NCBI GenBank assembly: GCA_030145325.1
Contig: JAQYVW010000005.1
Coordinates: 24,749-88,748 of the forward strand
Source of the DNA: Desulfurivibrionaceae bacterium
Lineage (GTDB): Bacteria > Desulfobacterota > Desulfobulbia > Desulfobulbales > UBA5123
Length of the DNA: 64,000 nucleotides
Direction of reading: 5' to 3'
This document shows, in pieces, positions 1-64,000 of this stretch. The notes under the pieces were generated by a model, which was not told where the DNA came from, did not search any database, and saw only the letters and a program-made list of their open reading frames with translations. The position numbers and the translations under genes were made by a program. Numbering within the stretch: position 1 is the stretch's first letter; each line of letters starts with the position of its first letter.

Positions 1-219
1 ATGGCTGTGGAAGAGGTACTTATTTTTCGCCCGTATCCGTTACGGGAGGGGCAGAAAATCAGGATCGAGGGTGGCCCTCGGAATGGCGACTGGCTGGTTA
101 TCGAGGTGAGCGAACGTAAGGTTAAGTTGCGTTGTCCGGTTTCGTTGCGGGAGGTTGAGTGGGATCGCTTCTGCTTTTTTGCGGAAGAACAGCGGGGGCC
201 TTGGCCCCTGAGTCATTGA
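1..219 (+). CDS. hypothetical small protein (72 aa; ORF starts at window edge, may be 5'-truncated)
   Basis: Open frame from nt 1 to TGA at 217-219. No recognisable motif. Confidence 0.3.
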   Translation: MAVEEVLIFRPYPLREGQKIRIEGGPRNGDWLVIEVSERKVKLRCPVSLREVEWDRFCFFAEEQRGPWPLSH

Positions 220-453
220 TCGGTAAAGATTGTTTGTGAAGGTTGCCTGGCAAAAGAATCTGGCAGGCCTATTCCTAATTGGCAAAATGAAAGATGCTTA
301 CCTGCTCACGTTATGCAGCATTTTTCATTTCGCCATTTTTGGGCTTCAGCGAGGTCCTTTTTTTGTATTGACCGCGCCTGGGAGCCTTGTGATCTTGCTT
401 ACCTGTTTTCGCCCCAAAGCACTTATTTTTCAAGACCCCCTTTAGGAAACCTT

Positions 454-1992
454 CTATCTCTTGTTGGCGCTGCGGCGACTTGGCGGCCGGTTGGATCTGC
501 CCCCCGGAGATCGTCTGGGGGTGGATGATGGCCGTTTTGAGCGTTTATCCTGTGGGCCGGTTCGTTGTATTTTCTTTGTTGGTGGCGGCGGCTTGGTCAG
601 TAGTTCTTCCTCAGGATAAAGGCAGGGAAGTTTGCGACCAATGAACTCTTCAATCTCTGGCAGGTAAAATGACTCATCTTCATCGGCGAAACTTACTGAA
701 ATACCGGTGGCCCCGGCGCGACCAGTGCGGCCAATTCGATGCACATAGTCTTCAGCATCTTGGGGGAGGTGGTAGTTAACCACATGGCTGACCCCCTTGA
801 TGTGAATTCCTCGCCCTGCCACATCGGTTGCCACCAGGACTTTAATCTTGCCGCCCCGGAAATTTTCCAAGGTGCGGGTTCGTTTGTCCTGGGAAACGTC
901 ACCGGAGAGGATGGCGCAACTGATCTCGTAGGATGCCAGCCTTTCATACAAACGCCTGGTTTCATCACGACGGTTACAGAAGACCATTACCCGTTCGAGT
1001 TTTTGCTTGGTGATCATATTGTAGAGTAAGGGGAATTTCTGATCGGTGGTAATCATGTAGACCTGCTGATCCACGGTATCCACCGTTACCTGTTCTGGTT
1101 CAATTTCCACCGTGATGGGGTCTTTAGTCCATTGGCTGGCAAGTCGGGTGACGTCTTCTGTGAGGGTGGCGCTGAAGAAGAGGGTCTGGCGCTTGCTTTT
1201 GTCTGGAGTGGCATAAACAATGGTTCGCACGTCAGGGATAAAGCCCATGTCCAGCATTCGATCAGCTTCATCAATAACCAGGATCTCAACTTTGTCCAGG
1301 CGGACGATTCGTTGGCGCATGAAGTCAAGCAAGCGACCGGGGGTGGCGACGATGATGTCAACGATATTGTCGCCTGCTGCTCGGCGTTGCTTGTCGTAGG
1401 CGGTGCCACCGAAAACCGAGACGACGTTGATGGGCATATGTTTGGCTAAGCCCATGGCGTCTTTTTCAATCTGGGCGACCAGTTCTCTAGTAGGGGCAAG
1501 GATCAAGGCGCGCGGAACGCCGTTTTTCCTGTCGCCCTTAATTGGATTCTGGATGAGTCGGGTGAGCATGACGGCAAGAAAGGCGGCGCTTTTGCCGGTA
1601 CCGGTTTGTGCCTTGCCGGTGGCGTCGGTGCCATCAAGAACCTTGGGGAGGATTTCCGCCTGGATTGGCGTGCAGTATTGAAAGCCTAGGTCGTGGACTG
1701 CATGCATAAGTTCATTGGGCAGGTCAAGGTCGTGGAAGCGAACCTTGTCGGCAGCAGGTTCTACCTTGAATTGGCTAATATCCCATGGGGTCGAATCTTC
1801 TTGCCGGGATGAGGACACGGTACTGTTCTTTTCGGAGGTAGGGCGCTTTTTTCGGGGTCGTTTCCGTTTGGGGCGGGTTGTGGGAGTTGTTTCCACAACG
1901 GTGGGAGTTTCTTTTTGGGTAGCTGTTTCGGTAACGGTTTCTTCTTCTCCGCGAAAACGGTTGCGGATATTTTTTACAAGCGAACGTATCAA
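454..1992 (-). CDS. DEAD-box ATP-dependent RNA helicase
   Basis: Walker [16 protein letters not shown] box [16 protein letters not shown] motif (FFSATL) and [11 protein letters not shown]- and C-terminal tails are Lys/Arg-rich. Confidence 0.9.
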
Positions 1993-2276
1993 AAGATGAA
2001 TCCTTTTAGGTGTTATTTTGTATGAGCTGGCGGGAGGTCGATGATCGCTATTGCCTCTTTGTAAAGCGCATAAACGTAGGCGTATGGGGCATAGACGTTG
2101 AGATGGCGAGGCGCAACAGTCAGGATCCTGCTTGATGTCATGATCGTCACCAAACAGAGAGTATGAACTCTAAATATCGACGAAAAAATAGTATCATAGC
2201 ATGCTGAGAGGTTAAAAGCCACTAGAAATGTCCGGGGGATGTATTGATGCGGACGGGTGGCAGGCAAGGATGACCG

Positions 2277-3134
2277 TTATTCTTCCAGCCGTGCCAATGC
2301 TTTTTTTGCGTGTGAAAATCCCTGGCTTGCCGCCTTGCGGTACAGCGTGAGGGCCTTCTCTAGATCTTCTTTAACGCCATGGCCGTTCTCGTAGAGTGTG
2401 CCGAGGCTGTATTGGGCACCGGCAGAGCCGTGTTCGGCGGCAGTGGTGTACCATTTTAAGGCTTTTTCCATGTCGTAGGTTATGCCGCTGCCGTTTTCGT
2501 GCATGGAGCCTAGATTAACTTGGGCGGCGAGATGTCCTTGCTCAGCGGCATTACGATACCACTTGATGGCCTCGCGTTCATCTTCATTGACCCCCAATCC
2601 CTTTTTGTACATAATACCAAGGTTAAATTGGCCGCGGGGGTCACCTTTTTCCGCAGCAAGGCGAAACTGTTTTACCGCCTTGTTGTAATCCTGTGCAACG
2701 TCAAGTCCGTTTTTGTACAGCAGGCCGAGATTGACGTAGGCTGGGGCAAAATCTTGTTTGGTGGCCATTTCGTACCATTGGATGGCCGTGGCGATATCTT
2801 TCTCAACCCCACATCCTTCCTCGTACATTCGTCCAAGGTTGTACTGGCCCATGGCATCGTTTTGTTGCGCTGCCATTTTGTACCATTGGATGGCCTCGTT
2901 GCAGTCCCGGTCTACGCCGCGTCCGTTTTTGTACATGGCTCCGAGATTTACCTGCCCGCCGGCATTATTCTGCTCGGCGGCCAAGCTATACCATCTGAGG
3001 GCTTCTGCTAGATCGGAAGTAACCCCTAACCCTTTTTCATACATAACTCCAAGCTTGAACTGGGCTTGTGGATCCCCGTCTTGCGCGGCTTTATTGTATG
3101 CTGCAAAGGTTTGTTGGTAATCCTTTCGGGACAT
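2277..3134 (-). CDS. Sel1-like repeat (SLR/TPR-family) protein
   Basis: About 7 tandem ~36-aa repeats of the form G.GV..D...A..WY..AA.QG.A.AQ..LG.MY..G. Confidence 0.85.
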   Translation of the reverse strand: MSRKDYQQTFAAYNKAAQDGDPQAQFKLGVMYEKGLGVTSDLAEALRWYSLAAEQNNAGGQVNLGAMYKNGRGVDRDCNEAIQWYKMAAQQNDAMGQYNLGRMYEEGCGVEKDIATAIQWYEMATKQDFAPAYVNLGLLYKNGLDVAQDYNKAVKQFRLAAEKGDPRGQFNLGIMYKKGLGVNEDEREAIKWYRNAAEQGHLAAQVNLGSMHENGSGITYDMEKALKWYTTAAEHGSAGAQYSLGTLYENGHGVKEDLEKALTLYRKAASQGFSHAKKALARLEE

Positions 3135-3248
3135 GTCTGGTCTCAGGCTGTCAGTGATGGACAGTGATGAATTAAATAAGGTCTTTAGTTGTTTTGTCGC
3201 CCTTTACGCGGCCCCCCAGCCAAGGCGTCAAATGGTAAGGATTCTAAT

Positions 3249-3425
3249 TTACTCCTCTTCGACAATAAAATCTTTCAATTTCTCATTTAAAGATTCAGGC
3301 CATGGCAGATCATGCAAGAAAGCGTTAGCCTCTTCCTTGGTTAAAGATTGCTTTATCTCTAGGGGGAGGCTGCGCAAAAAAGCCATTCTTTCCGAGTTAG
3401 GTTTGTTGTTTTCGTCGGTGGTCAT
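3249..3425 (-). CDS. hypothetical 58-aa protein, translationally coupled to the upstream gene
   Basis: My own translation gives MTTDENNKPNSERMAFLRSLPLEIKQSLTKEEANAFLHDLPWPESLNEKLKDFIVEEE. Its ATG overlaps the TGA of the 3422..4165 gene (ATGA). It is below the 60-aa cutoff of the ORF track. Confidence 0.4.
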   Translation of the reverse strand: MTTDENNKPNSERMAFLRSLPLEIKQSLTKEEANAFLHDLPWPESLNEKLKDFIVEEE

Positions 3426-4165
3426 TGTGGCTCCTTGTGTGATGATGGTTCTGGGCTCGTGGGCATTTGCGTAGCGTCGGTCATGGCGAGGCCGGGTTCG
3501 TTATTGTTGAGCATAGAGAGATATTTACATTCTGGATAATTGGAGCAGCCAAGGAAGTATTTGCCGATATTTTCACCTTGCTTCGCCTTAAGAAGCATCA
3601 GGGGCTCGCCACAACTGGGGCAGTCACCGTATTTGTTGGTGATTATCTTGACAGTGGGGTTTTCTGGTAATTCGATATTTTTGCTAAGAATGGCAATGAT
3701 GTCTTCAGGGTCATACTGTAACCGTGATTGCACCCTGGCGATGGGTAGACCTGCTGCGGTGGCGGCGTTGTCGATAAAATCGTCCGGCATGTCCTCAGCT
3801 TTGGCGGTTGCGGTCTTATTCTCAAGGTCAATGATTCCGGCGATGGAGAGATCCCCGGCGTTACAGAGAACAAAGGAAACCGTTGTGGCGTTAATTCTGG
3901 CCAGGGTTTTAACGGGGAGTTCTTTTCCTGGCTTCTGTTGTATCTGTATGATATCCGCCAGTCGTACCTTAACGAAGACAGTGTGCCTGTCGCCAAGAAG
4001 CGGTTCCAGGGTTTCGAGAAATGCCTTTTCCGGTGCCGAAAGAAGTGAGAAGTTTTTCTCGTAAGAAAGGGATAGGTCGTGGTTACCGGCGGTCGTTTTG
4101 ATGATGATGGCGACCAGGATGATGAAGATGATCAGGATGGAGACGAAGAGAACAGATGGAGGCAC
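3422..4165 (-). CDS. membrane-anchored DUF2726-like (nuclease-fold) protein with C-terminal topoisomerase-type C4 zinc finger
   Basis: N-terminal TM helix (VLFVSILIIFIILVAIII). Central region resembles DUF2726 (LLSAPEKAFLETLEPLL...VFVKVRLADII). C-terminal CPSCGEPL...LGCSNYPECKY zinc ribbon. Confidence 0.65.
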   Translation of the reverse strand: MPPSVLFVSILIIFIILVAIIIKTTAGNHDLSLSYEKNFSLLSAPEKAFLETLEPLLGDRHTVFVKVRLADIIQIQQKPGKELPVKTLARINATTVSFVLCNAGDLSIAGIIDLENKTATAKAEDMPDDFIDNAATAAGLPIARVQSRLQYDPEDIIAILSKNIELPENPTVKIITNKYGDCPSCGEPLMLLKAKQGENIGKYFLGCSNYPECKYLSMLNNNEPGLAMTDATQMPTSPEPSSHKEPQ

Positions 4166-4422
4166 GGTCGATAATCCTGTAAAGTAGTTATTTTACGATG
4201 AATAATGTAGTTTTATACCAGTTTTTGCCGGGAAATTGAAAGTATTTTGTTGGTCTTTCATCACTGCTTTCCCAAAACGAAGGCAGGGTGATTTTTTCTT
4301 GAGGGCAAAAGGCTCCATGATAACAACAACGTTGTTGGCTTGGAAATGATGTTGCCAAGAAGTTGGGTGCTTGCTTTTTGGGTGCCTGTGTGCTAAAAAA
4401 CGCCAGATTGTTGAAGAGTAAG

Positions 4423-4509
4423 GCCCGGATGGCGGAACTGGTAGACGCAAGGGACTTAAAATCCCTCGGTCGCATGACTGTGCGAGTTCGATTCTCGCTC
4501 CGGGCACCA
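4423..4509 (+). tRNA. tRNA-Leu (anticodon UAA)
   Basis: 87-nt cloverleaf. Acceptor GCCCGGA/TCCGGGC; anticodon stem AGGGA/TCCCT with loop CTTAAAA; long variable arm (class II). T-arm GCGAG-TTCGATT-CTCGC and encoded CCA. Near-identical layout to enterobacterial tRNA-Leu(UAA). Confidence 0.93.
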
Positions 4510-4520
4510 CGTATTATCAA

Positions 4521-4555
4521 TGGGTTAGCGAAATTTTAGCTAACCCATTTTTTTT
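4521..4555 (+). terminator. intrinsic terminator after tRNA-Leu
   Basis: 9-bp stem TGGGTTAGC/GCTAACCCA followed by T8. Confidence 0.75.
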
Positions 4556-4902
4556 GTGGTTTTGGGTAAGCACTATGTATGCATGGTTGCGAGAAAGAAA
4601 TAATCTTTTTGACTGAGCATGTTTGGGTAGGGTGATAGTCGTCTCGATACGAAGGAAGCAAGTCGAAGAGGTTGAATGGGATTTTAAAAAAAATTCTTCC
4701 AATACCTGCGGGGTGCAAATAAAACGAACCAGCAGCGAAGCGGCGAAAGAAACGGCACCCTGTGTCACTCGCCGTGTGGTCAAGCCACATTGCTGCCCGC
4801 CCGCTCTGTGGCGGATACCCTGCGTTCCTCAAAGTTGTCGGGATAAAAAAACTCGCCCGCCTATGGGCGGCCTCAAACAGTCGGAGTTTCCGCGCTGGTT
4901 TT

Positions 4903-4985
4903 GGGAGGACAGGAGACGTTGTTTAATTGTTGAAAAAAGAGTGTTTTTCATATTCAACAATTAAACAACGTCCCCTCTGTCCCTC
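4903..4985. repeat. palindromic MITE-like repeat, copy A (both arms, short loop)
   Basis: Left arm ..GAGACGTTGTTTAATTGTTGAA and right arm TTCAACAATTAAACAACGTCCCCTCTG are inverted complements around an ~18-nt loop. The right arm recurs at 11201-11225 and 13583-13607. Confidence 0.8.
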
Positions 4986-5017
4986 ACAGCTAGAAGGCTA
5001 CTTAATACATTAGGGAG

Positions 5018-5031
5018 GTATACGTAACAAA
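5018..5031. repeat. terminal inverted repeat, left
   Basis: GTATACGTAACAAA is the exact reverse complement of 6945-6958. Confidence 0.7.
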
Positions 5032-5148
5032 TCCTATTTTTTCTTTTTAAAACAACATGTTATTGTTGTGATATTATTGTATGGTTTTCTGCATTAGTCA
5101 ATATTTTTGTGTGTCGTCCTGACTAGAACTTTCACCCTACTTATCGGA

Positions 5149-6093
5149 TCAATGCCTCCTTCTTTGGCTTATAATACTTGCCGTTTTCTCCATCACTATA
5201 TCCATGGCGTTATAATAATCTCGCTGAGCCTTAACATTTGAGAGCTTGCAATAACGTTGGGTCGTTTTTATTCTGTTATGACCTAGTAGATCCTGGATTG
5301 TGACAAGATCAGCATCTGCGTTGAGCAATTTGGTTGCCATTGTATGGCGGAGTTGATGGCAGGAAACCGATACCGCACTTTGTTTAGAGTAATATTCAAC
5401 CCGTTTTTGGATACCACGGACAGAGATCGGCTTACCTTTGTAATTCCCTTTTTCAACTAGAAATACCAGTTGTTCTCTGGTGACAGGTCTTATTTGTAAA
5501 TATGCTGCCAGGGTTTCTGCAGCATCATTGCTAAGATATACCACTCTGTCCTTAGCCCCTTTCCCACTCCTTACCATTATTTGACTACGCCTGTAGTCAA
5601 TAGCTCCCAGGGTTAGATTTGCCACCTCTTCAACTCGAAGACCGCAACGCAGCATAAGCATGAACATGGCCATGTCCCGTGGTTTCGTAATGCTCCTGAG
5701 GAAAATGACAACATCACTATCACGAAGATGCCGAGGAAGTGGTTTGGGAAGACGAAGTGCCAGTTTTTTGATCACTGGGTTAGAGATCTGAAGACCCTCT
5801 TCATCTTTCAAATAATTATAAAATTTTCGGATGGCGACCAAGTGGCTATTAATAGTCTGCGGTGACAAGCTTTTTTCGAGAAGAAAATCTATATAACATT
5901 TCACATTCCTGGAAGTCACTGATTCAACAGGAACCGCAACCCACACGATGAATTTTTGTATTCTATGAAGATAATTCCTATCTGTTTGCACGGCTAAATC
6001 CACAGAGCTTTTCGAGCTGCGGCATAACTGAACTTTTTGTTTGCATAACCGTAGAAAAGATAATCCCCGTTTGTATTTCTTACCTTTAACCAT
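5149..6093 (-). CDS. tyrosine recombinase / site-specific integrase (apparently intact)
   Basis: Core-binding SAM-like region (SPQTINSHLVAIRKFYNYL). Catalytic Arg box LRCGLRVEE, HQLRHTMAT, LLGHNRIKTTQRY with the Tyr nucleophile. The start is uncertain because the ORF overlaps the upstream ORF by 100 nt. Confidence 0.85.
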   Translation of the reverse strand: MVKGKKYKRGLSFLRLCKQKVQLCRSSKSSVDLAVQTDRNYLHRIQKFIVWVAVPVESVTSRNVKCYIDFLLEKSLSPQTINSHLVAIRKFYNYLKDEEGLQISNPVIKKLALRLPKPLPRHLRDSDVVIFLRSITKPRDMAMFMLMLRCGLRVEEVANLTLGAIDYRRSQIMVRSGKGAKDRVVYLSNDAAETLAAYLQIRPVTREQLVFLVEKGNYKGKPISVRGIQKRVEYYSKQSAVSVSCHQLRHTMATKLLNADADLVTIQDLLGHNRIKTTQRYCKLSNVKAQRDYYNAMDIVMEKTASIISQRRRH

Positions 6094-6878
6094 TTCCGTA
6101 AGGCCCTCTCTGCATCTTCTGTAAAATGTACAACTCTGCCTTGGTAATTTTTCTCCCCAAGGTAAATCAGGATTTTTTGTTCCGGCAAAATAATGTCTGA
6201 AACTTTGACATTTAACAATTCGCCGATTCTCATCCCGGTTCGAAGCAATAACAGGATCATTGCCTGGTCACGGACATTGTTGACCACAACGAGTAATGCT
6301 TCAAGGTCTTCTGCAGGGATGGCCCGGGGCAGCAACTCAGGAAGTTTGAGTTGGATTTTTTTGTCGAGAATATCAGGTTCTAAAATTCTGTGGTCAACCA
6401 GGAAACGGAGAAAGGCATATATACCCTGTAGGTTTGTTTTTATTCCGCCAACCTTTAAACCACGGTTCTGATTATTTCCTATATATGCATAAATATGCTG
6501 CCGGGAGAGTTCTTCAATGCTGCTGATCCCGGACAGCATGAGAAATGATAGAAAAGAGATAATAACGCCGCCAGACTGCCTGATAGTGCTGGTTGCCAAA
6601 TTGTTTCTATATTTATGCTGTAGATAAGAAACTGCATGCTCAGCGCCAGGCAAGCTACTGTTTGATAACCTTTGGCTGAAATGGTTAAGCACCCGACGTT
6701 TTTCTGTTGGTGCCTGAGCTACAGGTAGCGCTGTGATCGGAGAAAAATATTGAGATGAAAAATTTGTTTGTGCTTGTTGATACTCGAAAAAGGTAGGGGG
6801 ATGTTGATGGGCAGACAAGAGCCCAAGATAGATTTGTTCACTTTGATGTGGAATTGCAGCTATTTTTTCCTCGGCCAT
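5994..6878 (-). CDS. tyrosine recombinase-like protein, C-terminally truncated (lacks HxxR / H / Y boxes)
   Basis: Core-binding region and Arg box (LLLRTGMRIGEL) are present. The ORF stops (..AAARKALWI*) before the HxLRH and Tyr motifs that the downstream paralogue retains. Confidence 0.6.
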   Translation of the reverse strand: MAEEKIAAIPHQSEQIYLGLLSAHQHPPTFFEYQQAQTNFSSQYFSPITALPVAQAPTEKRRVLNHFSQRLSNSSLPGAEHAVSYLQHKYRNNLATSTIRQSGGVIISFLSFLMLSGISSIEELSRQHIYAYIGNNQNRGLKVGGIKTNLQGIYAFLRFLVDHRILEPDILDKKIQLKLPELLPRAIPAEDLEALLVVVNNVRDQAMILLLLRTGMRIGELLNVKVSDIILPEQKILIYLGEKNYQGRVVHFTEDAERALRKWLKVRNTNGDYLFYGYANKKFSYAAARKALWI

Positions 6879-6944
6879 GACCTCCTCCTTTCTAAAGAAA
6901 AACAGGATGTTATGACCGAACTATACCATATAGCCGGTTTTTAT

Positions 6945-6958
6945 TTTGTTACGTATAC
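6945..6958. repeat. terminal inverted repeat, right
   Basis: TTTGTTACGTATAC is the exact reverse complement of 5018-5031. Confidence 0.7.
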
Positions 6959-7085
6959 TAGGGAGGTATGTTGACTTCTCGATCTCTCTAAGAGAGCCCG
7001 GAACATGTCAACCTCACCAGAAGAAAGAAAAGCATGAAATCATGAACGTCCCGCTCACCTTGGTGTCCGTGAAACTGGGGGTAGC

Positions 7086-10000
7086 TCAATCTGACCCCTT
7101 TGGTTCTTCGCTTGCCAAGAGGGGGCTAGTCCGCAACGCCGCAGTGTCTTCGGCCTGTTCTGGCGACGGTGCCTGCAGAGGGCGCGTAAGTCGGCGGCAG
7201 CGAAGACTCTTCCGCGTCACCTCGATCTCCTCCGCCAATTCCGATCCGCTGTAAGCCAGCGAGGTCTCGTGGCGCGCATAGCGGCTGTCGCGACTTGCGC
7301 TGAACCAGTTGAACGAGCCAGCGCAGTAAATATCATCGTCAACGAGAATTAGTTTGCTGTGCACGCGAGCGACGAAGGCTGTTTCTATTCCGTCTTTCTG
7401 CAGCGCGTCCACCGCCGCTTGCAGCCGCAGTTTTTTTTCTGCTGCAAGGGTGGAATTCGGCGCCTCGGTGTTCCACTCCTGGTCGGTGTAGATGCTGACG
7501 CTAACGCCTCGTTTTACGGCGGCGCGCATCGCCTCTAGCGCTCCAATCTCCTTTATGCACCGCAATTGGAGCCAAGGGGTGACGATCTGTATCTCATGAA
7601 CGGCCTTGGCCAACGCGGTGAGCAGGTAGCTATCGTGCTCCTGGGCATCTCGTAGCTGACGTAAGTTCTTATGTAGCGGGGTGAGATCCTTGCGCTGCTG
7701 CGGCTCGAAATTCAATGCGTTGCTCGGCTTGTGACACAAATAGGTTAAGAGAAGCCCACGCGGTTTGGACTTCGGGGAAAGCTCGAGGACGTCCATGTCG
7801 CCGAAGACGAGGAAGCTGTCCTTGGCACGAGAGACGGCAACGTTTAGCATGCTAGGACTATTATCGATAAACTCGCCGTTGGCATGCTTAGAGTAGACGG
7901 GGGAAAAGATCACTACTGGCCGCTCGGCCCCCTGTAGGGAATGGACGGTGCCCACCGTCATTCCCTCCTTGCTACCGGCGATGATGCCTCGGGCTTGGCA
8001 GGACTGCAGGATCGCCTGCACTTGGCTGCCAAAGGGCGTGACCACGCCGACGATCTGGGCTAGCGTTTTTTCGTAACGCGTCTCTAACTCCGCCTTGTGT
8101 TCGACCAGCCAAGTGGCGATGATGTCTGCCTCCAGCAGATTCTGACGACTGCCGCCGTTGCTCCATTGACATATGCCGTCCACGTGCAGGTAGCCCATCG
8201 CCGGCAGCCCTACGCCCGCAGGACGCGAGCCGCGTTTGGGAAGGAGCTTGTTGCGATAGCACAGTTTATTGCAGTAGTCGACGATCTCGTCGAAGCAGCG
8301 TCGGTGCTCGTAGAGGAACATGCCACGGGTGAGGTCGGGGTCATAGTGATAGCGGCTGACGTTTTGCGCGATGCGCATGACACTGCCGGAGGCGGCTGCC
8401 TTACCCTGTTCGGCAAGCTGCGCGTACGCCTGCTTGGGGTCGGCGCTGCAGATGATCTTCGCACTGACCATGTTACCGATATCCACCTGTGCCGGAATCG
8501 ACCATATGGGCTCGATCTGTAGCGTGTCACCGATGACAAGCGACCTCTTGGCCAAGGCGAAGGAGGCACCCGCAACCTCTGGCAGCACCTGCCCGGCCTC
8601 ATCGACGATCAGCAGATCAATGAAATCATAGAGGTAGTCGGTAACGAATTCACCGTCATCAAAGCGCTTTACCTGCATCTCTGCCGGCAGCATAAAGAAG
8701 GTTGAAACAACGCAAGGCGTGAGCTTCATGCGTCTTCGCCAGCGCTTCTCCATCGTAACACGACCGCTCTTGCGCTTCTCCTTTTCCAATTCCGGCAGCA
8801 ACGCCTCCATCTCAAGCAGCCAGCGGCCTTCCCAATAGTGGGTCGTCAGCAAAAAAATTGGGAAGCGTATGGCGGTGTCGGCCAGTACGTCGCACTCCGC
8901 CAGCGAGAGAATCTCCGCCTGTTCCGAGATGCCCAACGGCTCCAGCGCCGCTCGCCAACGCTCCAACTGCGCCTGCTCTGCCTTAAGGACCGCCTCACCG
9001 CGTTGCACGATGTGCCGCTTTTCCCTCAGCATGGTGGCGAGCTGCTCGCGTCGAACCTGTGTCGCAGCTTCTATTTCGTCAACATTGTTCCCTCCGCGCA
9101 GCGCGGATTCGGCAGGAAAGTGCTCCTTGAGGAACAGCCTAGCAAGGCGTAGCCGCTTGTTGGCAACGGGTGGCAACCATGTGAACAGCGAGTAGAGAAT
9201 AGACTCCTTTGCAAGATAGGCCTCCCATCGCTCGACCACGGCGCCGAAGGCCTGATGCTGGGTCTCGATCTCTGCCTCCTGAAGCCGGCGTTCTGTCATG
9301 GCTGTGGCCGGATCCTCGCCGATCTCACGCTGAACCGCCTCGCGCGCAAGGACAAGTTTCTGCCAGACGTCATCAAGCGCGGTCAACTTGTCCAACTCGA
9401 CGCGGATCGCTTCTCGTAACGCCTTGACAGCATCGATGAGTGTTGGGTTTGCGATTTCGGGAAAAGCGGTTGCGGCTGCCTGGAGATAGGTACGCTTGGC
9501 GCGCTCGACGTATTCCGGTGACTCGACCTGTTCGAAGAAGGCGCGGGTCTGGTACTTGGTGGCGCTCTCGACTTCCTTGCCCTTGGCCGGGAAGTAGGCG
9601 CCGAAGCTCTGGATATCCGGCAGCCAACGACCGGCAAAGCAGCCTGAACCGATAGCAAAATCCTTGCCGAATGCGTCGATGATGTTCGTCACCGCCTGGT
9701 TGTTGGTGGACGCGGCCACGATAACGGGCGGCTCACCATTCTCATCCAGCGCCGCACGCGCCCAGAGTGAGGCAACCACTGAGAGCAGCATTGTAGTCTT
9801 GCCGGTACCCGGCGGGCCGTTGACGGCAAGGACGTCCCCATGGCGCCCCTCCAGCAGGTGAGACAGGGCGTCACGTTGAGCCTGCGCCAATGGAAAAGAG
9901 TCGCCGGCGTGACCCATACGGGCTGCGAAGGCTGCACTGGCCTGTAAGCAAGTCTCGGGCGGCGCTACCTGCTCGCTGGCGTAGCGTTCGAACAACGGGA

Positions 10001-10757
10001 CGGAGGGCACACTCTTGCGCATGTGGTCATAGAGGCCGAGGATGTGCTTACTAGCGCCTTTTACCGAGGCTCTTTTCTCGAGGTACCAGTAATTAGCCAG
10101 CTCAAAGTCGCCAGCAGTGGCCGGCCAGCCTTTGCCAACGAAATCGAACAGATCCACTGCATGGGCCAGACACCGCGACCAGAGCTCCTCTTCATTTAGC
10201 CCATGGGGGGAATCTTTGCCACCGAGGGCTGGAGTTTTGGTCAGGAAGGCATCCATATCCTCAAACGCACCGATCGTGAATGCACAACGGTCCATCGGCT
10301 CGAGTATGTCGCGCGGCATTATGGTCGTGGAGGTTGGCCGCAACCGACCGTCACGACCCAGTTCGGCCATGATCAAAAGCGGCGTCACCACATCGGGTAC
10401 ACCGGTACGTCGTCTCTGGGCGTGCTCGAGCTGCTGCAGGTAAACTATAGGACGAACGACAACCTCGATGGCATGCACATGCTCAGGCTCTTCGGCAAAC
10501 AGCGCGGCGATCTCGCTAATATCGATGTGTCCGACGCGCAGCTCATCCAGTGCCCTGCGCAGAAAGACCTTGGTCTCCCCCTCCCGCAACGCGCCGCTGC
10601 CGTGTTCGCTGTCTGCCAGGGAGTTTCGCCAGTAGGCAGCGTATGCAAGAAAGGTTTCATTCATTAGTCTTCTTCTTTTCCTCATGGTTATAGGCAACCG
10701 GGCATCTTGCCGGGAAGTGCCTTCAAGGGTAGTGGAGAGTTTGGTCTGGTTTGACAA
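7086..10757 (-). CDS. SF1 (Upf1/DNA2-like) helicase fused to a C-terminal PLD/HKD nuclease; type II Mokosh (MkoC)-like architecture
   Basis: Walker A NGPPGTGKTT, Walker B LIVDEAGQV, VGTVHSLQGAERPVVIFS and NVAVSRAK helicase motifs. One C-terminal HKD motif: HSKLILVDD...GSFNW. About 300 aa at the N-terminus have no call. The TTG start in the track is doubtful; ATG candidates are at 10685 and 10664. Confidence 0.8.
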   Translation of the reverse strand: MSNQTKLSTTLEGTSRQDARLPITMRKRRRLMNETFLAYAAYWRNSLADSEHGSGALREGETKVFLRRALDELRVGHIDISEIAALFAEEPEHVHAIEVVVRPIVYLQQLEHAQRRRTGVPDVVTPLLIMAELGRDGRLRPTSTTIMPRDILEPMDRCAFTIGAFEDMDAFLTKTPALGGKDSPHGLNEEELWSRCLAHAVDLFDFVGKGWPATAGDFELANYWYLEKRASVKGASKHILGLYDHMRKSVPSVPLFERYASEQVAPPETCLQASAAFAARMGHAGDSFPLAQAQRDALSHLLEGRHGDVLAVNGPPGTGKTTMLLSVVASLWARAALDENGEPPVIVAASTNNQAVTNIIDAFGKDFAIGSGCFAGRWLPDIQSFGAYFPAKGKEVESATKYQTRAFFEQVESPEYVERAKRTYLQAAATAFPEIANPTLIDAVKALREAIRVELDKLTALDDVWQKLVLAREAVQREIGEDPATAMTERRLQEAEIETQHQAFGAVVERWEAYLAKESILYSLFTWLPPVANKRLRLARLFLKEHFPAESALRGGNNVDEIEAATQVRREQLATMLREKRHIVQRGEAVLKAEQAQLERWRAALEPLGISEQAEILSLAECDVLADTAIRFPIFLLTTHYWEGRWLLEMEALLPELEKEKRKSGRVTMEKRWRRRMKLTPCVVSTFFMLPAEMQVKRFDDGEFVTDYLYDFIDLLIVDEAGQVLPEVAGASFALAKRSLVIGDTLQIEPIWSIPAQVDIGNMVSAKIICSADPKQAYAQLAEQGKAAASGSVMRIAQNVSRYHYDPDLTRGMFLYEHRRCFDEIVDYCNKLCYRNKLLPKRGSRPAGVGLPAMGYLHVDGICQWSNGGSRQNLLEADIIATWLVEHKAELETRYEKTLAQIVGVVTPFGSQVQAILQSCQARGIIAGSKEGMTVGTVHSLQGAERPVVIFSPVYSKHANGEFIDNSPSMLNVAVSRAKDSFLVFGDMDVLELSPKSKPRGLLLTYLCHKPSNALNFEPQQRKDLTPLHKNLRQLRDAQEHDSYLLTALAKAVHEIQIVTPWLQLRCIKEIGALEAMRAAVKRGVSVSIYTDQEWNTEAPNSTLAAEKKLRLQAAVDALQKDGIETAFVARVHSKLILVDDDIYCAGSFNWFSASRDSRYARHETSLAYSGSELAEEIEVTRKSLRCRRLTRPLQAPSPEQAEDTAALRTSPLLASEEPKGSD

Positions 10758-11166
10758 ATGGGTATCTATTTAACTCAAACAACCATCACATCACGCAATC
10801 TTTAGTAAAAAAAGGGATCAAGTCCGCTTTGGGCTTTTGTTTCGCTCCCAGGTCAACATATTTCCAAAAGAACTTAACTCGCAGATGGTGTCCTGGCAAT
10901 GGAATAGATTCAGGGGGCGGCGTGGTCTCAAGGCCATATCTTGGTAGCCTGTTATTTCATCCGGCAATCGCTTTCTGGCACACTGGGTTAATGTGCGCCG
11001 ACTTAATTTAACTGTCAAGTTCGTGGGGAGGGCAGGCCGGATTGTTGCATTTGTGGTCGTTAATTCCTGCGGGAGAGGGGCTGGTCATTATTCTTGATAC
11101 GCTCTTTTTTTGTTATGGGTGAATCTGTCTGTTATCGTCCTTTTCTGAAATGTTTTGGTTTGTGCT

Positions 11167-11228
11167 GTTCTTTTTTATATATCAACAAGATAGTCAATTA
11201 ACAATTAAACAACGTCCCCTCTGCCCCC
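11167..11228. repeat. MITE-like repeat, copy B (right half only)
   Basis: TTTTTTATATATCAACAAGATAGTCAATT..CAATTAAACAACGTCCCCTCTGCCCCC is nearly identical to 13547-13610. The left arm GGGGACGTTGTTTAATTG is absent. Confidence 0.8.
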
Positions 11229-11431
11229 TAGGGAGTACGCCTGATTTTCTATGCTTGTCAGGGCCATAATATAGATCTGTCCCGGTTTTGTATTGCGATT
11301 CTCTGGAACCACTCCCTTTTTAGCTCTACCCTAACGGTCAGATTGTGCTTGACTTTGGCGCTTTGTTTTTTGGATAGTTTTGAAAGGACTCTTTTTTATT
11401 TCAATCATCCCAACCAAACAAAGGAGACAGA

Positions 11432-11686
11432 ATGACCAAAAAAGATGTAAAGAAGTTATTAGCTGGGCTTGGTATAGCGAGTCTGCTTGGCGGCTGCTCG
11501 ATGATGGGCCATGATGGACAAGCTGGTGCCAGTGGCTGAGGAAGCAGCAAAACGGGTGCAGGTAGCACCCACACTGAGATCGAAAAGGCACCTGGCAGTG
11601 GTTGAAGTGGCACCACCGATGGTGCAGTTAGCACCCAGCAAGAAGAAAACAAGAAAAAACCCGGCAGTGGCTGAGGCGGGAGTTAA
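11432..11686 (+). CDS. predicted selenocysteine-containing precursor peptide (84 aa, three in-frame UGA)
   Basis: AAGGAG RBS 5 nt before the ATG. Reading TGA as U gives MTKKDVKKLLAGLGIASLLGGCSMMGHDGQAGASGUGSSKTGAGSTHTEIEKAPGSGUSGTTDGAVSTQQEENKKKPGSGUGGS. TGA codons at 11537, 11603 and 11672 are all in one frame, each after (G/A)-S-G encoded by GSCAGTGGYTGA. No other stop occurs until TAA at 11684. SECIS-like hairpins follow each TGA, and a radical SAM/SPASM gene lies 120 nt downstream. Confidence 0.6.
11554..11570 (+). promoter_or_regulatory. SECIS-like hairpin 1
   Basis: GGGTGC-AGGTA-GCACCC. The GGTGC stem starts at +19 from the T of TGA-1. The apical loop contains GGU. Confidence 0.45.
11621..11635 (+). 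promoter_or_regulatory. SECIS-like hairpin 2
   Basis: GGTGC-AGTTA-GCACC. The stem starts at +19 from the T of TGA-2, the same spacing as hairpin 1. Confidence 0.45.
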
Positions 11687-11691
11687 TCTGC

Positions 11692-11709
11692 AAAGTGCGG
11701 TCGCACTTT
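11692..11709 (+). promoter_or_regulatory. SECIS-like hairpin 3 (extends past the TAA stop)
   Basis: AAAGTGC-GGTC-GCACTTT begins at +21 from TGA-3. No T-run follows, so it is not a typical terminator. Confidence 0.4.
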
Positions 11710-11733
11710 ATGGTAATCGCCTCAGGCAAATGG

Positions 11734-11769
11734 GGGCCAGAAGGTGTATCAACCCTTTGGCCCTTTTTT
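11734..11769 (+). terminator. intrinsic terminator/attenuator between precursor and maturase genes
   Basis: ~10-bp stem GGGCCAGAAGG/CCCTTTGGCCC (one wobble, one mismatch) followed by T6. Confidence 0.6.
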
Positions 11770-11806
11770 ATTGTTCAGACAAGAAATGTAAACTGGAATA
11801 CTGACC

Positions 11807-13432
11807 ATGGCGACAAATCAGGAGCAGAGAGATCTAGAGCAAATTTTCCCCGTCTGCCGCATGATTGTTGGGGAACAGGTCTGGCAGGAGTTACTGAGTC
11901 TTTCCCCGAAAACATCCCCGGAAAATCTGCCTGCTTTCCTTGCCGATTTCGGCCAGGGGCAGGTCGTCCCTCCTTACCTTCCTGAACTGGCAAGGCTCGA
12001 AAGGACTTTTAATAAGGCCACCATGGCCCAGGCTGATTTCAGCCGCCCGGCAGAGCGGCCAGTTTTAAATCCAACCTTGGAAATACTGGAGCTATCCTGG
12101 GAAAATCTTGCGTCTTTGCTTTTTGAGGACGCGGCGACGGACATCGCCCGGCCCGAGAAAAGTCCTGAGTGGGTGGTGGTTTTCCGGGGGCCACAGTCCC
12201 AAAAAATGCGCTGCCGGCCAGCCACTGACCAGGAACTATTAGCCCTTAAAGTTGTTGCTGCCGACTTAAACCCGGATCAGGTGGCCCTGGAAAACCACGT
12301 ACCACTCGGGGTAATTGACCGAGCTCTCAGCCATGCTGATAGGATGGGGCTGACGCTGGCTCCAGAATCCAAAATACGGAGAAACCCTGCTTTCTTTACC
12401 GGTCGCAAGGCAATGGAACAATTCCAGATCGCCCCGGTGTTCACCCTCCAGTGGCATATCACCCAGAGCTGCGATCTCCATTGTCGCCATTGCTATGACC
12501 GGAGCAGCATGATGGAGCTGGAGCTGGATCAGGGGATGGCTATCCTGGACGACTTTAAATCATTCTGCCGGAGCCGTCATGTTGATGGACATATCTCCTT
12601 TACCGGCGGCAACCCTCTCCTCTACCCACACTTCAATACCCTATACCAGCAAGCGGCGGATCTTGGTTTTTCCCTGGGCATTCTTGGTAACCCGGCCGCC
12701 AAAGAGCGAATCGAAGAGATCATGGCCATCTCTGAGCCGGTTTTCTATCAGGTCAGCCTGGAGGGGCTCCGGGAGCAAAATGATTTCATTCGCGGCCCTG
12801 GCCATTTTGACCGGGTCATTGATTTTCTTTCGATCTTAAAAGATCTGGATCTTTACTCCATGGTCATGCTGACCCTGACCGAAGACAATCGGGATCAGGT
12901 TTTGCCATTGGCAGAGGAGCTGCGGAACAAGACCGACCTTTTCACTTTCAATCGCCTCTCCCTAACCGGGGAGGGCGCGCAATTGCAATCCACCCAACGA
13001 GACGGCTTTGAGTCTTTTTTACAAGAGTATATCCAGGCCGCGAAAACCAACCCGGTTATCAGCCTGAAAGACAATCTCCTCAATATCATTCGTTATCGAG
13101 AGGGCGGCGATCTCTTCGGCGGCTGTGCCGGTTTTGGTTGCGGGGCAGCCTTTAACTTTGTTTCCCTGCTGCCGGATGGCGAGGTTCATTCCTGCCGGAA
13201 ATTTCCTTCGCCAATCGGCAATATCTTTGAGCAATCCCTGGCGGCCATTTATGACGGCCCGCAGGCTGAGCAATATCGAAACGGCCCCCAAGCCTGTAAT
13301 GATTGTCCCATCCGGCCGGTCTGTGGCGGTTGTCTGGCGGTTGGTCACGGTATGGGTATTGATATCTTTACTGAGCAAGATCCTTACTGCTTCATGTCGC
13401 AGACAGAAAGAGAGGCTGGCTTGATGCGTTAA
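11807..13432 (+). CDS. radical SAM/SPASM-domain peptide maturase with ~200-aa N-terminal extension
   Basis: CX3CX2C cluster motif in QSCDLHCRHCYD. SPASM cysteines: CGAAFNFVSLLPDGEVHSC (CX12GX4C), CNDCPIRPVCGGC and DPYC. It is adjacent to the multi-UGA peptide. Confidence 0.88.
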   Translation: MATNQEQRDLEQIFPVCRMIVGEQVWQELLSLSPKTSPENLPAFLADFGQGQVVPPYLPELARLERTFNKATMAQADFSRPAERPVLNPTLEILELSWENLASLLFEDAATDIARPEKSPEWVVVFRGPQSQKMRCRPATDQELLALKVVAADLNPDQVALENHVPLGVIDRALSHADRMGLTLAPESKIRRNPAFFTGRKAMEQFQIAPVFTLQWHITQSCDLHCRHCYDRSSMMELELDQGMAILDDFKSFCRSRHVDGHISFTGGNPLLYPHFNTLYQQAADLGFSLGILGNPAAKERIEEIMAISEPVFYQVSLEGLREQNDFIRGPGHFDRVIDFLSILKDLDLYSMVMLTLTEDNRDQVLPLAEELRNKTDLFTFNRLSLTGEGAQLQSTQRDGFESFLQEYIQAAKTNPVISLKDNLLNIIRYREGGDLFGGCAGFGCGAAFNFVSLLPDGEVHSCRKFPSPIGNIFEQSLAAIYDGPQAEQYRNGPQACNDCPIRPVCGGCLAVGHGMGIDIFTEQDPYCFMSQTEREAGLMR

Positions 13433-13504
13433 AAGAAGTCGTGATGGTGGCGGTCGGCATCACTCTTCACGACCAAGGCGGGTGAAAATGAACAGCAAAC
13501 AACA

Positions 13505-13610
13505 ACGTGAGGGTTAGGGGACGTTGTTTAATTGTTTAAAGAAGAGTGTTTTTTTTATATATCAACAAGATAGTCAATTCAGCAATTAAACAACGTCCCC
13601 TCTGCCCCCC
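13505..13610. repeat. palindromic MITE-like repeat, copy C (full length)
   Basis: Left arm GGGGACGTTGTTTAATTG (13517-13534) and right arm CAATTAAACAACGTCCCC (13583-13600) are perfect inverted complements. The loop matches copy B. Confidence 0.8.
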
Positions 13611-13753
13611 GGTGCAACTTGACTGCGTTTGACGCCAGCCTCTGCCTGCCGCCTAAGCCCCTGCCAGGCCACGAAACCCCTTCTGGTGTTCCAATAACAT
13701 GTTGACTGCATGTGTCTTTTTTGCGAGCATGGCCATTGGAGGTATACTCAGGG

Positions 13754-15298
13754 ATGCAGAAAAAGATCATGGTGGTTGACAACAATCCGGTGGTTTGCAA
13801 GCTCATGGAAAACCTGCTTGTCTCCCACGGCCACGAACTCCGCTTGGCCGAGGACGGCCTGCAAGCTCTTGAGATATTGAAGACCTTCACCCCGGATGTG
13901 ATGTTCATCGACCTAATCATGCCCATGGTGGATGGCAGGCAGTTGTGTCGGGCGGTGCGAAAATCGGCCAAGTTTGACCAGGCAGTCATCGCCATCCTTT
14001 CCGCCGCCGCGGCCGAAGGAGACATTGCCCTTGAAGAGTTTGGCGCTGACTACTGCATCGCCAAGGGCCCTTTCAAGAAGCTGTCGGTTCATGTCTTGAA
14101 CATCCTGACGGCAGGGAGGCGTTACGGTGTCTCGCCCGCGCAACCCGTAATCGGTCTTGAGGATATCTTCCATCGCGAAATCACCGCTGAACTCCTCTCT
14201 TCCAAACGTCACCAGGAACTGATCCTGCGCAATACTTCCGAGGGCATTGTTGAGTTTTCCCCGGCTCGCGGGATCATTTTCGCCAACCGAAAGGTAGAAA
14301 GGATCACCGACAAAACAGAAGAAGAACTGTTGGCGACTGACTTCTTGAGCCTTTTTTGCGAAGGAGTCAGGGGGAAGGTGGCAGGGGGGATTGCGGAATC
14401 AGTCCGCTCCGGTCAAATGTTCAGAATGGAGGAGTCCTTTCTGATGGGTGGCCGCCATGTGTTGCTCACCCTGCTGCCAGTGCTGGAAGGCGAGCAACAA
14501 TGCTTCATCGCCCAGCTCCAAGATATAACCGCCCAAAAAAGTTTGGAAGAGGTGGAAGGACTGCTGGAGCGGCAAGCCAAGCTGGCCCATGCCGATCGCC
14601 TTTGCGCCTTGGGTGAGATGGTCTCAGGCATTGCCCATGAACTCAAACAGCCGATCACCGTGATCTCGATGACTGCGCAATTAATCAGCAGGTTGCCTCC
14701 GGCCGATCCGACCCTGCGGGGTTGTCTTGATCAAATCCTCGATCAAGTCCAACGGGCCACGACCATCATCAACGGTATGAGTTCATTCAGCCGGGCCGAG
14801 AGCGACCGGGCGGGTTTGTTTGCCCCGGCTCATGCCGTGGAACGAGCCCTTGCTTTTTTTCGGGAACAGTTTCGCATCCATGACATCACTCTTGACATGC
14901 ATCTTGACCAAGCGGCAGTTGTTTACGGCAGCGAGCAGCGTATCGAGCAGATTGTGGTCAACTTGCTCAACAATGCCCGCCACGCCCTTGAGCAGCGCCA
15001 GCATGGAAACGGCGACCAGGCAAAGAAGATTATGGTCACCCTGGCCGTCGACCATAACAAGCAAGTGGTGCGGCTCACCATCTCTGACAACGGCGTTGGC
15101 TTTAGCGAGGAGGGAAAGCGGCAATGCTTTGAACCGTTTTTTACCACCAAAGCCGTTGGCGAAGGGACCGGCCTGGGGTTGACCATTATCAAGCGATTGG
15201 CCGAGGAGATGCACGGTGGTGTGGATATTGCCGATGGCCCTGACGGTGAGGGCTCGGCAGTGTCGGTTATCTTCCCCGTGGCGAAAATGGGGCCATAG
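13754..15298 (+). CDS. response-regulator receiver / PAS / histidine kinase hybrid sensor
   Basis: N-terminal REC domain (IMVVDNNP...DVMFIDLIMPMVDG). H-box SGIAHELKQPI. HATPase G-boxes DNGVGF and GEGTGLGLTI. Start moved to the ATG after the GGAGG at 13739. Confidence 0.85.
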   Translation: MQKKIMVVDNNPVVCKLMENLLVSHGHELRLAEDGLQALEILKTFTPDVMFIDLIMPMVDGRQLCRAVRKSAKFDQAVIAILSAAAAEGDIALEEFGADYCIAKGPFKKLSVHVLNILTAGRRYGVSPAQPVIGLEDIFHREITAELLSSKRHQELILRNTSEGIVEFSPARGIIFANRKVERITDKTEEELLATDFLSLFCEGVRGKVAGGIAESVRSGQMFRMEESFLMGGRHVLLTLLPVLEGEQQCFIAQLQDITAQKSLEEVEGLLERQAKLAHADRLCALGEMVSGIAHELKQPITVISMTAQLISRLPPADPTLRGCLDQILDQVQRATTIINGMSSFSRAESDRAGLFAPAHAVERALAFFREQFRIHDITLDMHLDQAAVVYGSEQRIEQIVVNLLNNARHALEQRQHGNGDQAKKIMVTLAVDHNKQVVRLTISDNGVGFSEEGKRQCFEPFFTTKAVGEGTGLGLTIIKRLAEEMHGGVDIADGPDGEGSAVSVIFPVAKMGP

Positions 15299-15481
15299 GA
15301 ATCGGGTCACTAGCTTTTGTGAAAACGTAAATGGGGAAAGAGTTATTTAATGGATGCTACTTTCTCTAAAAATAAATTTGACCTCACATAACAGTATTTG
15401 ATGGGGTTAACCCGTCTGGACAGCGATATTTTCTGAAATTGTGCGGGCGTGCCCCGCTGAGATTTCGGGAAGGCAGAGACA

Positions 15482-16288
15482 ATGGCATTCAAAGAAAATT
15501 TGTTGCGCAAGATAGAAGTTGACCGGCTGGCCGGTCAGGTTGCCGCATCCTGTGGCATCATCCCCGGTGCACGGCACCGGGTTGCCAAGGAGCCCATGCG
15601 CCAGCTTCTGGAGTTGAGCACCTTCCAGTACCAACGTGAACGTGACCTGGATCTCTATGTTAAAGCGGCGGAAGGGGAGCGGCAGCTCATTCTGATTCTG
15701 GACAACGAATTGCCCATCTTCCATACCACCGTCCACGATGTGGTGGTGCGCAGAAGCCCGAGAACCATTGAAATGTGGAGTTTTCGCACCATCCGTAGAA
15801 TCTTGGTCGATTCCGACATCAAGGTGAGTGTGAACGGTCAGTCAGTGGCAACAGTGCGGAAAGATGTCCTTGCCCGCATCGACCTGAGCTATACGGATGC
15901 CGACATCCACGAGCTGGCCCAGGATGGTATGGCCTGGCTCGCTGACGGCAGGGCCGAAAAGGTTGAAGAGATCCTGACCCTCTTTGCCGCCTTGCTGGAT
16001 TTGGTGCCACCGCCAAAGGGGTTCGGCCTTGAGCAGACAGTGAGCTTCGGGGTTGCCGTCTCCGGGCCGGACGATGAGGCCTACTTCGGTCCCCTGGTCC
16101 TGTACCGGCCTGCTGGCAACACCCTGGCTTGGATCGACAAACCCATGGCCAAATCAGATCGGGAGCAGATGTGTTTTCTTCGCGATGCGGCCTCGGGAAG
16201 CGCCTCGGTGTCGGTACGGGGCGATGCTGTCTTTGGCAGGCTCGCAGAAGAAGTGCTGGCCCGACCCCAGCGGGAGGTGCCTGCTTAA
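15482..16288 (+). CDS. hypothetical protein
   Basis: 268-aa ORF with host-like composition. No motif recognised. Confidence 0.55.
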   Translation: MAFKENLLRKIEVDRLAGQVAASCGIIPGARHRVAKEPMRQLLELSTFQYQRERDLDLYVKAAEGERQLILILDNELPIFHTTVHDVVVRRSPRTIEMWSFRTIRRILVDSDIKVSVNGQSVATVRKDVLARIDLSYTDADIHELAQDGMAWLADGRAEKVEEILTLFAALLDLVPPPKGFGLEQTVSFGVAVSGPDDEAYFGPLVLYRPAGNTLAWIDKPMAKSDREQMCFLRDAASGSASVSVRGDAVFGRLAEEVLARPQREVPA

Positions 16289-16536
16289 TACCATTGACGC
16301 ATGTCTGCGCTGTTACCGTATTATTACGAGTAGGCCGACTTTTATTTGGTGCCAGGGCCTGGCTCACCTCGCCAACGACAATCCCATTGCTTTGAACCTC
16401 GTCAGTCAAATTAAGTGTTAGCCAGATGCGCTATGATTGGTTAGGTTTTCAGTGTATGCAAGTAGTCGGTACTCCAAGTTGGGTTTTGTTACAGACTTAT
16501 TTTGGATTCACCAATGTCAATCTCAGGGAGGTTTTT

Positions 16537-17553
16537 ATGTCAACCTGCGCTAAAACAATAAGTTGTCTTGCAATTTTAATACTGTTTTCGAGTATTTCTT
16601 TTACCGCCCAAGCAAACGAAGAAGAAACCAGCCTGTTTATGGCCGATGGGCAACTTAAATCTCATCCCATACGTATTTTTATTACCAAGGACATTACTGA
16701 AGATATGCACCCGCAATTAATCCTGCCTGGTAATCACTCTATTACTGAAGAAAAACAGAGCGAGAAAATCCCCACAAAACCAATGTATTTTGCTCGCAAC
16801 CAACAAAGTGAACAGGTGATAAACGGTAGCAAGGTAACCCTGACCGGGACGTTGTTACTGTTTGATATTGCTAACTATGATATCGATTGGTTTAAAGCTG
16901 TTACGCGGGTAACTCCTACTTTGACCTGGGAAATTGTTGATAGTACGGGGAAAAAGGTCAGACATTTTGCCATTGGTAACCGTGAAGTCTACCTTGGTAA
17001 TCCCATCCCAGGATTTTTGTGGCCGTTTTTCTTAACCTTTGCTTTGGTCTTTTTTATCGTTATTCTCTGCAAGATAGGGAATGCAAAAGTTATTGATTTG
17101 TTCTGTGATTATGATCGTCACCTGTCTTTATCCAGTACTCAGATTGCTTGTTGGACAATTACCATTGGCGGTGTTGTTGCGGGGTTTGGGTTTATGCGTT
17201 TAGAGGTTCCCCAGATACCTGCATCTTTGGTGGCCCTAATGGGGCTTTCGTTGGCAACCGGTGGTATAAGTTATCTGCACTCGAATAAGGTCAAGCAAGG
17301 TGATCTGCCCGATCTTCATGCCCATAAGCCCAATTTTTCAGATTTGTTGAAGGACTTTTCAAAAAACAAAGAGGGCGATTTGTCCTTAGCTCGTGCGCAA
17401 ATGGTGTTTTGGACAGGACTGACATTGATTTTATTTGTTGTTAAAAGTGTTTTAGACGTGCATTTATGGGAAGTTCCATGGGAAATGGTAGCCTTGATGG
17501 GCTTAAGCCAAGCGAGTTACTTGGCGCCCAAAATAGCTGCAAAATCCCAGTGA
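16537..17553 (+). CDS. hypothetical secreted/membrane protein with internally duplicated 2-TM module
   Basis: GGGAGG RBS before the ATG at 16537. Signal peptide MSTCAKTISCLAILILFSSISFTAQA. About 5 predicted TM helices. The repeated element ..W.T...EVP...VALMGLS occurs twice. The gene is AT-rich. Confidence 0.6.
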   Translation: MSTCAKTISCLAILILFSSISFTAQANEEETSLFMADGQLKSHPIRIFITKDITEDMHPQLILPGNHSITEEKQSEKIPTKPMYFARNQQSEQVINGSKVTLTGTLLLFDIANYDIDWFKAVTRVTPTLTWEIVDSTGKKVRHFAIGNREVYLGNPIPGFLWPFFLTFALVFFIVILCKIGNAKVIDLFCDYDRHLSLSSTQIACWTITIGGVVAGFGFMRLEVPQIPASLVALMGLSLATGGISYLHSNKVKQGDLPDLHAHKPNFSDLLKDFSKNKEGDLSLARAQMVFWTGLTLILFVVKSVLDVHLWEVPWEMVALMGLSQASYLAPKIAAKSQ

Positions 17554-17723
17554 TTTTATAATTTTATTTAGCCCTAATTTAAGGCTTGAGATGTTCAGTT
17601 CGCTTGATAATTAAGGTGAAATCAGGCCTCTAACTTCTTCCTTGGTTCAAGGTGAATCTTCGTAATCTGGAAATTAGGGTCCATTTGCTCACGGCTTTAC
17701 CGGTGAGAAAAAATACACCTTGG

Positions 17724-17752
17724 TTGACAGGATAGATGGACGGCATTAGATT
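17724..17752 (+). promoter_or_regulatory. candidate sigma70 promoter
   Basis: TTGACA, 17-nt spacer, TAGATT, about 120 nt upstream of the FmdB-like gene. Confidence 0.3.
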
Positions 17753-17872
17753 AGGGGAGTTATTCTGACTGTGGTCGATATTGGTTTTATGGTCGCAGCC
17801 AGTACGCGCCGGTGTACTCGGGGTTGCTGGCAACGACAAAATTATAGAGTTATTTGAAGGAGGTTAGTGCTA

Positions 17873-18148
17873 ATGCCAATTTATGAATATGAGTGTCAGG
17901 AGTGTCAGAAGGTTGTTGAGCAGTGGCAGAGTATATCGGAAGCTCCGTTGAGCTCTTGTCCTGAGTGTTCCGGCGAGATGAAGAAGCTGATTTCATCCAG
18001 TTCCTTTCAATTAAAAGGTGGTGGTTGGTATGCCGATGGCTATAGCAACTGCGGTTCGGCCAGTGCCAGTAGCTCTTCGTCAACCGATAGCGCTAAGGGT
18101 AGCAGTTGTCCGGCGGCTGGCGGCGGTTGCGGCGGCTGCGGGAGCTGA
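17873..18148 (+). CDS. FmdB-family zinc-ribbon regulatory protein
   Basis: MPIYEYEC.EC...CPEC signature followed by a Ser/Gly/Cys-rich tail. AAGGAGG sits 9 nt before this ATG. Confidence 0.8.
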   Translation: MPIYEYECQECQKVVEQWQSISEAPLSSCPECSGEMKKLISSSSFQLKGGGWYADGYSNCGSASASSSSSTDSAKGSSCPAAGGGCGGCGS

Positions 18149-18168
18149 TAGTTTTTTTGTGGCGGGGG

Positions 18169-19254
18169 TCAGACAATGATCGCCATGGCGTCACCGTAAC
18201 TGTAAAAACGGTAGCCATTAGCGATGGCGTGTTTGTACCCCCGAAAAATTTTCTCCTGCCCGGCCAGGGCCGAGATCATGAACAACAGGGATGACTGCGG
18301 GAGGTGGAAGTTGGTGATGAGCCGATTGACCACCCGGAAGCGGTAGCCCGGATAGATATACAAGTCGCACAATCCTTCCTTTTTTAATACCTCTCCCTCT
18401 TTATTAGCGGCAAATTCCAGCGCTCGCACCGTTGTTGTTCCCACCGCCCAGACCATTTTCCCCTTGGCTTTGGTTGCGTTGATCAGTTTGGCGGTTTCGT
18501 TGCTGACGCTCAGGTATTCGGCGTGGATCTGGTGCTCGCGGATGTCGGTGACTCGCACCGGAGCGAAGGTGCCGTAGCCCACATGGAGGGTGACGGTGGC
18601 GATTTGCACTCCTTTGTTGCGTAGCTTTGCCAGCAAATCGTCGGTGAAGTGGAGTCCGGCGGTTGGTGCCGCCACGGCCCCGGTTTCACTGGCGTAGACG
18701 GTCTGGTATCGTTCTCGGTCGGTGGTGGTTTCAGCTTCGTCGCGGCGAATATATGGGGGCAACGGCATGCGGCCATGGTTGGCGAGCAACGGGTCGAGGT
18801 CACCCCGGAAGCGCAGTCGCACCCTCACTTTGCCGTCGGCGAGGATCTCCTCGATAATGCCGGTGAGGTGGTCGCCGAAGAGGAGCTTACTGGCCGGTTT
18901 CGGTCGTTTGGAGCTTTTCACCAAGCCGATGATCACCGCTTCCTGCCAACCGTCACCCTGGCTCTGCGTGGTATCCTTGGTCACTTGCGGGTAGGAGAGC
19001 AGCATTAGTTCCGCCCGACCGCCGGTCTCTTTTTTTCCCAGCAGGCGGGCCGGAAAGACCTTGGTGTTGTTTACCACCAGCAGGTCGCCTGCTTGCAGGT
19101 AATCGCTAATCTGGTGAAATTTGCGGTCAGTGAGATCATCATTCCGGCAGTCCATGACCAAGAGGCGCGATTCGTCACGTTGGTCGGCGGGAGCCTGGGC
19201 AATGTTTTCGGCCGGCAGGTCATAGTTGTATGAGTTGATATCGTATAAATCCAT
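18169..19254 (-). CDS. queA: S-adenosylmethionine:tRNA ribosyltransferase-isomerase
   Basis: N-terminal YDLPAENIAQ.P...RD.SRLLV and C-terminal YRFYSYGDAM are typical of QueA. Length 361 aa. Confidence 0.92.
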   Translation of the reverse strand: MDLYDINSYNYDLPAENIAQAPADQRDESRLLVMDCRNDDLTDRKFHQISDYLQAGDLLVVNNTKVFPARLLGKKETGGRAELMLLSYPQVTKDTTQSQGDGWQEAVIIGLVKSSKRPKPASKLLFGDHLTGIIEEILADGKVRVRLRFRGDLDPLLANHGRMPLPPYIRRDEAETTTDRERYQTVYASETGAVAAPTAGLHFTDDLLAKLRNKGVQIATVTLHVGYGTFAPVRVTDIREHQIHAEYLSVSNETAKLINATKAKGKMVWAVGTTTVRALEFAANKEGEVLKKEGLCDLYIYPGYRFRVVNRLITNFHLPQSSLLFMISALAGQEKIFRGYKHAIANGYRFYSYGDAMAIIV

Positions 19255-19352
19255 GTCGTTGCAGGTCTCGGTGCTGGCCGCTGAGCTGTTTTTTTAGAAG
19301 AATATCAAACGGCGGTTTATTGATGAGAAGGGGCGGGGTTGGCAAAAAACAA

Positions 19353-19553
19353 TCAGGGTAAGAGGTCAGTGCGCTGGGTGACATAGCAGAGCAGGAAGCC
19401 CACCGCCATGGCCATAATCCCTAAGCCGCGCAGAATATTAGGAGGCATTTCCGTTAGTTGTCGCAGCCAATCCTGCATCGCGGTGGGAAATGCGACATAG
19501 GGTAATCCCTCCAGGATCATGATTAGGCCGACAAGGGTGATCAACAGTTTCAT
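19353..19553 (-). CDS. DUF2065-like small membrane protein
   Basis: MKLLITLVGLIMILEGLPYVAFP...LRGLGIMAMAVGFLL is a two-TM pattern. Start placed at the internal Met. Confidence 0.6.
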   Translation of the reverse strand: MKLLITLVGLIMILEGLPYVAFPTAMQDWLRQLTEMPPNILRGLGIMAMAVGFLLCYVTQRTDLLP

Positions 19554-19664
19554 GGCCGCAATCCTACCAAGGGCAACGTGGAAATGCAACTACCGCGAAC
19601 CCTTCTGCTTGGCGAGGAAAAAGGGGGATGCATGTTGCCGGTTGAGCGTGTATAATCGCGCCTC

Positions 19665-20735
19665 ATGATTACTAGAAATAAAACTCGTCAAATAATGGTT
19701 GGAAATGTCCCGGTGGGCGGCGATGCACCTATCGCCGTGCAATCCATGACCAACACCGATACCCGCGATGTTGAGACCACCGTCGCCCAGATTGAACGGC
19801 TGGCTGCGGCGGGTTGTGAGATCATCCGGGTGGCGGTTCTTGATCTTGATGCCGCCAAAGCCATCCGCGAGATCCGCGACCGGATTACCATGCCGGTGAT
19901 TGCCGATATCCATTTCGATCATCGCCTGGCGGTGGCGGCCATGGAAAACGGCGCCCAGGGGATCAGGATTAATCCCGGCAATCTCGGTGGGGAGGACAAA
20001 CTGGTTAGTGTGGTCGCTGCCGCCAAGAGTCATCAGGTGCCGATTAGGGTGGGGGTTAACTCCGGCTCGGTGGAAAAGGATATCCTCAAGAAACATGGTC
20101 ATCCCACCCCGGCGGCGCTGGTGGAAAGTGCGCTACGCAACGTGGCGTTATTGGAGGAGCTTGACTTCCGGGAGATCAAGATTTCTCTGAAATCATCGGA
20201 TGCCTTGGCCACCATCGACTCTTACCGACTCCTTTCTCAGCAATGCGATTATCCTCTGCATCTCGGAGTTACCGAAGCGGGTGGGTTGATTGCCGGTACC
20301 GTCAAGTCAAGTGTTGCCTTGGGGATGCTGTTGTACGAGGGGATCGGCGATACCATGCGTATTTCTCTCACCCGTGCCCCCGAGGAAGAGATTCGGGTCT
20401 GTTACGAATTACTACGTAGTCTGCATATCCGAATGCGGGGGCCGGAGTTGATCTCTTGCCCCACTTGCGGGCGATGTCAGGTTAATCTCTTTGGCATTGC
20501 CGAGGAGGTGGAGCGCTATATCCAGACCATGACCGTGCCGCTGAAGATTGCGGTGATGGGCTGTGTGGTCAACGGCCCCGGTGAGGCCCGCGAGGCTGAC
20601 TTGGGAATTGCCGGTGGCAATGGGGTGGGGATCATTTTTAAGAAGGGCAAGCTTTACAAAAAGGTGCCGGAGGCGGAACTGCTGGCCGTTTTTATTGAAG
20701 AATTGGACAAGATGGCCGCGCAGTTTGAGAAATAG
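19665..20735 (+). CDS. ispG: 4-hydroxy-3-methylbut-2-en-1-yl diphosphate synthase
   Basis: VGGDAPIAVQSMTNT, IRINPGN, and C-terminal Cys ligands CPTCGRC...MGCVVNGPGE. Confidence 0.93.
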   Translation: MITRNKTRQIMVGNVPVGGDAPIAVQSMTNTDTRDVETTVAQIERLAAAGCEIIRVAVLDLDAAKAIREIRDRITMPVIADIHFDHRLAVAAMENGAQGIRINPGNLGGEDKLVSVVAAAKSHQVPIRVGVNSGSVEKDILKKHGHPTPAALVESALRNVALLEELDFREIKISLKSSDALATIDSYRLLSQQCDYPLHLGVTEAGGLIAGTVKSSVALGMLLYEGIGDTMRISLTRAPEEEIRVCYELLRSLHIRMRGPELISCPTCGRCQVNLFGIAEEVERYIQTMTVPLKIAVMGCVVNGPGEAREADLGIAGGNGVGIIFKKGKLYKKVPEAELLAVFIEELDKMAAQFEK

Positions 20736-20745
20736 TGGCTGGCTG

Positions 20746-20811
20746 TTAGCTATTAGCTATTAGCTATTAGCTATTGGCTAACGGCTAACGGCTAACGGCT
20801 AACGGCTAACC
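20746..20811. repeat. two abutting heptanucleotide tandem arrays, (TAGCTAT)x4 then (GGCTAAC)x5
   Basis: Read directly from the sequence. The two arrays are imperfect reverse complements of each other (TTAGC vs GCTAA in each unit). Confidence 0.9.
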
Positions 20812-20863
20812 CAAAAACATCCGCCGAAATTTGTGCGGATGACAACATACACAGGGAAAAGAC

Positions 20864-22585
20864 ATGCGTTACTCGCAACTGTTGTTGCCGACCTTGAAAG
20901 AAACCCCGGCTGAGGCCGAGGTGGTCAGCCATAAATTGCTTCTTCGGGCTGGGTTTATCCGCAAGATTACCTCCGGGGTTTATTCCTATCTTCCCCTTGG
21001 TCTTGCCACCTTGCGGAAGGTGGAAAAGATTGTTCGGGAGGAGATGAACAACGGTGGCGCCCAAGAGGTGTTGTTGCCCATGGTGCAGCCTGCCGATCTC
21101 TGGCAGGAGTCGGGCCGTTGGGATAAGTATGGGCCTGAGTTGCTGCGTTTTAAAGACCGGCATGGACGGGAGAGTTGTCTTGGCCCCACCCATGAAGAGG
21201 TGATTACCACTTTGGTTCGTCGTGAGGTGCATTCCTATCGTGGCTTGCCCCTGAATCTTTACCAGATTCAGACCAAGTTTCGCGATGAGATCAGGCCCCG
21301 CTTTGGTTTGATGCGGGGGCGAGAGTTCATCATGAAGGATGGTTACAGCTTCGACGCCACCGAGGAGGATGCTGGCAAGACTTATGAGACTATGCATTAC
21401 GCTTATCACCGGGTGTTCAGCCGTTGTGGGCTCAAGTTCAGGGCCGTGGAGGCTGATACTGGTACCATCGGCGGTAATTTTTCCCACGAGTTCATGGTGC
21501 TGGCCGATACCGGTGAGGATACCCTGGTAATCTGTAAGAAATGCACCTACGCTGCCAATATGGAAAAGGCCACGGCCATGGCGCCGGTTGCTCCTGTTGA
21601 AGAGGTGGCTTTGTTGCCGTTGGCGAAGAAAGAGACCCCTGGTAAGCGCAAGGTTGGCGCGGTTACAGAATTTTTAGGAATCACTGCCCAAGAGTTGGTT
21701 AAGACCATGGTTTATTTGGTTGACGGCCAGCCGGTGGCGGTGCTGCTTCGTGGCGATCATGAGGTGCAGCCGGTTAAGTTGAAGAATTTGCTTGGCGCGG
21801 TGGAGGTGGAGATGGCCGACGATAAGCAGGTCTTTGATGCCACCGGCGTTCCCACCGGCTATCTTGGCCCCATTGGGCTGAAGATTCGGGTGGTGGCTGA
21901 TCGCGAAGTGGCGTTAATGAAAAACTTTGTGGTTGGCGCCAACGAGAAGAATTTCCACTCCCTTAACGTTAATCTGGGTCGTGATTTTGAGGTGGAGGAT
22001 GTCGCTGACCTGAGGATGGTCACCGAGGATGATCGCTGTCCGGTTTGTGGGGCGGAGCTTAATCTCACCCGTGGCATCGAAGTTGGTCATATCTTCAAGC
22101 TTGGCAAAACTTACAGCCAGGCGCTGAACGGTGTTTTTCTTGATAATCAGGGCCAGGAACAGCATTATGTGATGGGCTGTTACGGGATTGGCGTCAGTCG
22201 CACGGTGGCTGCGTCCATCGAACAGAATCACGATAAGGACGGGATTATCTTTCCGCTGCCCATCGCTCCTTTTCAGGTTGTGGTGCTAAATCTTTCACCC
22301 AACGATGAAGTGATCACCGCTGCTGCCGAGAAGCTCTATCTGGAGTTCAAGCAGCAAGGGGTCGACGTTCTCATCGATGATCGTGATGAGCGGCCAGGCA
22401 GTAAGTTCAAGGATGCCGATTTGATTGGTATTCCTTATCGGTTGACGGTGGGTAAGAGTTTCGCCAAGGAAGGGGTTGTTGAGATTCGTAAGCGGGTTGA
22501 CGGTGAAACTTCATCCCTACCGTTAGCGGAGGTGGTGCCGGATTTGACTGCCAGGATTCGCACCGAATTGGCTGCCGTTGTTTGA
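20864..22585 (+). CDS. proS: prolyl-tRNA synthetase (bacterial type with insertion domain)
   Basis: MRYSQLLLPTLKETPAEAEVVSHKLLLRAGFIRK... class II motifs. Length 573 aa. Confidence 0.95.
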   Translation: MRYSQLLLPTLKETPAEAEVVSHKLLLRAGFIRKITSGVYSYLPLGLATLRKVEKIVREEMNNGGAQEVLLPMVQPADLWQESGRWDKYGPELLRFKDRHGRESCLGPTHEEVITTLVRREVHSYRGLPLNLYQIQTKFRDEIRPRFGLMRGREFIMKDGYSFDATEEDAGKTYETMHYAYHRVFSRCGLKFRAVEADTGTIGGNFSHEFMVLADTGEDTLVICKKCTYAANMEKATAMAPVAPVEEVALLPLAKKETPGKRKVGAVTEFLGITAQELVKTMVYLVDGQPVAVLLRGDHEVQPVKLKNLLGAVEVEMADDKQVFDATGVPTGYLGPIGLKIRVVADREVALMKNFVVGANEKNFHSLNVNLGRDFEVEDVADLRMVTEDDRCPVCGAELNLTRGIEVGHIFKLGKTYSQALNGVFLDNQGQEQHYVMGCYGIGVSRTVAASIEQNHDKDGIIFPLPIAPFQVVVLNLSPNDEVITAAAEKLYLEFKQQGVDVLIDDRDERPGSKFKDADLIGIPYRLTVGKSFAKEGVVEIRKRVDGETSSLPLAEVVPDLTARIRTELAAVV

Positions 22586-22611
22586 TCTTGCCAACTGGAT
22601 AATTAACTCCC

Positions 22612-24765
22612 ATGCCGACTATTAACGACGTTATCTTACGAGCCCAGGCCTACCTGCCTGGCGACGACCTTGTTCCTCTGCGCAAAGCGCATGAGTACGC
22701 TGCCAAGGTGCATGCCAATAAAAAGCGGCTGTCTGGAGAGCCGTATCTTTCCCATCTCCTGGCGGTGACCTATACCTTGACGGCCATGCGTCTCGATCTG
22801 CATTCGTTAATGGCTGGTCTTTTGCACGGCTCGCTTAAAGAGGCCGACTCCCCGGCGGCGGCAGAGCAGGAAATTCGTAAACTGTTCGGTAAGGATGTTG
22901 CGTCCATTGTTAGCGGCACCACCAAGATCACCAATGTTCACTTCAATAACCGCATTGCCTATCAGGCCGAGAATGTTCGGAAGATGTTTTTGGCCATGTC
23001 CACCGATATCAGGGTGTTGTTGATCAAGCTGGCTGACCGCTTTGATGATATGAAAACCCTTGGTGCTCTTTATCGTGAACGGCAGTTGGAAGTGGCTCAG
23101 GAAACCCTTGATCTCTACGCGCCGTTGGCCAGTCGTCTTGGTATCGACTGGTTGAAGCGCGAGCTTGAGGATCTCTCCTTCGAGTACCTACATCCCGCCG
23201 AGTATGCCGATCTTGCTAGCAAAATAGAAACTTCACTTGAAGAACGTCAGGAGTATGTCGATGAGGTGAAGGCAATCCTTTATGACAAGCTCCACGAGTT
23301 TGGGATCAGCGATTGCCATATCCTGGGGCGGCCCAAGCATCTCTATTCCATCTATAATAAGCTGATCGTTCAGGATATTCCGTTGGAGAAGGTGTACGAC
23401 AAGGTTGCCTTCCGGATCATCTTGAAATCGGTGAAGGATTGCTACGCTGCCTTGGGGCTAGTGCATTCGTTGTGGACGCCGGTTGAGGGTCGTTTTAAGG
23501 ATTTTGTCAGCAAGCCCAAGGCCAATGGGTACCGTTGTGTTCATACCTCGGTGGTGGGGTTGCATGGCGAGTTTATGGAGATTCAGATTCGTACCGAGGA
23601 GATGGACGAGATTGCCAAGGAAGGGCTTGCTGCTCACTGGGCCTATAAGGAAGGTCGGGCCATCTCCAAGAGTGATGTAAAGCTTTTTAAGTGGTTGAAA
23701 CAGTTGGTGCAGTCTCTCCATGATCTCAATGAGCCGCAGGAATTTCTCGAGGCGTTGAAAAGCGAATTGGAAAGCTCTCAGGTTTATGTGCTCACTCCCA
23801 ACGGGGAAGTACGAGAGATTATCATGGGTAGCACCCCCCTTGATTTTGCCTATAACGTTCATACCGAGGTGGGAAACCATTGCGTAGGGGCCAAGGTTAA
23901 TGGTCGTCTGGTGCCGTTGAAGTATGAACTCAAGAACGGTGATCAGGTGGAAATACTCACCTCCACCAGCCAGCATCCCAATCGCCGTTGGTTGAGTTTG
24001 GTGAAGACCAGTCGGGCCAAGAGTAGGGTGCGGCAGTGGTTGAATCGTGAAGAGCAAGAGAGGAACCTGAAGCGTGGTCAGGAACTTTGCGAGCGCGAGT
24101 TGCGCAAGCACCAACTCAATCTTAAAAAATTGATCAAGAGTGGTCATCTGCGGGAAATCTTGCGGATTTCTTCCAGTAATAGCTTGGAGGATTTACTGCG
24201 CGGAGTAGGAGCCGGCAGGCTCATCGTCGATGATATCGTTAAGCAACTTTTACCCGAGGAGATTCGTCCGCCGGAAGAGGTGGTGGAGGATGTCGTCGTT
24301 GCCAAATCAGCCACTCGGGGTGGGGGGGGCGGCGATGCCATTATCATTGATGGCATCAATGATGTGATGGTGCGGATTTCTAACTGTTGTATGCCGGTGC
24401 CCGGTGATGATGTGATGGGGTTTATTACTGCCGGGCGCGGTATTTCGGTGCACAAGGTCACCTGTGGGAACTTCAAGATTACTGATCCCGCCCGGCATGT
24501 GGCGGTGGAGTGGGCATCATCACAAAAGATCATTCATCGGGCGCAGATTATGGTGATTGCTCAAGACCAGAAGGGATTTCTGGCTGCCATGAGTAGCGCC
24601 ATCAGTGGTGATGATGCCAATATTATTAGCGTTGAGGCCCAAGCATCAGACGGAACAACGGCCCAGATCAAGGTAGTGGTGGAAATTACCGACCGACCGC
24701 ATCTGGAGCGACTTCTGCAGCACCTTCGGCAGTTGACGGGGGTTATTGAAGCTCGTAGGGGGTAA
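22612..24765 (+). CDS. relA: RelA/SpoT-family (p)ppGpp synthetase; hydrolase HD motif appears degenerate
   Basis: Synthetase motifs KANGYRCVHT and EIQIRTEEM, plus TGS and ACT regions. The N-terminal domain has LLHG in place of the canonical LLHD. Confidence 0.9.
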   Translation: MPTINDVILRAQAYLPGDDLVPLRKAHEYAAKVHANKKRLSGEPYLSHLLAVTYTLTAMRLDLHSLMAGLLHGSLKEADSPAAAEQEIRKLFGKDVASIVSGTTKITNVHFNNRIAYQAENVRKMFLAMSTDIRVLLIKLADRFDDMKTLGALYRERQLEVAQETLDLYAPLASRLGIDWLKRELEDLSFEYLHPAEYADLASKIETSLEERQEYVDEVKAILYDKLHEFGISDCHILGRPKHLYSIYNKLIVQDIPLEKVYDKVAFRIILKSVKDCYAALGLVHSLWTPVEGRFKDFVSKPKANGYRCVHTSVVGLHGEFMEIQIRTEEMDEIAKEGLAAHWAYKEGRAISKSDVKLFKWLKQLVQSLHDLNEPQEFLEALKSELESSQVYVLTPNGEVREIIMGSTPLDFAYNVHTEVGNHCVGAKVNGRLVPLKYELKNGDQVEILTSTSQHPNRRWLSLVKTSRAKSRVRQWLNREEQERNLKRGQELCERELRKHQLNLKKLIKSGHLREILRISSSNSLEDLLRGVGAGRLIVDDIVKQLLPEEIRPPEEVVEDVVVAKSATRGGGGGDAIIIDGINDVMVRISNCCMPVPGDDVMGFITAGRGISVHKVTCGNFKITDPARHVAVEWASSQKIIHRAQIMVIAQDQKGFLAAMSSAISGDDANIISVEAQASDGTTAQIKVVVEITDRPHLERLLQHLRQLTGVIEARRG

Positions 24766-24932
24766 TAATTAGGTAAACCGCTGAGGAGAGTTGAGCAGGG
24801 GGACAGCGCAAGAATGGCGTTGAAATGATATTGTTGCTTAGAAATTACTCCTTCCGGACAGCGTGAGCTTGACCGGAAGGAGTGAGCGAAGCAAGAAGAA
24901 TATGGAGCCGGGTTAAAGCCCGCCCGAAAAGA

Positions 24933-25127
24933 TCAAGCAGGTTTTACTACGGCGCCGGAGCGGATGCAGCGGGTGCAAACGCGCATGGACTTGCTGTTGC
25001 CGCCGGAGGTTGCCATCCGGACTTTTTGCAGATTGGGCAGCCAGCGTCGCCGGGTTTTATTATGGGCGTGACTGACGTTGTTGCCGGTAGCGGGTTTCTT
25101 GCCGCAAATTTCACATTCTTTAGCCAT
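24933..25127 (-). CDS. rpmB: 50S ribosomal protein L28
   Basis: [34 protein letters not shown].. (64 aa). Start placed at the internal Met of the longer ORF. Confidence 0.9.
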
Positions 25128-25415
25128 GATAGGACTCCTTGCTATTTTTTTGAAACCAGTTCTTATACCGTCTTTAAGGATCATTGGCAACTGTTTTGTG
25201 GGCTATTTTGTTAGTGCGCTTTTGTAAAAGACAGGATGGATGTTTTGAAGATGCTTAAGGTAATGATTGCTGGTTCGGATTCGCTGGAATTCCCCGGTGG
25301 CAATACTATTTTTAATTGACACTTGGTAAATAGGCATGGTAGCAATACCAAGGTTAAATTCTAATTCATATTTTTCTTAAATATCAATAATTTCTAATAC
25401 TAGAAAGTGTTTACA

Positions 25416-26765
25416 ATGAAAAAAACAAAGAATCCTTTCGTCAGCTTTTTCTCCTCAATGCAGTTGACACTGTTCACCTTCATTAGCTTGGCGGTGTCAT
25501 CCATTATTGGCACCATCATTCTCCAAAATAAGGAGCCAGCCTTTTATGTTAACCAGTATGGGCCGAATCTTGCCAAGATTTTCGAGATTCTTAACATTGG
25601 TGACATGTATAATTCCTGGTGGTTCTTATCTTTATTGGTTTTGCTGAGTCTTAACCTTATTGTCTGTACCATTGACCGGTTGCCCAATGTCTGGCGGATG
25701 GTGGTTCTTGACAACCTGCAAACCACCCCCGAACGTCTCGAGCGGCAGTCGCGGCGGCAGGCATTTCTGGTGGACAATGATCATGCTGGGGCGGTGGCTG
25801 CAGCCAAGGCGGTTCTCGATTCCTTTGGGAAAGGGGTGCAGCAGGCTGATCAGGAGAAAGGGACGCTTCTCTTTATCCAGAAAGGCGCTTGGACCAGACT
25901 TGGTGTTTATGTGGTACATGCCAGTATTTTGATTATCTTCGCCGGCGCTATTATCGGCTCCATATACGGACATAAGGGTGGGGTCACCTTACCTGAGGGA
26001 TCAACCACCAGTTCCATATACCAGTTTGGCAGTAATCAGCTCATTGACCTTGGTTTTGGTATTCGCTGTGATAAGTTTACCCTGAGCTTTTATGACAACG
26101 GCGCTCCCAAGGAGTACCGTTCAGACTTGACGGTTATCAAAGGTGGCAAGGAGGTTCTCAGGAAGTCCATTGTGGTTAATGATCCCCTTGATTACGGCGG
26201 TTATACTTTCTATCAGGCCAGCTATGAGCCTCGAAACGAGATGGTGGTGACCATTGCCAATGAGACCAGCGCCACCGAAAAGACATTTTTGGTGGTGCCG
26301 CGGCGCGAGGTTTCCTGGGCCAACGAAGGGGTAAGCTTTGGAATAGTAAATATTCAGGGATCCAATCGTACCGGTTATGGTTACAAAATCTGGTTTACGG
26401 ATAAACATGGCGAGCCTTCGACTTTCTGGCTTACCGAGGGGATGGCTGGGAAGGTGCAGCGGGCAGCAACCACTTATGCGGTTTCCTTGAAACGTCGTTA
26501 TGCAACCGGCCTGCAAGTTGCCAAAGATCCGGGGGTCTGGTATGTGTATGTAGGTTGTTTGGCCATGCTTTTGGGCTTGTTGGTGGCTTTTTTCCTTTCT
26601 CATCGGCGGGTATGGATATATCTTGCCAAGGAAGGTGATTCCACCCGAATCCTGCTTTCTGGAACCGCTAACAAGAACCGGATCGGTTTTGATAAAGAGT
26701 TTGTGGCCTTAGTTGAAAAAATCAGGTTGAATGACAGCCTTACTCCCAGCAAGGAAGCCTCATGA
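25416..26765 (+). CDS. resB: cytochrome c biogenesis protein ResB/Ccs1 (system II)
   Basis: N-terminal FFSSMQLT..F.. motif, large soluble domain, C-terminal TM. Overlaps ccsA (ATGA). Confidence 0.85.
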   Translation: MKKTKNPFVSFFSSMQLTLFTFISLAVSSIIGTIILQNKEPAFYVNQYGPNLAKIFEILNIGDMYNSWWFLSLLVLLSLNLIVCTIDRLPNVWRMVVLDNLQTTPERLERQSRRQAFLVDNDHAGAVAAAKAVLDSFGKGVQQADQEKGTLLFIQKGAWTRLGVYVVHASILIIFAGAIIGSIYGHKGGVTLPEGSTTSSIYQFGSNQLIDLGFGIRCDKFTLSFYDNGAPKEYRSDLTVIKGGKEVLRKSIVVNDPLDYGGYTFYQASYEPRNEMVVTIANETSATEKTFLVVPRREVSWANEGVSFGIVNIQGSNRTGYGYKIWFTDKHGEPSTFWLTEGMAGKVQRAATTYAVSLKRRYATGLQVAKDPGVWYVYVGCLAMLLGLLVAFFLSHRRVWIYLAKEGDSTRILLSGTANKNRIGFDKEFVALVEKIRLNDSLTPSKEAS

Positions 26766-27619
26766 ACAGTTCACAGCTTTTAGGTTACACCACGTTTGCG
26801 TATCTGTTTTCCACCATTGTTTATATCGCCGTTTTGGTGTTTCGAGCTAAGAAGATCAGCGTGCTTGGAACTATTTTGGCGCTGGTGGGTCTAGTGCTCC
26901 AGACTGCCGGGATCGGCATGCGCTGGATGGAGTCGTATCAGATGGGGATCGGTCATGCGCCGCTCTCGAATATGTACGAGTCATTGGTGGTCTTTGCCTG
27001 GGCCATCGTTGTTTTTTATCTCTTCTTGGAATTGAAGTTTAAAAACCGGATGCTGGGTGGGTTTGCCATGCCTTTCGCGTTTTTCAGTATGGCTTATGCA
27101 TCTTTTGCCAGCGAGATTAATCAGCAGATTTCACCGTTGGTGCCAGCGTTGCAGAGTAATTGGCTTATTGCCCATGTGGTGACCTGTTTTATTGGCTATG
27201 CCGCTTTTGCGGTGGCTTGTGGAATGGGGATCATGTATCTGCTCAAGGCGTGGCATGAGGAACGATTCTCCGCTGGTAGCGGTGAAGGGATCTTTGATTC
27301 CCTGCCACCCCTTAAAGATATTGACGATATTATTTATAAAACCATTGTTTTTGGTTTCCTCTGGCTCAGTACCGGGATCATTACCGGGGCGGTGTGGGCG
27401 AATTCCGCCTGGGGTACCTACTGGAGCTGGGATCCCAAGGAAACCTGGTCCTTGATTACCTGGTTTGTCTATGCCGTCGCTCTCCATGCCCGATTTGTCA
27501 GGGGCTGGGCTGGGAAAAGGATAGCCTGGATTGCCATTATTGGTTTTTTCTCTGTTATCTTTACCTATTATGGCGTTAACTTTCTTCTCTCCGGTTTACA
27601 TAGTTATGGCCGGGCGTGA
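26762..27619 (+). CDS. ccsA: cytochrome c biogenesis protein CcsA/ResC (system II haem lyase subunit)
   Basis: Trp-rich haem-handling motif WGTYWSWDPKETWSLITW. Multi-TM protein. Confidence 0.9.
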   Translation: MNSSQLLGYTTFAYLFSTIVYIAVLVFRAKKISVLGTILALVGLVLQTAGIGMRWMESYQMGIGHAPLSNMYESLVVFAWAIVVFYLFLELKFKNRMLGGFAMPFAFFSMAYASFASEINQQISPLVPALQSNWLIAHVVTCFIGYAAFAVACGMGIMYLLKAWHEERFSAGSGEGIFDSLPPLKDIDDIIYKTIVFGFLWLSTGIITGAVWANSAWGTYWSWDPKETWSLITWFVYAVALHARFVRGWAGKRIAWIAIIGFFSVIFTYYGVNFLLSGLHSYGRA

Positions 27620-27656
27620 TAATGTCGGCTGGATCTCCTGTTGATGATATATCTTC

Positions 27657-27685
27657 TTGACAAAGGGTTTGTGAGGTAATATACA
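27657..27685 (+). promoter_or_regulatory. candidate sigma70 promoter for the cytochrome c3 gene
   Basis: TTGACA, 17-nt spacer, TATACA, about 70 nt upstream of the ATG at 27755. Confidence 0.35.
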
Positions 27686-27754
27686 AACACCTTAATAGTC
27701 TAATAAGTGCTTTTTTTTGTTGTTCATTTATAATTATTTTGAAAGGGGGAAAAG

Positions 27755-28123
27755 ATGAAGAAGATGATTATCTGTACCGCTGCTTTTGCCTTTGCCTTCA
27801 CCTGCGCTGTTGCTGGCGTTAGTGTGGCAGGAAATCACGGACCAGCTGAGATGACTTTGAGTGACACGGGTAAGAAACCTGCTCATTTTCCTCATAAGGC
27901 CCATCAGGATCGTTCAAAATGCTCTGAGTGTCATCATACCGATGGTACCCCCGGATCATATGTTGCTGGCAAGGAAGCCGCCTGTAAAACCTGCCACAAC
28001 AAAGATATGGGTAACAAGAAGTTGAATAGCTTCAAGAAGGTATCTCATAAAAAGTGTAAGGGGTGCCACAAAGCTCACAAGGCTTCCACCAAGTGTAGTA
28101 CGTGTCATCCTAAGAAGAAATAA
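27755..28123 (+). CDS. tetraheme cytochrome c3-family protein
   Basis: Signal peptide plus four CXXCH motifs (CSECH, CKTCH, CKGCH, CSTCH) in 122 aa. Confidence 0.85.
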   Translation: MKKMIICTAAFAFAFTCAVAGVSVAGNHGPAEMTLSDTGKKPAHFPHKAHQDRSKCSECHHTDGTPGSYVAGKEAACKTCHNKDMGNKKLNSFKKVSHKKCKGCHKAHKASTKCSTCHPKKK

Positions 28124-28156
28124 TTACGCTTTAAGCGTTTTCTTCTGTTAAAAAAA

Positions 28157-28189
28157 GGAGCTGCTCATCTGAGCGGCTCCTTTTTTTTT
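28157..28189 (+). terminator. intrinsic terminator
   Basis: GGAGCTGCTC-ATCT-GAGCGGCTCC stem-loop followed by T9. Confidence 0.75.
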
Positions 28190-28218
28190 GTGGCAAGGGA
28201 AGGGTGAGGCCGGAGGCG

Positions 28219-29868
28219 ATGATGGCGGGTCTTGAAAAAGAGCGAATAATGGTTGAGGAAACCTTGCTTTCGCCTGGGGCTGACTTCATTGCCAGGTTTA
28301 TGGCGGTCCGTAATCTCCATGAAATTTTGCGGGACCGTCCCCAGATGGCAACGGTGCGTACTGTTACCATTCTCGGTGCTCTTTTTGCTAACCCCAGTCT
28401 GACAGGTGAGCGACAGGTGTTGTTCCTTTTTCGGGAGGCAGCAGGTGCTTTGTTGTGCATTTTTGTCGGTGAAGTCGCCTCTTTGGGTGAGGTGGCCCTG
28501 CAGTGGTTGTATGGGGTGTTGCGGGAAGGTTCTGGGGCGGCTCAGCGAGCTGTTTGCGAGAGTTTGGCCGGTCTGCCCTTAGCCATCGCTGCCCCGTTCT
28601 CCTTGGCAGCTGTAACAGCGGAGCCGCCCCTGCTCTCCTGGCGGGATTTACCGGAAGCGACCATGGTCGATTTCGATGCTGAGATCTCTTTTGTCGGTCG
28701 TAGTTTGGTGGCACCTCTGCTGGGTGGGGCGGAACTGTTGGTGGTGAAGTTTGCTCGCCCCAATGACAGTTTGTCAGCGTTGGGTAGAGAGGCGCAGTGG
28801 CTCTCCTGGTTGCGGAGCAACAACGAAGTTCTTGATCCCTTGTTCGTGGTACCTCGGGCTCTTTGTCCTCTGGAAAGTTTTTTGTTCAGGCTTGATGATC
28901 TGCCCATTACCTTGCCGCCGCATCTCTCGTTACATCCCCTTGGTTTTGCCATCGCTTTTGTTGCTCCTGCAAATTACTATTCGTATCTAAACGAACCGGG
29001 GAACGGCCTGGATGATGAAAGTTTTTCTCCTCTGCTGGCCTGGAATGCTAAGTTGTTTGCTAAGCTGGCCGGGATGGGTATTATTCATGATGCCTTAATC
29101 CCGCTTTTTCATAATCGGGTGCAGCTGGATCGGCGTGAGGATGGCGGCTCCTATGACTGGGTTTTGGGCGGTCGCTTGGATCGGTGGCTGGCCTCTTGCG
29201 AACATCCTAATCTTGGCGTTGGTGGTCCGCGAGATTTTGAACATTTGGGCGTTATTGATGATCTTCGCCCTGGCGAACTTTATCGGCAATTGGGCGCGCA
29301 TTTTTTGAGTATGTTGTTGGTGGCGGCGAGCTATTTTCGCAAGAAGGAGCCAGTCTGCATGGGCCAGCATCTGGACGGGTCGCCGGTGGATGCCCGGCAC
29401 CTTTTTGATGCCTCTCTCCTTGAGCAGGTGATAGAGGATATGTATCGTGCCTATTATTTCGCTTTTACCGGCCAGCGAGCCCAGGCGCAACTGCCCTTTT
29501 CTCTGCCGCGTTTGACTTCTCGGATGATTGAGGAGATGGGGGTTGATCATCATATGGAGGAAGTGTTGCGTCTTGTTGATCAGAAGAAGATGAGCGATGA
29601 TGAATTTGTTGTTTTTCTTCGTCAGCGCGGCTTTTCGGCTCGTCGTTGCGCTGAGCTAAGGCGTGGTGATGGGGATGTTGTACTGGTCACCGGGCCTCAT
29701 CTCGGTGGTTTTAATCAGGCTATCTCCCTTCCTGAATTGGTTGAAGCCGTGGGCGGAATGGCAGCCATGTGCGTGTTGGGTCGTTATCAGGCTGAGAATG
29801 GTCTTGCGGAGAGCCCATTGGTGGCGGATGGGGAAGAGGCATTGGCTGATTGTCTACAGATGGGCTAG
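28219..29868 (+). CDS. hypothetical protein (~550 aa)
   Basis: Long ORF with host-like composition. GGAGG lies just upstream of the tandem ATGs at 28219/28222. No motif confidently recognised. Confidence 0.6.
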   Translation: MMAGLEKERIMVEETLLSPGADFIARFMAVRNLHEILRDRPQMATVRTVTILGALFANPSLTGERQVLFLFREAAGALLCIFVGEVASLGEVALQWLYGVLREGSGAAQRAVCESLAGLPLAIAAPFSLAAVTAEPPLLSWRDLPEATMVDFDAEISFVGRSLVAPLLGGAELLVVKFARPNDSLSALGREAQWLSWLRSNNEVLDPLFVVPRALCPLESFLFRLDDLPITLPPHLSLHPLGFAIAFVAPANYYSYLNEPGNGLDDESFSPLLAWNAKLFAKLAGMGIIHDALIPLFHNRVQLDRREDGGSYDWVLGGRLDRWLASCEHPNLGVGGPRDFEHLGVIDDLRPGELYRQLGAHFLSMLLVAASYFRKKEPVCMGQHLDGSPVDARHLFDASLLEQVIEDMYRAYYFAFTGQRAQAQLPFSLPRLTSRMIEEMGVDHHMEEVLRLVDQKKMSDDEFVVFLRQRGFSARRCAELRRGDGDVVLVTGPHLGGFNQAISLPELVEAVGGMAAMCVLGRYQAENGLAESPLVADGEEALADCLQMG

Positions 29869-30059
29869 GAACGGTTGGGGAATTCTAATCGTAACGAAAA
29901 GTCCTTGAGTTGTTGGCCGCTTCTTTTCATTTCGGACTCTATACTATCTGCAGTCGATTTGGAATTTTCTGACCCGTTTCTAGGGATGAAAAAGTATTTG
30001 CCGCCTCTTAGCGGACGATGTTTTGTTTGCTATGGTCAACTGCGGCTGGGGAGGGAGTT

Positions 30060-31022
30060 ATGCGTGGGGCTTTTTTTGACGAGAAATTAAAAATCCGCGA
30101 TGATTGTTCGAAGCCCGTCCCCGGTCCTGGCGAGGCCTTGGTACGGGTGAGGCTGGCCGGGATCTGTGCCACCGATCTTGAGATCTTGAAAGGTTATTCT
30201 GGTTTTGCCGGCATCCCTGGCCATGAATTTGTTGGGGTGGTGGAGTCGGTTGCTGACTTAGGCGGTGAGCTTGTCGGCCAGCGAGTGGTGGGGGAAATCA
30301 ATATCGGCTGTGGGAGTTGTGATTGTTGTATCGCCGGGCTTTCGAACCATTGCCGGGCGCGGCAGGTATTGGGCATTCGCGACAAAGATGGTTGTTTTGC
30401 TGATTATGTGACCTTGCCCATTGCTAATCTTCATCCGGTACCCAGTTCAATCAGCGACCAGGAAGCGGTTTTTATCGAGCCGTTGGCGGCAGCCTTTGCT
30501 GTTTTGCCGCATTTGCACACCGCCAGAGAGACGGAGGTGCTTGTCCTTGGTGATGGCAGGCTCGGCCTGCTTATTGCCCAGGTGCTTAAAGGTGCGGGGG
30601 CGGTAGTATCCTTGGTTGGGCGTCATACTGGAAAACTTGCCCTGGCTCGCCAATTGGGGATCAAAGCAATCATGAGCGAGGAACTGGCAGGGGAAAAAGA
30701 GTACCAGTTTGTGGTTGAGGCCACCGGTTCACCCGCCGGTTTGGTAACGGCCTTGCAACAGGTGCGGCCACGTGGAGTCATTGTCCTTAAGAGTACCATG
30801 GCGGCAGGAGTTGCTGTTGATCTGACCTCGGCAGTGGTGGACGAGATCACCGTGGTTGGTTCTCGTTGTGGGCCCTTTGCCCCTGCTTTGGCGGCCCTTG
30901 CCGCCAAAAGGGTTGCTGTTTTGCCATTGCTTGATACCGTTTTTCCGGCGGGGCAGTTCCCGGCGGCGATGGCCAGGGCTGCCACCCCTGGGGTTTTGAA
31001 AGTTCTCCTTGATTTTTGTTGA
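30060..31022 (+). CDS. zinc-dependent alcohol dehydrogenase family (MDR) oxidoreductase
   Basis: GICATDLE, GHEFVG.V, structural-zinc Cys cluster CGSCDCCIAGLSNHC, and Rossmann VLGDGRLG. GGAGGGAG RBS before this ATG. Confidence 0.85.
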   Translation: MRGAFFDEKLKIRDDCSKPVPGPGEALVRVRLAGICATDLEILKGYSGFAGIPGHEFVGVVESVADLGGELVGQRVVGEINIGCGSCDCCIAGLSNHCRARQVLGIRDKDGCFADYVTLPIANLHPVPSSISDQEAVFIEPLAAAFAVLPHLHTARETEVLVLGDGRLGLLIAQVLKGAGAVVSLVGRHTGKLALARQLGIKAIMSEELAGEKEYQFVVEATGSPAGLVTALQQVRPRGVIVLKSTMAAGVAVDLTSAVVDEITVVGSRCGPFAPALAALAAKRVAVLPLLDTVFPAGQFPAAMARAATPGVLKVLLDFC

Positions 31023-31136
31023 GACAGAGGGCGGCTGTTTCCTGGGCGGTGGCAGGGTTGACCATGGTTGGCGTCAGTGGTATATTCCGTCCCTTGTCGG
31101 TGCCGGATTCTTGGTGCTTTTTAACGATTTATTTGG

Positions 31137-31928
31137 ATGGATTTTATGATGACGAATGTTACTGACCTGGAAAAACAATTTCCCGATGGGATGGTTCCCA
31201 TTGGTAAGGGAACCTTTAGATTTAGTTGTCATGCTGATCTTTCGTGTTATACCCAGTGCTGTCGGCGTCAGAATATCTTTCTCTATCCATACGACATCAT
31301 CCGCCTTAAAGAGCGGTTGGGGATCAGTTCTGAGGAGTTTTTGAACAAGCACACCGGGGCAGTTAAGGGTCAGAACCCCTATTTCCCCTCCATCATGTTG
31401 CAGATGGCCGAGAATGAGGAGCAAACTTGTCCATTCTTAGGTGATGGTGGTTGCACCGTCTATGAGGATCGTCCTTCGGCCTGCCGCACCTATCCGTTGG
31501 AACGGGCCGTGGATCGTAATCCTGCCAAGGGGCAGCCCCGTGAGTATTATTTCCTCACCGATCATCCCTATTGCAAGGGCCATGGTGAAGACAAGGAGTG
31601 GACGGTCAAGGAGTGGTTGCGCGATCAGCAGTTGCTGCAGTACAACCAGATGGATGAGCTCTGGGCCGAGGTGGATACCGTTTTCGCCGCCAACCCATGG
31701 CAGGGTGAGGGGGCGGCCGGGCCGCGGCAACAGGTGGCGTTCATGGTCTGTTATAATATCGACCGTTTCCGGCAATATGTGGCAGATTTTAAGTTGCTGG
31801 ATGAATTCAAGATCGACAAGCAGCGCCTGCGCGCCATTGAGTCCGGTGATGAATCATTGCTCCGTTTCGGTTATGATTGGCTGAAATTGATTCTTGCCAA
31901 CACTCCCACGCTTAAGCGGCGTCGCTAG
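31137..31928 (+). CDS. YkgJ-family (CxxCxxCC) cysteine-cluster protein
   Basis: C..DLSCYTQCC and CPFLGDGGCTVYEDRPSACRTYP motifs. Confidence 0.7.
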   Translation: MDFMMTNVTDLEKQFPDGMVPIGKGTFRFSCHADLSCYTQCCRRQNIFLYPYDIIRLKERLGISSEEFLNKHTGAVKGQNPYFPSIMLQMAENEEQTCPFLGDGGCTVYEDRPSACRTYPLERAVDRNPAKGQPREYYFLTDHPYCKGHGEDKEWTVKEWLRDQQLLQYNQMDELWAEVDTVFAANPWQGEGAAGPRQQVAFMVCYNIDRFRQYVADFKLLDEFKIDKQRLRAIESGDESLLRFGYDWLKLILANTPTLKRRR

Positions 31929-32145
31929 TTGCTTTCCAACTGCTAGCGACTCTGCCGATCGTCGAAAAATATCTTTCCTAAATGGCAAGGTTAAGGCTGG
32001 CGAATGGGAGTCCTTCCCATTTTGCGGTGATCCGGAATATCAATATTTTAAAAAGAAAGTGGCTCAGTTCGAGCAGTTAGGCCATAAACGCGTTTGCGTT
32101 GTCGCTGGCTGGGCAGGGTTGTAGACGGCTTGTCTAGGGTTGGGG

Positions 32146-33108
32146 TTAGTGTACCTCTTGGCCGAGATAATCTTCCACTGTTTGGCGAAGCTCGGTGAAG
32201 TTTTTGCATTCGTAAATTTTTGCCCGGATGGTGCTGCCGCCATGTAAGCCCTTGAGGTATTTACCGGCGTGATTTTTAGTCTTGGCCAGCACTCGTTCTA
32301 CAGGGAAGAAGCGAGCGATTAATTCCAGATGGCGTTTGAGGGCGGTGAGTCGGCTCTGCCGTGATGGCATCATCGCTCCGCTTTTAAAAATTTGTGGGTT
32401 CCCTAAGGCGGCGCGACCGATCATCACCCCATCGCAGCCGGTTTTTTTGATCATTTTCTCCCCGTCCTCGTGGGAGAGGATATCGCCGTTACCGATCACC
32501 GGGATGGTTACCGCCTTCTTCACCGCCCGGATCACCTCCCAGTCGACTTCACCGGAAAAGCCGTCCGTCCAGGTGCGAGCGTGCACCGTCACCATGGCCG
32601 CCCCTGCATCCTCAGCCATTTTGGCAAAATCAACTGCAGTGATGGTGTGATGATTCCAGCCGGAGCGGAATTTCACTGTTACCGGCACTTGTGAGTTATC
32701 CACCACTTGGCGAATGATTTCTCCGGCCAGTTTCTGGTTCCGCATCAGGGCGCAGCCCGCGCCTCGTTTGATCACCTTTTTTACCGGGCAACCCATATTG
32801 ATGTCAATGCAGTCTGTTGCCACCATCTCGCAGAGGATTGCCGCCGCCTCGCCCATGATTTCGGGTTCGGAACCGAAGAGTTGCATGTTCACCGGTCGCT
32901 CTTCGGCCACGGTTTGCAGGAGGTCAAAGGTATTCTGTTGGCGATAGACCAGGCCGTGGCTGCTGACCATCTCTGAATAGCAAAGATCGGCTCCGTACTC
33001 GCGGCAAAGAAGCCGAAAAGCGAGATCGGTGTAACCGGCCAAGGGGGCGAGGATAAAGGGCTTGTCCAGGGTAAGAGAATTGATCTGCATAGGTATTTTA
33101 AAAGCCAA
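32146..33108 (-). CDS. dusB: tRNA-dihydrouridine synthase
   Basis: LAPLAGYTDLAFR, DINMGCP..KV, and a TIM-barrel FMN pattern typical of the Dus family. Confidence 0.88.
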   Translation of the reverse strand: MAFKIPMQINSLTLDKPFILAPLAGYTDLAFRLLCREYGADLCYSEMVSSHGLVYRQQNTFDLLQTVAEERPVNMQLFGSEPEIMGEAAAILCEMVATDCIDINMGCPVKKVIKRGAGCALMRNQKLAGEIIRQVVDNSQVPVTVKFRSGWNHHTITAVDFAKMAEDAGAAMVTVHARTWTDGFSGEVDWEVIRAVKKAVTIPVIGNGDILSHEDGEKMIKKTGCDGVMIGRAALGNPQIFKSGAMMPSRQSRLTALKRHLELIARFFPVERVLAKTKNHAGKYLKGLHGGSTIRAKIYECKNFTELRQTVEDYLGQEVH

Positions 33109-33168
33109 CGCCTGCCGGGATATTCTCTCCTGGCAGGCGTTGTTTATTGGTGATGATGTCGTTATTGT

Positions 33169-35163
33169 TTACAGGACGGCTTCCACAGCTGCCACCACGT
33201 TTTCCACGGTGAAGCCAAAGAGTTTAAACAGTTCACCGGCCGGGGCGGATTCGCCGAAGCGGTCGAGACCCACCACCTTGCCGTTCAAGCCCACATACTT
33301 GTACCAGCCGTCGCTAACCCCGGCTTCCACAGCCACCCTGGCGGTAACCGAGGCGGGCAGAACTGAATCACGATAGGCTTGATCCTGAGTGTCATAAAGA
33401 TTGGTGCAGGGCATGGATACCACGCGAACTTTCTTGCCCTTGTCGGTAAGGGTTTGGGCCGCAGCCATGGCCAGTTCCACCTCGGAGCCGGTGGCGATAA
33501 GGATCGCGTCCGGGGTGTCGCAGCCACAATCCTTTAAGATATAGCCGCCGCGACTGATAGCGGCGATTTGCTCAGCGCTGCGCTCCATGTGCGGCAGGTT
33601 CTGGCGAGAGAAGGCAAGGCAGCTTGGCCCGTCTGCTTTTTCGATGGCTGATTTCCAGGCCACTGCCGACTCCACCGCGTCACAGGGACGCCAGATGTGG
33701 GCGTTGGGGATCATTCGTAAGGTGGCGATCTGCTCCACCGGTTGATGGGTGGGGCCGTCTTCGCCCAGACCGATGGAGTCATGGGTGAGTACCTGGATGG
33801 TGTGTGATTTCATCAACGCCGACATTCTTATTGCGTTGCGGGCGTATTCCGAGAAAATCAGAAAGGTGGCGCCATAGGGGATGAAACCGCCATGGAGGGC
33901 GATACCGTTCATGATTGCGGCCATCCCGAACTCACGAACCCCGTAGTAGATATAGTTGCCGTCCATATCGTTCTGGATGCCGCGACTGCCGGACCAGATA
34001 GTCAGGTTGGAACCGGCAAGATCAGCAGAGCCGCCCATGAATTCCGGCAGGGTGGGGCCGTAGCCGTTCAGGCAATTTTGCGAGGCCTTGCGGGTGGCTA
34101 CCTTTTCTGCCTTGGCGTTAACCTCGGCGATATAAGCGTCAGCTTTGCTGGCCCAGTCCGCAGGCAGGTCGCCGGCCAAGCGGCGTTCAAGCTCAGCGGC
34201 AAGCACGGGGTGCGCGCTCTTGTAGGCTGCCAGCTGCTCATTCCATTTTGCTTCTTTCTCCGCCCCCTTCTCCTTGGCGTTCCAGCAGGTATAGATATTT
34301 TCCGGCACCGCAAAGGGGCCATGGGGCCAACCCAGTTTGGCGCGGGTAAGTTTGATCTCATCCTCGCCCAGGGGCGCGCCGTGGCAGTCTTCCTTGCCCT
34401 GTTTATTGGGCGACCCATAGCCGATTACGGTCTTGCAGCAGATCAGGCTTGGTTTGTCAGTAACCTTGCGTGCTTCCTCGGTGGCTTTCTTGACGGCTTC
34501 GGGATCATGGCCGTCGATGTTGTCCACCACATGCCAGCCATAGGCGCGGAAGCGGGCCGGGGTGTCGTCGGTGAACCAGCCTTCCACCTCGCCGTCAATG
34601 GAAATGCCGTTGTCGTCGTAAAAGGCTACCAACTTGCCAAGTTTCAGGGTGCCAGCCAGGGAACAAACCTCGTGGGAGATCCCTTCCATCATGCAGCCGT
34701 CGCCCATGAAAACATAGGTGTGGTGGTCGATTATCTGGTGCCCAGGCTGGTTGAATTGTCCACCCAAGGTCTTTTCAGCGATGGCCATGCCCACGGCATT
34801 GGCGATACCCTGGCCCAAGGGGCCGGTGGTGGTTTCAACGCCGGGGGTGTATCCGTATTCTGGGTGACCAGGGGTTTTGGCGTGCAGTTGGCGAAAGTTC
34901 TTGATCTCTTCAATGGGCAGATCGTAGCCGGTGAGGTGGAGGAGGGAGTAGATGAGCATGGAGCCGTGTCCGTTTGACAGCACGAAGCGATCCCGGTTAG
35001 CCCATTTGGGATTGGCCGGGTTGTGGTTAAGAAAATCGTTCCACAGTACTTCGGCGATATCCGCCATGCCCATGGGGGCACCTGGATGTCCAGATTTAGC
35101 TTTTTGAATGGCGTCCATACTCAGGGCGCGGATGGCGTTGGCAAGGTCTTTGCGCGACGGCAT
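33169..35163 (-). CDS. tkt: transketolase
   Basis: [32 protein letters not shown]. Length 664 aa. Confidence 0.95.
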
Positions 35164-35345
35164 TGTCTTCCTCCAGCGGCTTTATGGTGATTGATCGTTC
35201 GGGTGTCGTTATTAAGGGTGCAAACGCGTCCAGACCGCACTTTGCAGGTTAATTACCATGGAAGGGCGGGGCTTTTTCGGGGACGGTGGTAAGCATTGAT
35301 CCAATTTTGTATCTATATACAAGTGGTAGAGCTAAAATACCAGCC

Positions 35346-35939
35346 TTATTCGGAGCCGGTTTTCTCTGGCGAAGTTTCTTCTCTGGGTTCGGTTTGCGTT
35401 GCCGCTTGTTTTTTCCGCAGCTCGACCATGGTGTTCAGGAAGCGAACATATATTTTTTCGCCCAAATCATCAGATATCTCGTTCAGTGCTTTTTGCCGTT
35501 CACTGTTGGTAGAAAGGGCATCTGCGGTGATTAGATACGATTTTGAAAAGATGTAGCGGGTTTCTGGCCAGATGGTTTTGCCGTTGACGGCGTCTTGCAA
35601 GGAGTAGCTAACCGTAAGGCGTACCGTCCCTAAAGAACTGCTGAGGTCTATGGAGCGGATGGTGCCGTTGAGGATATATTTAGCTTCAGCCCCCTTCTTC
35701 TTAAGGAGGATGTATTCAGAACCCTGCAGCCAATTGGCAACGGTGTTGTAAACCTCGGACTCTAAACCGAATTCGTTGGTGTTGTTATTCCAGATGGGCA
35801 TATAAAGTGGCAGTGGCTCTCCTCCTTTTAAGCCAGGTAAATCGTACATCCGTGACATTGGTTGGTAGCCACAGGCAACAAACAGGACAGGGATGAGGAG
35901 GGTGATGAGAAAGCCAAATGGCCGCTTTACCTTGAGCAT
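35346..35939 (-). CDS. lptE: LptE-like LPS-assembly lipoprotein
   Basis: Lipoprotein signal with lipobox FVAC. Sits directly downstream of leuS, the conserved leuS-lptE arrangement. The call rests mostly on context. Confidence 0.55.
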   Translation of the reverse strand: MLKVKRPFGFLITLLIPVLFVACGYQPMSRMYDLPGLKGGEPLPLYMPIWNNNTNEFGLESEVYNTVANWLQGSEYILLKKKGAEAKYILNGTIRSIDLSSSLGTVRLTVSYSLQDAVNGKTIWPETRYIFSKSYLITADALSTNSERQKALNEISDDLGEKIYVRFLNTMVELRKKQAATQTEPREETSPEKTGSE

Positions 35940-35979
35940 GGGGCGATCCTTTCTTGTGCAGATTGGTAGTTATGCATGC

Positions 35980-38472
35980 TTAGACGACGATATTGACCAG
36001 TTTGTTTTTGACCACAATAATTTTTCTTACCGTCTTTCCGTCCATGTATTTGGCCACCTTTTCATCGGTTACGGCCAATTTTTTTAAGGACTCGTCATCA
36101 ATGCCGGGGGCAATGGTCAAGCGGCCACGAACCTTGCCGTTGACCTGGACAACGATGGTTAACTCATCCTCCTTCACTGCCTCGGGGTCGAAATTAGGCC
36201 ACGGAGTGAGGTGGAGAGGTTGGCAATGGCCGGTCATCCCCCACAGTTCTTCGCAGAAATGGGGCACCATGGGAGCTAAGAGGAGAAGAACTGTTTCCAC
36301 GCCTTCTCGAACCGTTTCGCTCCCGGCGTGTTCTGTGGCCTCTGCGGCAGTGAGGCTGTGCAATGAGTTAACCAGTTCCATAACCCCGCTGATGGCGGTG
36401 TTGAAGTGAAAGTCGCTATCCAGGTCGTTGTTTACTCGTTGGATGGTTTGATGGGTTTTACGACGTAGGATGCGATCCTGTTTATTCGGTTTATCATTGG
36501 TCGCAAGTTTTTCGTCATTGAAGATCTGCTGGTTGCTGACCACAAAACGGTAGACTCGGTAAAGGAACCGAGAAGCGCCTTCCACGCCCTTGTCGCTCCA
36601 ATCCAAATCACGTTGCGGAGGGGCGGCAAAGAGGCTGAAAAGGCGGACGGTGTCAGCACCGTATTTTTCGATCAAGTCACTGGGATCAACCACATTGCCC
36701 TTGGATTTGCTCATCTTGGTGCCGTCTTTGATCACCATCCCCTGGGTGAGGAGGTTTTTAAAGGGCTCGTCGATGGTTAGATAACCCAAATCACGGAGAA
36801 CTTTAGTAAAGAAGCGCGCGTAAAGGAGGTGAAGGATGGCGTGTTCAACGCCACCAATATATTGATCCACCGGTAGCCATTGTTGGCTGGCATCCTTGTC
36901 CAATGGCCCGTGGGTGAAGTCCGGGCAGGTGTAACGGGCGAAATACCACGAAGATTCGACAAAGGTGTCCATGGTGTCGGTTTCTCGCCGTGCTTTACCC
37001 CCACAGCCTGGGCAGGTGGTTTTGTAAAAGCTTTCCAGGTTGGGTAGGGGGGATTTTCCTGATTGATTCAGTTGGATATCGGTGGGCAGCATTACCGGCA
37101 AATCTTTTGCCGGTACCGGTTGGACGCCGCACTTGTCGCAATGAATCATAGGGATCGGCGAGCCCCAGAATCGTTGTCGGGAAATGCCCCAATCCCTTAA
37201 CCGGAAAGTGGTGCGTTGTTTGCCAAACCCTTTCTCGGCAGCAAAAGCAGTGATTTTTTCCTTGGCGGCGATGGAGGCAAGACCATTAAATTCGCCGGAG
37301 TTAACCAACAAGCCGGGCTCGGTATATGCTTCATTGATGGTGGTACCGTCCAGTTCTTCATTTTCAGGTTGGATAACCACTGTGATGGGCAGATCATACT
37401 TTTTGGCGAACTCGAAGTCCCGCTGGTCGTGGGCGGGTACTGCCATCACCGCCCCGGTGCCGTATTCCATCAAGACAAAGTTGGCCACATAGATGGGTAC
37501 CTGCTTGCCGGTGTAGGGGTTGAGGCAGTAACTGCCGGTGAAAACCCCTTCCTTTTCCGGTTCTTCATCATGTTTCTGGCTTTGTTTGAGGAGTTTGGTG
37601 CGTTCAACAAACTTGGCCACCTGGTCTTCCTGGCCGGTTCCCTGGCACAAGGTTGCCACCAGGGGGTGTTCTGGAGCGATGGACATGAAAGAAACCCCGT
37701 AGATGGTGTCGGGGCGGGTGGTGAAAATGGTCAGCTTGTCCTGGTGACCGTCAATGGCAAAATCGATCTCGGCGCCGTGGCTGCGACCTATCCAGTTGCG
37801 TTGCATGGCCAAAACCTTTTCTGGCCAACCTTTGAGGGTGTCGCATTCGTCCAGCAGCTCGTTGGCGTAATCAGTGATCTTGAAGAACCAGCCGTTCATC
37901 TCCCTCGGGGTGACTGCGTTGTCGCAACGCCAGCATTCACCGTCTATTACCTGTTCGTTGGCCAGCACGGTCTGGCAGGTCTCACACCAGTTGACGATGG
38001 TCACCTTCTGATAGATCAATCCCTTCTCGTACATCTGGGTAAAGACCAACTGTTCCCAGCGGTAATACTTGTCGTTGCAGGTGGCGATTTCCCGATCCCA
38101 GTCGTAGCTAAAGCCCATGCGCTTGAGCTGAACTTTCATGTAGTCGATGTTGTCATAGGTCCATTGGGCGGGGTGGGTGTTGTTCTTGATCGCCGCATTT
38201 TCCGCTGGCAGACCAAAGGCGTCCCAGCCCATGGGGTGGAGGACGTTGTAGCCCTGCATCCGTTTGTACCGGGCGATAACATCGCCGATGGTGTAGTTGC
38301 GGACGTGGCCCATATGGATGCGGCCGGATGGGTAGGGGAACATTTCCAGCAAATAGTATTTGGGACGGTCCTGGTCCGGTGTGGCCTTGAAGGTTTTTTC
38401 AGCCTGCCATTTAGCTTGCCATTTTTCTTCAATGGCTTGGAAGTCGTAGGTGACGGTATCGTTGCTGCTCAT
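35980..38472 (-). CDS. leuS: leucyl-tRNA synthetase
   Basis: HMGH (HIGH-type) and KMSKS motifs. Length 830 aa. Confidence 0.95.
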
Positions 38473-38518
38473 GATCTATCCTTGGGCAAACCTTCCGAGT
38501 GGATGATTTGAATTACTG

Positions 38519-39883
38519 TTAATGGAGCTCGTCTTGTGGAGCGAGGGTTTCAAAGGTGGTGTAGCGGTCAATGAAAACAAGTTTAACTGTGCCGACAGGG
38601 CCGTTCCGCTGTTTGCCGATGATGATTTCGGCGGTGTTGCGGTCGGGGTTGTCTTCGGCTTTGTTGTAGACGGCGTCCCGGTAAATGAAGAGGATGACGT
38701 CGGCATCCTGCTCGATGGCGCCGGACTCACGTAGATCTGAGAGTTGCGGGCGCTTGTTGGGACGATTTTCCAAGCTACGGTTGAGCTGGGAAAGGGCGAT
38801 GACCGGGATTTTTAGTTCCTTGGCCATCGCCTTTAGGGAGCGGGAAATCTCACTGATCTCCTGTTCCCGGCGTTCGGTGCCACTGCGTCCCCGCATTAAC
38901 TGGAGATAATCGATCACCACTAGCCCCAAGTTATGTTCGGTCTTCAGGCGGCGCGCCTTGGCCCGCATTTCCAAAACCGAGATGGCTGGGGTGTCGTCGA
39001 TGAAGAGGGGCGCTTCAGCCAGCATGCCTGCCGAGCGGGTGAGTTTCGGCCAGTCCTGATCTTTGAGAAAGCCGGTGCGGACATTCTGCGAATCCACCCG
39101 GCCCACCGAACAGAGCATGCGCATGGCTAACTGTTCCTTACTCATCTCCAGACTGAAGACTGCCACCGGCACCTTGCGCAAGATGGCAGCGTTTTGGGCA
39201 ATGTTCATCGCCAGGGCGGTTTTACCCATACTGGGGCGGGCGGCCAGGATGATCAGATCCGAAGGCTGGAGACCGGCGGTCATCTTATCAAGTTGTTCAA
39301 AGTTGGTGGGTACACCGGTGATCAGTTCCTTGCGTTCAAAGAGTTTTTCCACCGCCTTGAATGCCATTCCGGCAAGCTCACTCATGGGAGTGAAGGATTG
39401 GTTACTCTTGGAACGGGATATCTCGAAGATATTTTGCTCAACCTCGTCCACCAGCGAATCAATGTCATCCTGCTCTTCGTAACAACGCCCGGCAATCTCA
39501 GAGGTGGTCTGGATCAGTCGCCGCAGGATGGATTTTTCCCGCACCATTTTGGCGTAATAGGCAATATTGGAGGCCACCGGCACGATGTCGGTGAGTTGAG
39601 CGAGATATGCGGGGCCGCCAGCTTGTTCGAGCTTGTTGGAGTCGTTAAGCAGGGAGGAAACGGTGATCAGATCCTGGGGGTGGTTCTTGTCAAAGAGATT
39701 GAGCATTGCCTCGTAAATGACCCGGTGGTCATTGCGATAGAAATCTTCGGGGGCAATGGATTCAATAACCTTGGCGAGGGCGTCTTGATGGAGCAGGATG
39801 GAGCCAAGAACGCACTGTTCCGCCTCAAGGTTTTGAGGGGGAATGCGCTGAGATGAAAGGGATTTCATTTCCCTCGGCTCCAT
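38519..39883 (-). CDS. dnaB: replicative DNA helicase
   Basis: PPQNLEAEQ..LG N-terminus, Walker A ARPSMGKTA, VVIDYLQLM. Confidence 0.95.
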   Translation of the reverse strand: MEPREMKSLSSQRIPPQNLEAEQCVLGSILLHQDALAKVIESIAPEDFYRNDHRVIYEAMLNLFDKNHPQDLITVSSLLNDSNKLEQAGGPAYLAQLTDIVPVASNIAYYAKMVREKSILRRLIQTTSEIAGRCYEEQDDIDSLVDEVEQNIFEISRSKSNQSFTPMSELAGMAFKAVEKLFERKELITGVPTNFEQLDKMTAGLQPSDLIILAARPSMGKTALAMNIAQNAAILRKVPVAVFSLEMSKEQLAMRMLCSVGRVDSQNVRTGFLKDQDWPKLTRSAGMLAEAPLFIDDTPAISVLEMRAKARRLKTEHNLGLVVIDYLQLMRGRSGTERREQEISEISRSLKAMAKELKIPVIALSQLNRSLENRPNKRPQLSDLRESGAIEQDADVILFIYRDAVYNKAEDNPDRNTAEIIIGKQRNGPVGTVKLVFIDRYTTFETLAPQDELH

Positions 39884-39973
39884 GGGCGAATACCGTTATG
39901 CGAAAGGAGTGAGGTCAGGGGCGACAGAATAAATGTATCTGTCGCCCCTTGATGATCTAGCCGGAAACCGTGT

Positions 39974-40435
39974 TTAGGCGGTTGCAGCAGCCGCTTCGGC
40001 AACAATCTCAATATTGAGGTCGACGCTCATCTGGTAACCGACTTTGACCTTGGCGCTAGTGACGCCGATGGTTTTAATCGGTTGATCCATCATGATTTTT
40101 TTCTTGTCGATTTCAATGCCGAGATCCGCAAGCTTGGCTGCAATGTCAGCATTGGTAACGGATCCATACAAGCGACCGTCCTCACCAACCCGTTGCTCGA
40201 TAACTACCGAAGCACCAGCGATTTTTTTACTCAAAGCCTCGGCAGTGGCTGTTTGCTGCTGCTTACGGGCCTCGATGACAGCTTTGTTCTGCTCAAGGAT
40301 CGCCATGTTGCTCTTGTTGGCGGCAACGGCTTTTCCTTGTGGAAGCAGATAGTTACGTCCATACCCGGACCTGACGTTGACGATGCTGCCTTCCTCGCCG
40401 AGGGTATCGATGGTTTCTTTAAGAATGAGCTCCAT
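39974..40435 (-). CDS. rplI: 50S ribosomal protein L9
   Basis: MELILKE....LGEEG..V.V..GY.RNYL.PQGKA. Confidence 0.92.
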   Translation of the reverse strand: MELILKETIDTLGEEGSIVNVRSGYGRNYLLPQGKAVAANKSNMAILEQNKAVIEARKQQQTATAEALSKKIAGASVVIEQRVGEDGRLYGSVTNADIAAKLADLGIEIDKKKIMMDQPIKTIGVTSAKVKVGYQMSVDLNIEIVAEAAAATA

Positions 40436-40492
40436 TGTTTCGTGCCTCCAATATGTAATCTAAACGATGTCGGAATCAATGTTCCTGATTAA

Positions 40493-41482
40493 TTATTCAC
40501 TAGCAGGGTCTTTATCAGGCTTCGGGGTACCGAAAGCCACCCATATATCGGCAATGCCGAGAGCAGCCAGAGCCACAAAACCTGCACCTTGCAGAATGGC
40601 GATGGCAAAAAGAAAAGCCCGCATTGGTTTGGGAACTGACCATTTTGCAAACAGCTTGGCAAGAACGGCAATCCCTTGAAAAAAATACAGCGCGCCAACC
40701 GCAAGTAAAATGTTGATGCCGATGACTTTGGCACCCCCAATGGGCATAACTGCCGCGATGCCACTGCCGATAACAATCCAGATAAGTTGTTCTGGAAATC
40801 GCCAATCACTGAATGGCGGCCATGTTGATTGCGACGGCAGTTTTCGGTTGATCAGCCACTGCCCTAGCAACATATTAAGCCAGACCGTGCTCAAGGCGGT
40901 TATTGCCAACAAGCCAGGAGCAATTTGCCGCAGTAATTCTCGCAGCATCTGGATGGTATTGGTTATGTTTTCCTTGTCAGTCAGCGATAGACTCGCGTCT
41001 GTCTGATATAAATCTCCGGCTGCGGTCAAACTCGTATCCATGCTTGTCAGCATTTCTTGATACGGATTGGTGTGAGTCAGTGATCCGTATATCGTCCAGA
41101 AAGCGACCCAAACCAACAGCAGAATACCAACTGCCCTTAATCCTGCTTTGGGCGGTGATTCACCGTCCAAGATTGCTTTGCCGATGATTATGCCCACCGG
41201 CAACATGGTGCAGGTGAAAACAAAAGCGGCAAAGGATCCGAAGATCGAAGCTGCCAGCCCTGCCATCAGCACTGCATTGATTAGCAGGTTCTTGGCCTTA
41301 ATGGTGCCAAGACTGACCAGATAGTAACAAATTGGGATGGGAACAAATCCCTGTGTCCAACCAAGCTGTTCCGGCCAAATGGATGGCAAAACCAAAAGAA
41401 TTGCAGTGGTGACAACGGCCTGCCATCCTTCGGGGAGAACGACCCCTGTGTCCTGTCGGTCTCCCATGGATTCCTTTTGCAA
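40493..41482 (-). CDS. DUF2232/YybS-like integral membrane protein
   Basis: Multi-TM protein located between rpsR and rplI, the conserved position of YybS-type proteins. Confidence 0.6.
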   Translation of the reverse strand: MQKESMGDRQDTGVVLPEGWQAVVTTAILLVLPSIWPEQLGWTQGFVPIPICYYLVSLGTIKAKNLLINAVLMAGLAASIFGSFAAFVFTCTMLPVGIIIGKAILDGESPPKAGLRAVGILLLVWVAFWTIYGSLTHTNPYQEMLTSMDTSLTAAGDLYQTDASLSLTDKENITNTIQMLRELLRQIAPGLLAITALSTVWLNMLLGQWLINRKLPSQSTWPPFSDWRFPEQLIWIVIGSGIAAVMPIGGAKVIGINILLAVGALYFFQGIAVLAKLFAKWSVPKPMRAFLFAIAILQGAGFVALAALGIADIWVAFGTPKPDKDPASE

Positions 41483-41494
41483 CTTCGTGGTTCT

Positions 41495-41734
41495 TTACGG
41501 TTGCATGTTGCCGCTAAAAGGCATCAAGGCAATCTGGCGAGCACGTTTAATTGCTTCAGTCATCTGCCGTTGGTGTTTAGCGCAGTTTCCGTAGATGCGG
41601 CGGGGAATAATCTTGCCACGTTCGGTGAGGAAATTACGAAGGTTTTTGACTTCCTTGTAATCAATTACCAAACTTTTGTCGGCACAGAAACGGCATACCT
41701 TGCGGCGGGTAAAAATCTTTTTTCTGGGGGGCAT
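41495..41734 (-). CDS. rpsR: 30S ribosomal protein S18
   Basis: RRKVCRFC...IDYK....L..F....GKI.PRR..G.CAKHQR. Confidence 0.92.
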
Positions 41735-41795
41735 GATGCTGTTCTCCCTATCGTAATAGAATAACTTCTATTCGTTATATTTATAGCAATATTTT

Positions 41796-42179
41796 TTAGG
41801 CGTCAGCCTCGGCGCTTGCTTCAGTGGTAGCAGCCTCAGTTTCCGTCTCAGCCTCGGCTTCTTCTTCAACCTTGGGAGCGTCGGCAACAAAAACATCCTG
41901 GGTTTTAATGGTCATGTATTTAAGGATGCGATCATCGATTTTGAAAATCCGCTCAGCTTCAGCAACAGCTTCCGGTTTGCCTGCATATTCAGCAAATACA
42001 TAGAAACCCTGTATTTCCTTCTTAATAGGGTAGGCAAGTTTTTTCAGGCCCCATTGGTCAAGGTTGACCATGGATCCATCAAACTGCTCGATGATGCCGG
42101 TGGTTTTGTCGATGATGGCGGTGATGTCTTCTTCGCCAACACTTGGTCTGATGATGAATATGGTCTCGTAACGGCGCAT
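41796..42179 (-). CDS. rpsF: 30S ribosomal protein S6
   Basis: MRRYETIFIIRP... with an acidic C-terminal tail. Start placed at the internal Met after the GGAGGA RBS. Confidence 0.9.
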   Translation of the reverse strand: MRRYETIFIIRPSVGEEDITAIIDKTTGIIEQFDGSMVNLDQWGLKKLAYPIKKEIQGFYVFAEYAGKPEAVAEAERIFKIDDRILKYMTIKTQDVFVADAPKVEEEAEAETETEAATTEASAEADA

Positions 42180-42326
42180 GTGTTCCTCCTTATGGACTTT
42201 TAACGGCCCTCGTTTCCTTTTTCTCGCGCGAGAGAGCAAGGAGGGTGGTCGGATCGGTACCGCAGTAAAACGGTCCGTCCAAAAAATAAAAGAGACTAAC
42301 TAACATGGTGGGTGTTTTTATGTCAA

Positions 42327-43187
42327 TTACTTTTTACCTGTTTGGGGATGGTTTAAAGATGCCCCAACCGGTATTGGTAGGGGGGATTGGGATTTTGTCT
42401 GGTTTGCTGCAATGGTAGCCTTGCTTTGCCGCCAGAGGTTGAGCATGCTCACAAAGTCAAGATCTGCAAAGTTTTCTTGTGATTGTTGCAATATTTTTTC
42501 CATTTCCGTGAAACGAGCACTGAATTTACTGATGGAGGCGTGTAGGGCATCCTCGCTGTTGGTATTAGTCAAGCGGCCCAGGTTGGTGATGATGAAAAGG
42601 AGGTCTCCTATTTCTTCGACAACTCCATCCTTATCATTTTCTTTGATGGCTTGCCTACATTCGGCAATCTCTTCCTCTATCTTGGTAAAGACGCTCTCTA
42701 TATCCGGCCATTCGAACCCTTTTTGGGCTGCGCTTTCTGATACCCTTTGGGCGCGTTTGAGAGCAGGCAGGCTTGGCGGCGGTATTGCCAGCGAATTGTC
42801 CTGTTTTTTCTCTTTGCCTTCATTCTCACGGGCCTTGATATCGTTCCATTGCCGGCGTAGTGCTTCTTCCGATTCGATTTTGCTATCACCGAAAACATGG
42901 GGATGGCGGCGGATCATTTTTGCAATAATCGTATCCAGAACTTCTTCCATGCTGAAGTGGCCAGCTTCACTGTAAAGCCCATTCAAGAAAGCAATTTGAA
43001 AGAGCATGTCTCCCAATTCTTCACGGATGTGATCCGGGTCGTCAAGGTCAATGGCCTCGGCAAGTTCGTGTGCTTCTTCAATTAGATAAGGTTTGAATGA
43101 TTGGGGAGTTTGTTTCTGATCCCAAGGGCAGCCGTTTGGGGCTCGAAGGCGGGTTACAAGTTCTAGGAGATCGATAAACTTTTGCAT
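42327..43187 (-). CDS. mazG: nucleoside triphosphate pyrophosphohydrolase MazG
   Basis: LR.P.GCPWD..QT..S...YL.EE..E..EAI and EELGD.LFQ, with a second MazG repeat EEIGDLLF. Confidence 0.88.
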   Translation of the reverse strand: MQKFIDLLELVTRLRAPNGCPWDQKQTPQSFKPYLIEEAHELAEAIDLDDPDHIREELGDMLFQIAFLNGLYSEAGHFSMEEVLDTIIAKMIRRHPHVFGDSKIESEEALRRQWNDIKARENEGKEKKQDNSLAIPPPSLPALKRAQRVSESAAQKGFEWPDIESVFTKIEEEIAECRQAIKENDKDGVVEEIGDLLFIITNLGRLTNTNSEDALHASISKFSARFTEMEKILQQSQENFADLDFVSMLNLWRQSKATIAANQTKSQSPLPIPVGASLNHPQTGKK

Positions 43188-43619
43188 GTTCTTGTCGTAT
43201 CCAAATGAGATTTATGGGGGGGCTTGGCCTTAATGTTTTGCCTTGAGTCTGGATGGTGGAGCTTACAGTTTGAATTTCTGATTATTCTAACAATTTTTTT
43301 GTGGAAGGTAATCCCTTGTGATTAAAGCAAAAATCGCTTGTTAGGCGTAAGGGACTACCCCTATTGACAATAAAATGTTACAACTAAACTTGCGGAACAA
43401 AAGATTATTTTGTATATATAATCATGGCCGGTGAGTGATGGCCCTTATCGTTGATGATGCCAATTTAGAAGGTACTTGTCGTTTTAGGGTCATTTTTTTT
43501 GGCGCAGCGACCTAACTCTCTTTAAGCGTATTCTAAACTCTTGATCTGTAAGAAGAAAAATATTTATTAACCAATTATTTTATAACCTATTATTAGTAAT
43601 ACTTTAACGGAGAATGACC

Positions 43620-44051
43620 ATGAGTAAAAAGATTTTATTGGAAAAGCACAAGGATGTCGCCCGCATTGATCAAACTGAAAAGCGTACCCATGGTTGGTAT
43701 GTACGGGTCAGGTTTCTTGGAAAGACCCATTCTAAATTCTTTTCGGACGGTAAGTGTGGGGGCCGGTATTCAAGTCTCTTGGCGGCTTTGGCTTGGCGTG
43801 ATGCCACCGAGAAGAAGCTCGGTAAGGTGCGAACTGACAAGCATATCGTTACGGTTAGTAACACCACCACCGGGGTTGTTGGGGTGCGGCTCAATGATAA
43901 GTTGAATCGTTACGAAGTCAGTTGGGTCAACGGTGTCGGAAAACAGGGTAAAACCTCGGTATCGATTAACAGACACGGCAAGGATATCGCCTTCTCAAAG
44001 GCGTGTGAGATTCGCCGCAAGAAAGAGGCTGAGCGGTTGCAGTCTTCATAG
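43620..44051 (+). CDS. AP2/ERF-like DNA-binding domain protein (two AP2-like repeats)
   Basis: THGWYVRVRFLGK.HSKFFSD...GG...A...A..WRD and a second GVVGV....N.YEVSW.....GKTSVSI..HG...AF..A. The locus is AT-rich. Confidence 0.5.
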   Translation: MSKKILLEKHKDVARIDQTEKRTHGWYVRVRFLGKTHSKFFSDGKCGGRYSSLLAALAWRDATEKKLGKVRTDKHIVTVSNTTTGVVGVRLNDKLNRYEVSWVNGVGKQGKTSVSINRHGKDIAFSKACEIRRKKEAERLQSS

Positions 44052-44064
44052 ATTTATCGTTTCG

Positions 44065-44104
44065 GCCCTGTCGGAGGTTCTTCCTTCGGCAGGGCTTTTT
44101 TTTT
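44065..44104 (+). terminator. intrinsic terminator
   Basis: GCCCTG...CAGGGC stem with an inner GGAGG/CCTTC pairing, followed by T9. Confidence 0.7.
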
Positions 44105-44496
44105 GCCCCCACCTTAGTACCTTCTTATTCTTCTCCTGTTGCTCATATTTGAAAATATTTGTTTGGTCACCCTAGGGCATGAAGCTAATAACCGGTCCAT
44201 TGCCCTAAGCTAGGGCTTGTCCTGTGTGGATTGCTTTGATTGTAGGGAATCTTGAAAAATTGTCCTTCGATGCTCATCAAGGGAGTTGTCTCGGCTGCTC
44301 TCTGTGTTACGCTCAATGATTTTATCCTCGGAGGTAAGCGAAACAAAGTTGAGACTCCGATATTAAATATATGCACCCCAAGGGCACTTCCTACGGGGCG
44401 TCTGCGGTACAATTTTTTGTGTGCCTCTGGATTACGATATATCGCGTACCTGGTCTTGAACGAAATCATACCCCCTCAAGACATCCTGTTGGCAAC

Positions 44497-44535
44497 AAAA
44501 AAGGCAGTTGATCATCATGATCAACTGCCTTTTTT
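44497..44535. terminator. bidirectional intrinsic terminator (serves glnS on the minus strand)
   Basis: 12-bp perfect stem GGCAGTTGATCA/TGATCAACTGCC flanked by A6 and T6. Confidence 0.75.
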
Positions 44536-44581
44536 GCTCCTGCGCCATCATCTTAGGTACGAGCAGTGGTTACCGATGCCG

Positions 44582-46270
44582 TTATTTTCCTTTCATCTTG
44601 GCCCAGGTATCGCGGAGGGTGACGGTGCGGTTGAATACCAGTTGTTCGGGGCGTGAGTCGACATTATCCAAGCAAAAGTAGCCCATGCGCTCGAACTGGT
44701 AGTTGTCGCCAACCTGAGCCTGAGCGAGGCTTGGCTCCAGCTTGCAGTTGCTGAGCACGGTTAGTGACTGAGGGTTAATGAGTTCCTTAAAGTCTTGTTC
44801 CTTGTCTCCGGCCGGATTTTCCACCGTGAATAAGCGATCGTAGAGGCGCACTTCTGCGTCCACCGCGTGGGAGGCTGATACCCAGTGGATGGTGCCCTTT
44901 ACCTTGCGGCCATCCGGGGCTGAGCCGCCCCGGGTTTCCGGGTCGTAGGTGCAGCGTAGCTCCACCACCTCGCCGTTGGCGTCCTTGATTGCTTCCCGGC
45001 AGGTGATGAGGTAGGCGAAACGGAACCGTACCTCGCGGCCTTCGCTCATTCGGAAGAACTTCTTCGGCGCATCCTCCATGTAGTCGTCCCGCTCGATGTA
45101 CAACTCCCGTGCAAAAGGAACCTTGCGGGTGCCAATCTCGGGGTTGCCGGGGTGGTTGAGGGCGTCGAACTCCTCGGTCTGGTCTTCCGGGTAGTTTTCG
45201 ATTACCACTTTCAGGGGGCGTAAGACGCCCAAGGCGCGGGGGGCCAATTCGTTCAAATCCTCGCGGATGCTGAACTCCAGCAGGGCGGTGTCTACCATGC
45301 TGTCGCGTTTTGCCACCCCTATTCGCTCGCAAAAGGTGCGGATAGCCTTGGCCGTATAGCCGCGCCGCCTGAACCCTGATATGGTAGGCATTCGGGGATC
45401 ATCCCAGCTGGAGACATGACCATCGTTGACCAGTTGTAGGAGTTTACGTTTGCTCATCACCGTGTAAGTGAGGTTGAGGCGGGCGAACTCGATCTGCTGG
45501 GGATGGCAACTGGTGGCCAGGGTCTCGAGAATCCAGTCGTACAAGGGACGGTGATCCTCGAATTCCAGGGTGCAGATGGAGTGGGTGATGGACTCCATGG
45601 CGTCCGATAGGCTATGGGCGAAATCGTACATGGGGTAGATGCACCATTTGTCACCGGTGCGGTGATGGGTGGCACGGAGAACCCGGTAGATGATGGGGTC
45701 GCGCATGTTTATATTGCCTGAGGTCATGTCGATCTTGGCGCGCAGGACGCAAGCTCCGTCAGCAAATTCGCCGTCGCGCATCCGTTGAAAAATATCGAGA
45801 TTTTCTTCTACTGGTCGATTGCGCTGGGGGCTTTCCCGGCCCGGTTCGGTGAGGGTGCCGCGATACTCGCGCATCTCTTCAGGGGTCAGGTCGCAGACGT
45901 AGGCCTTGCCGAGTTTTATTAAGGAAACGGCGGCATCATAGATTTTTTCGAAATAGTCGGAAGTATAATAGAGGTTGGCACCCCAGTCGAAGCCCAACCA
46001 GCGGACATCGGTCATGATGGAGTCAACGTAGGCAACCTCCTCTTTGCTGGGGTTGGTGTCATCGAAACGGAGGTGGCAACGGCCTTCATAGTCTGCGGCT
46101 AGTCCAAAGTTGAGGCAGATGGACTTGGCGTGACCGATATGGAGAAAGCCGTTGGGCTCCGGGGGGAAGCGGGTCACTACCTGGCCGTTGTTTTTGCCGG
46201 TTTTGAGATCTTCGTCAATGATGTTGCGGATGAAGTTTGACGGCGTGGTACTTTCCGAGTCGGTGGTCAT
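44582..46270 (-). CDS. glnS: glutaminyl-tRNA synthetase
   Basis: [18 protein letters not shown] and VMSKRKL motifs. Length 562 aa. Confidence 0.95.
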
Positions 46271-46292
46271 GACTTACTTCCCTTGAAAAAGA

Positions 46293-47771
46293 TTAGGCGA
46301 AATGTTTGGTGGCATTGCGGAGCCGGGCAACAACCCGTTCCTTACCAAGGGTTACCAGCACATCGAACATGCCGGGGCCAGCCAGGCAACCGGTGGTGAC
46401 AGTGCGGGAACCGTTGATGAGGATACCGGGCTTAATTTCCAGCTCTTCGGCCAGAGCGCGGGCGGCCTGTTCCACGGTTTCCTTGTTGTAGTCGGTAAGA
46501 GCTTCAAAGCGATCGGCAAGCATTGGCAGCCATTGCTCAAGCTGGGGATTTTTGACAATATTCTTCTTCTTCGCCCGTTCTTCAATGGTGAAGTCCTCGG
46601 CAAAGTAGGCACGGCCCATGGTGGTGAAATCAACCAGGGTGTGGTAGCGCTCGCGGATCAGCTCTAGGGTTTGGTGAAACCATTCTTTCTTCTCGGCCTC
46701 GTAGGCCGCGTCCCAGATGTTCTCTTTCTCCATGAACGGTCTGACTTTTGCCGCCAATTCTGCCACCGGGATGGATTGCAGGTAGTGGCCGTTGATGCTG
46801 AGCGCTTTGGGATCGGTGATGAACTTGGGATCATCCTTCTGGTAGTTGAATATGGAATTAGAACGACTGATGCCTTTAAAAGAGAAGGCGTCAAGGAGCT
46901 CCGTTTTGTTGAATAATTCTTGGTCGTCGCCGCTGGACCAGCCGAGCAGGACAAGGAAGTTGGTTAACCCCCAGGGCAGGAAGCCGATCTCTCGGTAGTA
47001 CTGAACCGCGACGATCTCGCCATGGCTGCGTTTGGAGATCTTGCGTTTCTGTAAATCAAGGGTAAGCGGCATGTGGGCGAAGGTGGGTAGCTTGGCTCCC
47101 AAGGCTTCATAGATCAGGATCTGGCGCGGGGTGTTGGCCAGGCCATCCTGACCACGGATAATATGGCTAATCCGGTCGCGGATGTCATCCACCACGTTGC
47201 AGAGTAGATAGAGGGGCTTACCGTTAGAGCGGACGATGACGAAATCTTCAATGTCGCAGTATTTACGTTCGATGCGGCCGTAAACCTCATCCTCAAAGAT
47301 CACGGCATCGTCACGTTCCGGGACCTTAAAACGGATAACGTAAGGAGTTTCGGCTGCTTCCTTGGCCGCTACTTCATCAGTGCTGAGATTTCGGCAGGTC
47401 TTATCGTATTTGAAATCCTGTTTGGCGGCTTGGGCTGTTTCCCGCTTGGCTTCCAGTTCTTCTTTGGTGCAGAAGCATTTGTAGGCATGGCCGCTGTTCA
47501 GTAACTTTTGGGCGGCAGCAGTGTGATCATTGGCAAACTCGGTCTGAAAGTATGGACCCTCGTCCCAGGTGATGCCCAGCCAAGTCAAGCCGTCGAGGAT
47601 ACCGTCGATGGATTCCTGGGTGGAACGTTCGGCGTCGGTATCTTCGATGCGCAGCACCAGTTTGCCGTTATGTTTTTTGGCGTAGAGCCAGTTGTAGATA
47701 GCGGTTCTAGCTCCGCCAATATGTAGATAGCCCGTGGGGCTGGGGGGAAAGCGTAAGCGTACTTCAGACAT
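46293..47771 (-). CDS. gltX: glutamyl-tRNA synthetase
   Basis: RFPPSPTGYLHIGGART and KISKR motifs. AAGGAG RBS before the ATG at 47771. Confidence 0.93.
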   Translation of the reverse strand: MSEVRLRFPPSPTGYLHIGGARTAIYNWLYAKKHNGKLVLRIEDTDAERSTQESIDGILDGLTWLGITWDEGPYFQTEFANDHTAAAQKLLNSGHAYKCFCTKEELEAKRETAQAAKQDFKYDKTCRNLSTDEVAAKEAAETPYVIRFKVPERDDAVIFEDEVYGRIERKYCDIEDFVIVRSNGKPLYLLCNVVDDIRDRISHIIRGQDGLANTPRQILIYEALGAKLPTFAHMPLTLDLQKRKISKRSHGEIVAVQYYREIGFLPWGLTNFLVLLGWSSGDDQELFNKTELLDAFSFKGISRSNSIFNYQKDDPKFITDPKALSINGHYLQSIPVAELAAKVRPFMEKENIWDAAYEAEKKEWFHQTLELIRERYHTLVDFTTMGRAYFAEDFTIEERAKKKNIVKNPQLEQWLPMLADRFEALTDYNKETVEQAARALAEELEIKPGILINGSRTVTTGCLAGPGMFDVLVTLGKERVVARLRNATKHFA

Positions 47772-48090
47772 CGTCTGCTCCTTGAGGTGATGCAATGGTG
47801 GCCGCAGTTTCAGATGAAAGGCGGAAATTGAAGCTGGTTATAGCCTTTTTTGCGTTGTTATTCAATAAGTGAGAAGGGATAATTTTGTAAATTATCTGTG
47901 GAGAAAAGGCGCAGGTTTTTTCTGTTTCAATGGTTTGACTTCTTTACGATTCTCAATATTCGGTTAATAAAATTTTAAAAATAGGGAATAATGTGTTAAT
48001 ATCGTAGTTGGATAAGGTTGCGTGACACGGTGGTGATGGACATCGCTCAAGTCAGGCGTAGCCGGAGACAAAATGAAGGAGGGGATTGTT

Positions 48091-48360
48091 ATGATGGTTG
48101 ATCCCTCAAATGTCGCAGCCCAGTATAGTTCGACAAATAAAACGGAAAGAGATTCGCAGCCCACAAGTGTAAGCAACGAACCACGTCCCAACAGTGAGAA
48201 TACTGTAGAATCTGGACGAACCAGTTCTGTCGGGCCAGCGGTGGTGGCTAAATTTTCTGCGGCTGCTTTGGAAACTGCCAAATCTGTAAAGGCAGCAGAG
48301 CAAACGGCAGACCAGCAGGCTACTAAGGATGCGCTTAAGACGGAAAATAAAATGTCTTAA
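48091..48360 (+). CDS. hypothetical small Ser/Thr/Ala-rich protein
   Basis: AAGGAGGGG RBS lies within the first codons of the longer track ORF, favouring the ATG at 48091/48094. A terminator follows. No motif recognised. Confidence 0.4.
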   Translation: MMVDPSNVAAQYSSTNKTERDSQPTSVSNEPRPNSENTVESGRTSSVGPAVVAKFSAAALETAKSVKAAEQTADQQATKDALKTENKMS

Positions 48361-48396
48361 GAAGTTGAATCTGGATTTTATGTCTTCTCTTGAAGA

Positions 48397-48431
48397 TAAA
48401 AAAAGAGGCTATTTTTATAGCCTCTTTTTTT
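48397..48431. terminator. bidirectional intrinsic terminator
   Basis: AGAGGCTA/TAGCCTCT stem flanked by an A-run and a T-run. Lies between convergent genes. Confidence 0.7.
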
Positions 48432-48513
48432 ATTGTTTTTTTTGTCCATCTAATGATCTTTGTTTAGGTGAGTGAGCGGGTGAGATCCCGAAAGCTAGGT
48501 TTCTAATGGTATC

Positions 48514-49416
48514 CTATAAGCCCAACTCGGTCAGAAAACGAGGGTTGGTGCTCCAGTTTTTTTGTACCTTGACCCACAATTTCAACATCACCGGCATCCC
48601 GAGCAGATCTTGAATCTCGTGCCGTGCCGCCTTTCCTATCTCTTTCAGGGTTATCCCGCCTTTGCCGATGATGATGCCTTTTTGGGATCCTTTCTCAACC
48701 AGAATTGTGGCGTGAATAGTGGCCGTATGTCTGGCTTCGTCCTCCTGAAAGGAGTCGATTACCACTGCGGTGGAGTAAGGGATTTCCTGATTAGTGCGCC
48801 GGAAAATTTTTTCGCGGATAATTTCGCCGACAATGAACCGTTCGGTGGAGTCGGTGGGGATATCTTCGGGGTAAAGGCGTGGGCCCGTGGGCATTAATGT
48901 AAGAATCTCGGTGAGTAGGGTAGCAGTGCCGTCCTTGGCCAGGGCTGAAATGGGTACCATGGCCGTGAAGGGAAACATTTCTTGGTAGGCAGTGAGGATG
49001 GGCAGCAATTTTTCTTTGCTCACCAGGTCGATTTTGTTAATCGCCAGCATCACCGGTTTATTGACCTTGCGGAGATGATCAAGTTGTGAGGATTCTTGTT
49101 TCGGTTTCGGCAAAGTCGCGTCGATCATGAAGAGGATCGCGTCCACCTCGGGCAGGGTGTCCAAGGCTACCTTGACCATGGCCAGATTGAGAGGGCTTCT
49201 GGCGCTGTGTAGGCCGGGGGTGTCAAGGAGCACCAACTGGTAGTCGGGACCGTTGACAATGCCCATGATCCTGTTGCGGGTGGTTTGCGGCTTGGGTGAG
49301 ACAATGGATATTTTTTGTCCAAGCAAGCAATTAAGCAAGGTAGACTTGCCTACATTGGGTGGGCCGATGAGGGCAATAATTCCGGTTTTGATCGATGTCT
49401 TTTCAGGGTTTGGCAT
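48514..49416 (-). CDS. era: GTPase Era
   Basis: G1 GPPNVGKST, G3 DTPG, G4 NKID, and a C-terminal KH domain. Confidence 0.95.
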   Translation of the reverse strand: MPNPEKTSIKTGIIALIGPPNVGKSTLLNCLLGQKISIVSPKPQTTRNRIMGIVNGPDYQLVLLDTPGLHSARSPLNLAMVKVALDTLPEVDAILFMIDATLPKPKQESSQLDHLRKVNKPVMLAINKIDLVSKEKLLPILTAYQEMFPFTAMVPISALAKDGTATLLTEILTLMPTGPRLYPEDIPTDSTERFIVGEIIREKIFRRTNQEIPYSTAVVIDSFQEDEARHTATIHATILVEKGSQKGIIIGKGGITLKEIGKAARHEIQDLLGMPVMLKLWVKVQKNWSTNPRFLTELGL

Positions 49417-49653
49417 GGGTTTTCCAAGTCAAATTTGAGGGCAATTTTTGCCATTGTGGCAAGGGGGCTACTATAGCCTATTTTTTGTCTGGCTTCATGG
49501 TAAAGAGATGACAAACGGTTTGATAGTTGTTACACCAAGGCCCATTTGTAGAGCTTTTATTCTCTTGCTGGCGGGAACTTTGGTAAGTGTTGCCGACGTC
49601 ACCCTTTTTTGCATACAATTCCTTCAATCTATGTTGTTCATACGGAGTTTTTG

Positions 49654-51654
49654 ATGACGGCACAAGGTAAACTTGGCGAATATATCGAGCAGGGTAAATT
49701 TATTTGCGCTTTTGTGGTGGAGGATACCGGTAAACGTTTACGACTCCTTAATCAGAATGGTCGTGAGGTGAGCCTGGCAATGTCGCGGTTGGTGCATTTG
49801 ACCCAGGCTTCTTCTTTCTCTTCCGGGCTGTTGCCGCGAGAGGAAATGCTGCGGGAGTTGAAAGAGGTTGCCATGCGTCGCCGTGAGTTGATGGCGCAGG
49901 TTGATCTTGCCGAGATCTGGGAGTTGGCTGTTGATGAACCTGAATCGGTTTTTGCACCTCGTTTTTTGACCGAGCTTTCCTTTGGTGAGGAGGCATCGGA
50001 TGATCATGTCGCCGCCTTCCTCCGATGTCTTTTTATCGATCGCCTGTATTTCAAGTATAAAGAAGGGCGCATCACTGTTCATTCTGCCGAGGTGGTGGAG
50101 CAGTTGCAGCATCAGCAGGAGCAAGAGCAGCAGAAAGAGGCCTTGCTTGATAACGGTGGCCGGGGTTTGCTGCAGATTTGGGAGGGAGATTTTCAGGCGC
50201 AGTGGCCAGAGCGAGATAGCTGCCTGCAAATGGTGGGTGACTATTATCTGCACGGCAATGACGCCCCGGAAAGCGCTGCCGCCCGTGAATTACTGAAACG
50301 ATCTGGTTTGACCCGTCCCCATGATGCTTTTCAGTTGCTGGTGAAAGCCGGAATTTGGGATGCCAATGAAAATCTGCCCTTTCTCCGTCTGGAGCTTGGT
50401 GATGAGTTTTCGGAAGAGGTTTTGGCGCAGGCGGCAACAATCCCAGAGCCTGATGTTGTTGCCCTCTGTGCTGAGCGGCGTCGCGATCTTACTGACTTGC
50501 CGTTGCTAACCATCGATGGCGCTGGCACCAGGGATTATGACGATGCTCTCCATATCGAGCCGCGGGGTGACAACTATCTGGTCGGCATTCATATTTCCGA
50601 TGTCGCCCACTATGTGCGACCGGGTGAGCCGCTGTATCTGGAGGCGCTTAACCGGGTGACTTCGCTCTACTTTCCTGAGCGGCAGGTGCCCATGTTGCCG
50701 CCTGAACTATCGCAAGGGTGTTGTAGCCTGATTGTCGATCAACCTCGGGCTGCCGTTAGTTTCATGGTTGAGCTATCACCCGACGGTGAGGTGCTGGATT
50801 TTGATCTGATGGCCAGCGTGGTAAAGGTTAAGCGGCAGCTCTCTTACCCCGAAGCTGAAGAGATGGCCGAGAGTGACGATGAATTGCGGATGCTGGCTGA
50901 TCTGAGCCGCAAGTTGCAGCAACGGCGGGTGGCGGCAGGGGCGTTGTTGTTGCCGATTCCCGATGTGAATATCCGTTTAACCGATGGTGGCGAGCCCATT
51001 GGCGTGGAACTGAGTGCTGTGGACACGGTGAGCCGCACCTTGGTTGCTGAATTCATGGTTCTTGCCAATACCTTGGGCGCGCAGTACGTAGCCGAGAGGG
51101 AGGTGCCTGGCCTGTATCGTTGTCAGGAGCCGCCGCGTAAACGATTGTTTGTTAGTCCGCAAAAGGAGTTGTTGGTTAACTATCAGCAGCGGCGGCATTT
51201 GTCACCGGGCAAATTGTTGACCAGTCCAAAACCGCATAGTGGGGTCGGGGTCTCTCAGTACACCACGGTTACTTCCCCCATCCGGCGTTTGTTGGATTTG
51301 GTCATGCAGCAGCAGATCAAAAGCCTGTTGGCTGGGCAGGGCGCTCTTTATCGTCTTGAGGATTTAAATGATTTAGGGGCTAATATTCTCACCACCCAGA
51401 GCCGGGTCAATCAGGTTCGGCAGCAACGGCATCGTTACTGGCTGCTCAAGTATCTAGAGCCCAAGGTCGGTGAGCGGGTTGAGGCGTTGGTGATCAATCG
51501 CGGCCCCAAGAGAATACAGGTGATCTTGACCGATTGTTTGCTGGATGGTGATCTGCCGAAGGTGCAGGCCGGGGCGGTGGAACCGGGTGAGTTGGTGCAG
51601 GTGAAACTGGAGCGAGTGAACGCCCTGGATAATCAGTTGCGGTTTGCCTGGTAA
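49654..51654 (+). CDS. RNase II/RNase R-family 3'-5' exoribonuclease
   Basis: RNB motifs TIDGAGTRDYDDALHIE and TSPIRR..D, with a C-terminal S1-like region. Start moved to the ATG at 49654. Confidence 0.85.
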   Translation: MTAQGKLGEYIEQGKFICAFVVEDTGKRLRLLNQNGREVSLAMSRLVHLTQASSFSSGLLPREEMLRELKEVAMRRRELMAQVDLAEIWELAVDEPESVFAPRFLTELSFGEEASDDHVAAFLRCLFIDRLYFKYKEGRITVHSAEVVEQLQHQQEQEQQKEALLDNGGRGLLQIWEGDFQAQWPERDSCLQMVGDYYLHGNDAPESAAARELLKRSGLTRPHDAFQLLVKAGIWDANENLPFLRLELGDEFSEEVLAQAATIPEPDVVALCAERRRDLTDLPLLTIDGAGTRDYDDALHIEPRGDNYLVGIHISDVAHYVRPGEPLYLEALNRVTSLYFPERQVPMLPPELSQGCCSLIVDQPRAAVSFMVELSPDGEVLDFDLMASVVKVKRQLSYPEAEEMAESDDELRMLADLSRKLQQRRVAAGALLLPIPDVNIRLTDGGEPIGVELSAVDTVSRTLVAEFMVLANTLGAQYVAEREVPGLYRCQEPPRKRLFVSPQKELLVNYQQRRHLSPGKLLTSPKPHSGVGVSQYTTVTSPIRRLLDLVMQQQIKSLLAGQGALYRLEDLNDLGANILTTQSRVNQVRQQRHRYWLLKYLEPKVGERVEALVINRGPKRIQVILTDCLLDGDLPKVQAGAVEPGELVQVKLERVNALDNQLRFAW

Positions 51655-51680
51655 GAGAGAGTGTCGGGCGGCGGGGAAGA

Positions 51681-51857
51681 TCAGTCGTAAATAAGGCAGG
51701 TGTAACGTTCTAGAATCGCCTCGGTTTCGCTGTCCAGTTGGTCTGCAACCTCGTGAATCTGGTATTCGTGCCTGCAGCTGCTGCAACGCATCCGTACTCG
51801 GCCGCAGCTCCGGTTTACTTCAAGTTTGCCGTCACATTTCTTGCACTGCATAGCCAT
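51681..51857 (-). CDS. small dual-CXXC zinc-ribbon-like protein
   Basis: MAMQCKKC...(16 aa)...CSSC. The track ORF starts at a TTG; the ATG at 51857 is more likely. Confidence 0.45.
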   Translation of the reverse strand: MAMQCKKCDGKLEVNRSCGRVRMRCSSCRHEYQIHEVADQLDSETEAILERYTCLIYD

Positions 51858-51925
51858 TTTAAATAATTCCAAATTGATACGATAGTGAGGAGCGGCCCCT
51901 TGCCGCTCCTCTTGGTGATCTGCGC

Positions 51926-52477
51926 TTAGCTAAGTAGTTGTTCGCGGGTGAAAACAGCCTCAAGCTTCACCCCTTTTGCGGCCAACGCCTCGGCGCCGCC
52001 TTCCTGACGATCAACCACGGTCAGTACTGCCCCAACCTTATATCCTTGGGCCTCCACCCGATCAATAACCTGAATCAGGGTGCCACCACTGGTTACGACA
52101 TCCTCCACCAGGGCCACGGTGGCGCCTTCGGGGAGGTTCTTGCGTCCTTCCAGGTAGTCCTCGGTGCCATGTTTTTTTGATTCCTTCCTGACAATAAAGG
52201 CGGGGATGGGATTTTTTTCAAGAAAGCTGACCATGGAAACTGCTGTCACCAAGGGATCGGCCCCCAAGGTCATGCCGCCCACGGCATCAATTTTCACCTC
52301 ATGGGCCTGAATAATCTCTAACATTAACTTGCCGCAGAGGTAGGCCCCTTCGGCAGAAAGGGTTGTCTGCTTGCCGTCGATATAGAAGTCTGATTCCCGC
52401 CCGGAAGAGAGAGTAAAGGTTCCCTTGCGGTATGATTTCTCGAGAAGGAGTTGTTTGAGGCGGTCTCTATCGTTCAT
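51926..52477 (-). CDS. pyrE: orotate phosphoribosyltransferase
   Basis: FTLSSGRESDFY and the PRPP-binding LVEDVVTSGGT. Confidence 0.93.
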   Translation of the reverse strand: MNDRDRLKQLLLEKSYRKGTFTLSSGRESDFYIDGKQTTLSAEGAYLCGKLMLEIIQAHEVKIDAVGGMTLGADPLVTAVSMVSFLEKNPIPAFIVRKESKKHGTEDYLEGRKNLPEGATVALVEDVVTSGGTLIQVIDRVEAQGYKVGAVLTVVDRQEGGAEALAAKGVKLEAVFTREQLLS

Positions 52478-52630
52478 TGTTGATCCATGGGGTGGCGGTG
52501 TTGGTTACCGACTGTTTTTTACGGGGTGAATGTGGCGTGGGTACCAAACTTAGAGGTTTCCCTGGCCATTCATTCGTAACGGTGAAAAAGTGCGGCCAAT
52601 ATAACCAGATCATCCGTAGGACGCAAATGG

Positions 52631-53530
52631 TTAATTGTTAATATTGTCAGGGGCGGTGTGATCTTGTCGGAGATTGTCCAACAGGGAGGCGGTGATGATC
52701 AGCGCGATTCCCAGCCATTCGTGGGCAGCGATTGTTTTGCCGGACCAGAGGGCAAAGGAAAGGGCACCGACCACTATTTCAAAGAGCATCAAGATGTTGA
52801 CCCGGTAGCTTTCAAGCCTAGTGAGGCTGTAGAGAATGGAGAGTGAGGCCGCGCCTTGCATGCCCACGGCAAAGAAGATGAGCAGCGGTAGCCATAAGTG
52901 CAGTTGGCCCCAGTCCGGGGCTGGTGGGTTGAAAAGGATGATACCGATGAGGGCGGTGATCGCCGCCCCCTGCCAGTGGATGACGGTGAGAGCCCAGCTC
53001 GGGGTGGAGGGGCTCAGTTGCAACCCCACCACCGAGACGGCAAAGGCCAGCCCTGAGAGTAGCGCGCAGGTGTCACCGCCATTCCAGCTCGGACTGTGGC
53101 TATGGTGGAAGCCGAGGAGAATGAAGGCTCCGGCCAGTGAGACCCCTATCATCAGGAGCTTGCGGGGGGTGATCCGTCCTTTGCCGATCAGCCTACCGCC
53201 AAGCAGGTTCCAGATCGGTGAGAGATAAAATAGCATCAAAGCTCGGACCACGGTGGTCTCGGTGAGGGCGATAAAGAAGAGTAGGTTGGTGAGCCCGCCG
53301 AAGATGATCAGCAGCAGCGCCGGACCGAAGGTCAGTGGGCAGTGGCCGCGCCGGTTGGCGATGATTAGCGGGATCAACCCCGCGCCGCCGATCAGGGCAA
53401 AGACCAGTAAGGTGGTCCAGAGGCCGCTTACACCCAGCGCGGTCAGCCGGGCCAGGGGCAGCCAGACCAGCCCCCAGATGGTGGCACCGGCAAGGGCGGC
53501 AAGAACGGCGGGCAGTTCATTTTTTTGCAT
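52631..53530 (-). CDS. EamA/DMT-family transporter
   Basis: About 10 TM helices arranged as two EamA-like halves. Start placed at the first ATG. Confidence 0.75.
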   Translation of the reverse strand: MQKNELPAVLAALAGATIWGLVWLPLARLTALGVSGLWTTLLVFALIGGAGLIPLIIANRRGHCPLTFGPALLLIIFGGLTNLLFFIALTETTVVRALMLFYLSPIWNLLGGRLIGKGRITPRKLLMIGVSLAGAFILLGFHHSHSPSWNGGDTCALLSGLAFAVSVVGLQLSPSTPSWALTVIHWQGAAITALIGIILFNPPAPDWGQLHLWLPLLIFFAVGMQGAASLSILYSLTRLESYRVNILMLFEIVVGALSFALWSGKTIAAHEWLGIALIITASLLDNLRQDHTAPDNINN

Positions 53531-53794
53531 GGCACGGACCTTTATGGGCTTCCCCGTAATGGAGATCAAGACTGGTTTACTTCTGAATTTAGTCAGTTGC
53601 CAAGGTTAGGGCCTCGGTGATGAGCAGGATCAGTTTCGATCTTTATCATAATCGTGATTTACATGCTAAGCCATTTGGGTGCAGGTAATTTCTGATCTAT
53701 TTGCTCTAACGAACTATATGGTTTAACGTGAAATTGAAGCCGTTGAGTGGTAGCGAAACATAGGTGCCGGATTAAAATTATCTATTTTAGGAAG

Positions 53795-56700
53795 ATGCGT
53801 GTGTTGCGACGACCAGTGAATCTACGCATAAAAATCTTTTTGGCTTTGTTCTTTGTCGGGGTGGGCAGCACCCTGCTTAGCTCTTGGGAGCACTATACCT
53901 TTCTAAAAACCACCCTTATCAATAAGAGCATAGATCATTTCATCAGTATTCGGGATAGTCGCAAGCATGAGATAGAGCGATATTTTAATCGGATGCACAC
54001 CGCAACCCTGATGTTGTCGAAAGGGTGGACCATTGTCGCGGCGGCCAAGGATTTCCAAAAAGCATTTGTGGCGCTGGATCATGAACTGCCGCCACAATCA
54101 ACCTCTAATCCTCCTGTGTCCCAGGCGTTGCGTGACCGGTATGCAAAGGTTGTCGAGACCGCACATTTTTCAACCAGCCAAAAGGTATTCTCGACTGTTG
54201 AAACCTCTCTGCCCCATGATCCCAGGAGCCTCTATCTGCAAAATTTGTATGTCACTGGACAAGATGCCGGGCAGCAAAAAAATCTATCAGCCAACTTGCA
54301 AACCACGTATGAAAAGACCCATGCCCGCTACCACGCTTTTTTCTCAGGGTATGGGAAGGACCTCAATGTCCACGATCTTTTTCTCATCGATCGGGCCAGC
54401 GGGGTTGTCGTTTATTCGACCCGAAAAGAACTTGATTTCGCGACCAATATTCTGGATGGAGCCTGGAAAGACGGCCCGCTGGCGAAGGTATTCAAAAGCG
54501 TGGTTGCGGCAGAAGGTGGCGGCGTCAAGGTGACGGATTTTGAAAAGTATTGCCCTGCCAATCATCAGCCGGCCGCCTTCGTCGCCGCGCCGGTGCGGGA
54601 CGGGTCAACAACCATTGCCGTTTTGGTTCTGGCAATATCGGTTGATGAGATCAATGCGGCGATGACCGATAACGAAAAATGGCGGGAACAGGGCCTCGGG
54701 GCAACCGGTGAAACCTACCTCGTCGGCCCCGACTATACCATGCGCAGTGATTCGCGCTTTCTTTTGGAATCCCGGCAACAATTTTTTGCCCAGGAAAAAG
54801 AACAGCAGGTGCCAGCCGCAACGCTGGCCGAAATGCAAAACGACAATACTTCTATTCTGCTCCTGAAGGTAGCAACAGAATCGGTGCAGCGGGCTTTCAA
54901 GGGAGAAACGGGCTCCGCTTTGATCAAGGATTATCGGGGGGTGCCGGTGCTTTCCGCTTTTACACCTCTTGACATTTCTGGGGTGCATTGGGTGTTGTTG
55001 GCCGAAATAGATCAAGATGAGATCTTCTCTTCCGTGGCGCAGCTTCGTGACCGGGTATTTTTTCTCTTGGTGATTACCCTGGTGCTGGTAAACGCCACCG
55101 GTGCGTTTCTCGCCGCATCTTTAGCCAAACCAATCAGTACGCTGATCGCCGGGGTGCGGCAGCTTGGCCACGGTTCCATGGCTGACAGGATTGACGTAAC
55201 CTCCCGTGATGAAGTGGGAGAACTGGCGGTTGCTTTTAATCAAATGGCGGCCAATCTTTCCCTGAAAACTGTTTCCTTGGATTATTTTTCATCGATCATC
55301 AATTCCATGAACGAGATGTTGTTTGTCCTCGGCATTGATGTCGAAAAGCAGACCACGGTGATCTCGGAAGTGAATCAAGCCGCCTTGGAAAAACTTGGTT
55401 ACCCTAAAGGTGATTTTGCCGGCAATGGCGTTGAGAATTTTTTTCTGGAAAAAGATGGGGAAAAGCTTTTCTCCGGGGAAAAGTTGGCGGAGTTGTTGGC
55501 CATTGGATGGTCGCAAGGGCGCGAGATAATCTTTATGAGTCGAACCGGGGAAGCAATTCCGGTCATCCTCTCCGCTTCGGTGATGGGTCATCCCGAGGAT
55601 GTATCTCCTGCCGGGATAGTTCTTATTGCTCAGGATATAACCGAGCGGCAAAAGAGCGAGCAGGAACTGCGCCGTGTTAATCGAGCCATGCAAACCCTTA
55701 TCGATTGCAATCAAGCGGTAAGTTGCGCCGAGACGGATGATGCATTGCTCCAGAGTATCTGTAATGCGGTGGTGGGCAAGAGCGGCTATCAACTGGCCTG
55801 GATTGGTTTTGCCGAAGATGATCAGCTTAAATCGGTGCGGACGGCGGCCCAGTCCGGATATGACGACGGATATCTAGAACATTTGCGTGTAAGCTGGGCC
55901 GATGATGAATGGGGCGGTGGCCCAACCGGGATGGCGATCAAGAGCGGCGAGCCGCAGGTGATAAGGAATATTCTCACCGATAGTCGCTTTCAGCCTTGGC
56001 GGGAGCAGGCCTGTCTGCGCGGTTACCAATCTTCCCTAGCCCTGCCCTTGCTTGATCCGTTCCTCGGCACCATTGGCGCCTTGAATATCTATGCCCCCGA
56101 GCCCGATGCCTTTGACGCCCAGGAGATAGATCTTCTCCGCGAAGTTGCCGTGGCTGTTGTCAACGGCCTCAATACGCTGCGGGGCAGGCGGGAACATGCC
56201 CAGGCGGTAGCGGAACTCGCCCAGTCGGAGGAACGGTTCCGGGGAATCTTTGAGCAGGCGGCGGTGGGGATCGCTTTGGTGGCCACCAATGGCAACTGGA
56301 TCATGGTCAACCAGAAGCTCTGTAATATGGTGGGATATACACGGGAAGAACTTCTGGCGCTCAGTTTTCAAAGGATCACCCATCCAGAGGATCTGGAAGA
56401 TAATCTGAACTACAAAGACCGGATGTTGGCCGGTGAAATGCAAAATTATGCCCTGGAAAAACGTTACATATGCAAGGATGGTCATTCTCTCTGGGTCAAT
56501 CTGTCAATTTCACTTGTCCGTGATGAACATGGCCAGCCGAAATTTTTCATCTCCGTTGTTGAAGATATCGGCGCCCGCAAGCAAGCTGAGGCAGAACAGG
56601 AAAAACTTGTGGCGATTATTGAGCACAGTCCTGATTTTATCGGCATCGCTGCCCTTGACGGCCAATTGCTCTATCTCAACAATTCCGGGCGAACGCTGGT

Positions 56701-58108
56701 GGGCATGGTGAAATCCGGGCCTCTCAACGAGGTAAGTATCCTTGATTATTTGTCACCGGATCAGAGAGACCATTTCGCTCAGGAAATTTTCCCCACCGCC
56801 CTGGCGACCGGGGCTTGGCACGGGGAGTTGTCTCTCTTGCCGCCTGGTTCCGGTAAGTTGCTGGTTGTGGAACTGAATTTGTTTGTGGTTGCCGACAACA
56901 TGGATCAAGGCGCCATCGGCATGGCGGTGATCGCTCGGGATCTTACCGAACGTAACGAAAGTGAAAGCAGGTTACGGCAAGCCCAGAAGATGGAGGCCAT
57001 GGGCACTCTGGCCGGAGGGATTGCCCATGATTTTAATAATATTCTTTCAGCAATCCTCGGGTATAGCCAGATTGCCGAGGTTGAGAGCCGCGGCCAGGTT
57101 TCTCTGCATGAAGATATTAAAGAGATTGTTCAGGCCTCTCTTCGTGCCGCTGATTTGGTCAAACAAATCTTGACCTTCAGTCGCAAGGTTGACCATGCTT
57201 TAATCCCCCTCCGGCCACATCTGATCATCAAGGAATCGCTTAAGTTGCTACGGGCTTCATTGCCATCCACCATTGCTATGGAGGTAGATGCTGAAGACTG
57301 TGGCGCAATCCTTGCCGATCCAACCCAACTTCACCAAATCATGATGAATCTTTGCACCAATGCCTTCCATGCGATGGAAAACGAAAAAGGGGTGTTGCGG
57401 GTTTCTTTGGCGCGGCGGATGCTGGCGGCACAAGATATCGATGGCGAGTTTCCTGTCTCGGCTGGTTCTTTTGTGGAGCTTGCGGTCAGTGATTCCGGTT
57501 GTGGCATGGATGCGGAAACCTTGATTCGGATCTTTGAGCCATATTTCACCACCAAGGAGGTGGGAAGCGGTACCGGGCTGGGATTGGCGTTGGTGCACAG
57601 TATCGTTGAGAGTTGCGGTGGTGTGATTAAAGTAAAGAGCGCGCCGGGGGTTGGAACTTTATTTAAGGTGTTTCTTCCTTCATATATCAAAGTTGGAATC
57701 AAGGAGAAGGCGGAGGGGACAGCAAATATCCAGACCGGCAATGAACGCATTCTGGTGGTTGATGACGAAAGCAGTATCGTTGCCCTGTATCAGTCCTCTC
57801 TTGGCAAGTTAGGGTATCGGGTCACCGGCACCACCAGCAGCTTGGAAGCGTTGATGCTGTTTGAAGACAATCCGGAAGCCTTCGACGTGGTGATCACCGA
57901 TCAAACCATGCCGCAGATGACCGGCTTTGAATTGGTTGAGAATATCCGCAACCTTAGGCCAGAGATGCCCATTATCATCTGTACGGGTTACAGTTCGATC
58001 CTCTCAAAAAAGGAAGCTGCGGAACTGGGCGTAGATGTGATTTTAATGAAACCGGTGGAACGAGAAAAATTGGCGCAGGAGATTCGCAACGTGCTGGTGA
58101 AACGGTGA
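53795..58108 (+). CDS. hybrid sensor histidine kinase (periplasmic sensor, HAMP, PAS, GAF, 2x PAS, HisKA, HATPase, REC)
   Basis: Two TM helices flank a ~400-aa extracytoplasmic domain. HAMP (DEVGELAVAFNQMAANL), H-box GGIAHDFNNIL, GSGTGLGLALV, and a C-terminal receiver (ILVVDDE...DVVITDQTMPQMTG). The start is uncertain (GTG at 53747 versus ATG at 53795). Confidence 0.88.
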   Translation: MRVLRRPVNLRIKIFLALFFVGVGSTLLSSWEHYTFLKTTLINKSIDHFISIRDSRKHEIERYFNRMHTATLMLSKGWTIVAAAKDFQKAFVALDHELPPQSTSNPPVSQALRDRYAKVVETAHFSTSQKVFSTVETSLPHDPRSLYLQNLYVTGQDAGQQKNLSANLQTTYEKTHARYHAFFSGYGKDLNVHDLFLIDRASGVVVYSTRKELDFATNILDGAWKDGPLAKVFKSVVAAEGGGVKVTDFEKYCPANHQPAAFVAAPVRDGSTTIAVLVLAISVDEINAAMTDNEKWREQGLGATGETYLVGPDYTMRSDSRFLLESRQQFFAQEKEQQVPAATLAEMQNDNTSILLLKVATESVQRAFKGETGSALIKDYRGVPVLSAFTPLDISGVHWVLLAEIDQDEIFSSVAQLRDRVFFLLVITLVLVNATGAFLAASLAKPISTLIAGVRQLGHGSMADRIDVTSRDEVGELAVAFNQMAANLSLKTVSLDYFSSIINSMNEMLFVLGIDVEKQTTVISEVNQAALEKLGYPKGDFAGNGVENFFLEKDGEKLFSGEKLAELLAIGWSQGREIIFMSRTGEAIPVILSASVMGHPEDVSPAGIVLIAQDITERQKSEQELRRVNRAMQTLIDCNQAVSCAETDDALLQSICNAVVGKSGYQLAWIGFAEDDQLKSVRTAAQSGYDDGYLEHLRVSWADDEWGGGPTGMAIKSGEPQVIRNILTDSRFQPWREQACLRGYQSSLALPLLDPFLGTIGALNIYAPEPDAFDAQEIDLLREVAVAVVNGLNTLRGRREHAQAVAELAQSEERFRGIFEQAAVGIALVATNGNWIMVNQKLCNMVGYTREELLALSFQRITHPEDLEDNLNYKDRMLAGEMQNYALEKRYICKDGHSLWVNLSISLVRDEHGQPKFFISVVEDIGARKQAEAEQEKLVAIIEHSPDFIGIAALDGQLLYLNNSGRTLVGMVKSGPLNEVSILDYLSPDQRDHFAQEIFPTALATGAWHGELSLLPPGSGKLLVVELNLFVVADNMDQGAIGMAVIARDLTERNESESRLRQAQKMEAMGTLAGGIAHDFNNILSAILGYSQIAEVESRGQVSLHEDIKEIVQASLRAADLVKQILTFSRKVDHALIPLRPHLIIKESLKLLRASLPSTIAMEVDAEDCGAILADPTQLHQIMMNLCTNAFHAMENEKGVLRVSLARRMLAAQDIDGEFPVSAGSFVELAVSDSGCGMDAETLIRIFEPYFTTKEVGSGTGLGLALVHSIVESCGGVIKVKSAPGVGTLFKVFLPSYIKVGIKEKAEGTANIQTGNERILVVDDESSIVALYQSSLGKLGYRVTGTTSSLEALMLFEDNPEAFDVVITDQTMPQMTGFELVENIRNLRPEMPIIICTGYSSILSKKEAAELGVDVILMKPVEREKLAQEIRNVLVKR

Positions 58109-58133
58109 CGGGGTTGAGTTGAGATCACCATGG

Positions 58134-59339
58134 TTATTCATGGCGTAAGGCTTCAATGGGGTCCAGTTGTGCTGCTTTGCGGGCCGGGAAGAAGCCGAAG
58201 ATCACCCCCACCGCTGCCGAGAAGAAGAAGGCCAGGATGATGATACCAGGGTTAAGGATGAACGGTACGTTGAGTAGGGCGCTGAGGCCTAGGGAAGAGA
58301 CGATGGCGAGGAGAATCCCCACCACCCCGCCAAAGGAAGAAAGCACCACCGCCTCCACCAGAAACTGGAGCAGCACTTCGCGCTCCAGGGCGCCGATGGC
58401 CAGCCGAATGCCGATCTCGCGGGTGCGCTCGGTTACCGAAACCAGCATGATGTTCATGATCCCGATACCGCCCACCAGCAGGCTCACCGCTGCCACCGCG
58501 CCAAGCAGGCTGGTGAGGATGCGGGTGGTGCCGGTGAGCATCTGGGCAATCTCTTTCATGTCCCGAACCTGAAAATCATCGTTTTCGCCGACGCTGATGT
58601 GGCGGCGTTCCCGCAGCAACAGCTCAATGTCTTTCTGGGCCTTGTTGGTGTCAATACCATCCCGTATCGAGATTTGGATCAGGCTGATATCCTGCTTGCC
58701 GGCAATCCGGCGTTGGAAGGTGCGCAGCGGCACCAGGATGAGGTCATCTTGGTCGCGGCCCATGGTGGATTGGCCCTTGGCTGCCAGCAGGCCGATAACC
58801 TGGCAAGACATTTTGCCCAGCCGGATTTTGCTGCCCAAGGGCGATTGGCCTCCGAACAATTCTTTCCGCACCGTTGCCCCCAGCACGCAGACCGCTTGTC
58901 CCGCCCGCAGTTCACCGTCGCTGAACATCCGCCCTTCCTCAATGGTCCAGTTGCGCACCGTAAAGTAGCGGTTGTCCACCCCGTTGGCACTGGTGGACCA
59001 GTTGGCGTTGCCGAAGATGGTGGTAACGGACTGGGAGGCTGAGGGGGCCACCGCCGCCACCGCCGGGATTTCGCGGGCAATGGCGGTGACATCCTCTTGT
59101 CTAAAGGGCGAAGCCGCGCCCCGCTGGCCCATGCCCAAGTGCTGGCCGGGGCGGACGATGAGGAGATTGGTGCCGAGACTGGCGATCTGTTGGGTGACTT
59201 GGGCGGTGGCGCCGCCGCCGATGGTGACCATGGTGATTACTGCCGCCACGCCGATGACGATGCCGAGGATGGTGAGAAAGGAGCGCAGAACGTTGCGGCG
59301 GATCTCACGCAGAGCGAGGAGAAAGGCATTCCAGAGCAT
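58134..59339 (-). CDS. MacB-type ABC transporter permease (FtsX family with periplasmic core domain)
   Basis: N-terminal TM, ~230-aa periplasmic domain, three C-terminal TM helices. Operon context. Confidence 0.88.
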   Translation of the reverse strand: MLWNAFLLALREIRRNVLRSFLTILGIVIGVAAVITMVTIGGGATAQVTQQIASLGTNLLIVRPGQHLGMGQRGAASPFRQEDVTAIAREIPAVAAVAPSASQSVTTIFGNANWSTSANGVDNRYFTVRNWTIEEGRMFSDGELRAGQAVCVLGATVRKELFGGQSPLGSKIRLGKMSCQVIGLLAAKGQSTMGRDQDDLILVPLRTFQRRIAGKQDISLIQISIRDGIDTNKAQKDIELLLRERRHISVGENDDFQVRDMKEIAQMLTGTTRILTSLLGAVAAVSLLVGGIGIMNIMLVSVTERTREIGIRLAIGALEREVLLQFLVEAVVLSSFGGVVGILLAIVSSLGLSALLNVPFILNPGIIILAFFFSAAVGVIFGFFPARKAAQLDPIEALRHE

Positions 59340-60055
59340 CAGCTTTCTCCTCCTGCCGGTTCATCGGTGGCAACCAGGCCATCGACGAAACAGACCGTCC
59401 GTTTGGCGTATTTTGCCATGTCGGGTTCATGGGTGACAATCATGATGGTGATGCCATGCTCGCGGTTCAGGCTGGCGAGGAGTTCCATGATTTCCTTGCT
59501 GCGAGCGGTGTCAAGATTGCCGGTGGGCTCGTCGGCAAAGAGCACCGCCGGTTCAGTGACAATGGCCCGAGCAATGGCCACCCGCTGCTGCTGACCACCG
59601 GAGAGCTCGCCGGGAGTGTGGTGTTCCCGGTCGGATAGGCCCACTGCAGCCAAGGCTTGGCGGGCGGCGGCGCGGCGTTGGGCGGCAGGCAGGCCGCGAT
59701 AGATCAGGGGCAGTTCGACGTTTTCCAGGGCCGAGGTGCGGTTGAGCAGGTTATAGCCTTGGAAGACAAAACCCAGGTAATGGCGGCGGAGCATGGCGCG
59801 TTGGTTGCGGCTGAGTTCTTCCACCGCCACCCCTCGGAACTGGTAACCGCCACGGGTGGGGGTGTCCAGGCAGCCGAGGATGTTCATGCAGGTGGATTTG
59901 CCGGAGCCGCTGGGGCCCATCACGGCGACGAATTCGCCCTGGCCGATCTCGAGGTCGATGCCGCGAAGGGCGGCCATGGCTGCCTGGCCGTGGCCGTAGA
60001 CCTTGGTCACCCCCTTGAGGCAGATGAGAGGGGGGGGGAGTGGGGCAGGGTTCAT
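59339..60055 (-). CDS. ABC transporter ATP-binding protein (MacB/LolD-like)
   Basis: Walker A GPSGSGKST, signature LSGGQQQR, Walker B LFADEPTGNLD. Confidence 0.92.
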   Translation of the reverse strand: MNPAPLPPPLICLKGVTKVYGHGQAAMAALRGIDLEIGQGEFVAVMGPSGSGKSTCMNILGCLDTPTRGGYQFRGVAVEELSRNQRAMLRRHYLGFVFQGYNLLNRTSALENVELPLIYRGLPAAQRRAAARQALAAVGLSDREHHTPGELSGGQQQRVAIARAIVTEPAVLFADEPTGNLDTARSKEIMELLASLNREHGITIMIVTHEPDMAKYAKRTVCFVDGLVATDEPAGGES

Positions 60056-61347
60056 TTTGTGCCGCTCTCCATGTCGACGATCAGTTCCATCCCTTCGCTC
60101 ACCTCATCGCCGCTCACCGCCGTCATGATTCCGTCGCTGGCGCCGGTGGTGACAGTAATGGCCACCGGTTTGTTGTCCCGCACGGTCCAGACCTGCTGTT
60201 GCCGAGCCATTTTTTTGCTCGGTTTTTGTTGTTTGCCCTTGCGGTGTGAACGGCGGGGGAAGAGTTTGCTGAGCAGGCTACCGCCGCGTTTGGTGGTGGC
60301 GGTTTTTTGGGGCGGCGGGGTGAAACGCAGGGCGCCATTGGCGACCATGAGCACCTGTCCCTGCCGATCCACAGTGATGTCGGCGGTGGCGGTCATCCCC
60401 GGGCGTAGGGTGAGATCCTTGTTGTCCACCGTCAGCACGGTTTCATAAGTTACCACCCCGTCAACCACCTGGGCACCGTAGCGAACCTGGGTAATGCGGG
60501 CCGGGAAGGTGCGGTCGGGATAGGCGTCAACGGTAAAGGTTGCGGTTTGTCCTTTTTTGATCTGCCCCACGTCAGCCTCGTCCACGGCAACGTGCAGTTC
60601 CATCTGGCCGAGATCTTCAGCCAGGGTGAAGAGCACCGGCGCTTGGAGGGAGGCGGCCACGGTCTGGCCCGGCTCCACCGAGCGGACAAGAACGATGCCG
60701 TTGATGGGCGAGTAGATCACCGATTTGGCGAGATCTGTTTCCTTGGCGTCAAGGGCAGCGCCACTCTCTGCCACCGCGGCTTTGGCAGCGGCAAGATCCG
60801 CCTTGGCGCGTTGCCAGGCCGCATGGGCAGAATCCAGATCATGCTGGGAGGAAAGCTTGCCGTTGCTCAGATCCTGCGCACGGTGCAAGCGGTCACGTTC
60901 ATTGGTCGTCTCGGTAACCGTGGCCTCTGTTTGTGCTACCCTGGCTTTGGCCGAGTCAAGGGCGGCCTTGGCCTGTACCACCTGGGCATGAAGTTTCGCG
61001 GTATCGAGACTGGCCAGAACCTGGCCCATCTTGACCCGGTCGTTATAGTCGACGTCCACGGTGCGGATGATGCCGGAGAGTTCGCTGCCAACCTCCACCT
61101 GATTGGTGGGCTCCAGGGTGCCGGTGGCGGTGACCGTGACCACCAGATCGCCTTTTCTCGCCGGCTGGGTATGGTAGCGCACGTTCTCGGCTGGATCTTG
61201 CCGTCGCAAAAATAGGCTGACGATGATGATGAGCAGGATGACAACTCCCCATGGCACCCAGCGTTTAAAATGGTTCGGCGGTTCGGTGAATTGGCCGATT
61301 CCCAGGGTCTTGTTTAGTTCCTCGGAGTTGGTGGTGGTCTCGGACAT
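60052..61347 (-). CDS. efflux periplasmic adaptor (membrane fusion protein, MacA/HlyD family)
   Basis: N-terminal TM, coiled-coil hairpin, barrel domains. Overlaps the ATPase gene by 4 nt. Confidence 0.88.
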   Translation of the reverse strand: MSETTTNSEELNKTLGIGQFTEPPNHFKRWVPWGVVILLIIIVSLFLRRQDPAENVRYHTQPARKGDLVVTVTATGTLEPTNQVEVGSELSGIIRTVDVDYNDRVKMGQVLASLDTAKLHAQVVQAKAALDSAKARVAQTEATVTETTNERDRLHRAQDLSNGKLSSQHDLDSAHAAWQRAKADLAAAKAAVAESGAALDAKETDLAKSVIYSPINGIVLVRSVEPGQTVAASLQAPVLFTLAEDLGQMELHVAVDEADVGQIKKGQTATFTVDAYPDRTFPARITQVRYGAQVVDGVVTYETVLTVDNKDLTLRPGMTATADITVDRQGQVLMVANGALRFTPPPQKTATTKRGGSLLSKLFPRRSHRKGKQQKPSKKMARQQQVWTVRDNKPVAITVTTGASDGIMTAVSGDEVSEGMELIVDMESGTK

Positions 61348-61353
61348 GGTGGG

Positions 61354-62832
61354 TTAATCCTGTTTGCTGTTCTTGTTTGTTGTGGCCAAGGAGGTCCAGC
61401 CTCCGCCTAATGCTTTGTAGAGGCTGATTAAATTGGTGGCAATGGCGGCATGGCTTCCGGCCAGTTGATTTTGGAGGGAGAGCCACGTGCGTTGGCTGTC
61501 GAGAACGGTGAAAAAATTCACCAACCCGACCTTATACTGCTGCTCTGCAAGTTGTAGTGATTTTTGTGCTGAGGCGGTGGCCAAGGTCAAGGATTGGCAG
61601 CGTTGTTGTTCGTTGGCATAGGCGGTGATGGCGTTTTCCACCTCTGCCAGGGCGGAGAGGATCGTACCTTCGTATTTGCCCAAAGCTTGTTCTTGACGGG
61701 CATTCTGCACTTCAATGTTTTGGCGGATGGCTCCGAAGTCAAAGATTGACCAGCTTATCCCAGCCTGGGCTGAGGAAGAACGGGCGGAACTATTGAAGAG
61801 TCTTGCCGGGGTAAAGGCGTCAAGGCCAATGGAGCCGGAGAGGGAAAAGTTTGGGTAGAGGGCGGCGGTGGCCTGACCTATGCGGGCGGTCTGGGCGGCA
61901 AGTTCTCGTTCGGCGCGGCGAACGTCGGGGCGGTGACGCAAAACCTCCGCCGGGACGCCAACCACGATGTGTTCGGGTGGGGTGGGGATGGGGCAGGTTT
62001 TTCCCAACTCAGCGCCCAAGGAGCCGGGGGGGGCGCCCAGTAATACTGCCAGCCTGTTCTTGGTCTGGTGGAGATTGGTCTCCAGGCTGGGCAGTTGGGC
62101 GCGGGCCTGTTCGAGACTGGTGATGGCCTGTTCCATCTCTTGTTGGGCGGCCAGGCCGGTGGTTACGCGTTGGAGGGTGAGAGCTGCGCTTTCTTCCCTG
62201 GCGGCGATATCTTTTTGGGCGATATTGAGCTTGGTTTGATCACTGCGGAGTTCAACATAGTTGCGGGCCACCTCGGCCAGCAGACTCACCAGCACGTCGT
62301 GGAGATCCTCGCCGCTGGCGGCAAGATCTGCCTGGGTAGCTTCCTCAGTGCGGCGCTTGCCACCAAAGAGATCCAGTTCCCAGCCAGCGTCAAAACTTGC
62401 CGAGTACAGCTCGCGGGTGGCGTTGGAACCGGTTTCTTTGCTGCTTTGGCTTTTGCTGGTTTTACCATTGGCGGTGAGGGTGGGGAAGCGTCTGGCATGG
62501 CTGATCCCCCGGCGGGCTCGGGATTCGCGAACTCGTGCTTGGGCTTGCCGCAGATCGGTGTTGTCGGCTGTAGCCTGCGCAATCAGTCTGGTCAACACCG
62601 GGTCGTTAAAGAGTGTCCACCAGTGGGCCAATTCATCGGCGGAGGTGGAAGCGATGGTGATCCCCTTTTGGCCCATGGTGCTGTGCCAGGAATCCGGTGA
62701 GCTAGCCTTGGGTGGTGTGTAGTTCGGTCCCACAGTCATGCAGCTTGGGAGCAGGATGAGCAGGATGCTCCCGAGCATCAGTTTTGTTATGAAAGAATGT
62801 CGGCAGTTGCGGTGGCAAGGTGTTGACGGCAT
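61354..62832 (-). CDS. outer-membrane efflux lipoprotein (NodT/TolC family)
   Basis: Lipobox LLPSC. Duplicated TolC-like repeats. First gene of the efflux operon. Confidence 0.88.
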   Translation of the reverse strand: MPSTPCHRNCRHSFITKLMLGSILLILLPSCMTVGPNYTPPKASSPDSWHSTMGQKGITIASTSADELAHWWTLFNDPVLTRLIAQATADNTDLRQAQARVRESRARRGISHARRFPTLTANGKTSKSQSSKETGSNATRELYSASFDAGWELDLFGGKRRTEEATQADLAASGEDLHDVLVSLLAEVARNYVELRSDQTKLNIAQKDIAAREESAALTLQRVTTGLAAQQEMEQAITSLEQARAQLPSLETNLHQTKNRLAVLLGAPPGSLGAELGKTCPIPTPPEHIVVGVPAEVLRHRPDVRRAERELAAQTARIGQATAALYPNFSLSGSIGLDAFTPARLFNSSARSSSAQAGISWSIFDFGAIRQNIEVQNARQEQALGKYEGTILSALAEVENAITAYANEQQRCQSLTLATASAQKSLQLAEQQYKVGLVNFFTVLDSQRTWLSLQNQLAGSHAAIATNLISLYKALGGGWTSLATTNKNSKQD

Positions 62833-62847
62833 GGTCGTGCGCTCCGT

Positions 62848-62863
62848 TCAAACGATCGTTTGA
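62848..62863. promoter_or_regulatory. 16-bp perfect palindrome just upstream of the efflux operon RBS (candidate operator)
   Basis: TCAAACGATCGTTTGA lies 16 nt upstream of the ATG at 62832. Confidence 0.3.
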
Positions 62864-63360
62864 TTTTCTAAGATATTAATCCTTAGTTTATTCGTTTGTA
62901 CAGTTAATTGATTGTGCAAGGGCAGTAATAATATTTGCAACCGCTTTCTCGGTTTGATTTTCTTGAAATCCTCGTTGTACTTCCTTTTAATTAAGTGTTG
63001 TTCTGCGTTCAGGTAGAAGGGGAAAAATGCTCTCCGTCAGCAGTAACAAATTCTGCTGGCTTGCTTAATGTTACTTAATTTTGTCCGAGGATAAAAGATG
63101 TAGATAACGGAGCAGGTAGGCAAGGTGATTGTGGAAAATGTCGAAAGTGAACAGACCTAATGAGGTGTACGACTATCTGGTTTAACGGGACGGGTTGGTG
63201 GTCGGCTGTTATCCGCCTAGGATAAGGGTGTTGCGAACAAAAATGGGGGGGAATAGGAGATGGGGAGGATTGTCACCTTGCCGGTTCGTGATGTTTTGGA
63301 GCAGGAGCAGGGTGCCTTTGCTATGGGTGGTCATTCATTACGGCTTCCAGACAGATTCGC

Positions 63361-63552
63361 TCAAGATTTTTTGGCGCTGAATAGTTGGCATTCCAGACCT
63401 GAATTCATCTGCACTGCCACCGACGGCATCTGTAGGGATCTGAAGCCCATGGCTCGGCAACCGTATGGCCGGTTCGCTTGATGGGTAATGTAGAAATGGC
63501 GGCAGCCTAAGCAGTTAAGACGTTGTTTTTTTTGTTGCTGCTGGTGGCTCAT
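63361..63552 (-). CDS. hypothetical small Cys-containing protein (63 aa)
   Basis: ORF starts 3 nt downstream of the preceding gene. C..C.HF...GC..MGF pattern. Function unknown. Confidence 0.45.
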   Translation of the reverse strand: MSHQQQQKKQRLNCLGCRHFYITHQANRPYGCRAMGFRSLQMPSVAVQMNSGLECQLFSAKKS

Positions 63553-63554
63553 TT

Positions 63555-64000
63555 TTAACTTCCTTGGTTCATCGCCAGGGTTAATTGTAACCCTTCAAGC
63601 AAGACAAATCGGCCAAGGGGGACGACTTCGCAGGGTAGACTGGCCACGAACAGCGGATTGTCGCAAAGGCCGCCGGATAGATATATTTTCTTGGGCGAGT
63701 TGGCGAAGCGGTAAGCGTTAATGGCGATTCCCTTTACGAAACGGGACACTGCCTCTGCCACCGGTACCCCGGAGATCACGGCATCAAAGATGTGGCTCAT
63801 CCCCAGTACCCCGCAGGTAACGGAAAAGGTGGTGGCTGGAACGTTGAGGGTGGTGAAGTCAAGGTCGTAATACTTCTCCAGTAACTCGATGGTAAAGCCC
63901 ATGGAGGCACCACATTCGGCGTTCCAGCCCATGTCTTTGAGCTTGCCATCGGCATATTGGACAAACTTTATATCACGGCTGCCACAATCGAGAAGGAGAA
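63555..64000 (-). CDS. BcrAD/BadFG-family (acyl-CoA dehydratase activase-like) ATPase, 5'-partial at window end
   Basis: The frame stays open upstream of the listed Met to the window edge (LLLDCGSRDIKFV...WNAECGASMGF). This resembles the DIGGQDSK / MNDKCAAGTG motifs of that family. Confidence 0.55.
   Translation of the reverse strand, partial: LLLDCGSRDIKFVQYADGKLKDMGWNAECGASMGFTIELLEKYYDLDFTTLNVPATTFSVTCGVLGMSHIFDAVISGVPVAEAVSRFVKGIAINAYRFANSPKKIYLSGGLCDNPLFVASLPCEVVPLGRFVLLEGLQLTLAMNQGS

Follow-up and report, generated by a model that had tools for sequence, protein, structure and literature searches.

To our knowledge, catalogued prokaryotic insertion sequences use DDE, DEDD, HUH, or serine enzymes. 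The dif and loxP sites each consist of two inverted arms of about 11 to 14 bp around a 6- to 8-nt spacer, and the crossover region of CTnDOT is 7 bp. The Tn554 family, found in Firmicutes, is characterized by tnpA, tnpB, and tnpC, one very large recombinase, resistance cargo, and imperfect terminal repeats. Recombinases of the long, Tn554-related type measure 600 to 800 amino acids (aa) (PMC3414803). RIT elements comprise three genes, ritA, ritB, and ritC, in about 3.5 kb, with longer and different terminal repeats (Van Houdt et al. 2012, PMC3414803), while BIM (bipartite module) pairs one tyrosine recombinase with a conserved SMC-domain protein (PMC3414803). IntDOT, of CTnDOT and NBU1, carries out an ordered exchange, the first of which needs about 2 bp of identity beside the cleavage site while the rest may differ (Malanowska et al. 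2007, PMC2034462). SE elements have four core genes (intA, tfp, intB, and srap), span 7 to 16 kb with cargo, and carry a 6-bp spacer taken from the previous site; the core of SE and GInt includes tfp/ginC, which encodes a non-catalytic recombinase-like protein, and srap/ginD (2023, PMC10214605).

Here, we describe a locus at positions 5011-6958 of a 64-kb window, by which we mean the whole stretch of DNA analyzed. With a probability of roughly 0.8, it is a defective copy of a cargo-free, two-recombinase element the size of an insertion sequence, which would have moved as proposed below; the circle, the enzyme order, and the strand bias in that proposal are ones that we infer. We found no account of such a two-recombinase element in the literature searched, nor a curated protein model for the family. 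The features of the locus are as follows, A being the upstream recombinase gene and TIR standing for terminal inverted repeat.

4999..5010, no strand: target arm beside the B end, TACTTAATACAT, which weakly imitates the TIR
5011-5017, plus strand: B-end 7-mer TAGGGAG (CTCCCTA in gene orientation), abutting the TIR
5018-5031, plus strand: TIR at the B-distal end, GTATACGTAACAAA
5073..5101, minus strand: outward-facing promoter-like site (TTGACT, 17 nt, AATAAT; 10/12 match)
5149..5991, minus strand: recombinase B, 280 aa counted from GTG, catalytic motifs all present
5994..6010, near 6002/6003, no strand: junction of a 281-bp internal deletion (alignment A1, columns 1011-1291)
5994..6878, minus strand: recombinase A, truncated, 294 aa versus 383-399 aa in relatives
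6945-6958, plus strand: TIR at the A-proximal end, TTTGTTACGTATAC, the exact reverse complement of 5018-5031
6959-6965, plus strand: A-end 7-mer TAGGGAG, abutting the TIR
6966..6977, plus strand: target arm beside the A end, GTATGTTGACTT (in gene orientation, AAGTCAACATAC)

An earlier note on this DNA had claimed perfect 14-bp TIRs enclosing two recombinase genes only, and both points hold. The TIRs are the sole such pair in the window, with no third site like GTATACGTAACAAA even at 2 mismatches and two matches in 0/100 shuffles, and the only open reading frames (ORFs) between them are two on the minus strand, both matching PF00589. TAGGGAG does lie outside both ends, a 7/7 match with a chance of about 6e-5 when the TIR positions are held fixed, and the 11-bp version of the direct repeat, TAGGGAGGTAT, is equally real, the target arm beginning with GTAT like the tip of the TIR. 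The interior is AT-richer, as described, with a GC content of 0.38 to 0.46 versus 0.49 on the left and 0.57 to 0.61 on the right. An Rfam scan of 4300-7300 returned nothing beyond tRNA.

Recombinase B matches PF00589 at 2.7e-33 over model positions 21-168 of 172, has SAM-like N-terminal domains, and is 84 to 92% identical to relatives of 266 to 300 aa; in the window, its gene has lost roughly 20 codons from the start and has no ribosome-binding site of its own. The PF00589 match of A is limited to model positions 3-113 of 172. The protein keeps the N-terminal and core-binding domains along with the first Arg and the Lys, and it lacks the His-x-x-Arg, His, and Tyr. Across 20 full-length A relatives, R217, K243, H309, R312, H335, and Y344 are invariant, giving these relatives the full tyrosine recombinase catalytic set, whereas the window A ends before H309. 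Alignment with the intact relatives L002 and L003 shows that 281 bp are missing from the window copy, a deletion that took the His-Arg-His-Tyr of the A catalytic center and, with the A/B overlap region, the beginning of B. P0125, a 299-aa version of A, was considered as a sharer of this deletion and rejected, as its element is full length and carries a premature stop. The window copy is an internally deleted derivative that can probably no longer move by itself; with its ends intact, it might be mobilized in trans by a full-length copy. A and B are 30% identical to one another and both Xer-like, and they fall under every curated NCBIfam equivalog cutoff for XerC, XerD, and XerA: A scores 155 bits versus 220 for XerA and 142 versus 335 for XerC, and B scores 197 versus 335 for XerC and 191 versus 220 for XerA.

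The window element belongs to a large family, with at least 562 loci in public genomes, including those of cultured Desulfobulbales strains; cultured hosts with intact copies include Desulfosediminicola flagellatus IMCC35005, Desulfogranum marinum DSM 2058, and Desulfoprunum benzoelyticum DSM 28570. Its distribution within the same order is patchy (22 of 201 genomes), and homologues number in the thousands, mostly on contigs of 2 to 3 kb. Sediment bacteria are hosts of this widespread 2.2-kb element; the hosts fall mostly within Desulfobacterota and Nitrospirota, and a search of plasmids gave no relative at 1e-40. Intact members span 2.0 to 2.5 kb, with gene A encoding about 390 aa and gene B, which overlaps it on the same strand, about 290 aa; both products are Xer-like, no cargo lies between the ends, and all relatives examined have two recombinase genes only. 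Gene order and strand in the window match those of L002, L003, and L061. The family TIR, xTATACGTAACAAA at both ends, is kept in 50+ relatives, where the cargo-free unit is found in unrelated contexts, and is perfect (14/14) in the window. Conservation of the termini and the 7-mer in homologous elements, on which the earlier note had staked its reading, extends across the family, and its view that tyrosine recombinases, and not a DDE transposase, move a compact element is likewise borne out.

One Desulfobulbus metagenome-assembled genome (MAG) has five 2,280-bp copies, all 100% identical to one another, a sign of recent transposition, and a Nitrospiraceae MAG has about 12 copies. Being smaller than 2.5 kb, limited to mobility genes, bounded by TIRs, and present in identical multiple copies, the family qualifies operationally as an insertion sequence; in the window there is a single, defective copy. 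The further copies with the same termini for which the earlier note proposed a search are carried by relatives, some of them multicopy, and not by this genome, in which searches with the element DNA, the TIR at 1 mismatch, and protein B yielded no second copy and the other matches were ordinary distant recombinases.

We compared the 7-mers at the two ends over 51 distinct insertions, 28 of which have perfect 7/7 pairs. A further 17 pairs have 1 to 4 mismatches, clustered at positions 1-3 of the 7-mer (12, 13, 7, 4, 2, 2, and 0 at positions 1-7), per-position counts that make the sample look larger than it is, as insertions that share a lineage are partly dependent on each other. Among the control pairs, taken from the next 7 nt outward, none had 2 or fewer mismatches. 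Wherever a lineage has several insertions, it is the B-end 7-mer that stays constant. The five identical Desulfobulbus MAG copies all have AGACTGT at the B end, and their A ends read CTCCAGT, CTCCTGT, CGCTTGT, CTCCAGT, and CTTAAGT. Because the B end is constant and the A end varies in these identical copies, the element takes its B-end 7-mer along, and the one at the A end is the target's. The B end reads CTCCCTA or CTCCATA in L002 and L061, of the same lineage as the window copy. If the window follows the rest of the family, the 7-mer at 5011-5017 would be the one carried by the element and that at 6959-6965 the target's own. The pair had been taken for a target duplication, a reading that we replace with one copy inherited with the element at the B end and one supplied by the target at the A end.

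The target side of the family is similarly patterned. A given 7-mer recurs with unrelated flanks (CACCTAC five times, also GTAGGTG, CTGCTAT, and others), and the target arms are palindromic and TIR-like family-wide, with T4, A9, T10, and W11 common to the TIR. The arm AAGTCAACATAY, as at the A-end side in the window, flanks L002, L006/L028, L015, L150, and L152, and it lies on the other side of L003. Empty sites in two relatives (L060 for L016 and L059 for L014) carry the A-end 7-mer only; both are imperfect, L060 matching just 13 nt past the junction and L059 having 2 additional bases and 88% identity. The kind of empty site that the earlier note proposed to look for is available for two other family members and not for the window insertion, whose joined flanks matched only tRNA-Leu in family relatives and whose exact 24-mer across the predicted empty site was absent from the genome contigs and the metagenome contigs.

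We propose that the two 14-bp TIRs of intact members would serve as recombinase-binding arms, and that an excised circle would join them into a lox/dif-like site of TIR, 7-nt spacer, and TIR. The circle would recombine with a chromosomal pseudo-site, a 7-mer between two weak TIR-like arms. Strand exchange would be one-sided or ordered, with a presumed strand bias and first-cutting enzyme, beginning at the 7-mer edge that abuts the A-end TIR, where about 2 to 3 matching bases may suffice; the bias could also stem from biased heteroduplex repair. After integration, the A end would hold the target 7-mer and the B end the element's own, which would be reused in the next hop. The window copy inserted at a perfect 7-mer match and then lost 281 bp. 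The circle junction TIR-N7-TIR was absent from the metagenome contigs, and a looser circle-core pattern had 5 matches in the genome contigs, none with recombinase genes alongside. Downstream of gene B, the promoter-like site at 5073..5101 points outward through the TIR; its TTGAC is also present in L002 and L003. Alone, this match is weak evidence, because the region holds fewer promoter-like sites than its shuffles; we infer that circularization of the element would direct it into gene A.

The perfect pairs, the window copy included, would also fit a conventional integrative element of the lambda or Cre kind, with full identity over the 7-bp overlap, exchange of both strand pairs, and mismatches acquired by later point mutation. 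Mutation cannot, however, yield five identical copies with four A-end 7-mers and one B-end 7-mer, and the mismatches are strongly polar, which makes this explanation unlikely. Still less probable, by a clear step, is a cut-and-paste transposon, for which staggered target cuts would have genuinely duplicated the 7 bp. The combination of TIRs and direct repeat does resemble the anatomy of a DDE insertion sequence, yet the element has no DDE, HUH, or serine enzyme, only the two tyrosine recombinases, and the 7-mers recur at unrelated sites within lineages and are often imperfect, with polar mismatches.

The genomic setting raises a different question, namely whether the recombinases are the integration module of a larger tRNA-Leu island rather than an independent element. 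With its TIRs, the gene pair is found 0.5 kb downstream of tRNA-Leu(TAA), and it adjoins the Mokosh defense gene mkoC, which such an island would include, and everything downstream of the tRNA is strain-specific because relatives share the tRNA only. GTCAACATAY occurs just twice in the window, at 6966 and 10852, in inverted orientation around mkoC. Against this stand TIRs that bound two genes only, the occurrence of the same cargo-free unit in unrelated contexts in 50+ relatives, and the failure of a DNA search over 400 genomes of the order to find any relative of the mkoC segment, so that we consider an island improbable. A bolder idea, which would extend the reading of the family given at the end, is that pseudo-site pairs such as the arms around mkoC, a case seen once, could bound gene modules moved in trans by these enzymes, like pdif modules. 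Inverted repeats flanking recombinase genes might also suggest a fim-type switch, in which the recombinases flip the segment between the repeats and turn a neighboring gene on or off; the outward promoter-like site at 5101-5073 and weak matches of A and B to tyrosine-type DNA invertase models point the same way. Those matches reach only 42 to 50 bits versus a cutoff of 221, though, and the unit is multicopy at unrelated loci. Moreover, because the 7-mers are in direct orientation, recombination of attL with attR would give excision, not inversion, and we regard a switch as very improbable.

The mobile two-recombinase element that we favor shares features with several of the systems introduced above. 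Like SE elements, it has two catalytic tyrosine recombinases, short inverted repeats (13 to 19 bp and imperfect in SE), a short spacer in the joined form, a target preference, and no conjugation module, and in both the target's central bases lie beside one end (intA-proximal in SE) and the element's spacer at the other. It is set apart by having just two genes and no cargo in its 2.2 kb, by a spacer of 7 nt, and by a B-end 7-mer that stays constant over many hops; with no room or ORFs for further genes in 2.0 to 2.5 kb, we rejected membership in SE or GInt. The roughly 2-bp identity rule of CTnDOT fits both the polar mismatches and the GT shared by the five Desulfobulbus MAG copies. CTnDOT differs in being a conjugative transposon of 65 kb that uses a single arm-binding integrase together with accessory factors and whose coupling sequences change at each move; the present family relies on a pair of simple Xer-like enzymes and symmetric 14-bp arms.

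With the Tn554 family, the element shares two adjacent tyrosine recombinases, a strong preference for particular sites, and a short core sequence that is taken along in each move, but it has no third gene and neither protein reaches 600 to 800 aa. The earlier note had likened it to RIT elements, which are also cargo-free and composed of tandem tyrosine recombinase genes between inverted repeats. That likeness does not extend to membership: the window and all relatives examined have two recombinase ORFs between the TIRs rather than three, and the TIRs are short (14 bp), marking a separate two-recombinase family. Nor is it a BIM, as both genes encode recombinases. The pair of paralogous Xer-like enzymes recalls XerC/XerD, and the predicted site resembles dif and loxP; unlike in XerC/XerD-dif and Cre-loxP, the genes ride on mobile DNA and the sites are the element's own ends.

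Taken together, these features raise the possibility, to which we give somewhat less than even odds, that these elements form a class of prokaryotic insertion sequence not yet described, with a heteromeric Xer-like pair, one-sided (strand-biased or ordered) exchange, a fixed 7-nt B-end address per lineage, and a dif-like pseudo-site in which just 2 to 3 bases need to match. An element that is very abundant, free of cargo, of insertion sequence size, and equipped with two tyrosine recombinases only would add a class to those catalogued. The family also bears on annotation, since A/B pairs are now labeled XerC or XerD and break assemblies into 2- to 3-kb contigs. The window copy itself is of less weight as a dead or dependent derivative, yet it marks a strain-specific defense locus beside tRNA-Leu. 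More broadly, the family would offer a minimal system of two proteins and 14-bp arms for asking how tyrosine recombinases transpose versus integrate at one site. A heritable 7-mer plus 2 to 3 matching bases would be a simple targeting rule, between those of CTnDOT and SE, that can be tested at the bench, and because cultured hosts exist, such work is possible.

The element described in the earlier note, two recombinase genes between perfect 14-bp terminal inverted repeats (TIRs) with TAGGGAG outside both ends, is present in the window as described, and its interior is occupied by two minus-strand ORFs.

Features of the window copy and its surroundings (window coordinates)
2277-3134: Sel1-repeat protein
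3422-4165, minus strand: DUF2726 protein with a topoisomerase-type zinc ribbon, just upstream of tRNA-Leu
5011-5017: TAGGGAG, abutting the outer edge of the B-end TIR
5018-5031: B-end TIR, GTATACGTAACAAA
5101-5073: promoter-like site at the B end, facing outward
5149-6093, minus strand: ORF of recombinase B, called as 280 aa from a GTG at 5991, matching the phage-integrase catalytic domain
5994-6878, minus strand: ORF of recombinase A, 294 aa, matching the phage-integrase catalytic domain at model positions 3-113 of 172 only
6945-6958: A-end TIR, exact reverse complement of the B-end TIR
6959-6965: TAGGGAG, abutting the outer edge of the A-end TIR
7086-10757, minus strand: mkoC, 1,223 aa, helicase plus PLD nuclease (PADLOC MkoC, type II Mokosh, 1,363 bits, full length)

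No third TIR match exists in the 64-kb window at up to two mismatches, and two matches were obtained in 0 of 100 shuffles. The interior is also AT-richer than its surroundings, as had been noted (GC of 0.38 to 0.46 versus 0.49 in the left flank and 0.57 to 0.61 in the right). The 11-bp direct repeat seen when GTAT is counted arises because the target arm begins with GTAT, as the TIR tip does. Speculatively, the promoter-like site at the B end would drive gene A in a circle only.

The complete sequences of two intact relatives were examined: L002, whose 2,224-bp element lies within a 2,722-bp contig, and L003, of 2,305 bp. Both have the layout TIR, gene A, overlapping gene B, TIR. Relative to these, the window copy has one 281-bp gap (alignment columns 1011 to 1291), which takes out the end of A, including His-x-x-Arg, His, and Tyr; through the same gap, B loses its ribosome-binding site and about 20 codons from its start. 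A ends near residue 292; R217, K243, H309, R312, H335, and Y344 are invariant in all 20 full-length A proteins compared. B retains every catalytic motif, and the TIR ends are perfect. Judged from its sequence, the window copy is unlikely to move itself because the catalytic half of A is absent. Searches of the 3.36-Mb, 168-contig assembly with the element DNA, the TIR, and protein B recovered this copy alone; further copies may exist in this genome, since stand-alone 2.2-kb repeat contigs readily drop out of bins. The predicted empty site was likewise not found, either with the joined flanks among family relatives or with an exact 24-mer among genome and metagenome contigs. Nor was an excised circle, sought as a TIR-7-mer-TIR junction with recombinase genes alongside (TIR-N7-TIR in metagenome contigs and a looser core pattern in genome contigs). 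The window copy is a broken family member, and the interest rests with the family.

In relatives, copies are abundant. Homologs of A (383 to 399 aa) and of B (266 to 300 aa) number in the thousands each, chiefly on 2- to 3-kb contigs, which is how a repeated element appears in short-read assemblies. A profile search of species-representative genomes identified at least 562 loci, the majority in Desulfobacterota and the remainder in bins labeled Nitrospirota, Chlorobiaceae, Bacteroidales, and Dehalococcoidales. Four carriers are cultured: Desulfoprunum benzoelyticum DSM 28570, Desulfogranum marinum DSM 2058, Desulforhopalus singaporensis DSM 12130, and Desulfosediminicola flagellatus IMCC35005. 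The element is multicopy in long-read assemblies, with 6 copies in one Desulfobulbus MAG and ~12 in one Nitrospiraceae MAG. Distribution is patchy: among 201 sampled genomes of the window's order, 22 (from 16 of 67 genera) have an A homolog at E <= 1e-40; the three other genomes of the genus have none, and no relatives were found on plasmids at 1e-40. Some insertions are old, as a decayed remnant shows; at L054 (G042:C167, ~1890-2000), the locus where L016 has an intact copy, only ~100 bp of the B-end terminus is left (ACAGTCT plus ATATACGTAATAGATCC...). A and B are 30% identical, and both are simple Xer-like recombinases. Their scores fall far short of the curated cutoffs for XerC, XerD, and XerA, and no curated protein model is specific to either. 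The element is not a chromosomal Xer system.

We compared 51 distinct insertions for which both ends and their flanks were available, each oriented with gene A on the plus strand. The termini are conserved: the TIR core TATACGTAACAAA is kept in all, and apart from the tip base few TIR positions vary. The two flanking 7-mers match fully in 28 of the 51 and differ at one to four positions in 17; the adjacent outer 7 nt match at 4 of 7 positions at most. The 7-mers are also nonrandom; CACCTAC occurs five times, and GTAGGTG, CTGCTAT, TCAGGAA, and AGACTGT also repeat with unrelated flanks. Mismatches in imperfect pairs fall along positions 1 to 7 as 12, 13, 7, 4, 2, 2, and 0, so identity is retained at the edge abutting the A-end TIR.

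One genome contains five copies with 100% identity across 2,280 bp. The B-end 7-mer of each is AGACTGT; the A-end 7-mers (CTCCAGT, CTCCTGT, CGCTTGT, CTCCAGT, and CTTAAGT) have only the final GT in common. The constant 7-mer is the B-end one in every lineage with several comparable insertions (these five copies; L014/L074/L077; L064/L065; L119/L114/L146; L093/L113/L120/L131/L123; and window/L002). Both 7-mers of the window copy are its lineage's CTCCCTA in gene orientation. Uninterrupted sites in two related genomes hold the A-end 7-mer only: TTCCTGA at L060 (in G171), occupied in L016, which is imperfect in that only 13 nt match beyond the junction, and CTACTGT at L059 (in G376), occupied in L014, also imperfect, with 2 extra bases and 88% identity. 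A collapsed-repeat contig of D. marinum DSM 2058 (2,212 bp, coverage 247) extends 7 nt beyond the B end and 4 nt beyond the A end, which fits this pattern. The matching 7-mers that the earlier note took for a target duplication are real, and their origins differ: the B-end 7-mer is inherited with the element, and the A-end one comes from the target.

The element, with a pair of tyrosine recombinases and symmetric 14-bp arms as ends, multiplies within genomes and requires matching only at 2 to 3 bases beside the A-end TIR. We propose that excision would join the ends on a circle as a lox/dif-like site (TIR, 7-mer, TIR) and that integration would open with a single strand exchange where the spacer meets the A-end TIR. 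The second exchange might be homology independent, as IntDOT carries it out without need for homology (PMC2034462), or absent, with replication completing the insertion, a route suggested for SE elements (PMC10214605). If the reaction were a plain one with two exchanges and a heteroduplex spacer, the element's 7-mer should appear at the two ends with equal frequency. All informative cases have it at the B end, which favors a one-sided exchange or a biased repair step.

Target sites are weakly palindromic over the 12 nt flanking the 7-mer to the left and to the right; each arm reads roughly AAnTnAAgATwn toward the 7-mer and has T4, A9, T10, and W11 in common with the TIR. The arm is sharper within lineages: AAGTCAACATAY adjoins the 7-mer in the window, L002, L006/L028, L015, L150, and L152, and adjoins its opposite side in L003. 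Three Desulfobacterota-type MAGs contain isolated palindromic sites (TTTGTTACGTATAG, 7 nt, CTATACGTAAC) with the layout of the predicted circle junction (L155:6438-6466, L156:100-128, and L159:5309-5337). One lies 0.5 kb from a gene for a P4-type integrase, and none is near an A or B gene; these could be preferred landing sites, relics, or another system's sites. At L056 (G073:C48, ~1370-1500), a site occupied in L014, a TIR end (TTTGTTACGTATA) precedes a small palindromic unit whose arms are 20 nt long (ACAGAATAGGTTTTATCAAC ... GTTGATAAAACCTATTCTGT), suggesting that elements prefer small palindromic repeats or accumulate alongside them.

The window copy lies 0.5 kb downstream of tRNA-Leu(TAA), within DNA absent from relatives, and is directly adjoined by mkoC in this strain-specific DNA; no DNA relatives of the mkoC segment were found among 400 genomes of the order. 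GTCAACATAY occurs twice in the window (0.13 expected), inverted around mkoC at 6962-6975 and 10852-10865. The second site (10850-10882, AGGTCAACATAT TTCCAAA AGAACTTAACTC) resembles an unoccupied target-type site of the family, and mkoC may be a candidate module bounded by such sites. A hairpin repeat whose arms span 24 nt (GGGGACGTTGTTTAATTGTT ... AACAATTAAACAACGTCCCCTCTG) is present as two full copies and one right half (4911-4983, 13516-13608, and 11170-11227), the half copy being immediately followed by TAGGGAG (11229-11235); these repeats may mark the limits of island segments. A ~180-bp dispersed repeat (~4716-4896) without an Rfam match separates tRNA-Leu from the element. Other contigs of this genome carry at least 10 further copies of it, 80 to 97% identical, and some copies also occur in relatives from the genus. 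The DUF2726 and Sel1-repeat proteins have no evident connection to the element.

The earlier note had likened the element to recombinase-in-trio (RIT) elements, a likeness that does not hold, as the defining gene set of RIT is not present; nor is that of SE/GInt, Tn554, or BIM. In mode of working, the element most resembles the SE/GInt and Tn554 group and the CTnDOT integrase. No description of this two-recombinase family was found in the literature within reach of our search or in curated protein libraries. The family belongs among the transposable elements driven by tyrosine recombinases, an already known kind.

Follow-up and report, generated by a model that had tools for sequence, protein, structure and literature searches.

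In a 64,000-nucleotide stretch of DNA from a Desulfurivibrionaceae bacterium (the window, analyzed here at its full length), we identified a two-gene sbtA-sbtM cassette that, judging from sequence comparisons, most probably specifies a ribosomally made, post-translationally modified selenopeptide. We put the probability of this reading at about 0.88. Three in-frame UGA codons in the precursor gene very probably encode selenocysteine (Sec). The gene is a typical member of the curated SbtA/SbtM family, which is already known, and it has the commonest, three-Sec form. The features of the locus are compiled in Table 1.

Table 1. Features assigned to the sbtA-sbtM locus (window coordinates)
Feature	Position	Strand	Basis or remarks
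Two overlapping sigma-70-like promoter candidates, TTGACT-18-GATAGT and TTGAAA-17-AATCAT	11349..11408	+	Consensus scan only
Ribosome-binding site AAGGAG	11421..11426	+	5 nt 5′ of ATG 11432; direct reading
sbtA, putative thio(seleno)oxazole RiPP precursor	11432..11686	+	Translation, TIGR04081 N-terminus, adjoining SbtM
Signal peptide with lipobox-like LGG|C (Cys22)	11432..11497	+	Direct reading
UGA 1, codon 36, context GASG-U-GS	11537..11539	+	TGA kept in orthologues L083 and L081
SECIS-like hairpin 1, GGGUGC-AGGUA-GCACCC	11554..11570	+	Fold -11.6 kcal/mol; best match of covariance model R1
UGA 2, codon 58, context PGSG-U-SG	11603..11605	+	TGA kept in L083 and L081
SECIS-like hairpin 2, GGUGC-AGUUA-GCACC	11621..11635	+	Second-best match of R1
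UGA 3, codon 81, context PGSG-U-GGS	11672..11674	+	4 codons 5′ of TAA; TGA in L083, lost in L081
SECIS-like hairpin 3	11672..11724	+	Fold -20.2 kcal/mol, z -3.7, 0/200 shuffles as stable
Intrinsic-terminator-like hairpin followed by UUUUUU	11732..11771	+	Fold -20.8 kcal/mol, z -3.0
sbtM, radical SAM/SPASM maturase, 541 aa	11807..13432	+	TIGR04082, Pfam Radical_SAM and SPASM

The sbtA frame runs from its ATG at 11432 to the TAA at 11684-11686 without TAA or TAG in between, and consists of 84 sense codons, three of them UGA, plus the terminal TAA. It translates to MTKKDVKKLLAGLGIASLLGGCSMMGHDGQAGASG*GSSKTGAGSTHTEIEKAPGSG*SGTTDGAVSTQQEENKKKPGSG*GGS* (asterisks for TGA and the final TAA) or, with U written at each UGA, to MTKKDVKKLLAGLGIASLLGGCSMMGHDGQAGASGUGSSKTGAGSTHTEIEKAPGSGUSGTTDGAVSTQQEENKKKPGSGUGGS. 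All three TGA codons are preceded by AGTGGY (the sequences directly 5′ of TGAs 1-3 are GCCAGTGGC, GGCAGTGGT and GGCAGTGGC), their nucleotide contexts being GCCAGTGGCTGA, GGCAGTGGTTGA and GGCAGTGGCTGA. In the peptide, the spacing from U to U is 22 and then 23 residues. Elsewhere in the window TGA is an ordinary stop codon, which ends 11 of the 34 well-identified genes, queA and proS included. An earlier note on this DNA had described the ribosome-binding site, the ATG, an ordinary ORF of 35 codons, three in-frame TGAs preceded by nearly identical nucleotides, the TAA at 11684 and the use of the standard code in the rest of the window; all these statements were verified.

It might be argued that translation ends at the first UGA, yielding a 35-residue signal-peptide-like product, and that the downstream frame is open by chance. 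This is the product obtained by ordinary ORF calling (11432..11539), and the 35-aa ORF is also the only form present for the contig in the public protein collection (P0121), the full-length selenopeptide being apparently unrecorded. Moreover, 41% of the TGA triplets in the window precede 48 codons free of TAA and TAG. Such openness is common enough that it carries no weight as evidence by itself. Nor did we find Sec machinery in the window: no selA, selB or selD was found when 37 window ORFs were scanned against Pfam and NCBIfam, and ARAGORN detected no tRNA-Sec in the 64 kb or in 60 related loci. A scan of the intergenic space of the window for TGA-interrupted frames likewise produced no second selenoprotein candidate. 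Against termination at the first UGA stands, to begin with, the neighboring gene, as a signal peptide devoid of cargo would make no sense as the substrate of the adjoining SbtM. The distribution of the motif AGTGGNTGA is also informative. It occurs just 10 times in 64 kb, both strands counted, and three of the 10 occurrences lie in one frame within 138 nt. The recurrence of this motif in one frame, each time with a family-typical hairpin, is not chance. Together with the conservation of the downstream part described below, these observations make termination at the first UGA very unlikely.

The assignment of the precursor to the SbtA family is based on its N-terminus and on its genomic position. 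The signal peptide corresponds to the region for which the family consensus is xxK/DxLKKxLAGxGIAxLL. The NCBIfam model TIGR04081 (SbtA family thio(seleno)oxazole RiPP precursor) matches peptide residues 1-24, scoring 32.6 bits for the 35-aa form (cut-off 30.5) and 30.3 bits, marginally below the cut-off, for the 84-aa form with U written as C. An HMM that we built from 22 SbtA N-termini, 21 from other loci and one from the window itself, gives the window peptide 34.6 bits. The 84-aa peptide (U as C) retrieved no match in a homology search, being a short query of low complexity. The newer Pfam family PF27804 (GSU1558_StbA-like) is assigned to the homologous small gene in L083, one of the closest orthologous loci. 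The lipobox-type Cys is present in about half of 76 SbtA-like peptides, the remainder having a signal peptide without it. The strong conservation of the N-terminus (xLKKxLAGxxIAxL) suggests that this region may act as a recognition leader as well. The three (A/G)SG-U-(GS/SG/GG) motifs of the window peptide also agree with the family, in which GSG is the commonest sequence before U, and SG or GG after it.

sbtA lies directly upstream of sbtM on the same strand (it ends at 11686, and sbtM begins at 11807), an arrangement common to most of the 80 family loci that we collected. SbtM matches the NCBIfam model TIGR04082 (thio(seleno)oxazole modification radical SAM maturase SbtM) with 727.3 bits against a cut-off of 350, residues 13-529 covering profile positions 1-516 of 516. 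Both the CxxxCxxC cysteines (C222, C226 and C229) and those of the SPASM domain (C440, C445, C463, C497, C500, C506, C509 and C528) are invariant in 24 homologues. The nearest named relative of this SbtM comes from a Desulfobulbaceae MAG. This maturase belongs to a large, widely annotated family whose older name is 'selenobiotic family peptide radical SAM maturase'.

An ORF of 97 codons (11511-11804, +) overlaps sbtA in another frame, and if it were the real gene, the TGA triplets would be mere out-of-frame bystanders. The ORF does exist, and similar Ala/Val/Lys-rich translations can be obtained from two related loci (L082 and L083) owing to nucleotide conservation. However, it begins inside the signal-peptide region, we noted no ribosome-binding site in front of its ATG, and the corresponding frame is interrupted in L083. 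The TIGR04081 N-terminus is in frame with the TGA/Cys motif and not with 11511-11804, and the Sec/Cys interchange and the module spacing discussed below are sensible only in the sbtA frame. We consider it extremely improbable that this ORF is the gene; it could nevertheless mislead gene callers.

To see how the region behind the first TGA evolves, the sbtA reading frame was compared with the loci of the three closest SbtM relatives (L083, L082 and L081; 64-67% identity). L083 has a three-Sec architecture like that of the window (...GGSGUGSSKTGAGSTHHEEVEKSPGSGUGSNTSGAVSTEDEHHKKPGSGUGS), L082 carries four Sec, and L081 has two, since an earlier TAA removes the third module. Every indel relative to L083 and L081, either before or after TGA 1, is a multiple of 3 nt. 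Differences from L083 at the first, second and third codon positions number 11/4/15 after TGA 1 and 4/4/20 before it, so that the bias after TGA 1 is coding-like, yet weaker than before. Such a weakening fits a linker of low complexity on which RNA structure is superimposed. The earlier note had proposed examining TGA conservation or replacement by Cys codons, in-frame indels and third-position bias past the first TGA, and all three comparisons came out in its favor: the first two TGAs are kept in both L083 and L081 and the third in L083, Cys codons appear in other homologues, indels preserve the frame, and the substitution pattern, if weaker, is that of coding sequence. This persistence of downstream modules and UGA positions, which extends to the loci considered next, is hard to reconcile with termination at the first UGA.

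To place the window gene in the context of its family, we used an alignment of 24 SbtM proteins to compile 80 loci in species-representative genomes, out of 581 relatives in all. The loci come mostly from MAGs labelled Desulfobacterota/Thermodesulfobacteriota and Nitrospirota. In most of them, the HMM of SbtA N-termini detected a gene next to SbtM that resembles sbtA, and 76 peptides were usable. Their Sec counts range from 0 to 5: none in 11 peptides, one in 6, two in 18, three in 33, four in 7 and five in a single case. Thus, the earlier note's expectation that a peptide with several Sec residues would be a rarity does not hold for this family, in which three Sec (33/76) is the commonest arrangement.

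Some members have Cys in place of Sec, either throughout (L004, L018, L052, L057, L062, L064 and L066) or in mixtures of the two (L012, L014, L045 and L046). In both kinds Cys sits at the small-residue motif where other members have U, and such an interchange is what classically marks a true Sec position. Since the Cys forms are uninterrupted ORFs starting from the conserved N-terminus, they fix the reading frame of sbtA; as homologues of like architecture without any stop, they also speak against a product that ends at UGA 1. Several loci have tandem sbtA paralogues upstream of one sbtM (L045 2862-3818, L050 3250-3841, L053 3116-3828 and L055 3307-3960). The Sec/Cys content of such paralogues sometimes differs: L045 combines an all-Cys copy with a single-Sec copy.

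Further evidence comes from RNA structure. Across the family, there are 178 UGA sites in motif context, and 154 of them (87%) have a downstream hairpin with a stem of 5 bp or more and a loop starting 19-25 nt after U (mode 23). The loop contains GU in 128 of these 154 hairpins (AGGUG, AGGUA, GGU, GUU, AGUUG, GGUC and similar loops). The rate of hairpins after Cys sites is 38% (n=79), with scattered positions and unrelated loops, and it is 25% in shuffled flanks. For the analysis of covariation we used an ungapped alignment of 125 hairpins from other genomes only. As the alignment was pre-selected for hairpins, the 97% of paired positions is a matter of construction, but the variety of pair types is not. 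The stems occur as GGUGC/GCACC, AGUGC/GCACU, GGCGC/GCGCC, GACGC/GCGUC and GGUAC/GUACC, and there are 153 doubly changed cells compared with 44 in shuffles, none of 500 shuffles reaching as high a value. The encoded amino acids change along with the stems (G/S/D ... T/A/V), which indicates a constraint at the RNA level.

All three UGA codons of the window are associated with such hairpins. Hairpin 1, which codes for GAGST and is nearly identical in L083 and L081, has a loop that begins 23 nt past the U of UGA 1. In hairpin 2, which encodes GAVST, the loop likewise begins 23 nt past UGA 2, and the L081 counterpart is GGUAC/GUACC, a compensatory change from G-C to A-U. Hairpin 2 differs from the minimum-free-energy fold of the isolated segment, and the z-scores of the hairpins at sites 1 and 2 against shuffles are modest. 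Hairpin 3 is of a different kind. Its long stem begins at UGA 3 itself, and most of the structure is located past the TAA, in the 3′ untranslated region. The apex is AAAGUGC-GGUC-GCACUUU (11692-11709), while in the lower stem UGAGGCGG pairs with CGCCUCA. The core of this hairpin, AGTGCGGTCGCACT, is a 14-mer of which six other loci contain 8 identical copies, and all 8 are located just 3′ of the SbtA stop codon, after the last UGA.

We also asked whether hairpins of other genomes would point to the same sites. The covariance model R1 was built from those hairpins with the window sequences excluded and with the 4-nt GGUC-loop type left out, and both strands of the 64 kb were searched with it, the filters being disabled. 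The best match of R1 in the window (11549-11575, 30.5 bits, E 2.7e-6) is the hairpin after TGA 1, and the second-best (11615-11641, 23.3 bits, E 3.4e-4) is the hairpin after TGA 2. Such a ranking would not be expected if the sequence behind UGA 1 were open by accident. Two weaker matches (15560-15584 and 32743-32769, minus strand) were rejected as chance ones, being inside ordinary genes and lacking a suitably spaced in-frame TGA. Searches of Rfam 15, with gathering scores over the window and with permissive E-values over 11380-11820, returned only noise and no SECIS family.

The earlier note's proposal of local recoding of the three UGAs to Sec is therefore the best-supported one, resting on Cys homologues, hairpins at the family-typical distance, conserved UGAs and in-frame indels. 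As to the host, the intact UGA-hairpin modules suggest that this Desulfurivibrionaceae bacterium is able to insert Sec. One may alternatively suppose that sbtA is a decaying relic of a Cys- or Sec-type gene in a genome that has lost Sec decoding, the UGAs now being plain stops. Module loss does occur in the family, the third module of L081 having been lost through a premature TAA. In the window, however, each of the three UGAs still has an intact hairpin of the family type, and for the first two the spacing is conserved as well. The sbtA frame has acquired neither TAA or TAG nor a frameshift, sbtM is intact and of full length, and both the ribosome-binding site and the terminator are preserved. 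Decay thus appears very improbable, and a functional selenopeptide gene remains our preferred reading.

The hairpins seem to have left an imprint on the peptide. The residues recurring after each U (GAGST, GAGGT and SAVST) are the translation of the hairpin. The median distance to the next module is 21 residues after Sec and 8 after Cys, so the 22 and 23 residues of the window peptide are typical. The spacing of the modules is thus what the hairpins demand. All-Cys variants have no GAGST-type spacers; L018, for example, is an all-Cys peptide with seven TSCSG-type repeats. Because the all-Cys relatives drop the spacers and pack their modules tightly, we read the spacers of the Sec forms (GAGST and GAVST) as hairpin-driven, which suggests that they are dictated by RNA hairpins and not by peptide function. 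No statement of this idea was found in the accessible literature. Such packing was observed in L018 (1429-1668), L064 (3564-3959) and L004 (1823-2050), all-Cys peptides that have up to 7-11 (T/S)(S/G)C(S/G)G motifs, 5-6 residues apart at minimum.

Deviating arrangements of UGA codons and hairpins were also encountered. Pairs of UGAs only 3-7 codons apart are found in L005 (817-1065), L008 (32-280), L009 (3560-3799), L038 (2916-3122) and L070 (3538-3873). Such close pairs (for example, TSUSGKTSUSGETGAGGT) have a single hairpin after the second UGA, the first UGA being about 33 nt or more from the loop, and this raises the question of whether one SECIS can serve two UGA codons. In five loci from Nitrospirota MAGs (L022, L024, L027, L050 and L053, with SbtA genes at about 3100-3860) the canonical hairpin is missing from the internal UGAs; the last UGA alone is followed by one (AGTGCGGTCGCACT), immediately 3′ of the stop. 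In L014 and L023, the stem takes in the UGA itself. The Nitrospirota-MAG loci as well as L014 and L023 may represent a different or shared SECIS arrangement.

The SbtA/SbtM system was predicted by Haft & Basu 2011, and Lewis et al. 2021 characterised the SbtM enzyme from Geobacter lovleyi (the two studies as cited in PMC9204691 and PMC11002830). SbtM turns the Cys or SeCys of a Gly-Cys/SeCys motif into a thio(seleno)oxazole (PMC9204691, PMC11002830). This chemistry has been shown only in vitro, with the G. lovleyi enzyme and a minimal peptide, and the natural SbtA precursor is stated to be longer than first annotated, with at least two SeCys (PMC9204691). The window locus shares with this system (TIGR04081/TIGR04082) a small precursor with a conserved N-terminus directly 5′ of an SbtM-equivalog radical SAM/SPASM maturase, UGAs within a Gly/Ser-rich motif, a SECIS element immediately 3′ and more than one Sec per peptide. 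The differences are minor. The window motif is GSG-U-G/S, whereas the general motif given in the review is GGUG (PMC9204691); GSG is the commonest in our survey. The window peptide has three Sec, the review stating 'at least two' (PMC9204691). There is no essential difference between the two.

Two more distant comparisons can be made. Of the known bacterial elements, the SECIS of E. coli fdhF is a hairpin shortly 3′ of the UGA with G-U in its apical loop. The window hairpins resemble this fdhF-type SECIS/SelB arrangement in both respects, G-U being present in the loops of hairpin 1 (AGGUA), hairpin 2 (AGUUA) and hairpin 3 (GGUC). In contrast to the fdhF type, the window stems are short (5-7 bp), three elements are contained in one gene of 255 nt, the third of them lies mostly in the 3′ untranslated region, and none matches an Rfam family. 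Eukaryotic selenoprotein P is similar in that several Sec are derived from in-frame UGAs of one polypeptide. According to PMC8266573, two SECIS elements in its 3′ UTR serve all UGAs, whereas in the window there is a local hairpin for each UGA; fold and function differ as well, and there is no homology.

Based on these considerations, the following scheme can be proposed. sbtA would be translated through its three UGAs, with Sec inserted in place of termination. A short GGU/GUU-loop hairpin about 20 nt 3′ of each UGA would recruit SelB carrying Sec-tRNA(Sec), the third hairpin working from beyond the stop codon. The predicted 84-residue product would consist of the signal peptide with its lipobox-like Cys22 and three (A/G)SG-U-(G/S)(S/G) modules separated by spacers whose sequence (GAGST, GAVST) may largely be an imprint of the hairpins on the coding sequence. 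As expected from its Geobacter lovleyi homologue, SbtM would abstract hydrogen from the Sec beta-carbon and oxidise each Sec together with the carbonyl of the preceding residue to a selenooxazole, with a loss of 4 Da per site (PMC9204691, PMC11002830). The modified peptide would then be exported and, in the Desulfurivibrionaceae host, probably lipid-anchored. The comparisons demonstrate the frame, the family membership, the exchange of Sec and Cys among homologues, the hairpins with their covariation and the conserved UGAs; Sec insertion in this host, the chemistry at the three sites, the export and the lipidation are inferred.

The yield of such a process deserves consideration. Sec insertion is inefficient in the bacteria studied; the low efficiency of UGA-Sec decoding is known from E. 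coli fdhF reporter work. Given such inefficiency, three successive UGAs may give mostly truncated products. The cell might thus contain products with 0, 1 or 2 Sec along with the full-length one with 3 Sec, a scenario that would modify the proposed scheme without replacing it. As the family tolerates 1-5 modules, the shorter products could remain substrates of SbtM. On the other hand, three is the commonest number of Sec and the C-terminal module is kept in L083, which argues for selection on the full-length product. On balance, we regard a mixture of this kind as less likely than not.

The expression of the two genes might be uneven. The terminator-like hairpin at 11732-11771 separates sbtA from sbtM and was missed by a simple terminator scan because of its long loop; a T-run and a hairpin are also present at the sbtA-sbtM junction of L083 and L081. 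Such an arrangement is common where a precursor is over-expressed relative to its maturase, and the same may apply here. We looked for a conserved third gene, such as a protease or an exporter, around sbtAM and found none, SbtM being the sole cluster common to all of the 83 loci searched; those ranking next are either antisense artefacts or present in at most 13 of the 83.

A few neighboring features of the window may be mentioned in their own right. The stretch directly upstream of sbtA (4423-10757) looks like an integrated island with a defence-type gene. It starts with tRNA-Leu(taa) at 4423-4509, and then come two genes for tyrosine recombinases (5149-6878, minus strand). The remaining part (7086-10757, minus strand) codes for a 1223-aa protein that combines a helicase domain with a PLD/NucT-like nuclease at the C-terminus and weakly matches the anti-phage helicase families PLuB and ProA. 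Further away, at 25407-27619, there are the cytochrome c biogenesis genes ResB and CcsA, and 3′ of them a small CxxCH-rich ORF (about 27752-28120, plus strand), probably a small multihaem cytochrome c.

To our knowledge, no SbtA product has been isolated from cells. Tentatively, the mature product may be pictured as an exported lipid-anchored peptide with three selenooxazole rings, a selenium-based natural product active in redox chemistry or metal binding, even if in this complete form the picture is doubtful. The locus adds little biology, since the family is curated, the enzyme chemistry is published and the three-Sec precursor is the commonest form. For family-wide questions, namely the product in vivo, its function and the efficiency of decoding serial UGAs, it is no more tractable than hundreds of others. 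Its value lies in annotation: here ordinary gene callers have cut a selenopeptide gene down to 35 codons.

What the first reader, a model, noticed from the sequence alone, without database searches (positions are those of the whole stretch)
11537..11709. Each TGA is followed by a SECIS-like hairpin, two at exactly the same offset
GGTGC-AGGTA-GCACC and GGTGC-AGTTA-GCACC both begin at +19 from the T of TGA-1 and TGA-2. TGA-3 is followed at +21 by AAAGTGC-GGTC-GCACTTT. That hairpin extends past the TAA stop and has no T-run, so it is not a typical terminator. From memory, the E. coli fdhF SECIS apical region reads GGUUGCAGGUCUGCACC, which is very similar in stem sequence and in the G/U-containing loop. 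Three hairpins phased to three TGAs are hard to explain by chance.
Basis: partly seen in the sequence, partly recalled or inferred. Interest (0 to 1): 0.8.

Follow-up and report, generated by a model that had tools for sequence, protein, structure and literature searches.

The report
Three SECIS hairpins in a selenopeptide gene
The three hairpins are real and are very probably the RNA signals that make the ribosome insert selenocysteine at three UGA codons of a small precursor peptide (SbtA) encoded next to its radical-SAM maturase (SbtM); this selenium-containing natural-product system is already known, so the locus is a new member and not a new kind.

Summary
An 84-codon ORF (11432-11686, +) runs through in-frame TGAs at 11537, 11603 and 11672. 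Each is followed by a short G+C-rich hairpin at the stated offsets.

The ORF is an SbtA-type RiPP precursor. SbtM, the thio(seleno)oxazole radical-SAM maturase, follows directly (11807-13432; TIGR04082, 727 bits).

Within the window alone the hairpins are only weakly better than shuffles. Comparative evidence is decisive:
- Among 67 SbtA genes found next to SbtM in metagenomes, 107 of 132 distinct UGA contexts carry the same hairpin (GUGC, a G[G/U]N loop, GCAC) at the same distance. The rate is about 10% at random positions or other TGAs, and 4 of 26 after Cys codons.
- The stems covary, including at synonymous sites and in hairpins lying in the 3'UTR.
- A covariance model built without the window places its three best hits in 64 kb exactly on the three TGAs.
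- All four criteria of the published bacterial SECIS consensus are met.

The family, and a SECIS right after its TGA, were already described (Haft and Basu 2011; Lewis et al. 2021, as cited in PMC9204691 and PMC11002830). Novelty is low. Sec insertion itself remains untested.

The parts
11423..11426 (+). Shine-Dalgarno-like GGAG, 5 nt before the ATG of sbtA
   Evidence: Read directly from the sequence.
11432..11686 (+). sbtA: 84-codon precursor peptide, MTKKDVKKLLAGLGIASLLGGCSMMGHDGQAGASG-U-GSSKTGAGSTHTEIEKAPGSG-U-SGTTDGAVSTQQEENKKKPGSG-U-GGS, ending in TAA
   Evidence: Translation. The N-terminal 24 aa match NCBIfam TIGR04081 (SbtA) at 30.3 bits against a cutoff of 30.5. It aligns with 66 SbtA peptides found next to SbtM. 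The closest orthologue, L002, keeps all three UGAs and the frame.
11537..11539 (+). UGA-1, predicted Sec codon (motif SG-U-G)
   Evidence: Start of the best R1 hit.
11554..11570 (+). SECIS-1 hairpin GGGUGC-AGGUA-GCACCC: 6 bp, 5-nt loop, 20 nt between UGA and loop. It encodes part of T-G-A-G-S-T-H.
   Evidence: Fold of -11.6 kcal/mol, z -2.57. R1 gives 43.9 bits, E 2.7e-7. Same codon phase as 60 of 61 internal orthologous hairpins.
11603..11605 (+). UGA-2, predicted Sec codon (SG-U-S)
11621..11635 (+). SECIS-2 hairpin GGUGC-AGUUA-GCACC: 5 bp, 5-nt loop, 20 nt between UGA and loop. It encodes G-A-V-S-T.
   Evidence: Fold of -7.6 kcal/mol, z -2.20. R1 gives 37.3 bits, E 6e-6. A competing hairpin at 11610-11625 appears in the MFE of the 49-nt fragment.
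11527..11637 (+). Two copies of a 66-nt coding module (11527-11571 and 11593-11637), each holding a UGA plus its hairpin. This explains the identical offsets.
   Evidence: the repeat finder family D1, 73% identity, spacing 66.
11672..11674 (+). UGA-3, predicted Sec codon (SG-U-G), 4 codons before the TAA stop
11692..11709 (+). SECIS-3 hairpin AAAGUGC-GGUC-GCACUUU: 7 bp, GGUC tetraloop, 24 nt between UGA and loop. It lies wholly in the 3'UTR.
   Evidence: Fold. R1 gives 14.1 bits, E 0.34, the third-best hit in 64 kb, starting at the TGA. 45 of 46 terminal UGAs in orthologues have such a hairpin. The UTR-only alignment covaries.
11671..11725 (+). Extended two-tier fold around SECIS-3. A 9-bp lower helix (11671-11679 with 11717-11725) contains UGA-3 and encloses the stop codon and the upper hairpin.
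   Evidence: Fold of 11668-11728 gives -25.9 kcal/mol, z -3.64, 0 of 200 shuffles as stable. The lower helix is not conserved across the family, so its role is uncertain.
11732..11769 (+). Terminator-like hairpin (GGGCCAGA.../...UUUGGCCC) followed by a U-run, between sbtA and sbtM
   Evidence: Fold of 11722-11785 gives -21.8 kcal/mol, z -2.23. The consensus scan did not call it because the loop exceeds 8 nt. Its function is inferred.
11807..13432 (+). sbtM: radical SAM/SPASM maturase, 541 aa
   Evidence: TIGR04082 at 727.3 bits against a cutoff of 350, full length; SPASM domain at 445-528. The CxxxCxxC motif C222/C226/C229 is invariant in the alignment. 3088 homologues at E<1e-50, many named SbtM or 'selenobiotic family peptide radical SAM maturase'.

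Best explanation
The region is the 3' two-thirds of sbtA, the ribosomally made precursor of a thio(seleno)oxazole RiPP. Its mRNA carries three UGA codons that are read as selenocysteine. Each UGA has its own bacterial SECIS element: a 5-7-bp GUGC/GCAC-cored hairpin whose small loop presents G followed by G or U, 20-24 nt downstream.

Inferred mechanism, taken from the established E. coli and Moorella model: the C-terminal domain of SelB, in complex with GTP and Sec-tRNA(Sec), binds the loop of the hairpin just outside the ribosome's mRNA entry when the UGA reaches the A site. This lets Sec-tRNA(Sec) outcompete release factor 2. It happens three times on one short mRNA.

The first two SECIS elements are inside the coding sequence and dictate the peptide linker G-A-x-S-T. 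The third, serving a Sec only four codons from the stop, lies in the 3'UTR.

SbtM, encoded 120 nt downstream, would then oxidise each Gly-Sec unit to a selenooxazole, as shown in vitro for the enzyme studied by the Bandarian laboratory.

Shown here: the anatomy, family membership of SbtM, and conservation, position, codon phase and covariation of the hairpins. Inferred: SelB binding, actual Sec insertion and the final product.
For: 1. SbtM identity: TIGR04082 at 727 bits, full length.
2. SbtA leader match and SG-U-G/S motifs. The review PMC13188914 lists TIGR04081 'selenobacteriocin' with motif SGUG.
3. In 67 SbtA genes next to SbtM, 107 of 132 unique UGA contexts have the canonical hairpin (terminal 45/46, internal 62/86). 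The rate is 9.9% at random positions, 9.6% at other TGA triplets and 4/26 after core Cys codons.
4. Covariation on 60 orthologous contexts, window excluded: 82.5% of cells paired against 67% shuffled (0/500), covariation score 0.405 against 0.154, slid controls 24-48%. Pair types include GC17/CG15/UA14, AU31/GC18/GU8 and UA50/CG8. RNAalifold finds the same stem.
5. The 27 UTR-located hairpins alone, free of coding constraint: 89.3% paired, score 0.360 against 0.137, 0/500.
6. Selection on synonymous sites. 60 of 61 internal hairpins share one codon phase. Gly/Ser codon position 3 pairs with Thr/Ala codon position 1 (T:A 48, C:G 10, T:G 2). Codon position 1 pairs with the Thr third position (G:C 40, A:T 12, G:T 8). 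Thr codons there are only ACC/ACT (47/47), against 58% elsewhere in the same genes. Gly is GGT in 41/46, against 30% elsewhere.
7. Covariance model R1, built without the window, gives its top three hits in 64 kb (both strands, filters off) at 11537, 11603 and 11672, each starting on the TGA (43.9, 37.3 and 14.1 bits).
8. The bSECIS consensus criteria quoted in PMC13188914 (loop 3-9 nt, stem 4-16 bp, G in the first two loop positions followed by G/U, 16-37 nt spacing, MFE <= -7.5) are all met: loops AGGUA, AGUUA, GGUC; stems 6, 5, 7 bp; spacings 20, 20, 24 nt; energies -11.6, -7.6, -8.1 kcal/mol.
9. TGA is an ordinary stop elsewhere in the window, ending 11 of 31 long frames. Readthrough therefore needs a local signal.
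10. The closest orthologue keeps all three UGAs and the frame. After UGA-1 there are 27 identical, 8 synonymous and 11 nonsynonymous codons, and indels are whole codons.
11. The literature already reports a SECIS right after the TGA of the SbtM-associated peptide, and at least 2 Sec (PMC9204691, PMC11002830).
Against: - There is no experimental evidence for Sec insertion in this organism.
- The Sec machinery (selA, selB, selC, selD) is not in the window; the only tRNA is tRNA-Leu. The rest of the genome could not be examined.
- Individual hairpins are only marginally more stable than shuffles. Hairpin 2 just reaches the -7.5 kcal/mol threshold and competes with an alternative fold.
- R1 scores SECIS-3 at only E 0.34.
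- The SbtA HMM score is 0.2 bits under the curated cutoff, with U entered as C.
- No Rfam family matches.
- R1 does not recognise the E. coli fdhF SECIS. The upper stems lack the bulged U that I recall as important for E. coli SelB.
- 25 of 132 orthologous UGA contexts lack this hairpin form.
Confidence: 0.88

Rival explanations
1. The hairpins are a by-product of a conserved peptide motif (G-A-x-S-T) that SbtM or an exporter needs. The RNA structure itself has no function.
For: Hairpins 1 and 2 lie in coding sequence and always encode [G/S]-A-x-[S/G]-[T/A] in one phase. Peptide conservation would also conserve the DNA.
Against: Synonymous positions are constrained and covary with the opposite arm. 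The same hairpin occurs in the non-coding 3'UTR after 45 of 46 terminal UGAs and covaries there. Cys-type SbtA relatives drop the motif and shrink to 6-8-aa repeats.
Confidence: 0.04
2. Hairpin 3 is a transcription terminator or a 3'-end mRNA-stabilising hairpin and not a SECIS.
For: It lies after the stop codon. It sits within a very stable two-tier fold (-25.9 kcal/mol, z -3.64).
Against: No T-run follows it. A separate hairpin with a U-run lies 23 nt further on at 11732-11769. Its core and loop (GUGC-GGUC-GCAC) match the internal SECIS consensus. Its distance from the UGA is conserved in 45 of 46 terminal contexts.
Confidence: 0.05
3. The TGAs are genuine stops. The gene would encode only a 35-aa peptide, or be a decayed pseudogene, and the downstream repeats would be non-coding remnants.
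For: TGA is a normal stop in the window. Standard ORF calling ends the ORF at 11539.
Against: The frame, the UGA positions and the SG-U-G motif are conserved across 67 loci. Cys replaces U at homologous positions in some relatives. The substitution pattern after UGA-1 is coding-like, and indels are whole codons.
Confidence: 0.02
4. Chance: short G+C-rich palindromes arising in a duplicated, Gly/Ser/Ala-rich coding repeat.
For: Shuffle z-scores are modest. Two of the three hairpins are copies of one module. The motif count in the window is near expectation.
Against: All the comparative evidence above argues against it. Hits of an independent model land exactly on the three TGAs.
Confidence: 0.01

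Closest known systems
SbtA/SbtM thio(seleno)oxazole RiPP system (NCBIfam TIGR04081/TIGR04082; Haft and Basu 2011; Lewis et al. 2021, as cited in PMC9204691, PMC11002830 and PMC13188914)
   Same: A small precursor with a conserved KK-LAG leader and Gly-Sec motifs encoded by UGA. A SECIS follows each UGA directly. A radical SAM/SPASM maturase lies adjacent, at 727 bits to the SbtM model.
   Different: This precursor has three Sec; the review's representative is listed with 2. SbtM is only 67% identical to its nearest database relative. The SbtA leader scores 0.2 bits under the HMM cutoff. Nothing differs in kind.
E. coli fdhF SECIS (sequence verified)
   Same: A hairpin directly 3' of the UGA with a UGC/GCA-type stem core and a loop presenting G-G-U. 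SECIS-3 has the identical GGUC tetraloop. For SECIS-3 the UGA is itself part of a lower helix.
   Different: There is no bulged U in the upper stem. The loop G-U lies 3 nt (SECIS-1 and -2) or 6 nt (SECIS-3) further from the UGA than the fdhF G-U, counted on the fdhF sequence verified (the names G23/U24 are from my memory). The SbtA-derived covariance model does not detect fdhF. This is functional analogy, not sequence-family membership.
General bacterial SECIS consensus (bSECISearch model, quoted in PMC13188914 Fig. 2A)
   Same: All four structural criteria are met by all three hairpins.
   Different: The consensus is permissive. By a comparable criterion about 10% of random positions pass, so meeting it is necessary but not sufficient.
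Multi-Sec proteins such as eukaryotic selenoprotein P (from general knowledge)
   Same: Several UGA codons in one mRNA are decoded as Sec.
   Different: SelP uses 3'UTR SECIS elements acting at a distance on many UGAs. Here each UGA has its own adjacent hairpin, which forces a spacer of about 14-22 codons between Sec residues.

Membership tests
Bacterial SECIS element (bSECIS consensus model) | Apical loop of 3-9 nt on an upper stem of 4-16 bp | tested here: met
   Loops are 5, 5 and 4 nt; stems are 6, 5 and 7 bp. Criterion text from PMC13188914.
Bacterial SECIS element (bSECIS consensus model) | G in one of the first two loop positions, usually followed by G or U | tested here: met
   Loops are AGGUA, AGUUA and GGUC. 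The central-loop G is invariant in 60 orthologous contexts.
Bacterial SECIS element (bSECIS consensus model) | 16-37 nt between the UGA and the apical loop | tested here: met
   Spacings are 20, 20 and 24 nt. In orthologues most loop starts fall at offsets +20 to +25.
Bacterial SECIS element (bSECIS consensus model) | Hairpin MFE of -7.5 kcal/mol or lower | tested here: met
   Energies are -11.6, -7.6 and -8.1 kcal/mol for 29-30-nt fragments. SECIS-2 is borderline.
Bacterial SECIS element (bSECIS consensus model) | Structure conserved with compensatory changes in orthologues, with the UGA aligned to Cys in some homologues | tested here: met
   Cys-type SbtA relatives are L007, L039, L077, L005 and L009.
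Bacterial SECIS element (bSECIS consensus model) | Binds SelB and directs Sec insertion | not testable with these tools
   Needs a reporter assay, EMSA or mass spectrometry.
Bacterial SECIS element (bSECIS consensus model) | The genome encodes selA, selB, selD and tRNA-Sec | not testable with these tools
   None lies in the 64-kb window; the only tRNA is tRNA-Leu. The source contig was not retrievable.
SbtA precursor (NCBIfam TIGR04081) | HMM score at or above the curated cutoff of 30.5 bits | tested here: inconclusive
   30.3 bits, E 2.5e-7, residues 1-24 against profile positions 1-24 of 27, with U entered as C. This is 0.2 bits short.
SbtA precursor (NCBIfam TIGR04081) | Encoded next to an SbtM maturase | tested here: met
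   sbtM starts 120 nt downstream on the same strand and scores 727 bits to TIGR04082.
SbtA precursor (NCBIfam TIGR04081) | Gly-Sec/Cys core motif (SGUG or GGUG) | tested here: met
   The motifs are ASG-U-G, GSG-U-S and GSG-U-G. Motif as listed in PMC13188914 and PMC9204691.
SbtM maturase (NCBIfam TIGR04082) | Full-length HMM match above cutoff, CxxxCxxC radical SAM motif and SPASM domain | tested here: met
   727.3 bits against 350, profile positions 1-516 of 516; SPASM domain TIGR04085 at 445-528. C222/C226/C229 are invariant.
E. coli fdhF-type SECIS | Bulged U in the upper stem and a fixed 11-nt spacer (from memory of the E. coli literature) | tested here: not met
   The stems are uninterrupted. 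The upper stems begin 14-17 nt after the UGA. R1 does not hit fdhF.
Intrinsic terminator (as an alternative for hairpin 3) | G+C-rich hairpin followed directly by a T-run | tested here: not met
   ATGGTAATCG follows the hairpin. The scan does not call it.
Any Rfam family | Covariance-model match | tested here: not met
   Nothing at gathering threshold except tRNA-Leu. Only noise at E<=10 in 11400-11800.

The most novel reading that the evidence does not exclude
In this family the SECIS, and not peptide function, may shape the product. The conserved G-A-x-S-T linker would be an RNA by-product. The need for one hairpin per UGA would then set a minimum repeat length of about 14-22 residues between Sec residues. 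Cys-type relatives, freed from this, collapse to 6-8-residue repeats. The three-SECIS mRNA would also be a compact natural system for studying repeated SelB-dependent recoding. Because termination at UGA-1 yields only the leader, it could possibly couple product formation to selenium supply.
Probability: 0.5. Interest if true: 0.4.

Novelty: new member of a known kind. Interest (0 to 1): 0.3.

Why it matters
It shows that standard gene calling truncates this gene at 35 codons, where it should be annotated as a three-selenocysteine RiPP precursor. It adds a divergent SbtA/SbtM pair; the nearest SbtM in the database searched is 67% identical. The comparative set assembled here (67 precursors, 132 UGA contexts) gives a sharp, testable SECIS consensus for this family: GUGC, a G[G/U]N loop, GCAC, codon-phase-locked, 20-25 nt after the UGA. 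That consensus could improve selenoprotein annotation in Desulfobacterota-like genomes and guide heterologous production of selenopeptides. It does not change what is known about Sec decoding.

Tried and rejected
- Rfam scans of the window and of 11400-11800 found no SECIS-type family.
An alignment-based metagenome scan then worked.
- An exact look-up of the window's SbtM found no contig on record. The rest of the genome, and so selABCD, could not be checked.
- Haft and Basu 2011 and Lewis et al. 2021 are not held. Their content is cited only through PMC9204691, PMC11002830 and PMC13188914.
- A literature search for 'SbtA' mostly returned the unrelated cyanobacterial bicarbonate transporter.
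- The SbtA-derived covariance model does not find the fdhF SECIS, so no sequence-family link to E. coli is claimed.
- The 9-bp lower helix around SECIS-3 was tested for family conservation and is not conserved. It is reported as a local feature only.
- A scan of the window for other genes interrupted by TGA with a SECIS-like hairpin gave no convincing second selenoprotein gene.
- Alignment A2 left out 23 of 83 orthologous contexts (near-duplicates and the two clades without the canonical hairpin). The unselected counts are those.

Full report
**Observation**

The + strand between 11432 and 11686 holds an ORF that starts at ATG 11432, preceded by GGAG at 11423-11426. It runs in one frame through three TGA codons (11537, 11603, 11672) to TAA at 11684. 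The product is:

MTKKDVKKLLAGLGIASLLGGCSMMGHDGQAGASG-U-GSSKTGAGSTHTEIEKAPGSG-U-SGTTDGAVSTQQEENKKKPGSG-U-GGS

- GGGUGC-AGGUA-GCACCC at 11554-11570.
- GGUGC-AGUUA-GCACC at 11621-11635.
- AAAGUGC-GGUC-GCACUUU at 11692-11709.

The offsets of +19, +19 and +21 (counting the T of TGA as +1) are correct. Three corrections apply:
- Hairpin 3 lies wholly after the stop codon.
- Hairpins 1 and 2 belong to two copies of a 66-nt module, so their identical offset is one event and not two.
- Thermodynamic stability alone is weak evidence. The z-scores are -0.95 to -1.56 for UGA+46-nt fragments and -1.8 to -2.6 for the bare hairpins. Around UGA-2 the minimum-energy fold prefers a competing hairpin.

**What the locus is**

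The 541-aa ORF that begins 120 nt downstream (11807-13432) is a full-length match to NCBIfam TIGR04082, 'thio(seleno)oxazole modification radical SAM maturase SbtM' (727 bits against a cutoff of 350). It has a SPASM domain and an invariant CxxxCxxC motif.

The first 24 residues of the small ORF match TIGR04081, the SbtA precursor, at 30.3 bits against a cutoff of 30.5.

According to PMC9204691 and PMC11002830:
- Haft and Basu (2011) found sbtM next to a peptide gene with an in-frame stop codon and a SECIS directly after it.
- Later annotations gave at least two Sec residues in a conserved Gly-Sec motif.
- Lewis et al. (2021) showed that SbtM turns the Gly-Cys/Sec unit into a thio(seleno)oxazole.

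The review PMC13188914 lists TIGR04081 ('selenobacteriocin', motif SGUG, 2 Sec). The window's peptide has SG-U-G, SG-U-S and SG-U-G.

**Comparative test**

An alignment of 25 SbtM homologues was used to fetch 80 metagenomic loci. Scripts found an SbtA-like ORF in 66 of them, which with the window makes 67 peptides. They carry 0 to 4 in-frame UGAs.

Of 132 distinct UGA contexts, 107 (81%) have an uninterrupted stem of at least 5 bp with a 3-5-nt loop that starts 18-28 nt from the U and has G in its first two positions. The breakdown and controls are:

| Context | With the hairpin |
|---|---|
| Terminal UGAs | 45 of 46 |
| Internal UGAs | 62 of 86 |
| Random positions in the same loci | 9.9% |
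| All other TGA triplets | 9.6% |
| Cys codons in the peptide cores | 4 of 26 |

Cys-type relatives have 6-8-residue repeats (SGKTSC) with no room for a hairpin. After a Sec the next Sec or Cys is usually 14-24 residues away.

**Covariation**

On a MAFFT alignment of 60 orthologous contexts (window excluded) the eight-pair stem gave these results:
- 82.5% of cells are paired, against 67% in shuffles (0/500) and 24-48% when the partner is slid.
- The covariation score is 0.405 against 0.154.
- Pairs switch among GC, CG and UA (17/15/14), among AU, GC and GU (31/18/8), and between UA and CG (50/8).

RNAalifold predicts the same stem independently.

The 27 hairpins that lie in 3'UTRs, where no peptide constraint exists, give 89.3% paired cells and a score of 0.360 against 0.137 (0/500).

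Inside coding sequence, 60 of 61 hairpins are in one codon phase, encoding [G/S]-A-x-[S/G]-[T/A]. The pairing partners include synonymous sites:
- Third position of the Gly/Ser codon with the first position of the Thr/Ala codon: T:A 48, C:G 10, T:G 2.
- First position of the Gly/Ser codon with the third position of the Thr/Ala codon: G:C 40, A:T 12, G:T 8.
- Thr codons at this position are only ACC or ACT (47/47), against 58% elsewhere in the same genes.
- Gly at this position is GGT in 41 of 46, against 30% elsewhere.

This rules out peptide conservation as the sole cause.

**Independent model**

A covariance model (R1) built from the 60 orthologous contexts, without the window, was run over all 64 kb on both strands with filters off. 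Its three best hits start exactly at the three TGAs:

| Position | Bits | E-value |
|---|---|---|
| 11537 | 43.9 | 2.7e-7 |
| 11603 | 37.3 | 6e-6 |
| 11672 | 14.1 | 0.34 |

The fourth hit is the reverse strand of the palindromic SECIS-3 region. Everything else is noise.

GTGC-N5-GCAC and GTGC-N4-GCAC occur nowhere else in the window.

**Fit to the SECIS definition**

The bSECIS consensus quoted in PMC13188914 requires a loop of 3-9 nt, a stem of 4-16 bp, G in the first two loop positions followed by G or U, 16-37 nt between the UGA and the loop, and an MFE of -7.5 kcal/mol or lower. All three hairpins meet it:

| Hairpin | Loop | Stem | Spacing | MFE (kcal/mol) |
|---|---|---|---|---|
| SECIS-1 | AGGUA | 6 bp | 20 nt | -11.6 |
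| SECIS-2 | AGUUA | 5 bp | 20 nt | -7.6 |
| SECIS-3 | GGUC | 7 bp | 24 nt | -8.1 |

Compared with E. coli fdhF:
- The loop G-G-U is shared, and SECIS-3 has the identical GGUC loop.
- There is no bulged U.
- The loop lies 3-6 nt further from the UGA.
- R1 does not detect fdhF.

So the hairpins work like the fdhF element but are not its sequence relatives.

TGA is an ordinary stop elsewhere in the window, ending 11 of 31 long frames. The closest orthologue (L002; its SbtM is 66% identical) keeps all three UGAs and the frame.

**Mechanism**

Inferred from the established bacterial model: SelB with GTP and Sec-tRNA(Sec) binds each hairpin loop as the corresponding UGA enters the A site, and inserts Sec three times.
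- The upstream arm of the hairpin that competes with SECIS-2 (11610-11615) would be inside the ribosome at that moment, which favours the SECIS fold. This is inference.
- SECIS-3 serves a Sec four codons from the stop, so it must sit in the 3'UTR. In this window it is also enclosed by a 9-bp lower helix that contains UGA-3 (fold -25.9 kcal/mol, z -3.64). That helix is not conserved in the family.
- A separate hairpin with a U-run at 11732-11769 may attenuate transcription into sbtM.
- SbtM would then convert each Gly-Sec unit to a selenooxazole (by analogy; PMC9204691).

**What is not shown**

SelB binding, Sec insertion and the presence of selABCD in this genome are all untested. The window has only tRNA-Leu, and the source genome could not be retrieved.

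**Verdict**

The system is a known one, the SbtA/SbtM selenopeptide, so this is a new member of a known kind. The modestly new elements come from the comparative set:
- The codon-phase-locked SECIS consensus.
- The evidence that the G-A-x-S-T linker is dictated by RNA.
- The contrast with short-repeat Cys-type relatives.
- Two clades whose internal UGAs use other hairpins.

Noticed in passing
window 11171-11228 and 13551-13609; also 4958-4984 and 13516-13536: An exact direct repeat of about 58 nt flanks the sbtA-sbtM pair (29 nt plus 27 nt at 100% identity, with a 1-nt indel between the two blocks). A third copy of its second half, with 2 mismatches, lies between tRNA-Leu (4423-4509) and two tyrosine-recombinase ORFs (5149-6878, -), which are followed by a 1223-aa SF1 helicase/PLD ORF (7086-10757, -). 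The copies at about 4900 and 13500 also carry an inverted partner arm. These could be island, cassette or MITE-like boundaries.
   Followed up: partly
L016, L036, L042, L061 (internal UGAs); L017, L029, L048, L054, L055, L062 (second and third UGAs): 25 of 132 SbtA UGA contexts lack the canonical hairpin, and most fall in two groups of loci. One has a hairpin starting directly after the UGA. The other has two different hairpins with some compensatory changes. These may be alternative SECIS forms.
   Followed up: partly
L078 (USSUGKKKGAGST) and L013 (USGKTSUSGETGAGGT): Two UGAs only 3 or 6 codons apart are followed by a single canonical hairpin that lies within the 16-37-nt range of both. One SECIS may serve two Sec codons.
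   Followed up: no
L002 and L056, 3' ends of sbtA: In L002 the apparent stop is a UGA two codons after the last Sec UGA and upstream of the same hairpin. In L056 two consecutive UGAs follow the last Sec codon by one codon. How Sec and stop readings are told apart there is unclear.
   Followed up: no
L007, L039, L077, L003; also L005 and L009: Cys-type SbtA relatives have short SGKTSC-like repeats without hairpins. L005 has Cys where L004 has Sec and has lost the hairpin. L009 has Cys but still keeps a GGUGC-AGGUG-GCACC hairpin, possibly a recent Sec-to-Cys change.
   Followed up: partly
L072, opposite strand to SbtM (reverse-complement coordinates 2006-2407): An SbtA-like leader with one in-frame UGA is fused to a domain with a CxxCH (CNTCH) haem-binding motif, 133 aa in all.
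   Followed up: no
window 11671-11679 with 11717-11725: A perfect 9-bp lower helix encloses UGA-3, the TAA stop and SECIS-3 (z -3.64). It is present in a few orthologues (L017, L020, L030) but is not conserved family-wide.
   Followed up: yes
window 11732-11769: A terminator-like hairpin plus U-run lies between the precursor gene and the maturase gene. It may set the precursor-to-enzyme ratio. The consensus scan did not call it.
   Followed up: partly

Follow-up and report, generated by a model that had tools for sequence, protein, structure and literature searches.

A typical sbtA-sbtM cassette with UGA-associated SECIS hairpins and a predicted DUF2063/PME1-like domain in its radical SAM maturase

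A gene for a radical SAM/SPASM enzyme (sbtM) that follows, on the same strand, a short reading frame with three in-frame TGA codons (sbtA) raises the question of what the pair makes and what the product is for. The locus was analysed within its window (the whole 64-kb stretch of DNA under study), and its features are listed in Table 1. The host was assigned to the Desulfobulbaceae through its ProS, which is 85-89% identical to those of MAGs of that family. The reading that we favour, with a probability of roughly 85%, is that the UGA codons are recoded as selenocysteine (Sec), that SbtM docks the precursor through its N-terminal domain and converts its Sec sites to selenooxazoles, and that the product is exported, anchored by lipid and chelates soft metals. 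Taken by itself the locus is unremarkable, being a clear, well-formed representative of a family already named by annotation pipelines, and the reaction of that family is published.

The radical SAM/SPASM reading frame was found exactly as described in the first-pass annotation, with every motif listed there. The membership in TIGR04082 that the annotation had suggested was borne out by an HMM search, in which SbtM scored 727.3 bits against this NCBIfam equivalog model (cutoff 350, E = 1e-218) in an end-to-end alignment of residues 13-529 to model positions 1-516 of 516; the runner-up NCBIfam family, the ACGX radical SAM proteins, scored 162.8 bits, below its own cutoff of 400. The two other searches proposed at that stage also gave matches above cutoff, to Pfam Radical_SAM (PF04055, residues 218-370, 45.9 bits, above the gathering threshold), within a radical SAM core of approximately residues 211-395, and to TIGR04085 (39.1 bits, cutoff 27). 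Pfam SPASM (PF13186) matched residues 445-501 with 38.9 bits, above its gathering threshold. The SPASM cysteines are C440, C445(X12)G458(X4)C463, C497X2C500X5C506X2C509 and C528, and all eleven radical SAM and SPASM cysteines were invariant in an alignment of 25 homologues with 51-67% identity. The eight SPASM cysteines can hold two auxiliary [4Fe-4S] clusters. The AF2 model of the whole protein had a pLDDT of 86.3 and a pTM of 0.85.

More than 100 homologues with 50-67% identity were found, whose source names are SbtM or "selenobiotic family maturase"; the nearest relatives are 64-67% identical, and identity to most family members is only about 50%. The sole match in a contig scan with the SbtM protein was an unrelated Fusibacillus radical SAM protein (25% identity), and a search of a plasmid collection found no DNA similar to the locus. 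The HMM and homologue matches establish, at the level of sequence, the family membership of SbtM and the locus as a typical sbtA-sbtM cassette. The system was reportedly predicted in silico by Haft and Basu in 2011 (J Bacteriol 193:2745), the "selenobiotic" antimicrobial being, it is said, Haft's original idea. The NCBIfam names for TIGR04082 and TIGR04081 now reflect thio(seleno)oxazole chemistry.

The first-pass annotation took both the chemistry and the role of the system as not established, and expected thioether, carbon-carbon or selenoether crosslinks with a loss of 2 Da per module. On the role this assessment still holds; on the chemistry it has been overtaken by in vitro work. According to the summaries that its senior author gives of Lewis et al. 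2021 (Biochemistry 60:3347, PMID 34730336), a Geobacter-type SbtM (WP_083768621) turns -Gly-Cys/Sec- units into 5-thio(seleno)oxazoles with a loss of 4 Da (PMC9204691, PMC11002830, PMC13638132), a product that replaces the expected crosslinks.

Carried over to this locus, the mechanism would begin with the read-through of sbtA at its three UGA codons, with a SECIS hairpin 17-20 nt 3' of each, to give a precursor of 84 residues that is rich in Gly and Ser and contains three -Ser-Gly-Sec- sites. By extension from the Geobacter homologue, the CX3CX2C cluster of SbtM would cleave SAM, and the radical would take a hydrogen from the Sec beta-carbon to leave an intermediate that resembles a selenoaldehyde. 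Attack on this intermediate by the carbonyl oxygen of the Gly before it would close an oxazoline ring, which a second SAM-dependent oxidation would aromatise to a 5-selenooxazole that bears an exocyclic selenol(ate). The cost would be two SAM and a change of -4 Da per site, or -12 Da for the three sites of SbtA. Binding of the chalcogen and relay of electrons are the roles proposed for the two SPASM clusters.

Table 1. Features of the sbtA-sbtM cassette and its flanks, in window positions.
Feature	Position	Strand	Description
Palindromic repeat, partial copy 5' of the cassette (loop plus right arm)	11171..11228	+	Genome-specific repeat
sbtA	11432..11686	+	84-codon precursor with three putative Sec; TAA stop 11684-11686; leader scores at the TIGR04081 cutoff
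SbtA leader / putative lipoprotein-type signal peptide	11432..11497	+	Lipobox L-G-G-C22, Cys codon 11495-11497
Putative Sec codon 1 and SECIS hairpin 1	11537..11570	+	UGA 11537-11539, context ASG-U-GS
SECIS hairpin 1 stem	11554-11559 / 11565-11570	+	GGGUGC/GCACCC, loop AGGUA
Putative Sec codon 2 and SECIS hairpin 2	11603..11635	+	UGA 11603-11605, context GSG-U-SG
SECIS hairpin 2 stem	11621-11625 / 11631-11635	+	GGUGC/GCACC, loop AGUUA; register as hairpin 1
Putative Sec codon 3 and SECIS hairpin 3	11672..11724	+	UGA 11672-11674, context GSG-U-GG
SECIS hairpin 3 stem	11692-11698 / 11703-11709	+	AAAGUGC/GCACUUU, loop GGUC
sbtM	11807..13432	+	ATG start, 541 aa; predicted thio(seleno)oxazole-forming radical SAM/SPASM maturase; TIGR04082 match
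SbtM N-terminal domain, residues 1 to ~200	11807..12406	+	Predicted DUF2063/PME1-like fold
CX3CX2C motif, C222-D-L-H-C226-R-H-C229	12470..12493	+	Predicted to bind the SAM-cleaving [4Fe-4S] cluster
SPASM domain of SbtM	13124..13390	+	PF13186, TIGR04085, invariant Cys columns
Palindromic repeat, complete copy (inverted repeat I1)	13503..13614	+	70 nt 3' of the sbtM stop

The end of sbtA and the start of sbtM are 121 nt apart, in agreement with the 120 nt reported earlier, and a GGAG ribosome-binding site is located 7 nt 5' of sbtA. The read-through product is MTKKDVKKLLAGLGIASLLGGCSMMGHDGQAGASGUGSSKTGAGSTHTEIEKAPGSGUSGTTDGAVSTQQEENKKKPGSGUGGS, and its three Sec contexts fit the motif [GS][GS]-U/C-[GST]G. 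Across the family, conservation of the core is limited to [GS][GS]U[GS]G and the spacers vary freely. For the suggested membership of SbtA in TIGR04081, an equivalog model of 27 positions that covers only the N-terminus, the score lies on the cutoff of 30.5 bits: the 35-residue form ending at the first UGA scored 32.6 bits and the read-through forms (U replaced by C or X) 30.3-30.4 bits; peptides of other loci reached 38.8-49 bits.

Pairing of the two genes was surveyed in 81 metagenome loci, where SbtA was detected by a regular expression in 52/81 and by an HMM of the leader in 20 more. SbtA adjoins SbtM in 71 of the 74 loci that have enough upstream sequence to be informative, as the first-pass annotation had anticipated for short Sec/Cys peptides. 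No third conserved gene (transporter, protease or regulator) was detected, no other neighbour being common to more than 6 of the 81 loci. Several clusters that recurred in many loci as apparent neighbour genes were discarded, being antisense shadow ORFs inside sbtM.

The SbtA leader is strongly conserved in the family (consensus MDKKDLKKILAGLGIAGLL, in which several columns reach 93-100%) and has the character of a signal peptide, here residues 1-21, with a K-rich n-region (K3, K4, K7, K8) and the h-region LLAGLGIASLL. A PROSITE PS51257-type rule was applied (K/R early, then an h-region free of charges and [LIVMFWSTAG]2-[LIVMFYSTAGCQ]-[AGS]-C, whose Cys falls at position 15-35). SbtA matches this pattern through GLGIAS-LL-G-G-C22; among the distinct SbtA peptides, 30 of 61 fit it. 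Signal-peptide character appears near-universal across the family and a lipobox frequent. The N-terminus of SbtA would act as a Sec-type signal peptide, leading to export, lipidation at Cys22 and anchoring in the envelope; the general Sec pathway is proposed because of this pattern and because a dedicated transporter or protease gene is absent. Cys22, which stands in a Gly-Cys context, could alternatively be a fourth modification site. In 17/61 variants there is no lipobox Cys and the first Sec takes its position, so that some SbtA peptides may, speculatively, be lipidated on selenium.

Docking of the precursor is assigned to the first 200 residues of SbtM, whose AF2 model (pLDDT 87.5, pTM 0.81) consists of a helical bundle followed by a winged-helix module of three strands and three helices. 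The first-ranked PDB match of this model in Foldseek was 3DEE (NGO1945), with an E of 8.6e-7, a probability of 1.00 and a TM of 0.63/0.65 over 205 columns; ranks 2 and 3 were TglI (8HI7_A and 8HCI_A, E 1e-4), and all other matches had E > 0.09. The relationship to DUF2063 was seen from fold comparison only; with the N-domain alignment as a profile, PDB sequences returned nothing, even at E = 10. Pfam DUF2063 (PF09836) scored 14.3 bits on SbtM, under the gathering threshold of 27.2, and among 19 family members sub-threshold matches were found to DUF2063 in 4 and to NGO1945_C (PF22106) in 1 (E 0.0054). No mention of a PME1/DUF2063-like fold for this domain was found in the searchable literature. 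From the modelled fold, a DUF2063/PME1-type domain, it is predicted to be the precursor-binding domain.

The same type of domain points to a possible purpose. Bufferins, oxazolins, fontiphorin and gonophorin are 5-thiooxazole metallophores made by an MNIO (DUF692) enzyme with a DUF2063/PME1 partner (PMC11626156, PMC12668002). Bufferins start from precursors with Sec signal peptides, depend on both MNIO and DUF2063, contain 5-thiooxazoles and are periplasmic copper binders. DUF2063-type RREs accompany precursors with signal peptides. By analogy, the three selenolate-oxazoles of SbtA might act as chelators of soft metals, Cu(I) for example, and SbtM might be the O2-independent route to chalcogen-oxazoles that strict anaerobes use. 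Considered together, the SECIS hairpins, the gene pairing, the lipoprotein signal and the DUF2063/PME1-like fold lead us to propose that the product is a metal-binding selenooxazole peptide, formed anaerobically, exported and held by a lipid anchor. The more specific idea that SbtA/SbtM is the anaerobic selenium counterpart of the MNIO/DUF2063 bufferins, with a radical SAM enzyme fused to a PME1-type domain and an envelope-anchored poly-selenolate as the soft-metal chelator, is put forward tentatively.

Other roles for the same chemistry are conceivable, although we regard them as doubtful: the product might be an envelope redox component (an antioxidant or electron shuttle), a store or carrier of selenium, or an antimicrobial. 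The literature assigns no function to any SbtA product (PMC9204691), no metal-homeostasis gene was found near the cassette, and across the family it has no conserved neighbour for metal resistance or transport. Envelope redox chemistry is prominent in the hosts, which are anaerobes that reduce sulfate and metals, and selenols surpass thiols as redox catalysts. On the other hand, all 5-thiooxazole peptides with signal peptides that have been characterised so far bind copper. An antibiotic is further disfavoured by the failure to find immunity, ABC-exporter or leader-protease genes beside the cassette, and a lipid anchor speaks against a diffusible toxin. The N-domain fold and the SbtA signal peptides connect the radical SAM and MNIO routes to chalcogen-oxazole peptides and make the purpose of selenooxazole peptides testable in terms of export, lipidation and soft-metal binding.

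That SbtM might instead be a sactipeptide- or ranthipeptide-type maturase, linking Sec to an acceptor by thioether, selenoether or C-C bonds with -2 Da per module, is very unlikely. The radical SAM/SPASM architecture is common to both types of enzyme, and the closest solved structures are indeed thioether or crosslink maturases, namely CteB (5WHY/5WGG), SuiB (5V1S) and SkfB (6EFN), which in whole-chain comparison reached Foldseek E values of 1e-13 to 1e-15 at a sequence identity of 17-18%. However, the PapB, StsB, AlbA and SkfB models scored 45-60 bits on SbtM against cutoffs of 300-850, compared with 727 for its own family, and no residue of the SbtA core is conserved as an acceptor. The published summary also places the 4-Da loss of the characterised family member within the Gly-Cys/Sec unit, the product being an aromatic oxazole still open to alkylation by iodoacetamide (PMC9204691).

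Selenooxazole formation at this locus presupposes that the TGA codons of sbtA are read as Sec. If they were true stops, the product would be a 35-residue signal-peptide-like peptide and the downstream "Sec modules" would be untranslated, as might be argued from the ORF callers, which end at the first TGA, and from the 35-residue form, which passes the TIGR04081 cutoff. No selA, selB, selD or tRNA-Sec was found in the 64-kb window either, and Sec competence of the host is therefore an assumption. Nevertheless, frame, [GS]GU[GS] context and UGA positions are kept across dozens of loci, and some lineages carry Cys codons at the same SbtA sites. In the closest relative, the sbtA frame and the three UGA positions are kept and the indels are codon-sized; after the first UGA, 15 changes fall on third positions, against 9 and 4 at the other two. 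The literature also treats SbtA as a multi-Sec precursor (PMC9204691).

Further evidence comes from the hairpins that follow the UGA codons. In sbtA the stems start at +17, +18 and +20 relative to the UGA. Hairpin 3 falls in the 3' untranslated region, past the TAA stop, and is enclosed by an outer stem (11671-11678 / 11717-11724). Since the last hairpin of each gene lies past its stop codon, conservation of the peptide cannot explain that hairpin. Among SbtA genes, a hairpin of at least 5 bp was detected at 116 of 130 UGA sites, 102 of them with a G(G/U)U-type loop, whereas at equivalent Cys-codon sites a hairpin was present in 12/31 and such a loop in 3/31 (p = 8.7e-7 for the MFE difference). 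In an alignment of 84 SECIS sites, 78.9% of the cells pair, compared with 22-48% when the partner column is slid, and 125 cells show double changes, a covariation equalled by none of 500 shuffles (0/500). Folded as single sequences, the three sbtA hairpins did not differ significantly from shuffles (z = -1.0 to -1.8), and for hairpin 2 the MFE favours another short hairpin, while the family alignment favours the stem at 11621-11635. Rfam at gathering thresholds returned only the tRNA and contains no model that matches these hairpins. Hairpin 2 is further supported by a direct repeat (D1).

Covarying hairpins that follow the UGA codons thus uphold the Sec reading that the first-pass annotation had proposed, and comparative sequence evidence indicates that the UGA codons of sbtA are read as Sec with the help of SECIS; that they are true stops is extremely improbable. 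The presence of a SECIS at each UGA, its covariation over 84 homologous sites and its absence from most Cys codons are new here, as are the gene pairing in 71 of 74 loci, the lipoprotein-type signal peptide and the predicted fold of the SbtM N-domain. The comparison of Sec sites with Cys sites shows cleanly, in natural sequences, what limits SECIS hairpins set on sequence and spacing in multi-Sec peptides.

A non-peptide SPASM identity for SbtM (anSME, heme d1/NirJ, AhbD or PqqE-like), with the peptide as a coincidence, has a negligible probability and is already refuted by the placement in TIGR04082 rather than in a characterised non-peptide family, for despite a related mechanism, in which anSME also oxidises a Cys beta-carbon to a thioaldehyde, and a core resembling anSME 4K36 (TM 0.66 on target) and PqqE 6C8V (TM 0.70), the NirJ, AhbD and mycofactocin models scored only 57-69 bits against cutoffs of 265-515, the 25 top-scoring NCBIfam families included no anSME model, sbtM is not flanked by any gene for a sulfatase or for heme biosynthesis, SbtA is its regular neighbour, and those enzymes are missing the 200-residue family-specific N-domain.

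The cassette is flanked by a near-identical 58-nt direct repeat (11171-11228 and 13551-13609), which belongs to a palindromic repeat. These repeats were considered as the ends of a mobile cassette and rejected as such; the palindrome is genome-specific, with a third copy at 4920-4984, it was absent from all other sbtA-sbtM loci, and a REP-like reading is simpler. The copy at 13503-13614 may be a terminator or a REP-like element. Promoter and terminator scans around the cassette were not above shuffle expectation, and for this reason no promoter is claimed.

Compared with the known SbtA/SbtM system, nothing at this locus is categorically different. It shares the N-domain of about 200 residues, the radical SAM core, the SPASM domain and the two-gene layout, and its SbtA follows the known design, in which the N-terminus has the conserved KK-LAG-hydrophobic pattern and each Sec stands in a Gly/Ser-rich motif with a SECIS after it. 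It differs in that the Sec sites are SG-U and not the "GGUG" quoted in the literature, in the divergent leader, which lies at the HMM cutoff, and in its location beside an integrase/Mokosh island, bracketed by the genome-specific repeat.

CteB, SuiB and SkfB share with SbtM an N-terminal peptide-binding domain and a radical SAM/SPASM core, but make thioether or C-C crosslinks, unlike the SbtM family. Their N-domains are PqqD-type RREs of about 100 residues, whereas that of SbtM is a 200-residue unit of DUF2063 plus winged helix. The anSME enzyme (4K36) has the same scaffold with two auxiliary clusters, and its first step, the removal of H from the Cys C-beta to give a thioaldehyde, is thought to be common to both. 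It then hydrolyses the thioaldehyde to formylglycine in sulfatases, whereas in SbtM the intermediate would be trapped by the backbone carbonyl and oxidised a second time; anSME also has no PME1-like N-terminal domain.

The bufferin-type systems produce the same heterocycle as SbtA/SbtM, a 5-chalcogen-oxazole from Cys/Sec and the preceding carbonyl, on precursors that likewise have Sec-type signal peptides in place of classical leaders, and their recognition module has the fold predicted for the SbtM N-domain, for which 3DEE and TglI were the best structural matches. Their catalysts are unrelated, an O2-dependent TIM barrel with multinuclear iron in one case and an O2-independent radical SAM/SPASM enzyme in the other, and the partner domain, a separate protein in the bufferin-type systems, is fused in SbtM. 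SbtA/SbtM uses selenium for sulfur, its hosts are strict anaerobes, and it is without the DUF2282-type folded core, DoxX or sigma-factor genes of the bufferin-type systems. Metal binding is established for the bufferin-type peptides, and for the SbtA products it is proposed by analogy.

The ORF that the first-pass annotation described as a radical SAM/SPASM maturase gene is real and encodes a member of the SbtM family. The family names and accessions given there (SbtA/SbtM, TIGR04081/TIGR04082) were right: the protein scores 727.3 bits on NCBIfam TIGR04082 ("thio(seleno)oxazole modification radical SAM maturase SbtM"; cutoff 350) with end-to-end model coverage, and the second-best NCBIfam model, ACGX-system rSAM, reaches 162.8 bits over residues 211-529 only. 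Sactipeptide, ranthipeptide, NirJ, AhbD, mycofactocin and PqqE-type identities were rejected, with 45-81 bits, far under the NCBIfam cutoffs. Pfam placed Radical_SAM at residues 218-370 and SPASM at residues 445-501, both above threshold. The cysteine pattern was as claimed, with the radical SAM motif C222-DLH-C226-RH-C229 and the SPASM cysteines C445-X12-G-X4-C463, C497-X2-C500-X5-C506-X2-C509 and terminal C528; none of these, nor an extra upstream C440, varies among 25 aligned homologues (51-67% identity to SbtM). The solved structures closest to the full-length model (pLDDT 86.3) are the RiPP maturases CteB, SuiB, SkfB and TigE, with anSME and PqqE ranking next, as the catalytic core would lead one to expect. 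SbtM has thousands of relatives in the protein database, and over 100 of them, 50-67% identical and for the most part from MAGs of Desulfobulbaceae, Desulfobacteraceae or Thermodesulfobacteriota, bear the source name SbtM or "selenobiotic family peptide radical SAM maturase". The ProS of the window is 85-89% identical to Desulfobulbaceae MAG proteins.

The locus thus adds a typical member to a family already known and characterised biochemically, and the claim of novelty fails. The chemistry had been held open, with thioether, carbon-carbon or selenoether crosslinks expected, which is outdated in view of Lewis et al. 2021 (Biochemistry 60:3347), as related in an account by its senior author (PMC9204691), a review (PMC11002830) and a discussion (PMC13638132). 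According to these sources, SbtM takes four hydrogens from a -Gly-Cys/Sec- unit to give a 5-thio(seleno)oxazole: deuterium placed on the Cys beta-carbon moves to 5'-deoxyadenosine, the amide proton of the Cys disappears, and the product shows an aromatic oxazole by NMR, absorbs at 304 nm with a 9 nm red shift for selenium, and still reacts with iodoacetamide. The working model has two SAM-dependent oxidations, the first yielding a thio/selenoaldehyde that is trapped by the preceding carbonyl as an oxazoline, and the second converting this to the 5-thio(seleno)oxazole. The remaining interest lies in what the family does biologically, and in the predicted N-domain fold and putative SbtA export, which concern the whole SbtA/SbtM family rather than this locus.

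Read through its in-frame TGA codons, sbtA encodes MTKKDVKKLLAGLGIASLLGGCSMMGHDGQAGASG-U-GSSKTGAGSTHTEIEKAPGSG-U-SGTTDGAVSTQQEENKKKPGSG-U-GGS. TIGR04081 is a 27-position model of the precursor N-terminus (cutoff 30.5), which the 35-residue ORF-caller product matches at 32.6 bits, the read-through forms scoring 30.3-30.4. Reading TGA as selenocysteine (Sec), as first proposed, is supported by covarying hairpins linked to UGA. Precursors were located among 80 metagenome loci with SbtM relatives, and 116 of 130 distinct UGA sites had a hairpin of at least 5 bp starting 8-29 nt downstream, 102 of them with a G(G/U)U-type loop, against 12/31 and 3/31, respectively, at equivalent Cys codons (TGC/TGT); folding energies also differ (p = 8.7e-7). 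A UGA-anchored MAFFT alignment of 84 sites gave the SECIS consensus UGA-N(14-20)-GGUGC-AGGUA-GCACC, in whose 8-bp helix 78.9% of cells pair, compared with 22-48% after the partner column is shifted by 1-3. Both sides have changed in 125 cells (e.g., two pairs switch from GC to AU in 35-38 sequences), and 0 of 500 shuffles reach the observed pairing and double-change values. The last hairpin of nearly every SbtA gene, including sbtA, sits beyond the stop codon, so that peptide conservation cannot account for it. The three hairpins of the window fit the consensus; folded singly against shuffles none was significant, and the comparative evidence therefore bears the argument. Aligned with its closest relative (locus L002, SbtM 66% identical), sbtA retains all three UGAs, indels are whole codons, and third-position differences prevail after the first UGA. 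No selA/B/D or tRNA-Sec gene was found within the 64-kb window, making host Sec competence an assumption.

Some SbtA variants are all-Cys (L008:747-971, L027:2702-2890, L047:327-515, L073:1288-1614 and L079:1322-), with Cys motifs spaced at 6-7 residues (TSCSGKTSCSGKTSCGG). Sec sites lie at least 12 codons apart, and the motif G-A-G-S-T after most of them is the translated SECIS stem-loop (GGUGCAGGUAGCACC), indicating that in multi-Sec precursors the SECIS determines the distance between sites and also some of the sequence. At L010:2771 a Cys codon has kept a SECIS-like hairpin, suggestive of a recent change from Sec to Cys.

Where sbtM is preceded by ~360 nt or more (74 loci), an SbtA gene was found in 71, nearly always immediately upstream on the same strand, and two such genes in each of two loci. 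Each peptide has 1-4 Sec residues, in the context [GS][GS]-U-[GST]G, apart from a few lineages that are all-Cys. When flanking ORFs were clustered all against all, no other gene proved common to more than six loci; SbtA/SbtM therefore stands alone as a two-gene cassette, with no transporter, protease or regulator of its own. In L061, L071 and L077, sbtM has 1-3 kb of flank on both sides and no recognisable SbtA gene; such maturases may be orphans or may modify a precursor encoded at a distance.

Features of the window around the sbtA-sbtM cassette
Feature	Position	Strand	Remarks
Sel1/TPR protein	2277-3134	-	seven repeats; slightly upstream of tRNA-Leu
DUF2726 + topoisomerase zinc-ribbon protein	3422-4165	-	slightly upstream of tRNA-Leu
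tRNA-Leu(taa)	4423-4509		followed by two tyrosine-recombinase ORFs
Palindromic repeat	4920-4984, 11171-11228, 13503-13614		arms AGGGGACGTTGTTTAATTG / CAATTAAACAACGTCCCCT; genome-specific
Tyrosine-recombinase ORF	5149-6093	-	complete
Tyrosine-recombinase ORF	5994-6878	-	catalytic domain truncated
MkoC	7086-10757	-	1223 aa; SF1 helicase + PLD-nuclease; PADLOC PDLC03924
sbtA	11432-11686	+	GGAG ribosome-binding site ahead of start; TAA stop at 11684
In-frame TGA codons	11537, 11603, 11672		
SECIS hairpin 1	11554-11559 / 11565-11570		loop AGGUA
SECIS hairpin 2	11621-11625 / 11631-11635		loop AGUUA
SECIS hairpin 3	11692-11698 / 11703-11709		loop GGUC
sbtM	11807-13432	+	541 aa; TIGR04082 match
ORF	15482-16288	+	268 aa; downstream of histidine kinase
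ORF	16426-17553	+	375 aa; downstream of histidine kinase
SidJ-related pseudokinase	28204-29868	+	554 aa; NCBIfam NF033874

The cassette is flanked by MkoC, a single-gene Mokosh type II anti-phage system (1363 bits, full-length match to model positions 1-1133 of 1136), on one side and a hybrid histidine kinase on the other. GC content is 57-61% in MkoC, against ~52-54% in the surrounding genome, and 40-42% in the tRNA-Leu and recombinase region (4423-6878); together, MkoC and this region look like an island integrated at the tRNA gene. The sbtA-sbtM pair lies at the inner edge of the putative island, yet its GC is host-like. The palindromic repeat has two full copies and one half copy; the half copy and 13551-13609 form a near-identical 58-nt direct repeat on both sides of sbtA-sbtM. 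None of the 81 other loci contains the palindromic repeat, which may be a terminator or an element of the REP or MITE kind. Sel1/TPR and DUF2726 + topoisomerase zinc-ribbon proteins are common in defence or mobile contexts. The two ORFs downstream of the kinase had no match in Pfam, NCBIfam or PADLOC; their region has a low GC (43-48%), and the second product looks membrane-associated by eye. The pseudokinase (560 bits, cutoff 300; no Pfam match) belongs to a family unusual for a free-living Desulfobulbaceae genome.

The N-terminus is the sole strongly conserved part of SbtA (consensus MDKKDLKKILAGLGIAGLL; K7, K8, L10, A11, G12, A16 and L18 93-100% conserved) and is laid out like a Sec signal peptide, with an n-region and an h-region. 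The window copy closes with L-G-G-C22 and fits the PROSITE lipoprotein rule, which is obeyed by 30 of 61 distinct SbtA sequences; the majority of the rest show either a cleavage-like site rich in Ala or a first Sec in the lipobox position. With no dedicated exporter, the simplest reading of these sequence patterns is that the peptide leaves by the general Sec pathway and is then processed as a lipoprotein, the window peptide probably being lipid-anchored. Of the 61, 17 lack a lipobox Cys and have their first Sec in exactly its place (e.g., LTFAASS-U, VAFGGSG-U; L007, L020, L023, L026, L029, L035, L037, L038, L040, L045, L050, L053, L055, L060, L075 and others), which may be a trivial outcome of the Gly/Ser context around every Sec or may hint at signal-peptidase II-type processing on selenocysteine.

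Residues 1 to ~200 of SbtM are specific to the family. Their AlphaFold2 model (19 homologues; pLDDT 87.5, pTM 0.81) has a bundle of five helices and, after it, three strands and three helices, and its best Foldseek match in the PDB, over the whole chain, was 3DEE (E 8.6e-7, TM 0.63/0.65), which is NGO1945, the DUF2063 "PME1" partner of a Neisseria MNIO enzyme. TglI, partner of the MNIO TglH, came next (E 1e-4), all other PDB matches having E > 0.09. Among 19 members scanned with Pfam, DUF2063 was sub-threshold in four and NGO1945_C matched in one, so that none belongs to DUF2063 by Pfam, and the modelled relationship would be one of fold. No paper linking SbtM to DUF2063 was found in the literature searched.

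The sequence analysis establishes family membership, the Sec recoding signals, the cassette arrangement and the domain architecture. SbtM would dock the precursor through the PME1-like domain and, going by the literature on a homologue, form selenooxazoles at the expense of two SAM per site, with -12 Da in total for the three-site SbtA. The modified peptide would then leave by the Sec pathway, be lipidated at Cys22, and its three selenolate-oxazole units could chelate soft metals in the cell envelope, by analogy with copper-binding thiooxazole peptides. The peptide may instead serve as a redox buffer, a selenium carrier or an antimicrobial.

The MNIO + DUF2063 pairs of bufferins, oxazolins and related peptides put in the same 5-thiooxazole ring, and the precursors of these peptides have Sec signal peptides, as SbtA seems to, instead of classical leaders. 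MNIO enzymes require O2; a radical SAM route would suit the needs of strict anaerobes.
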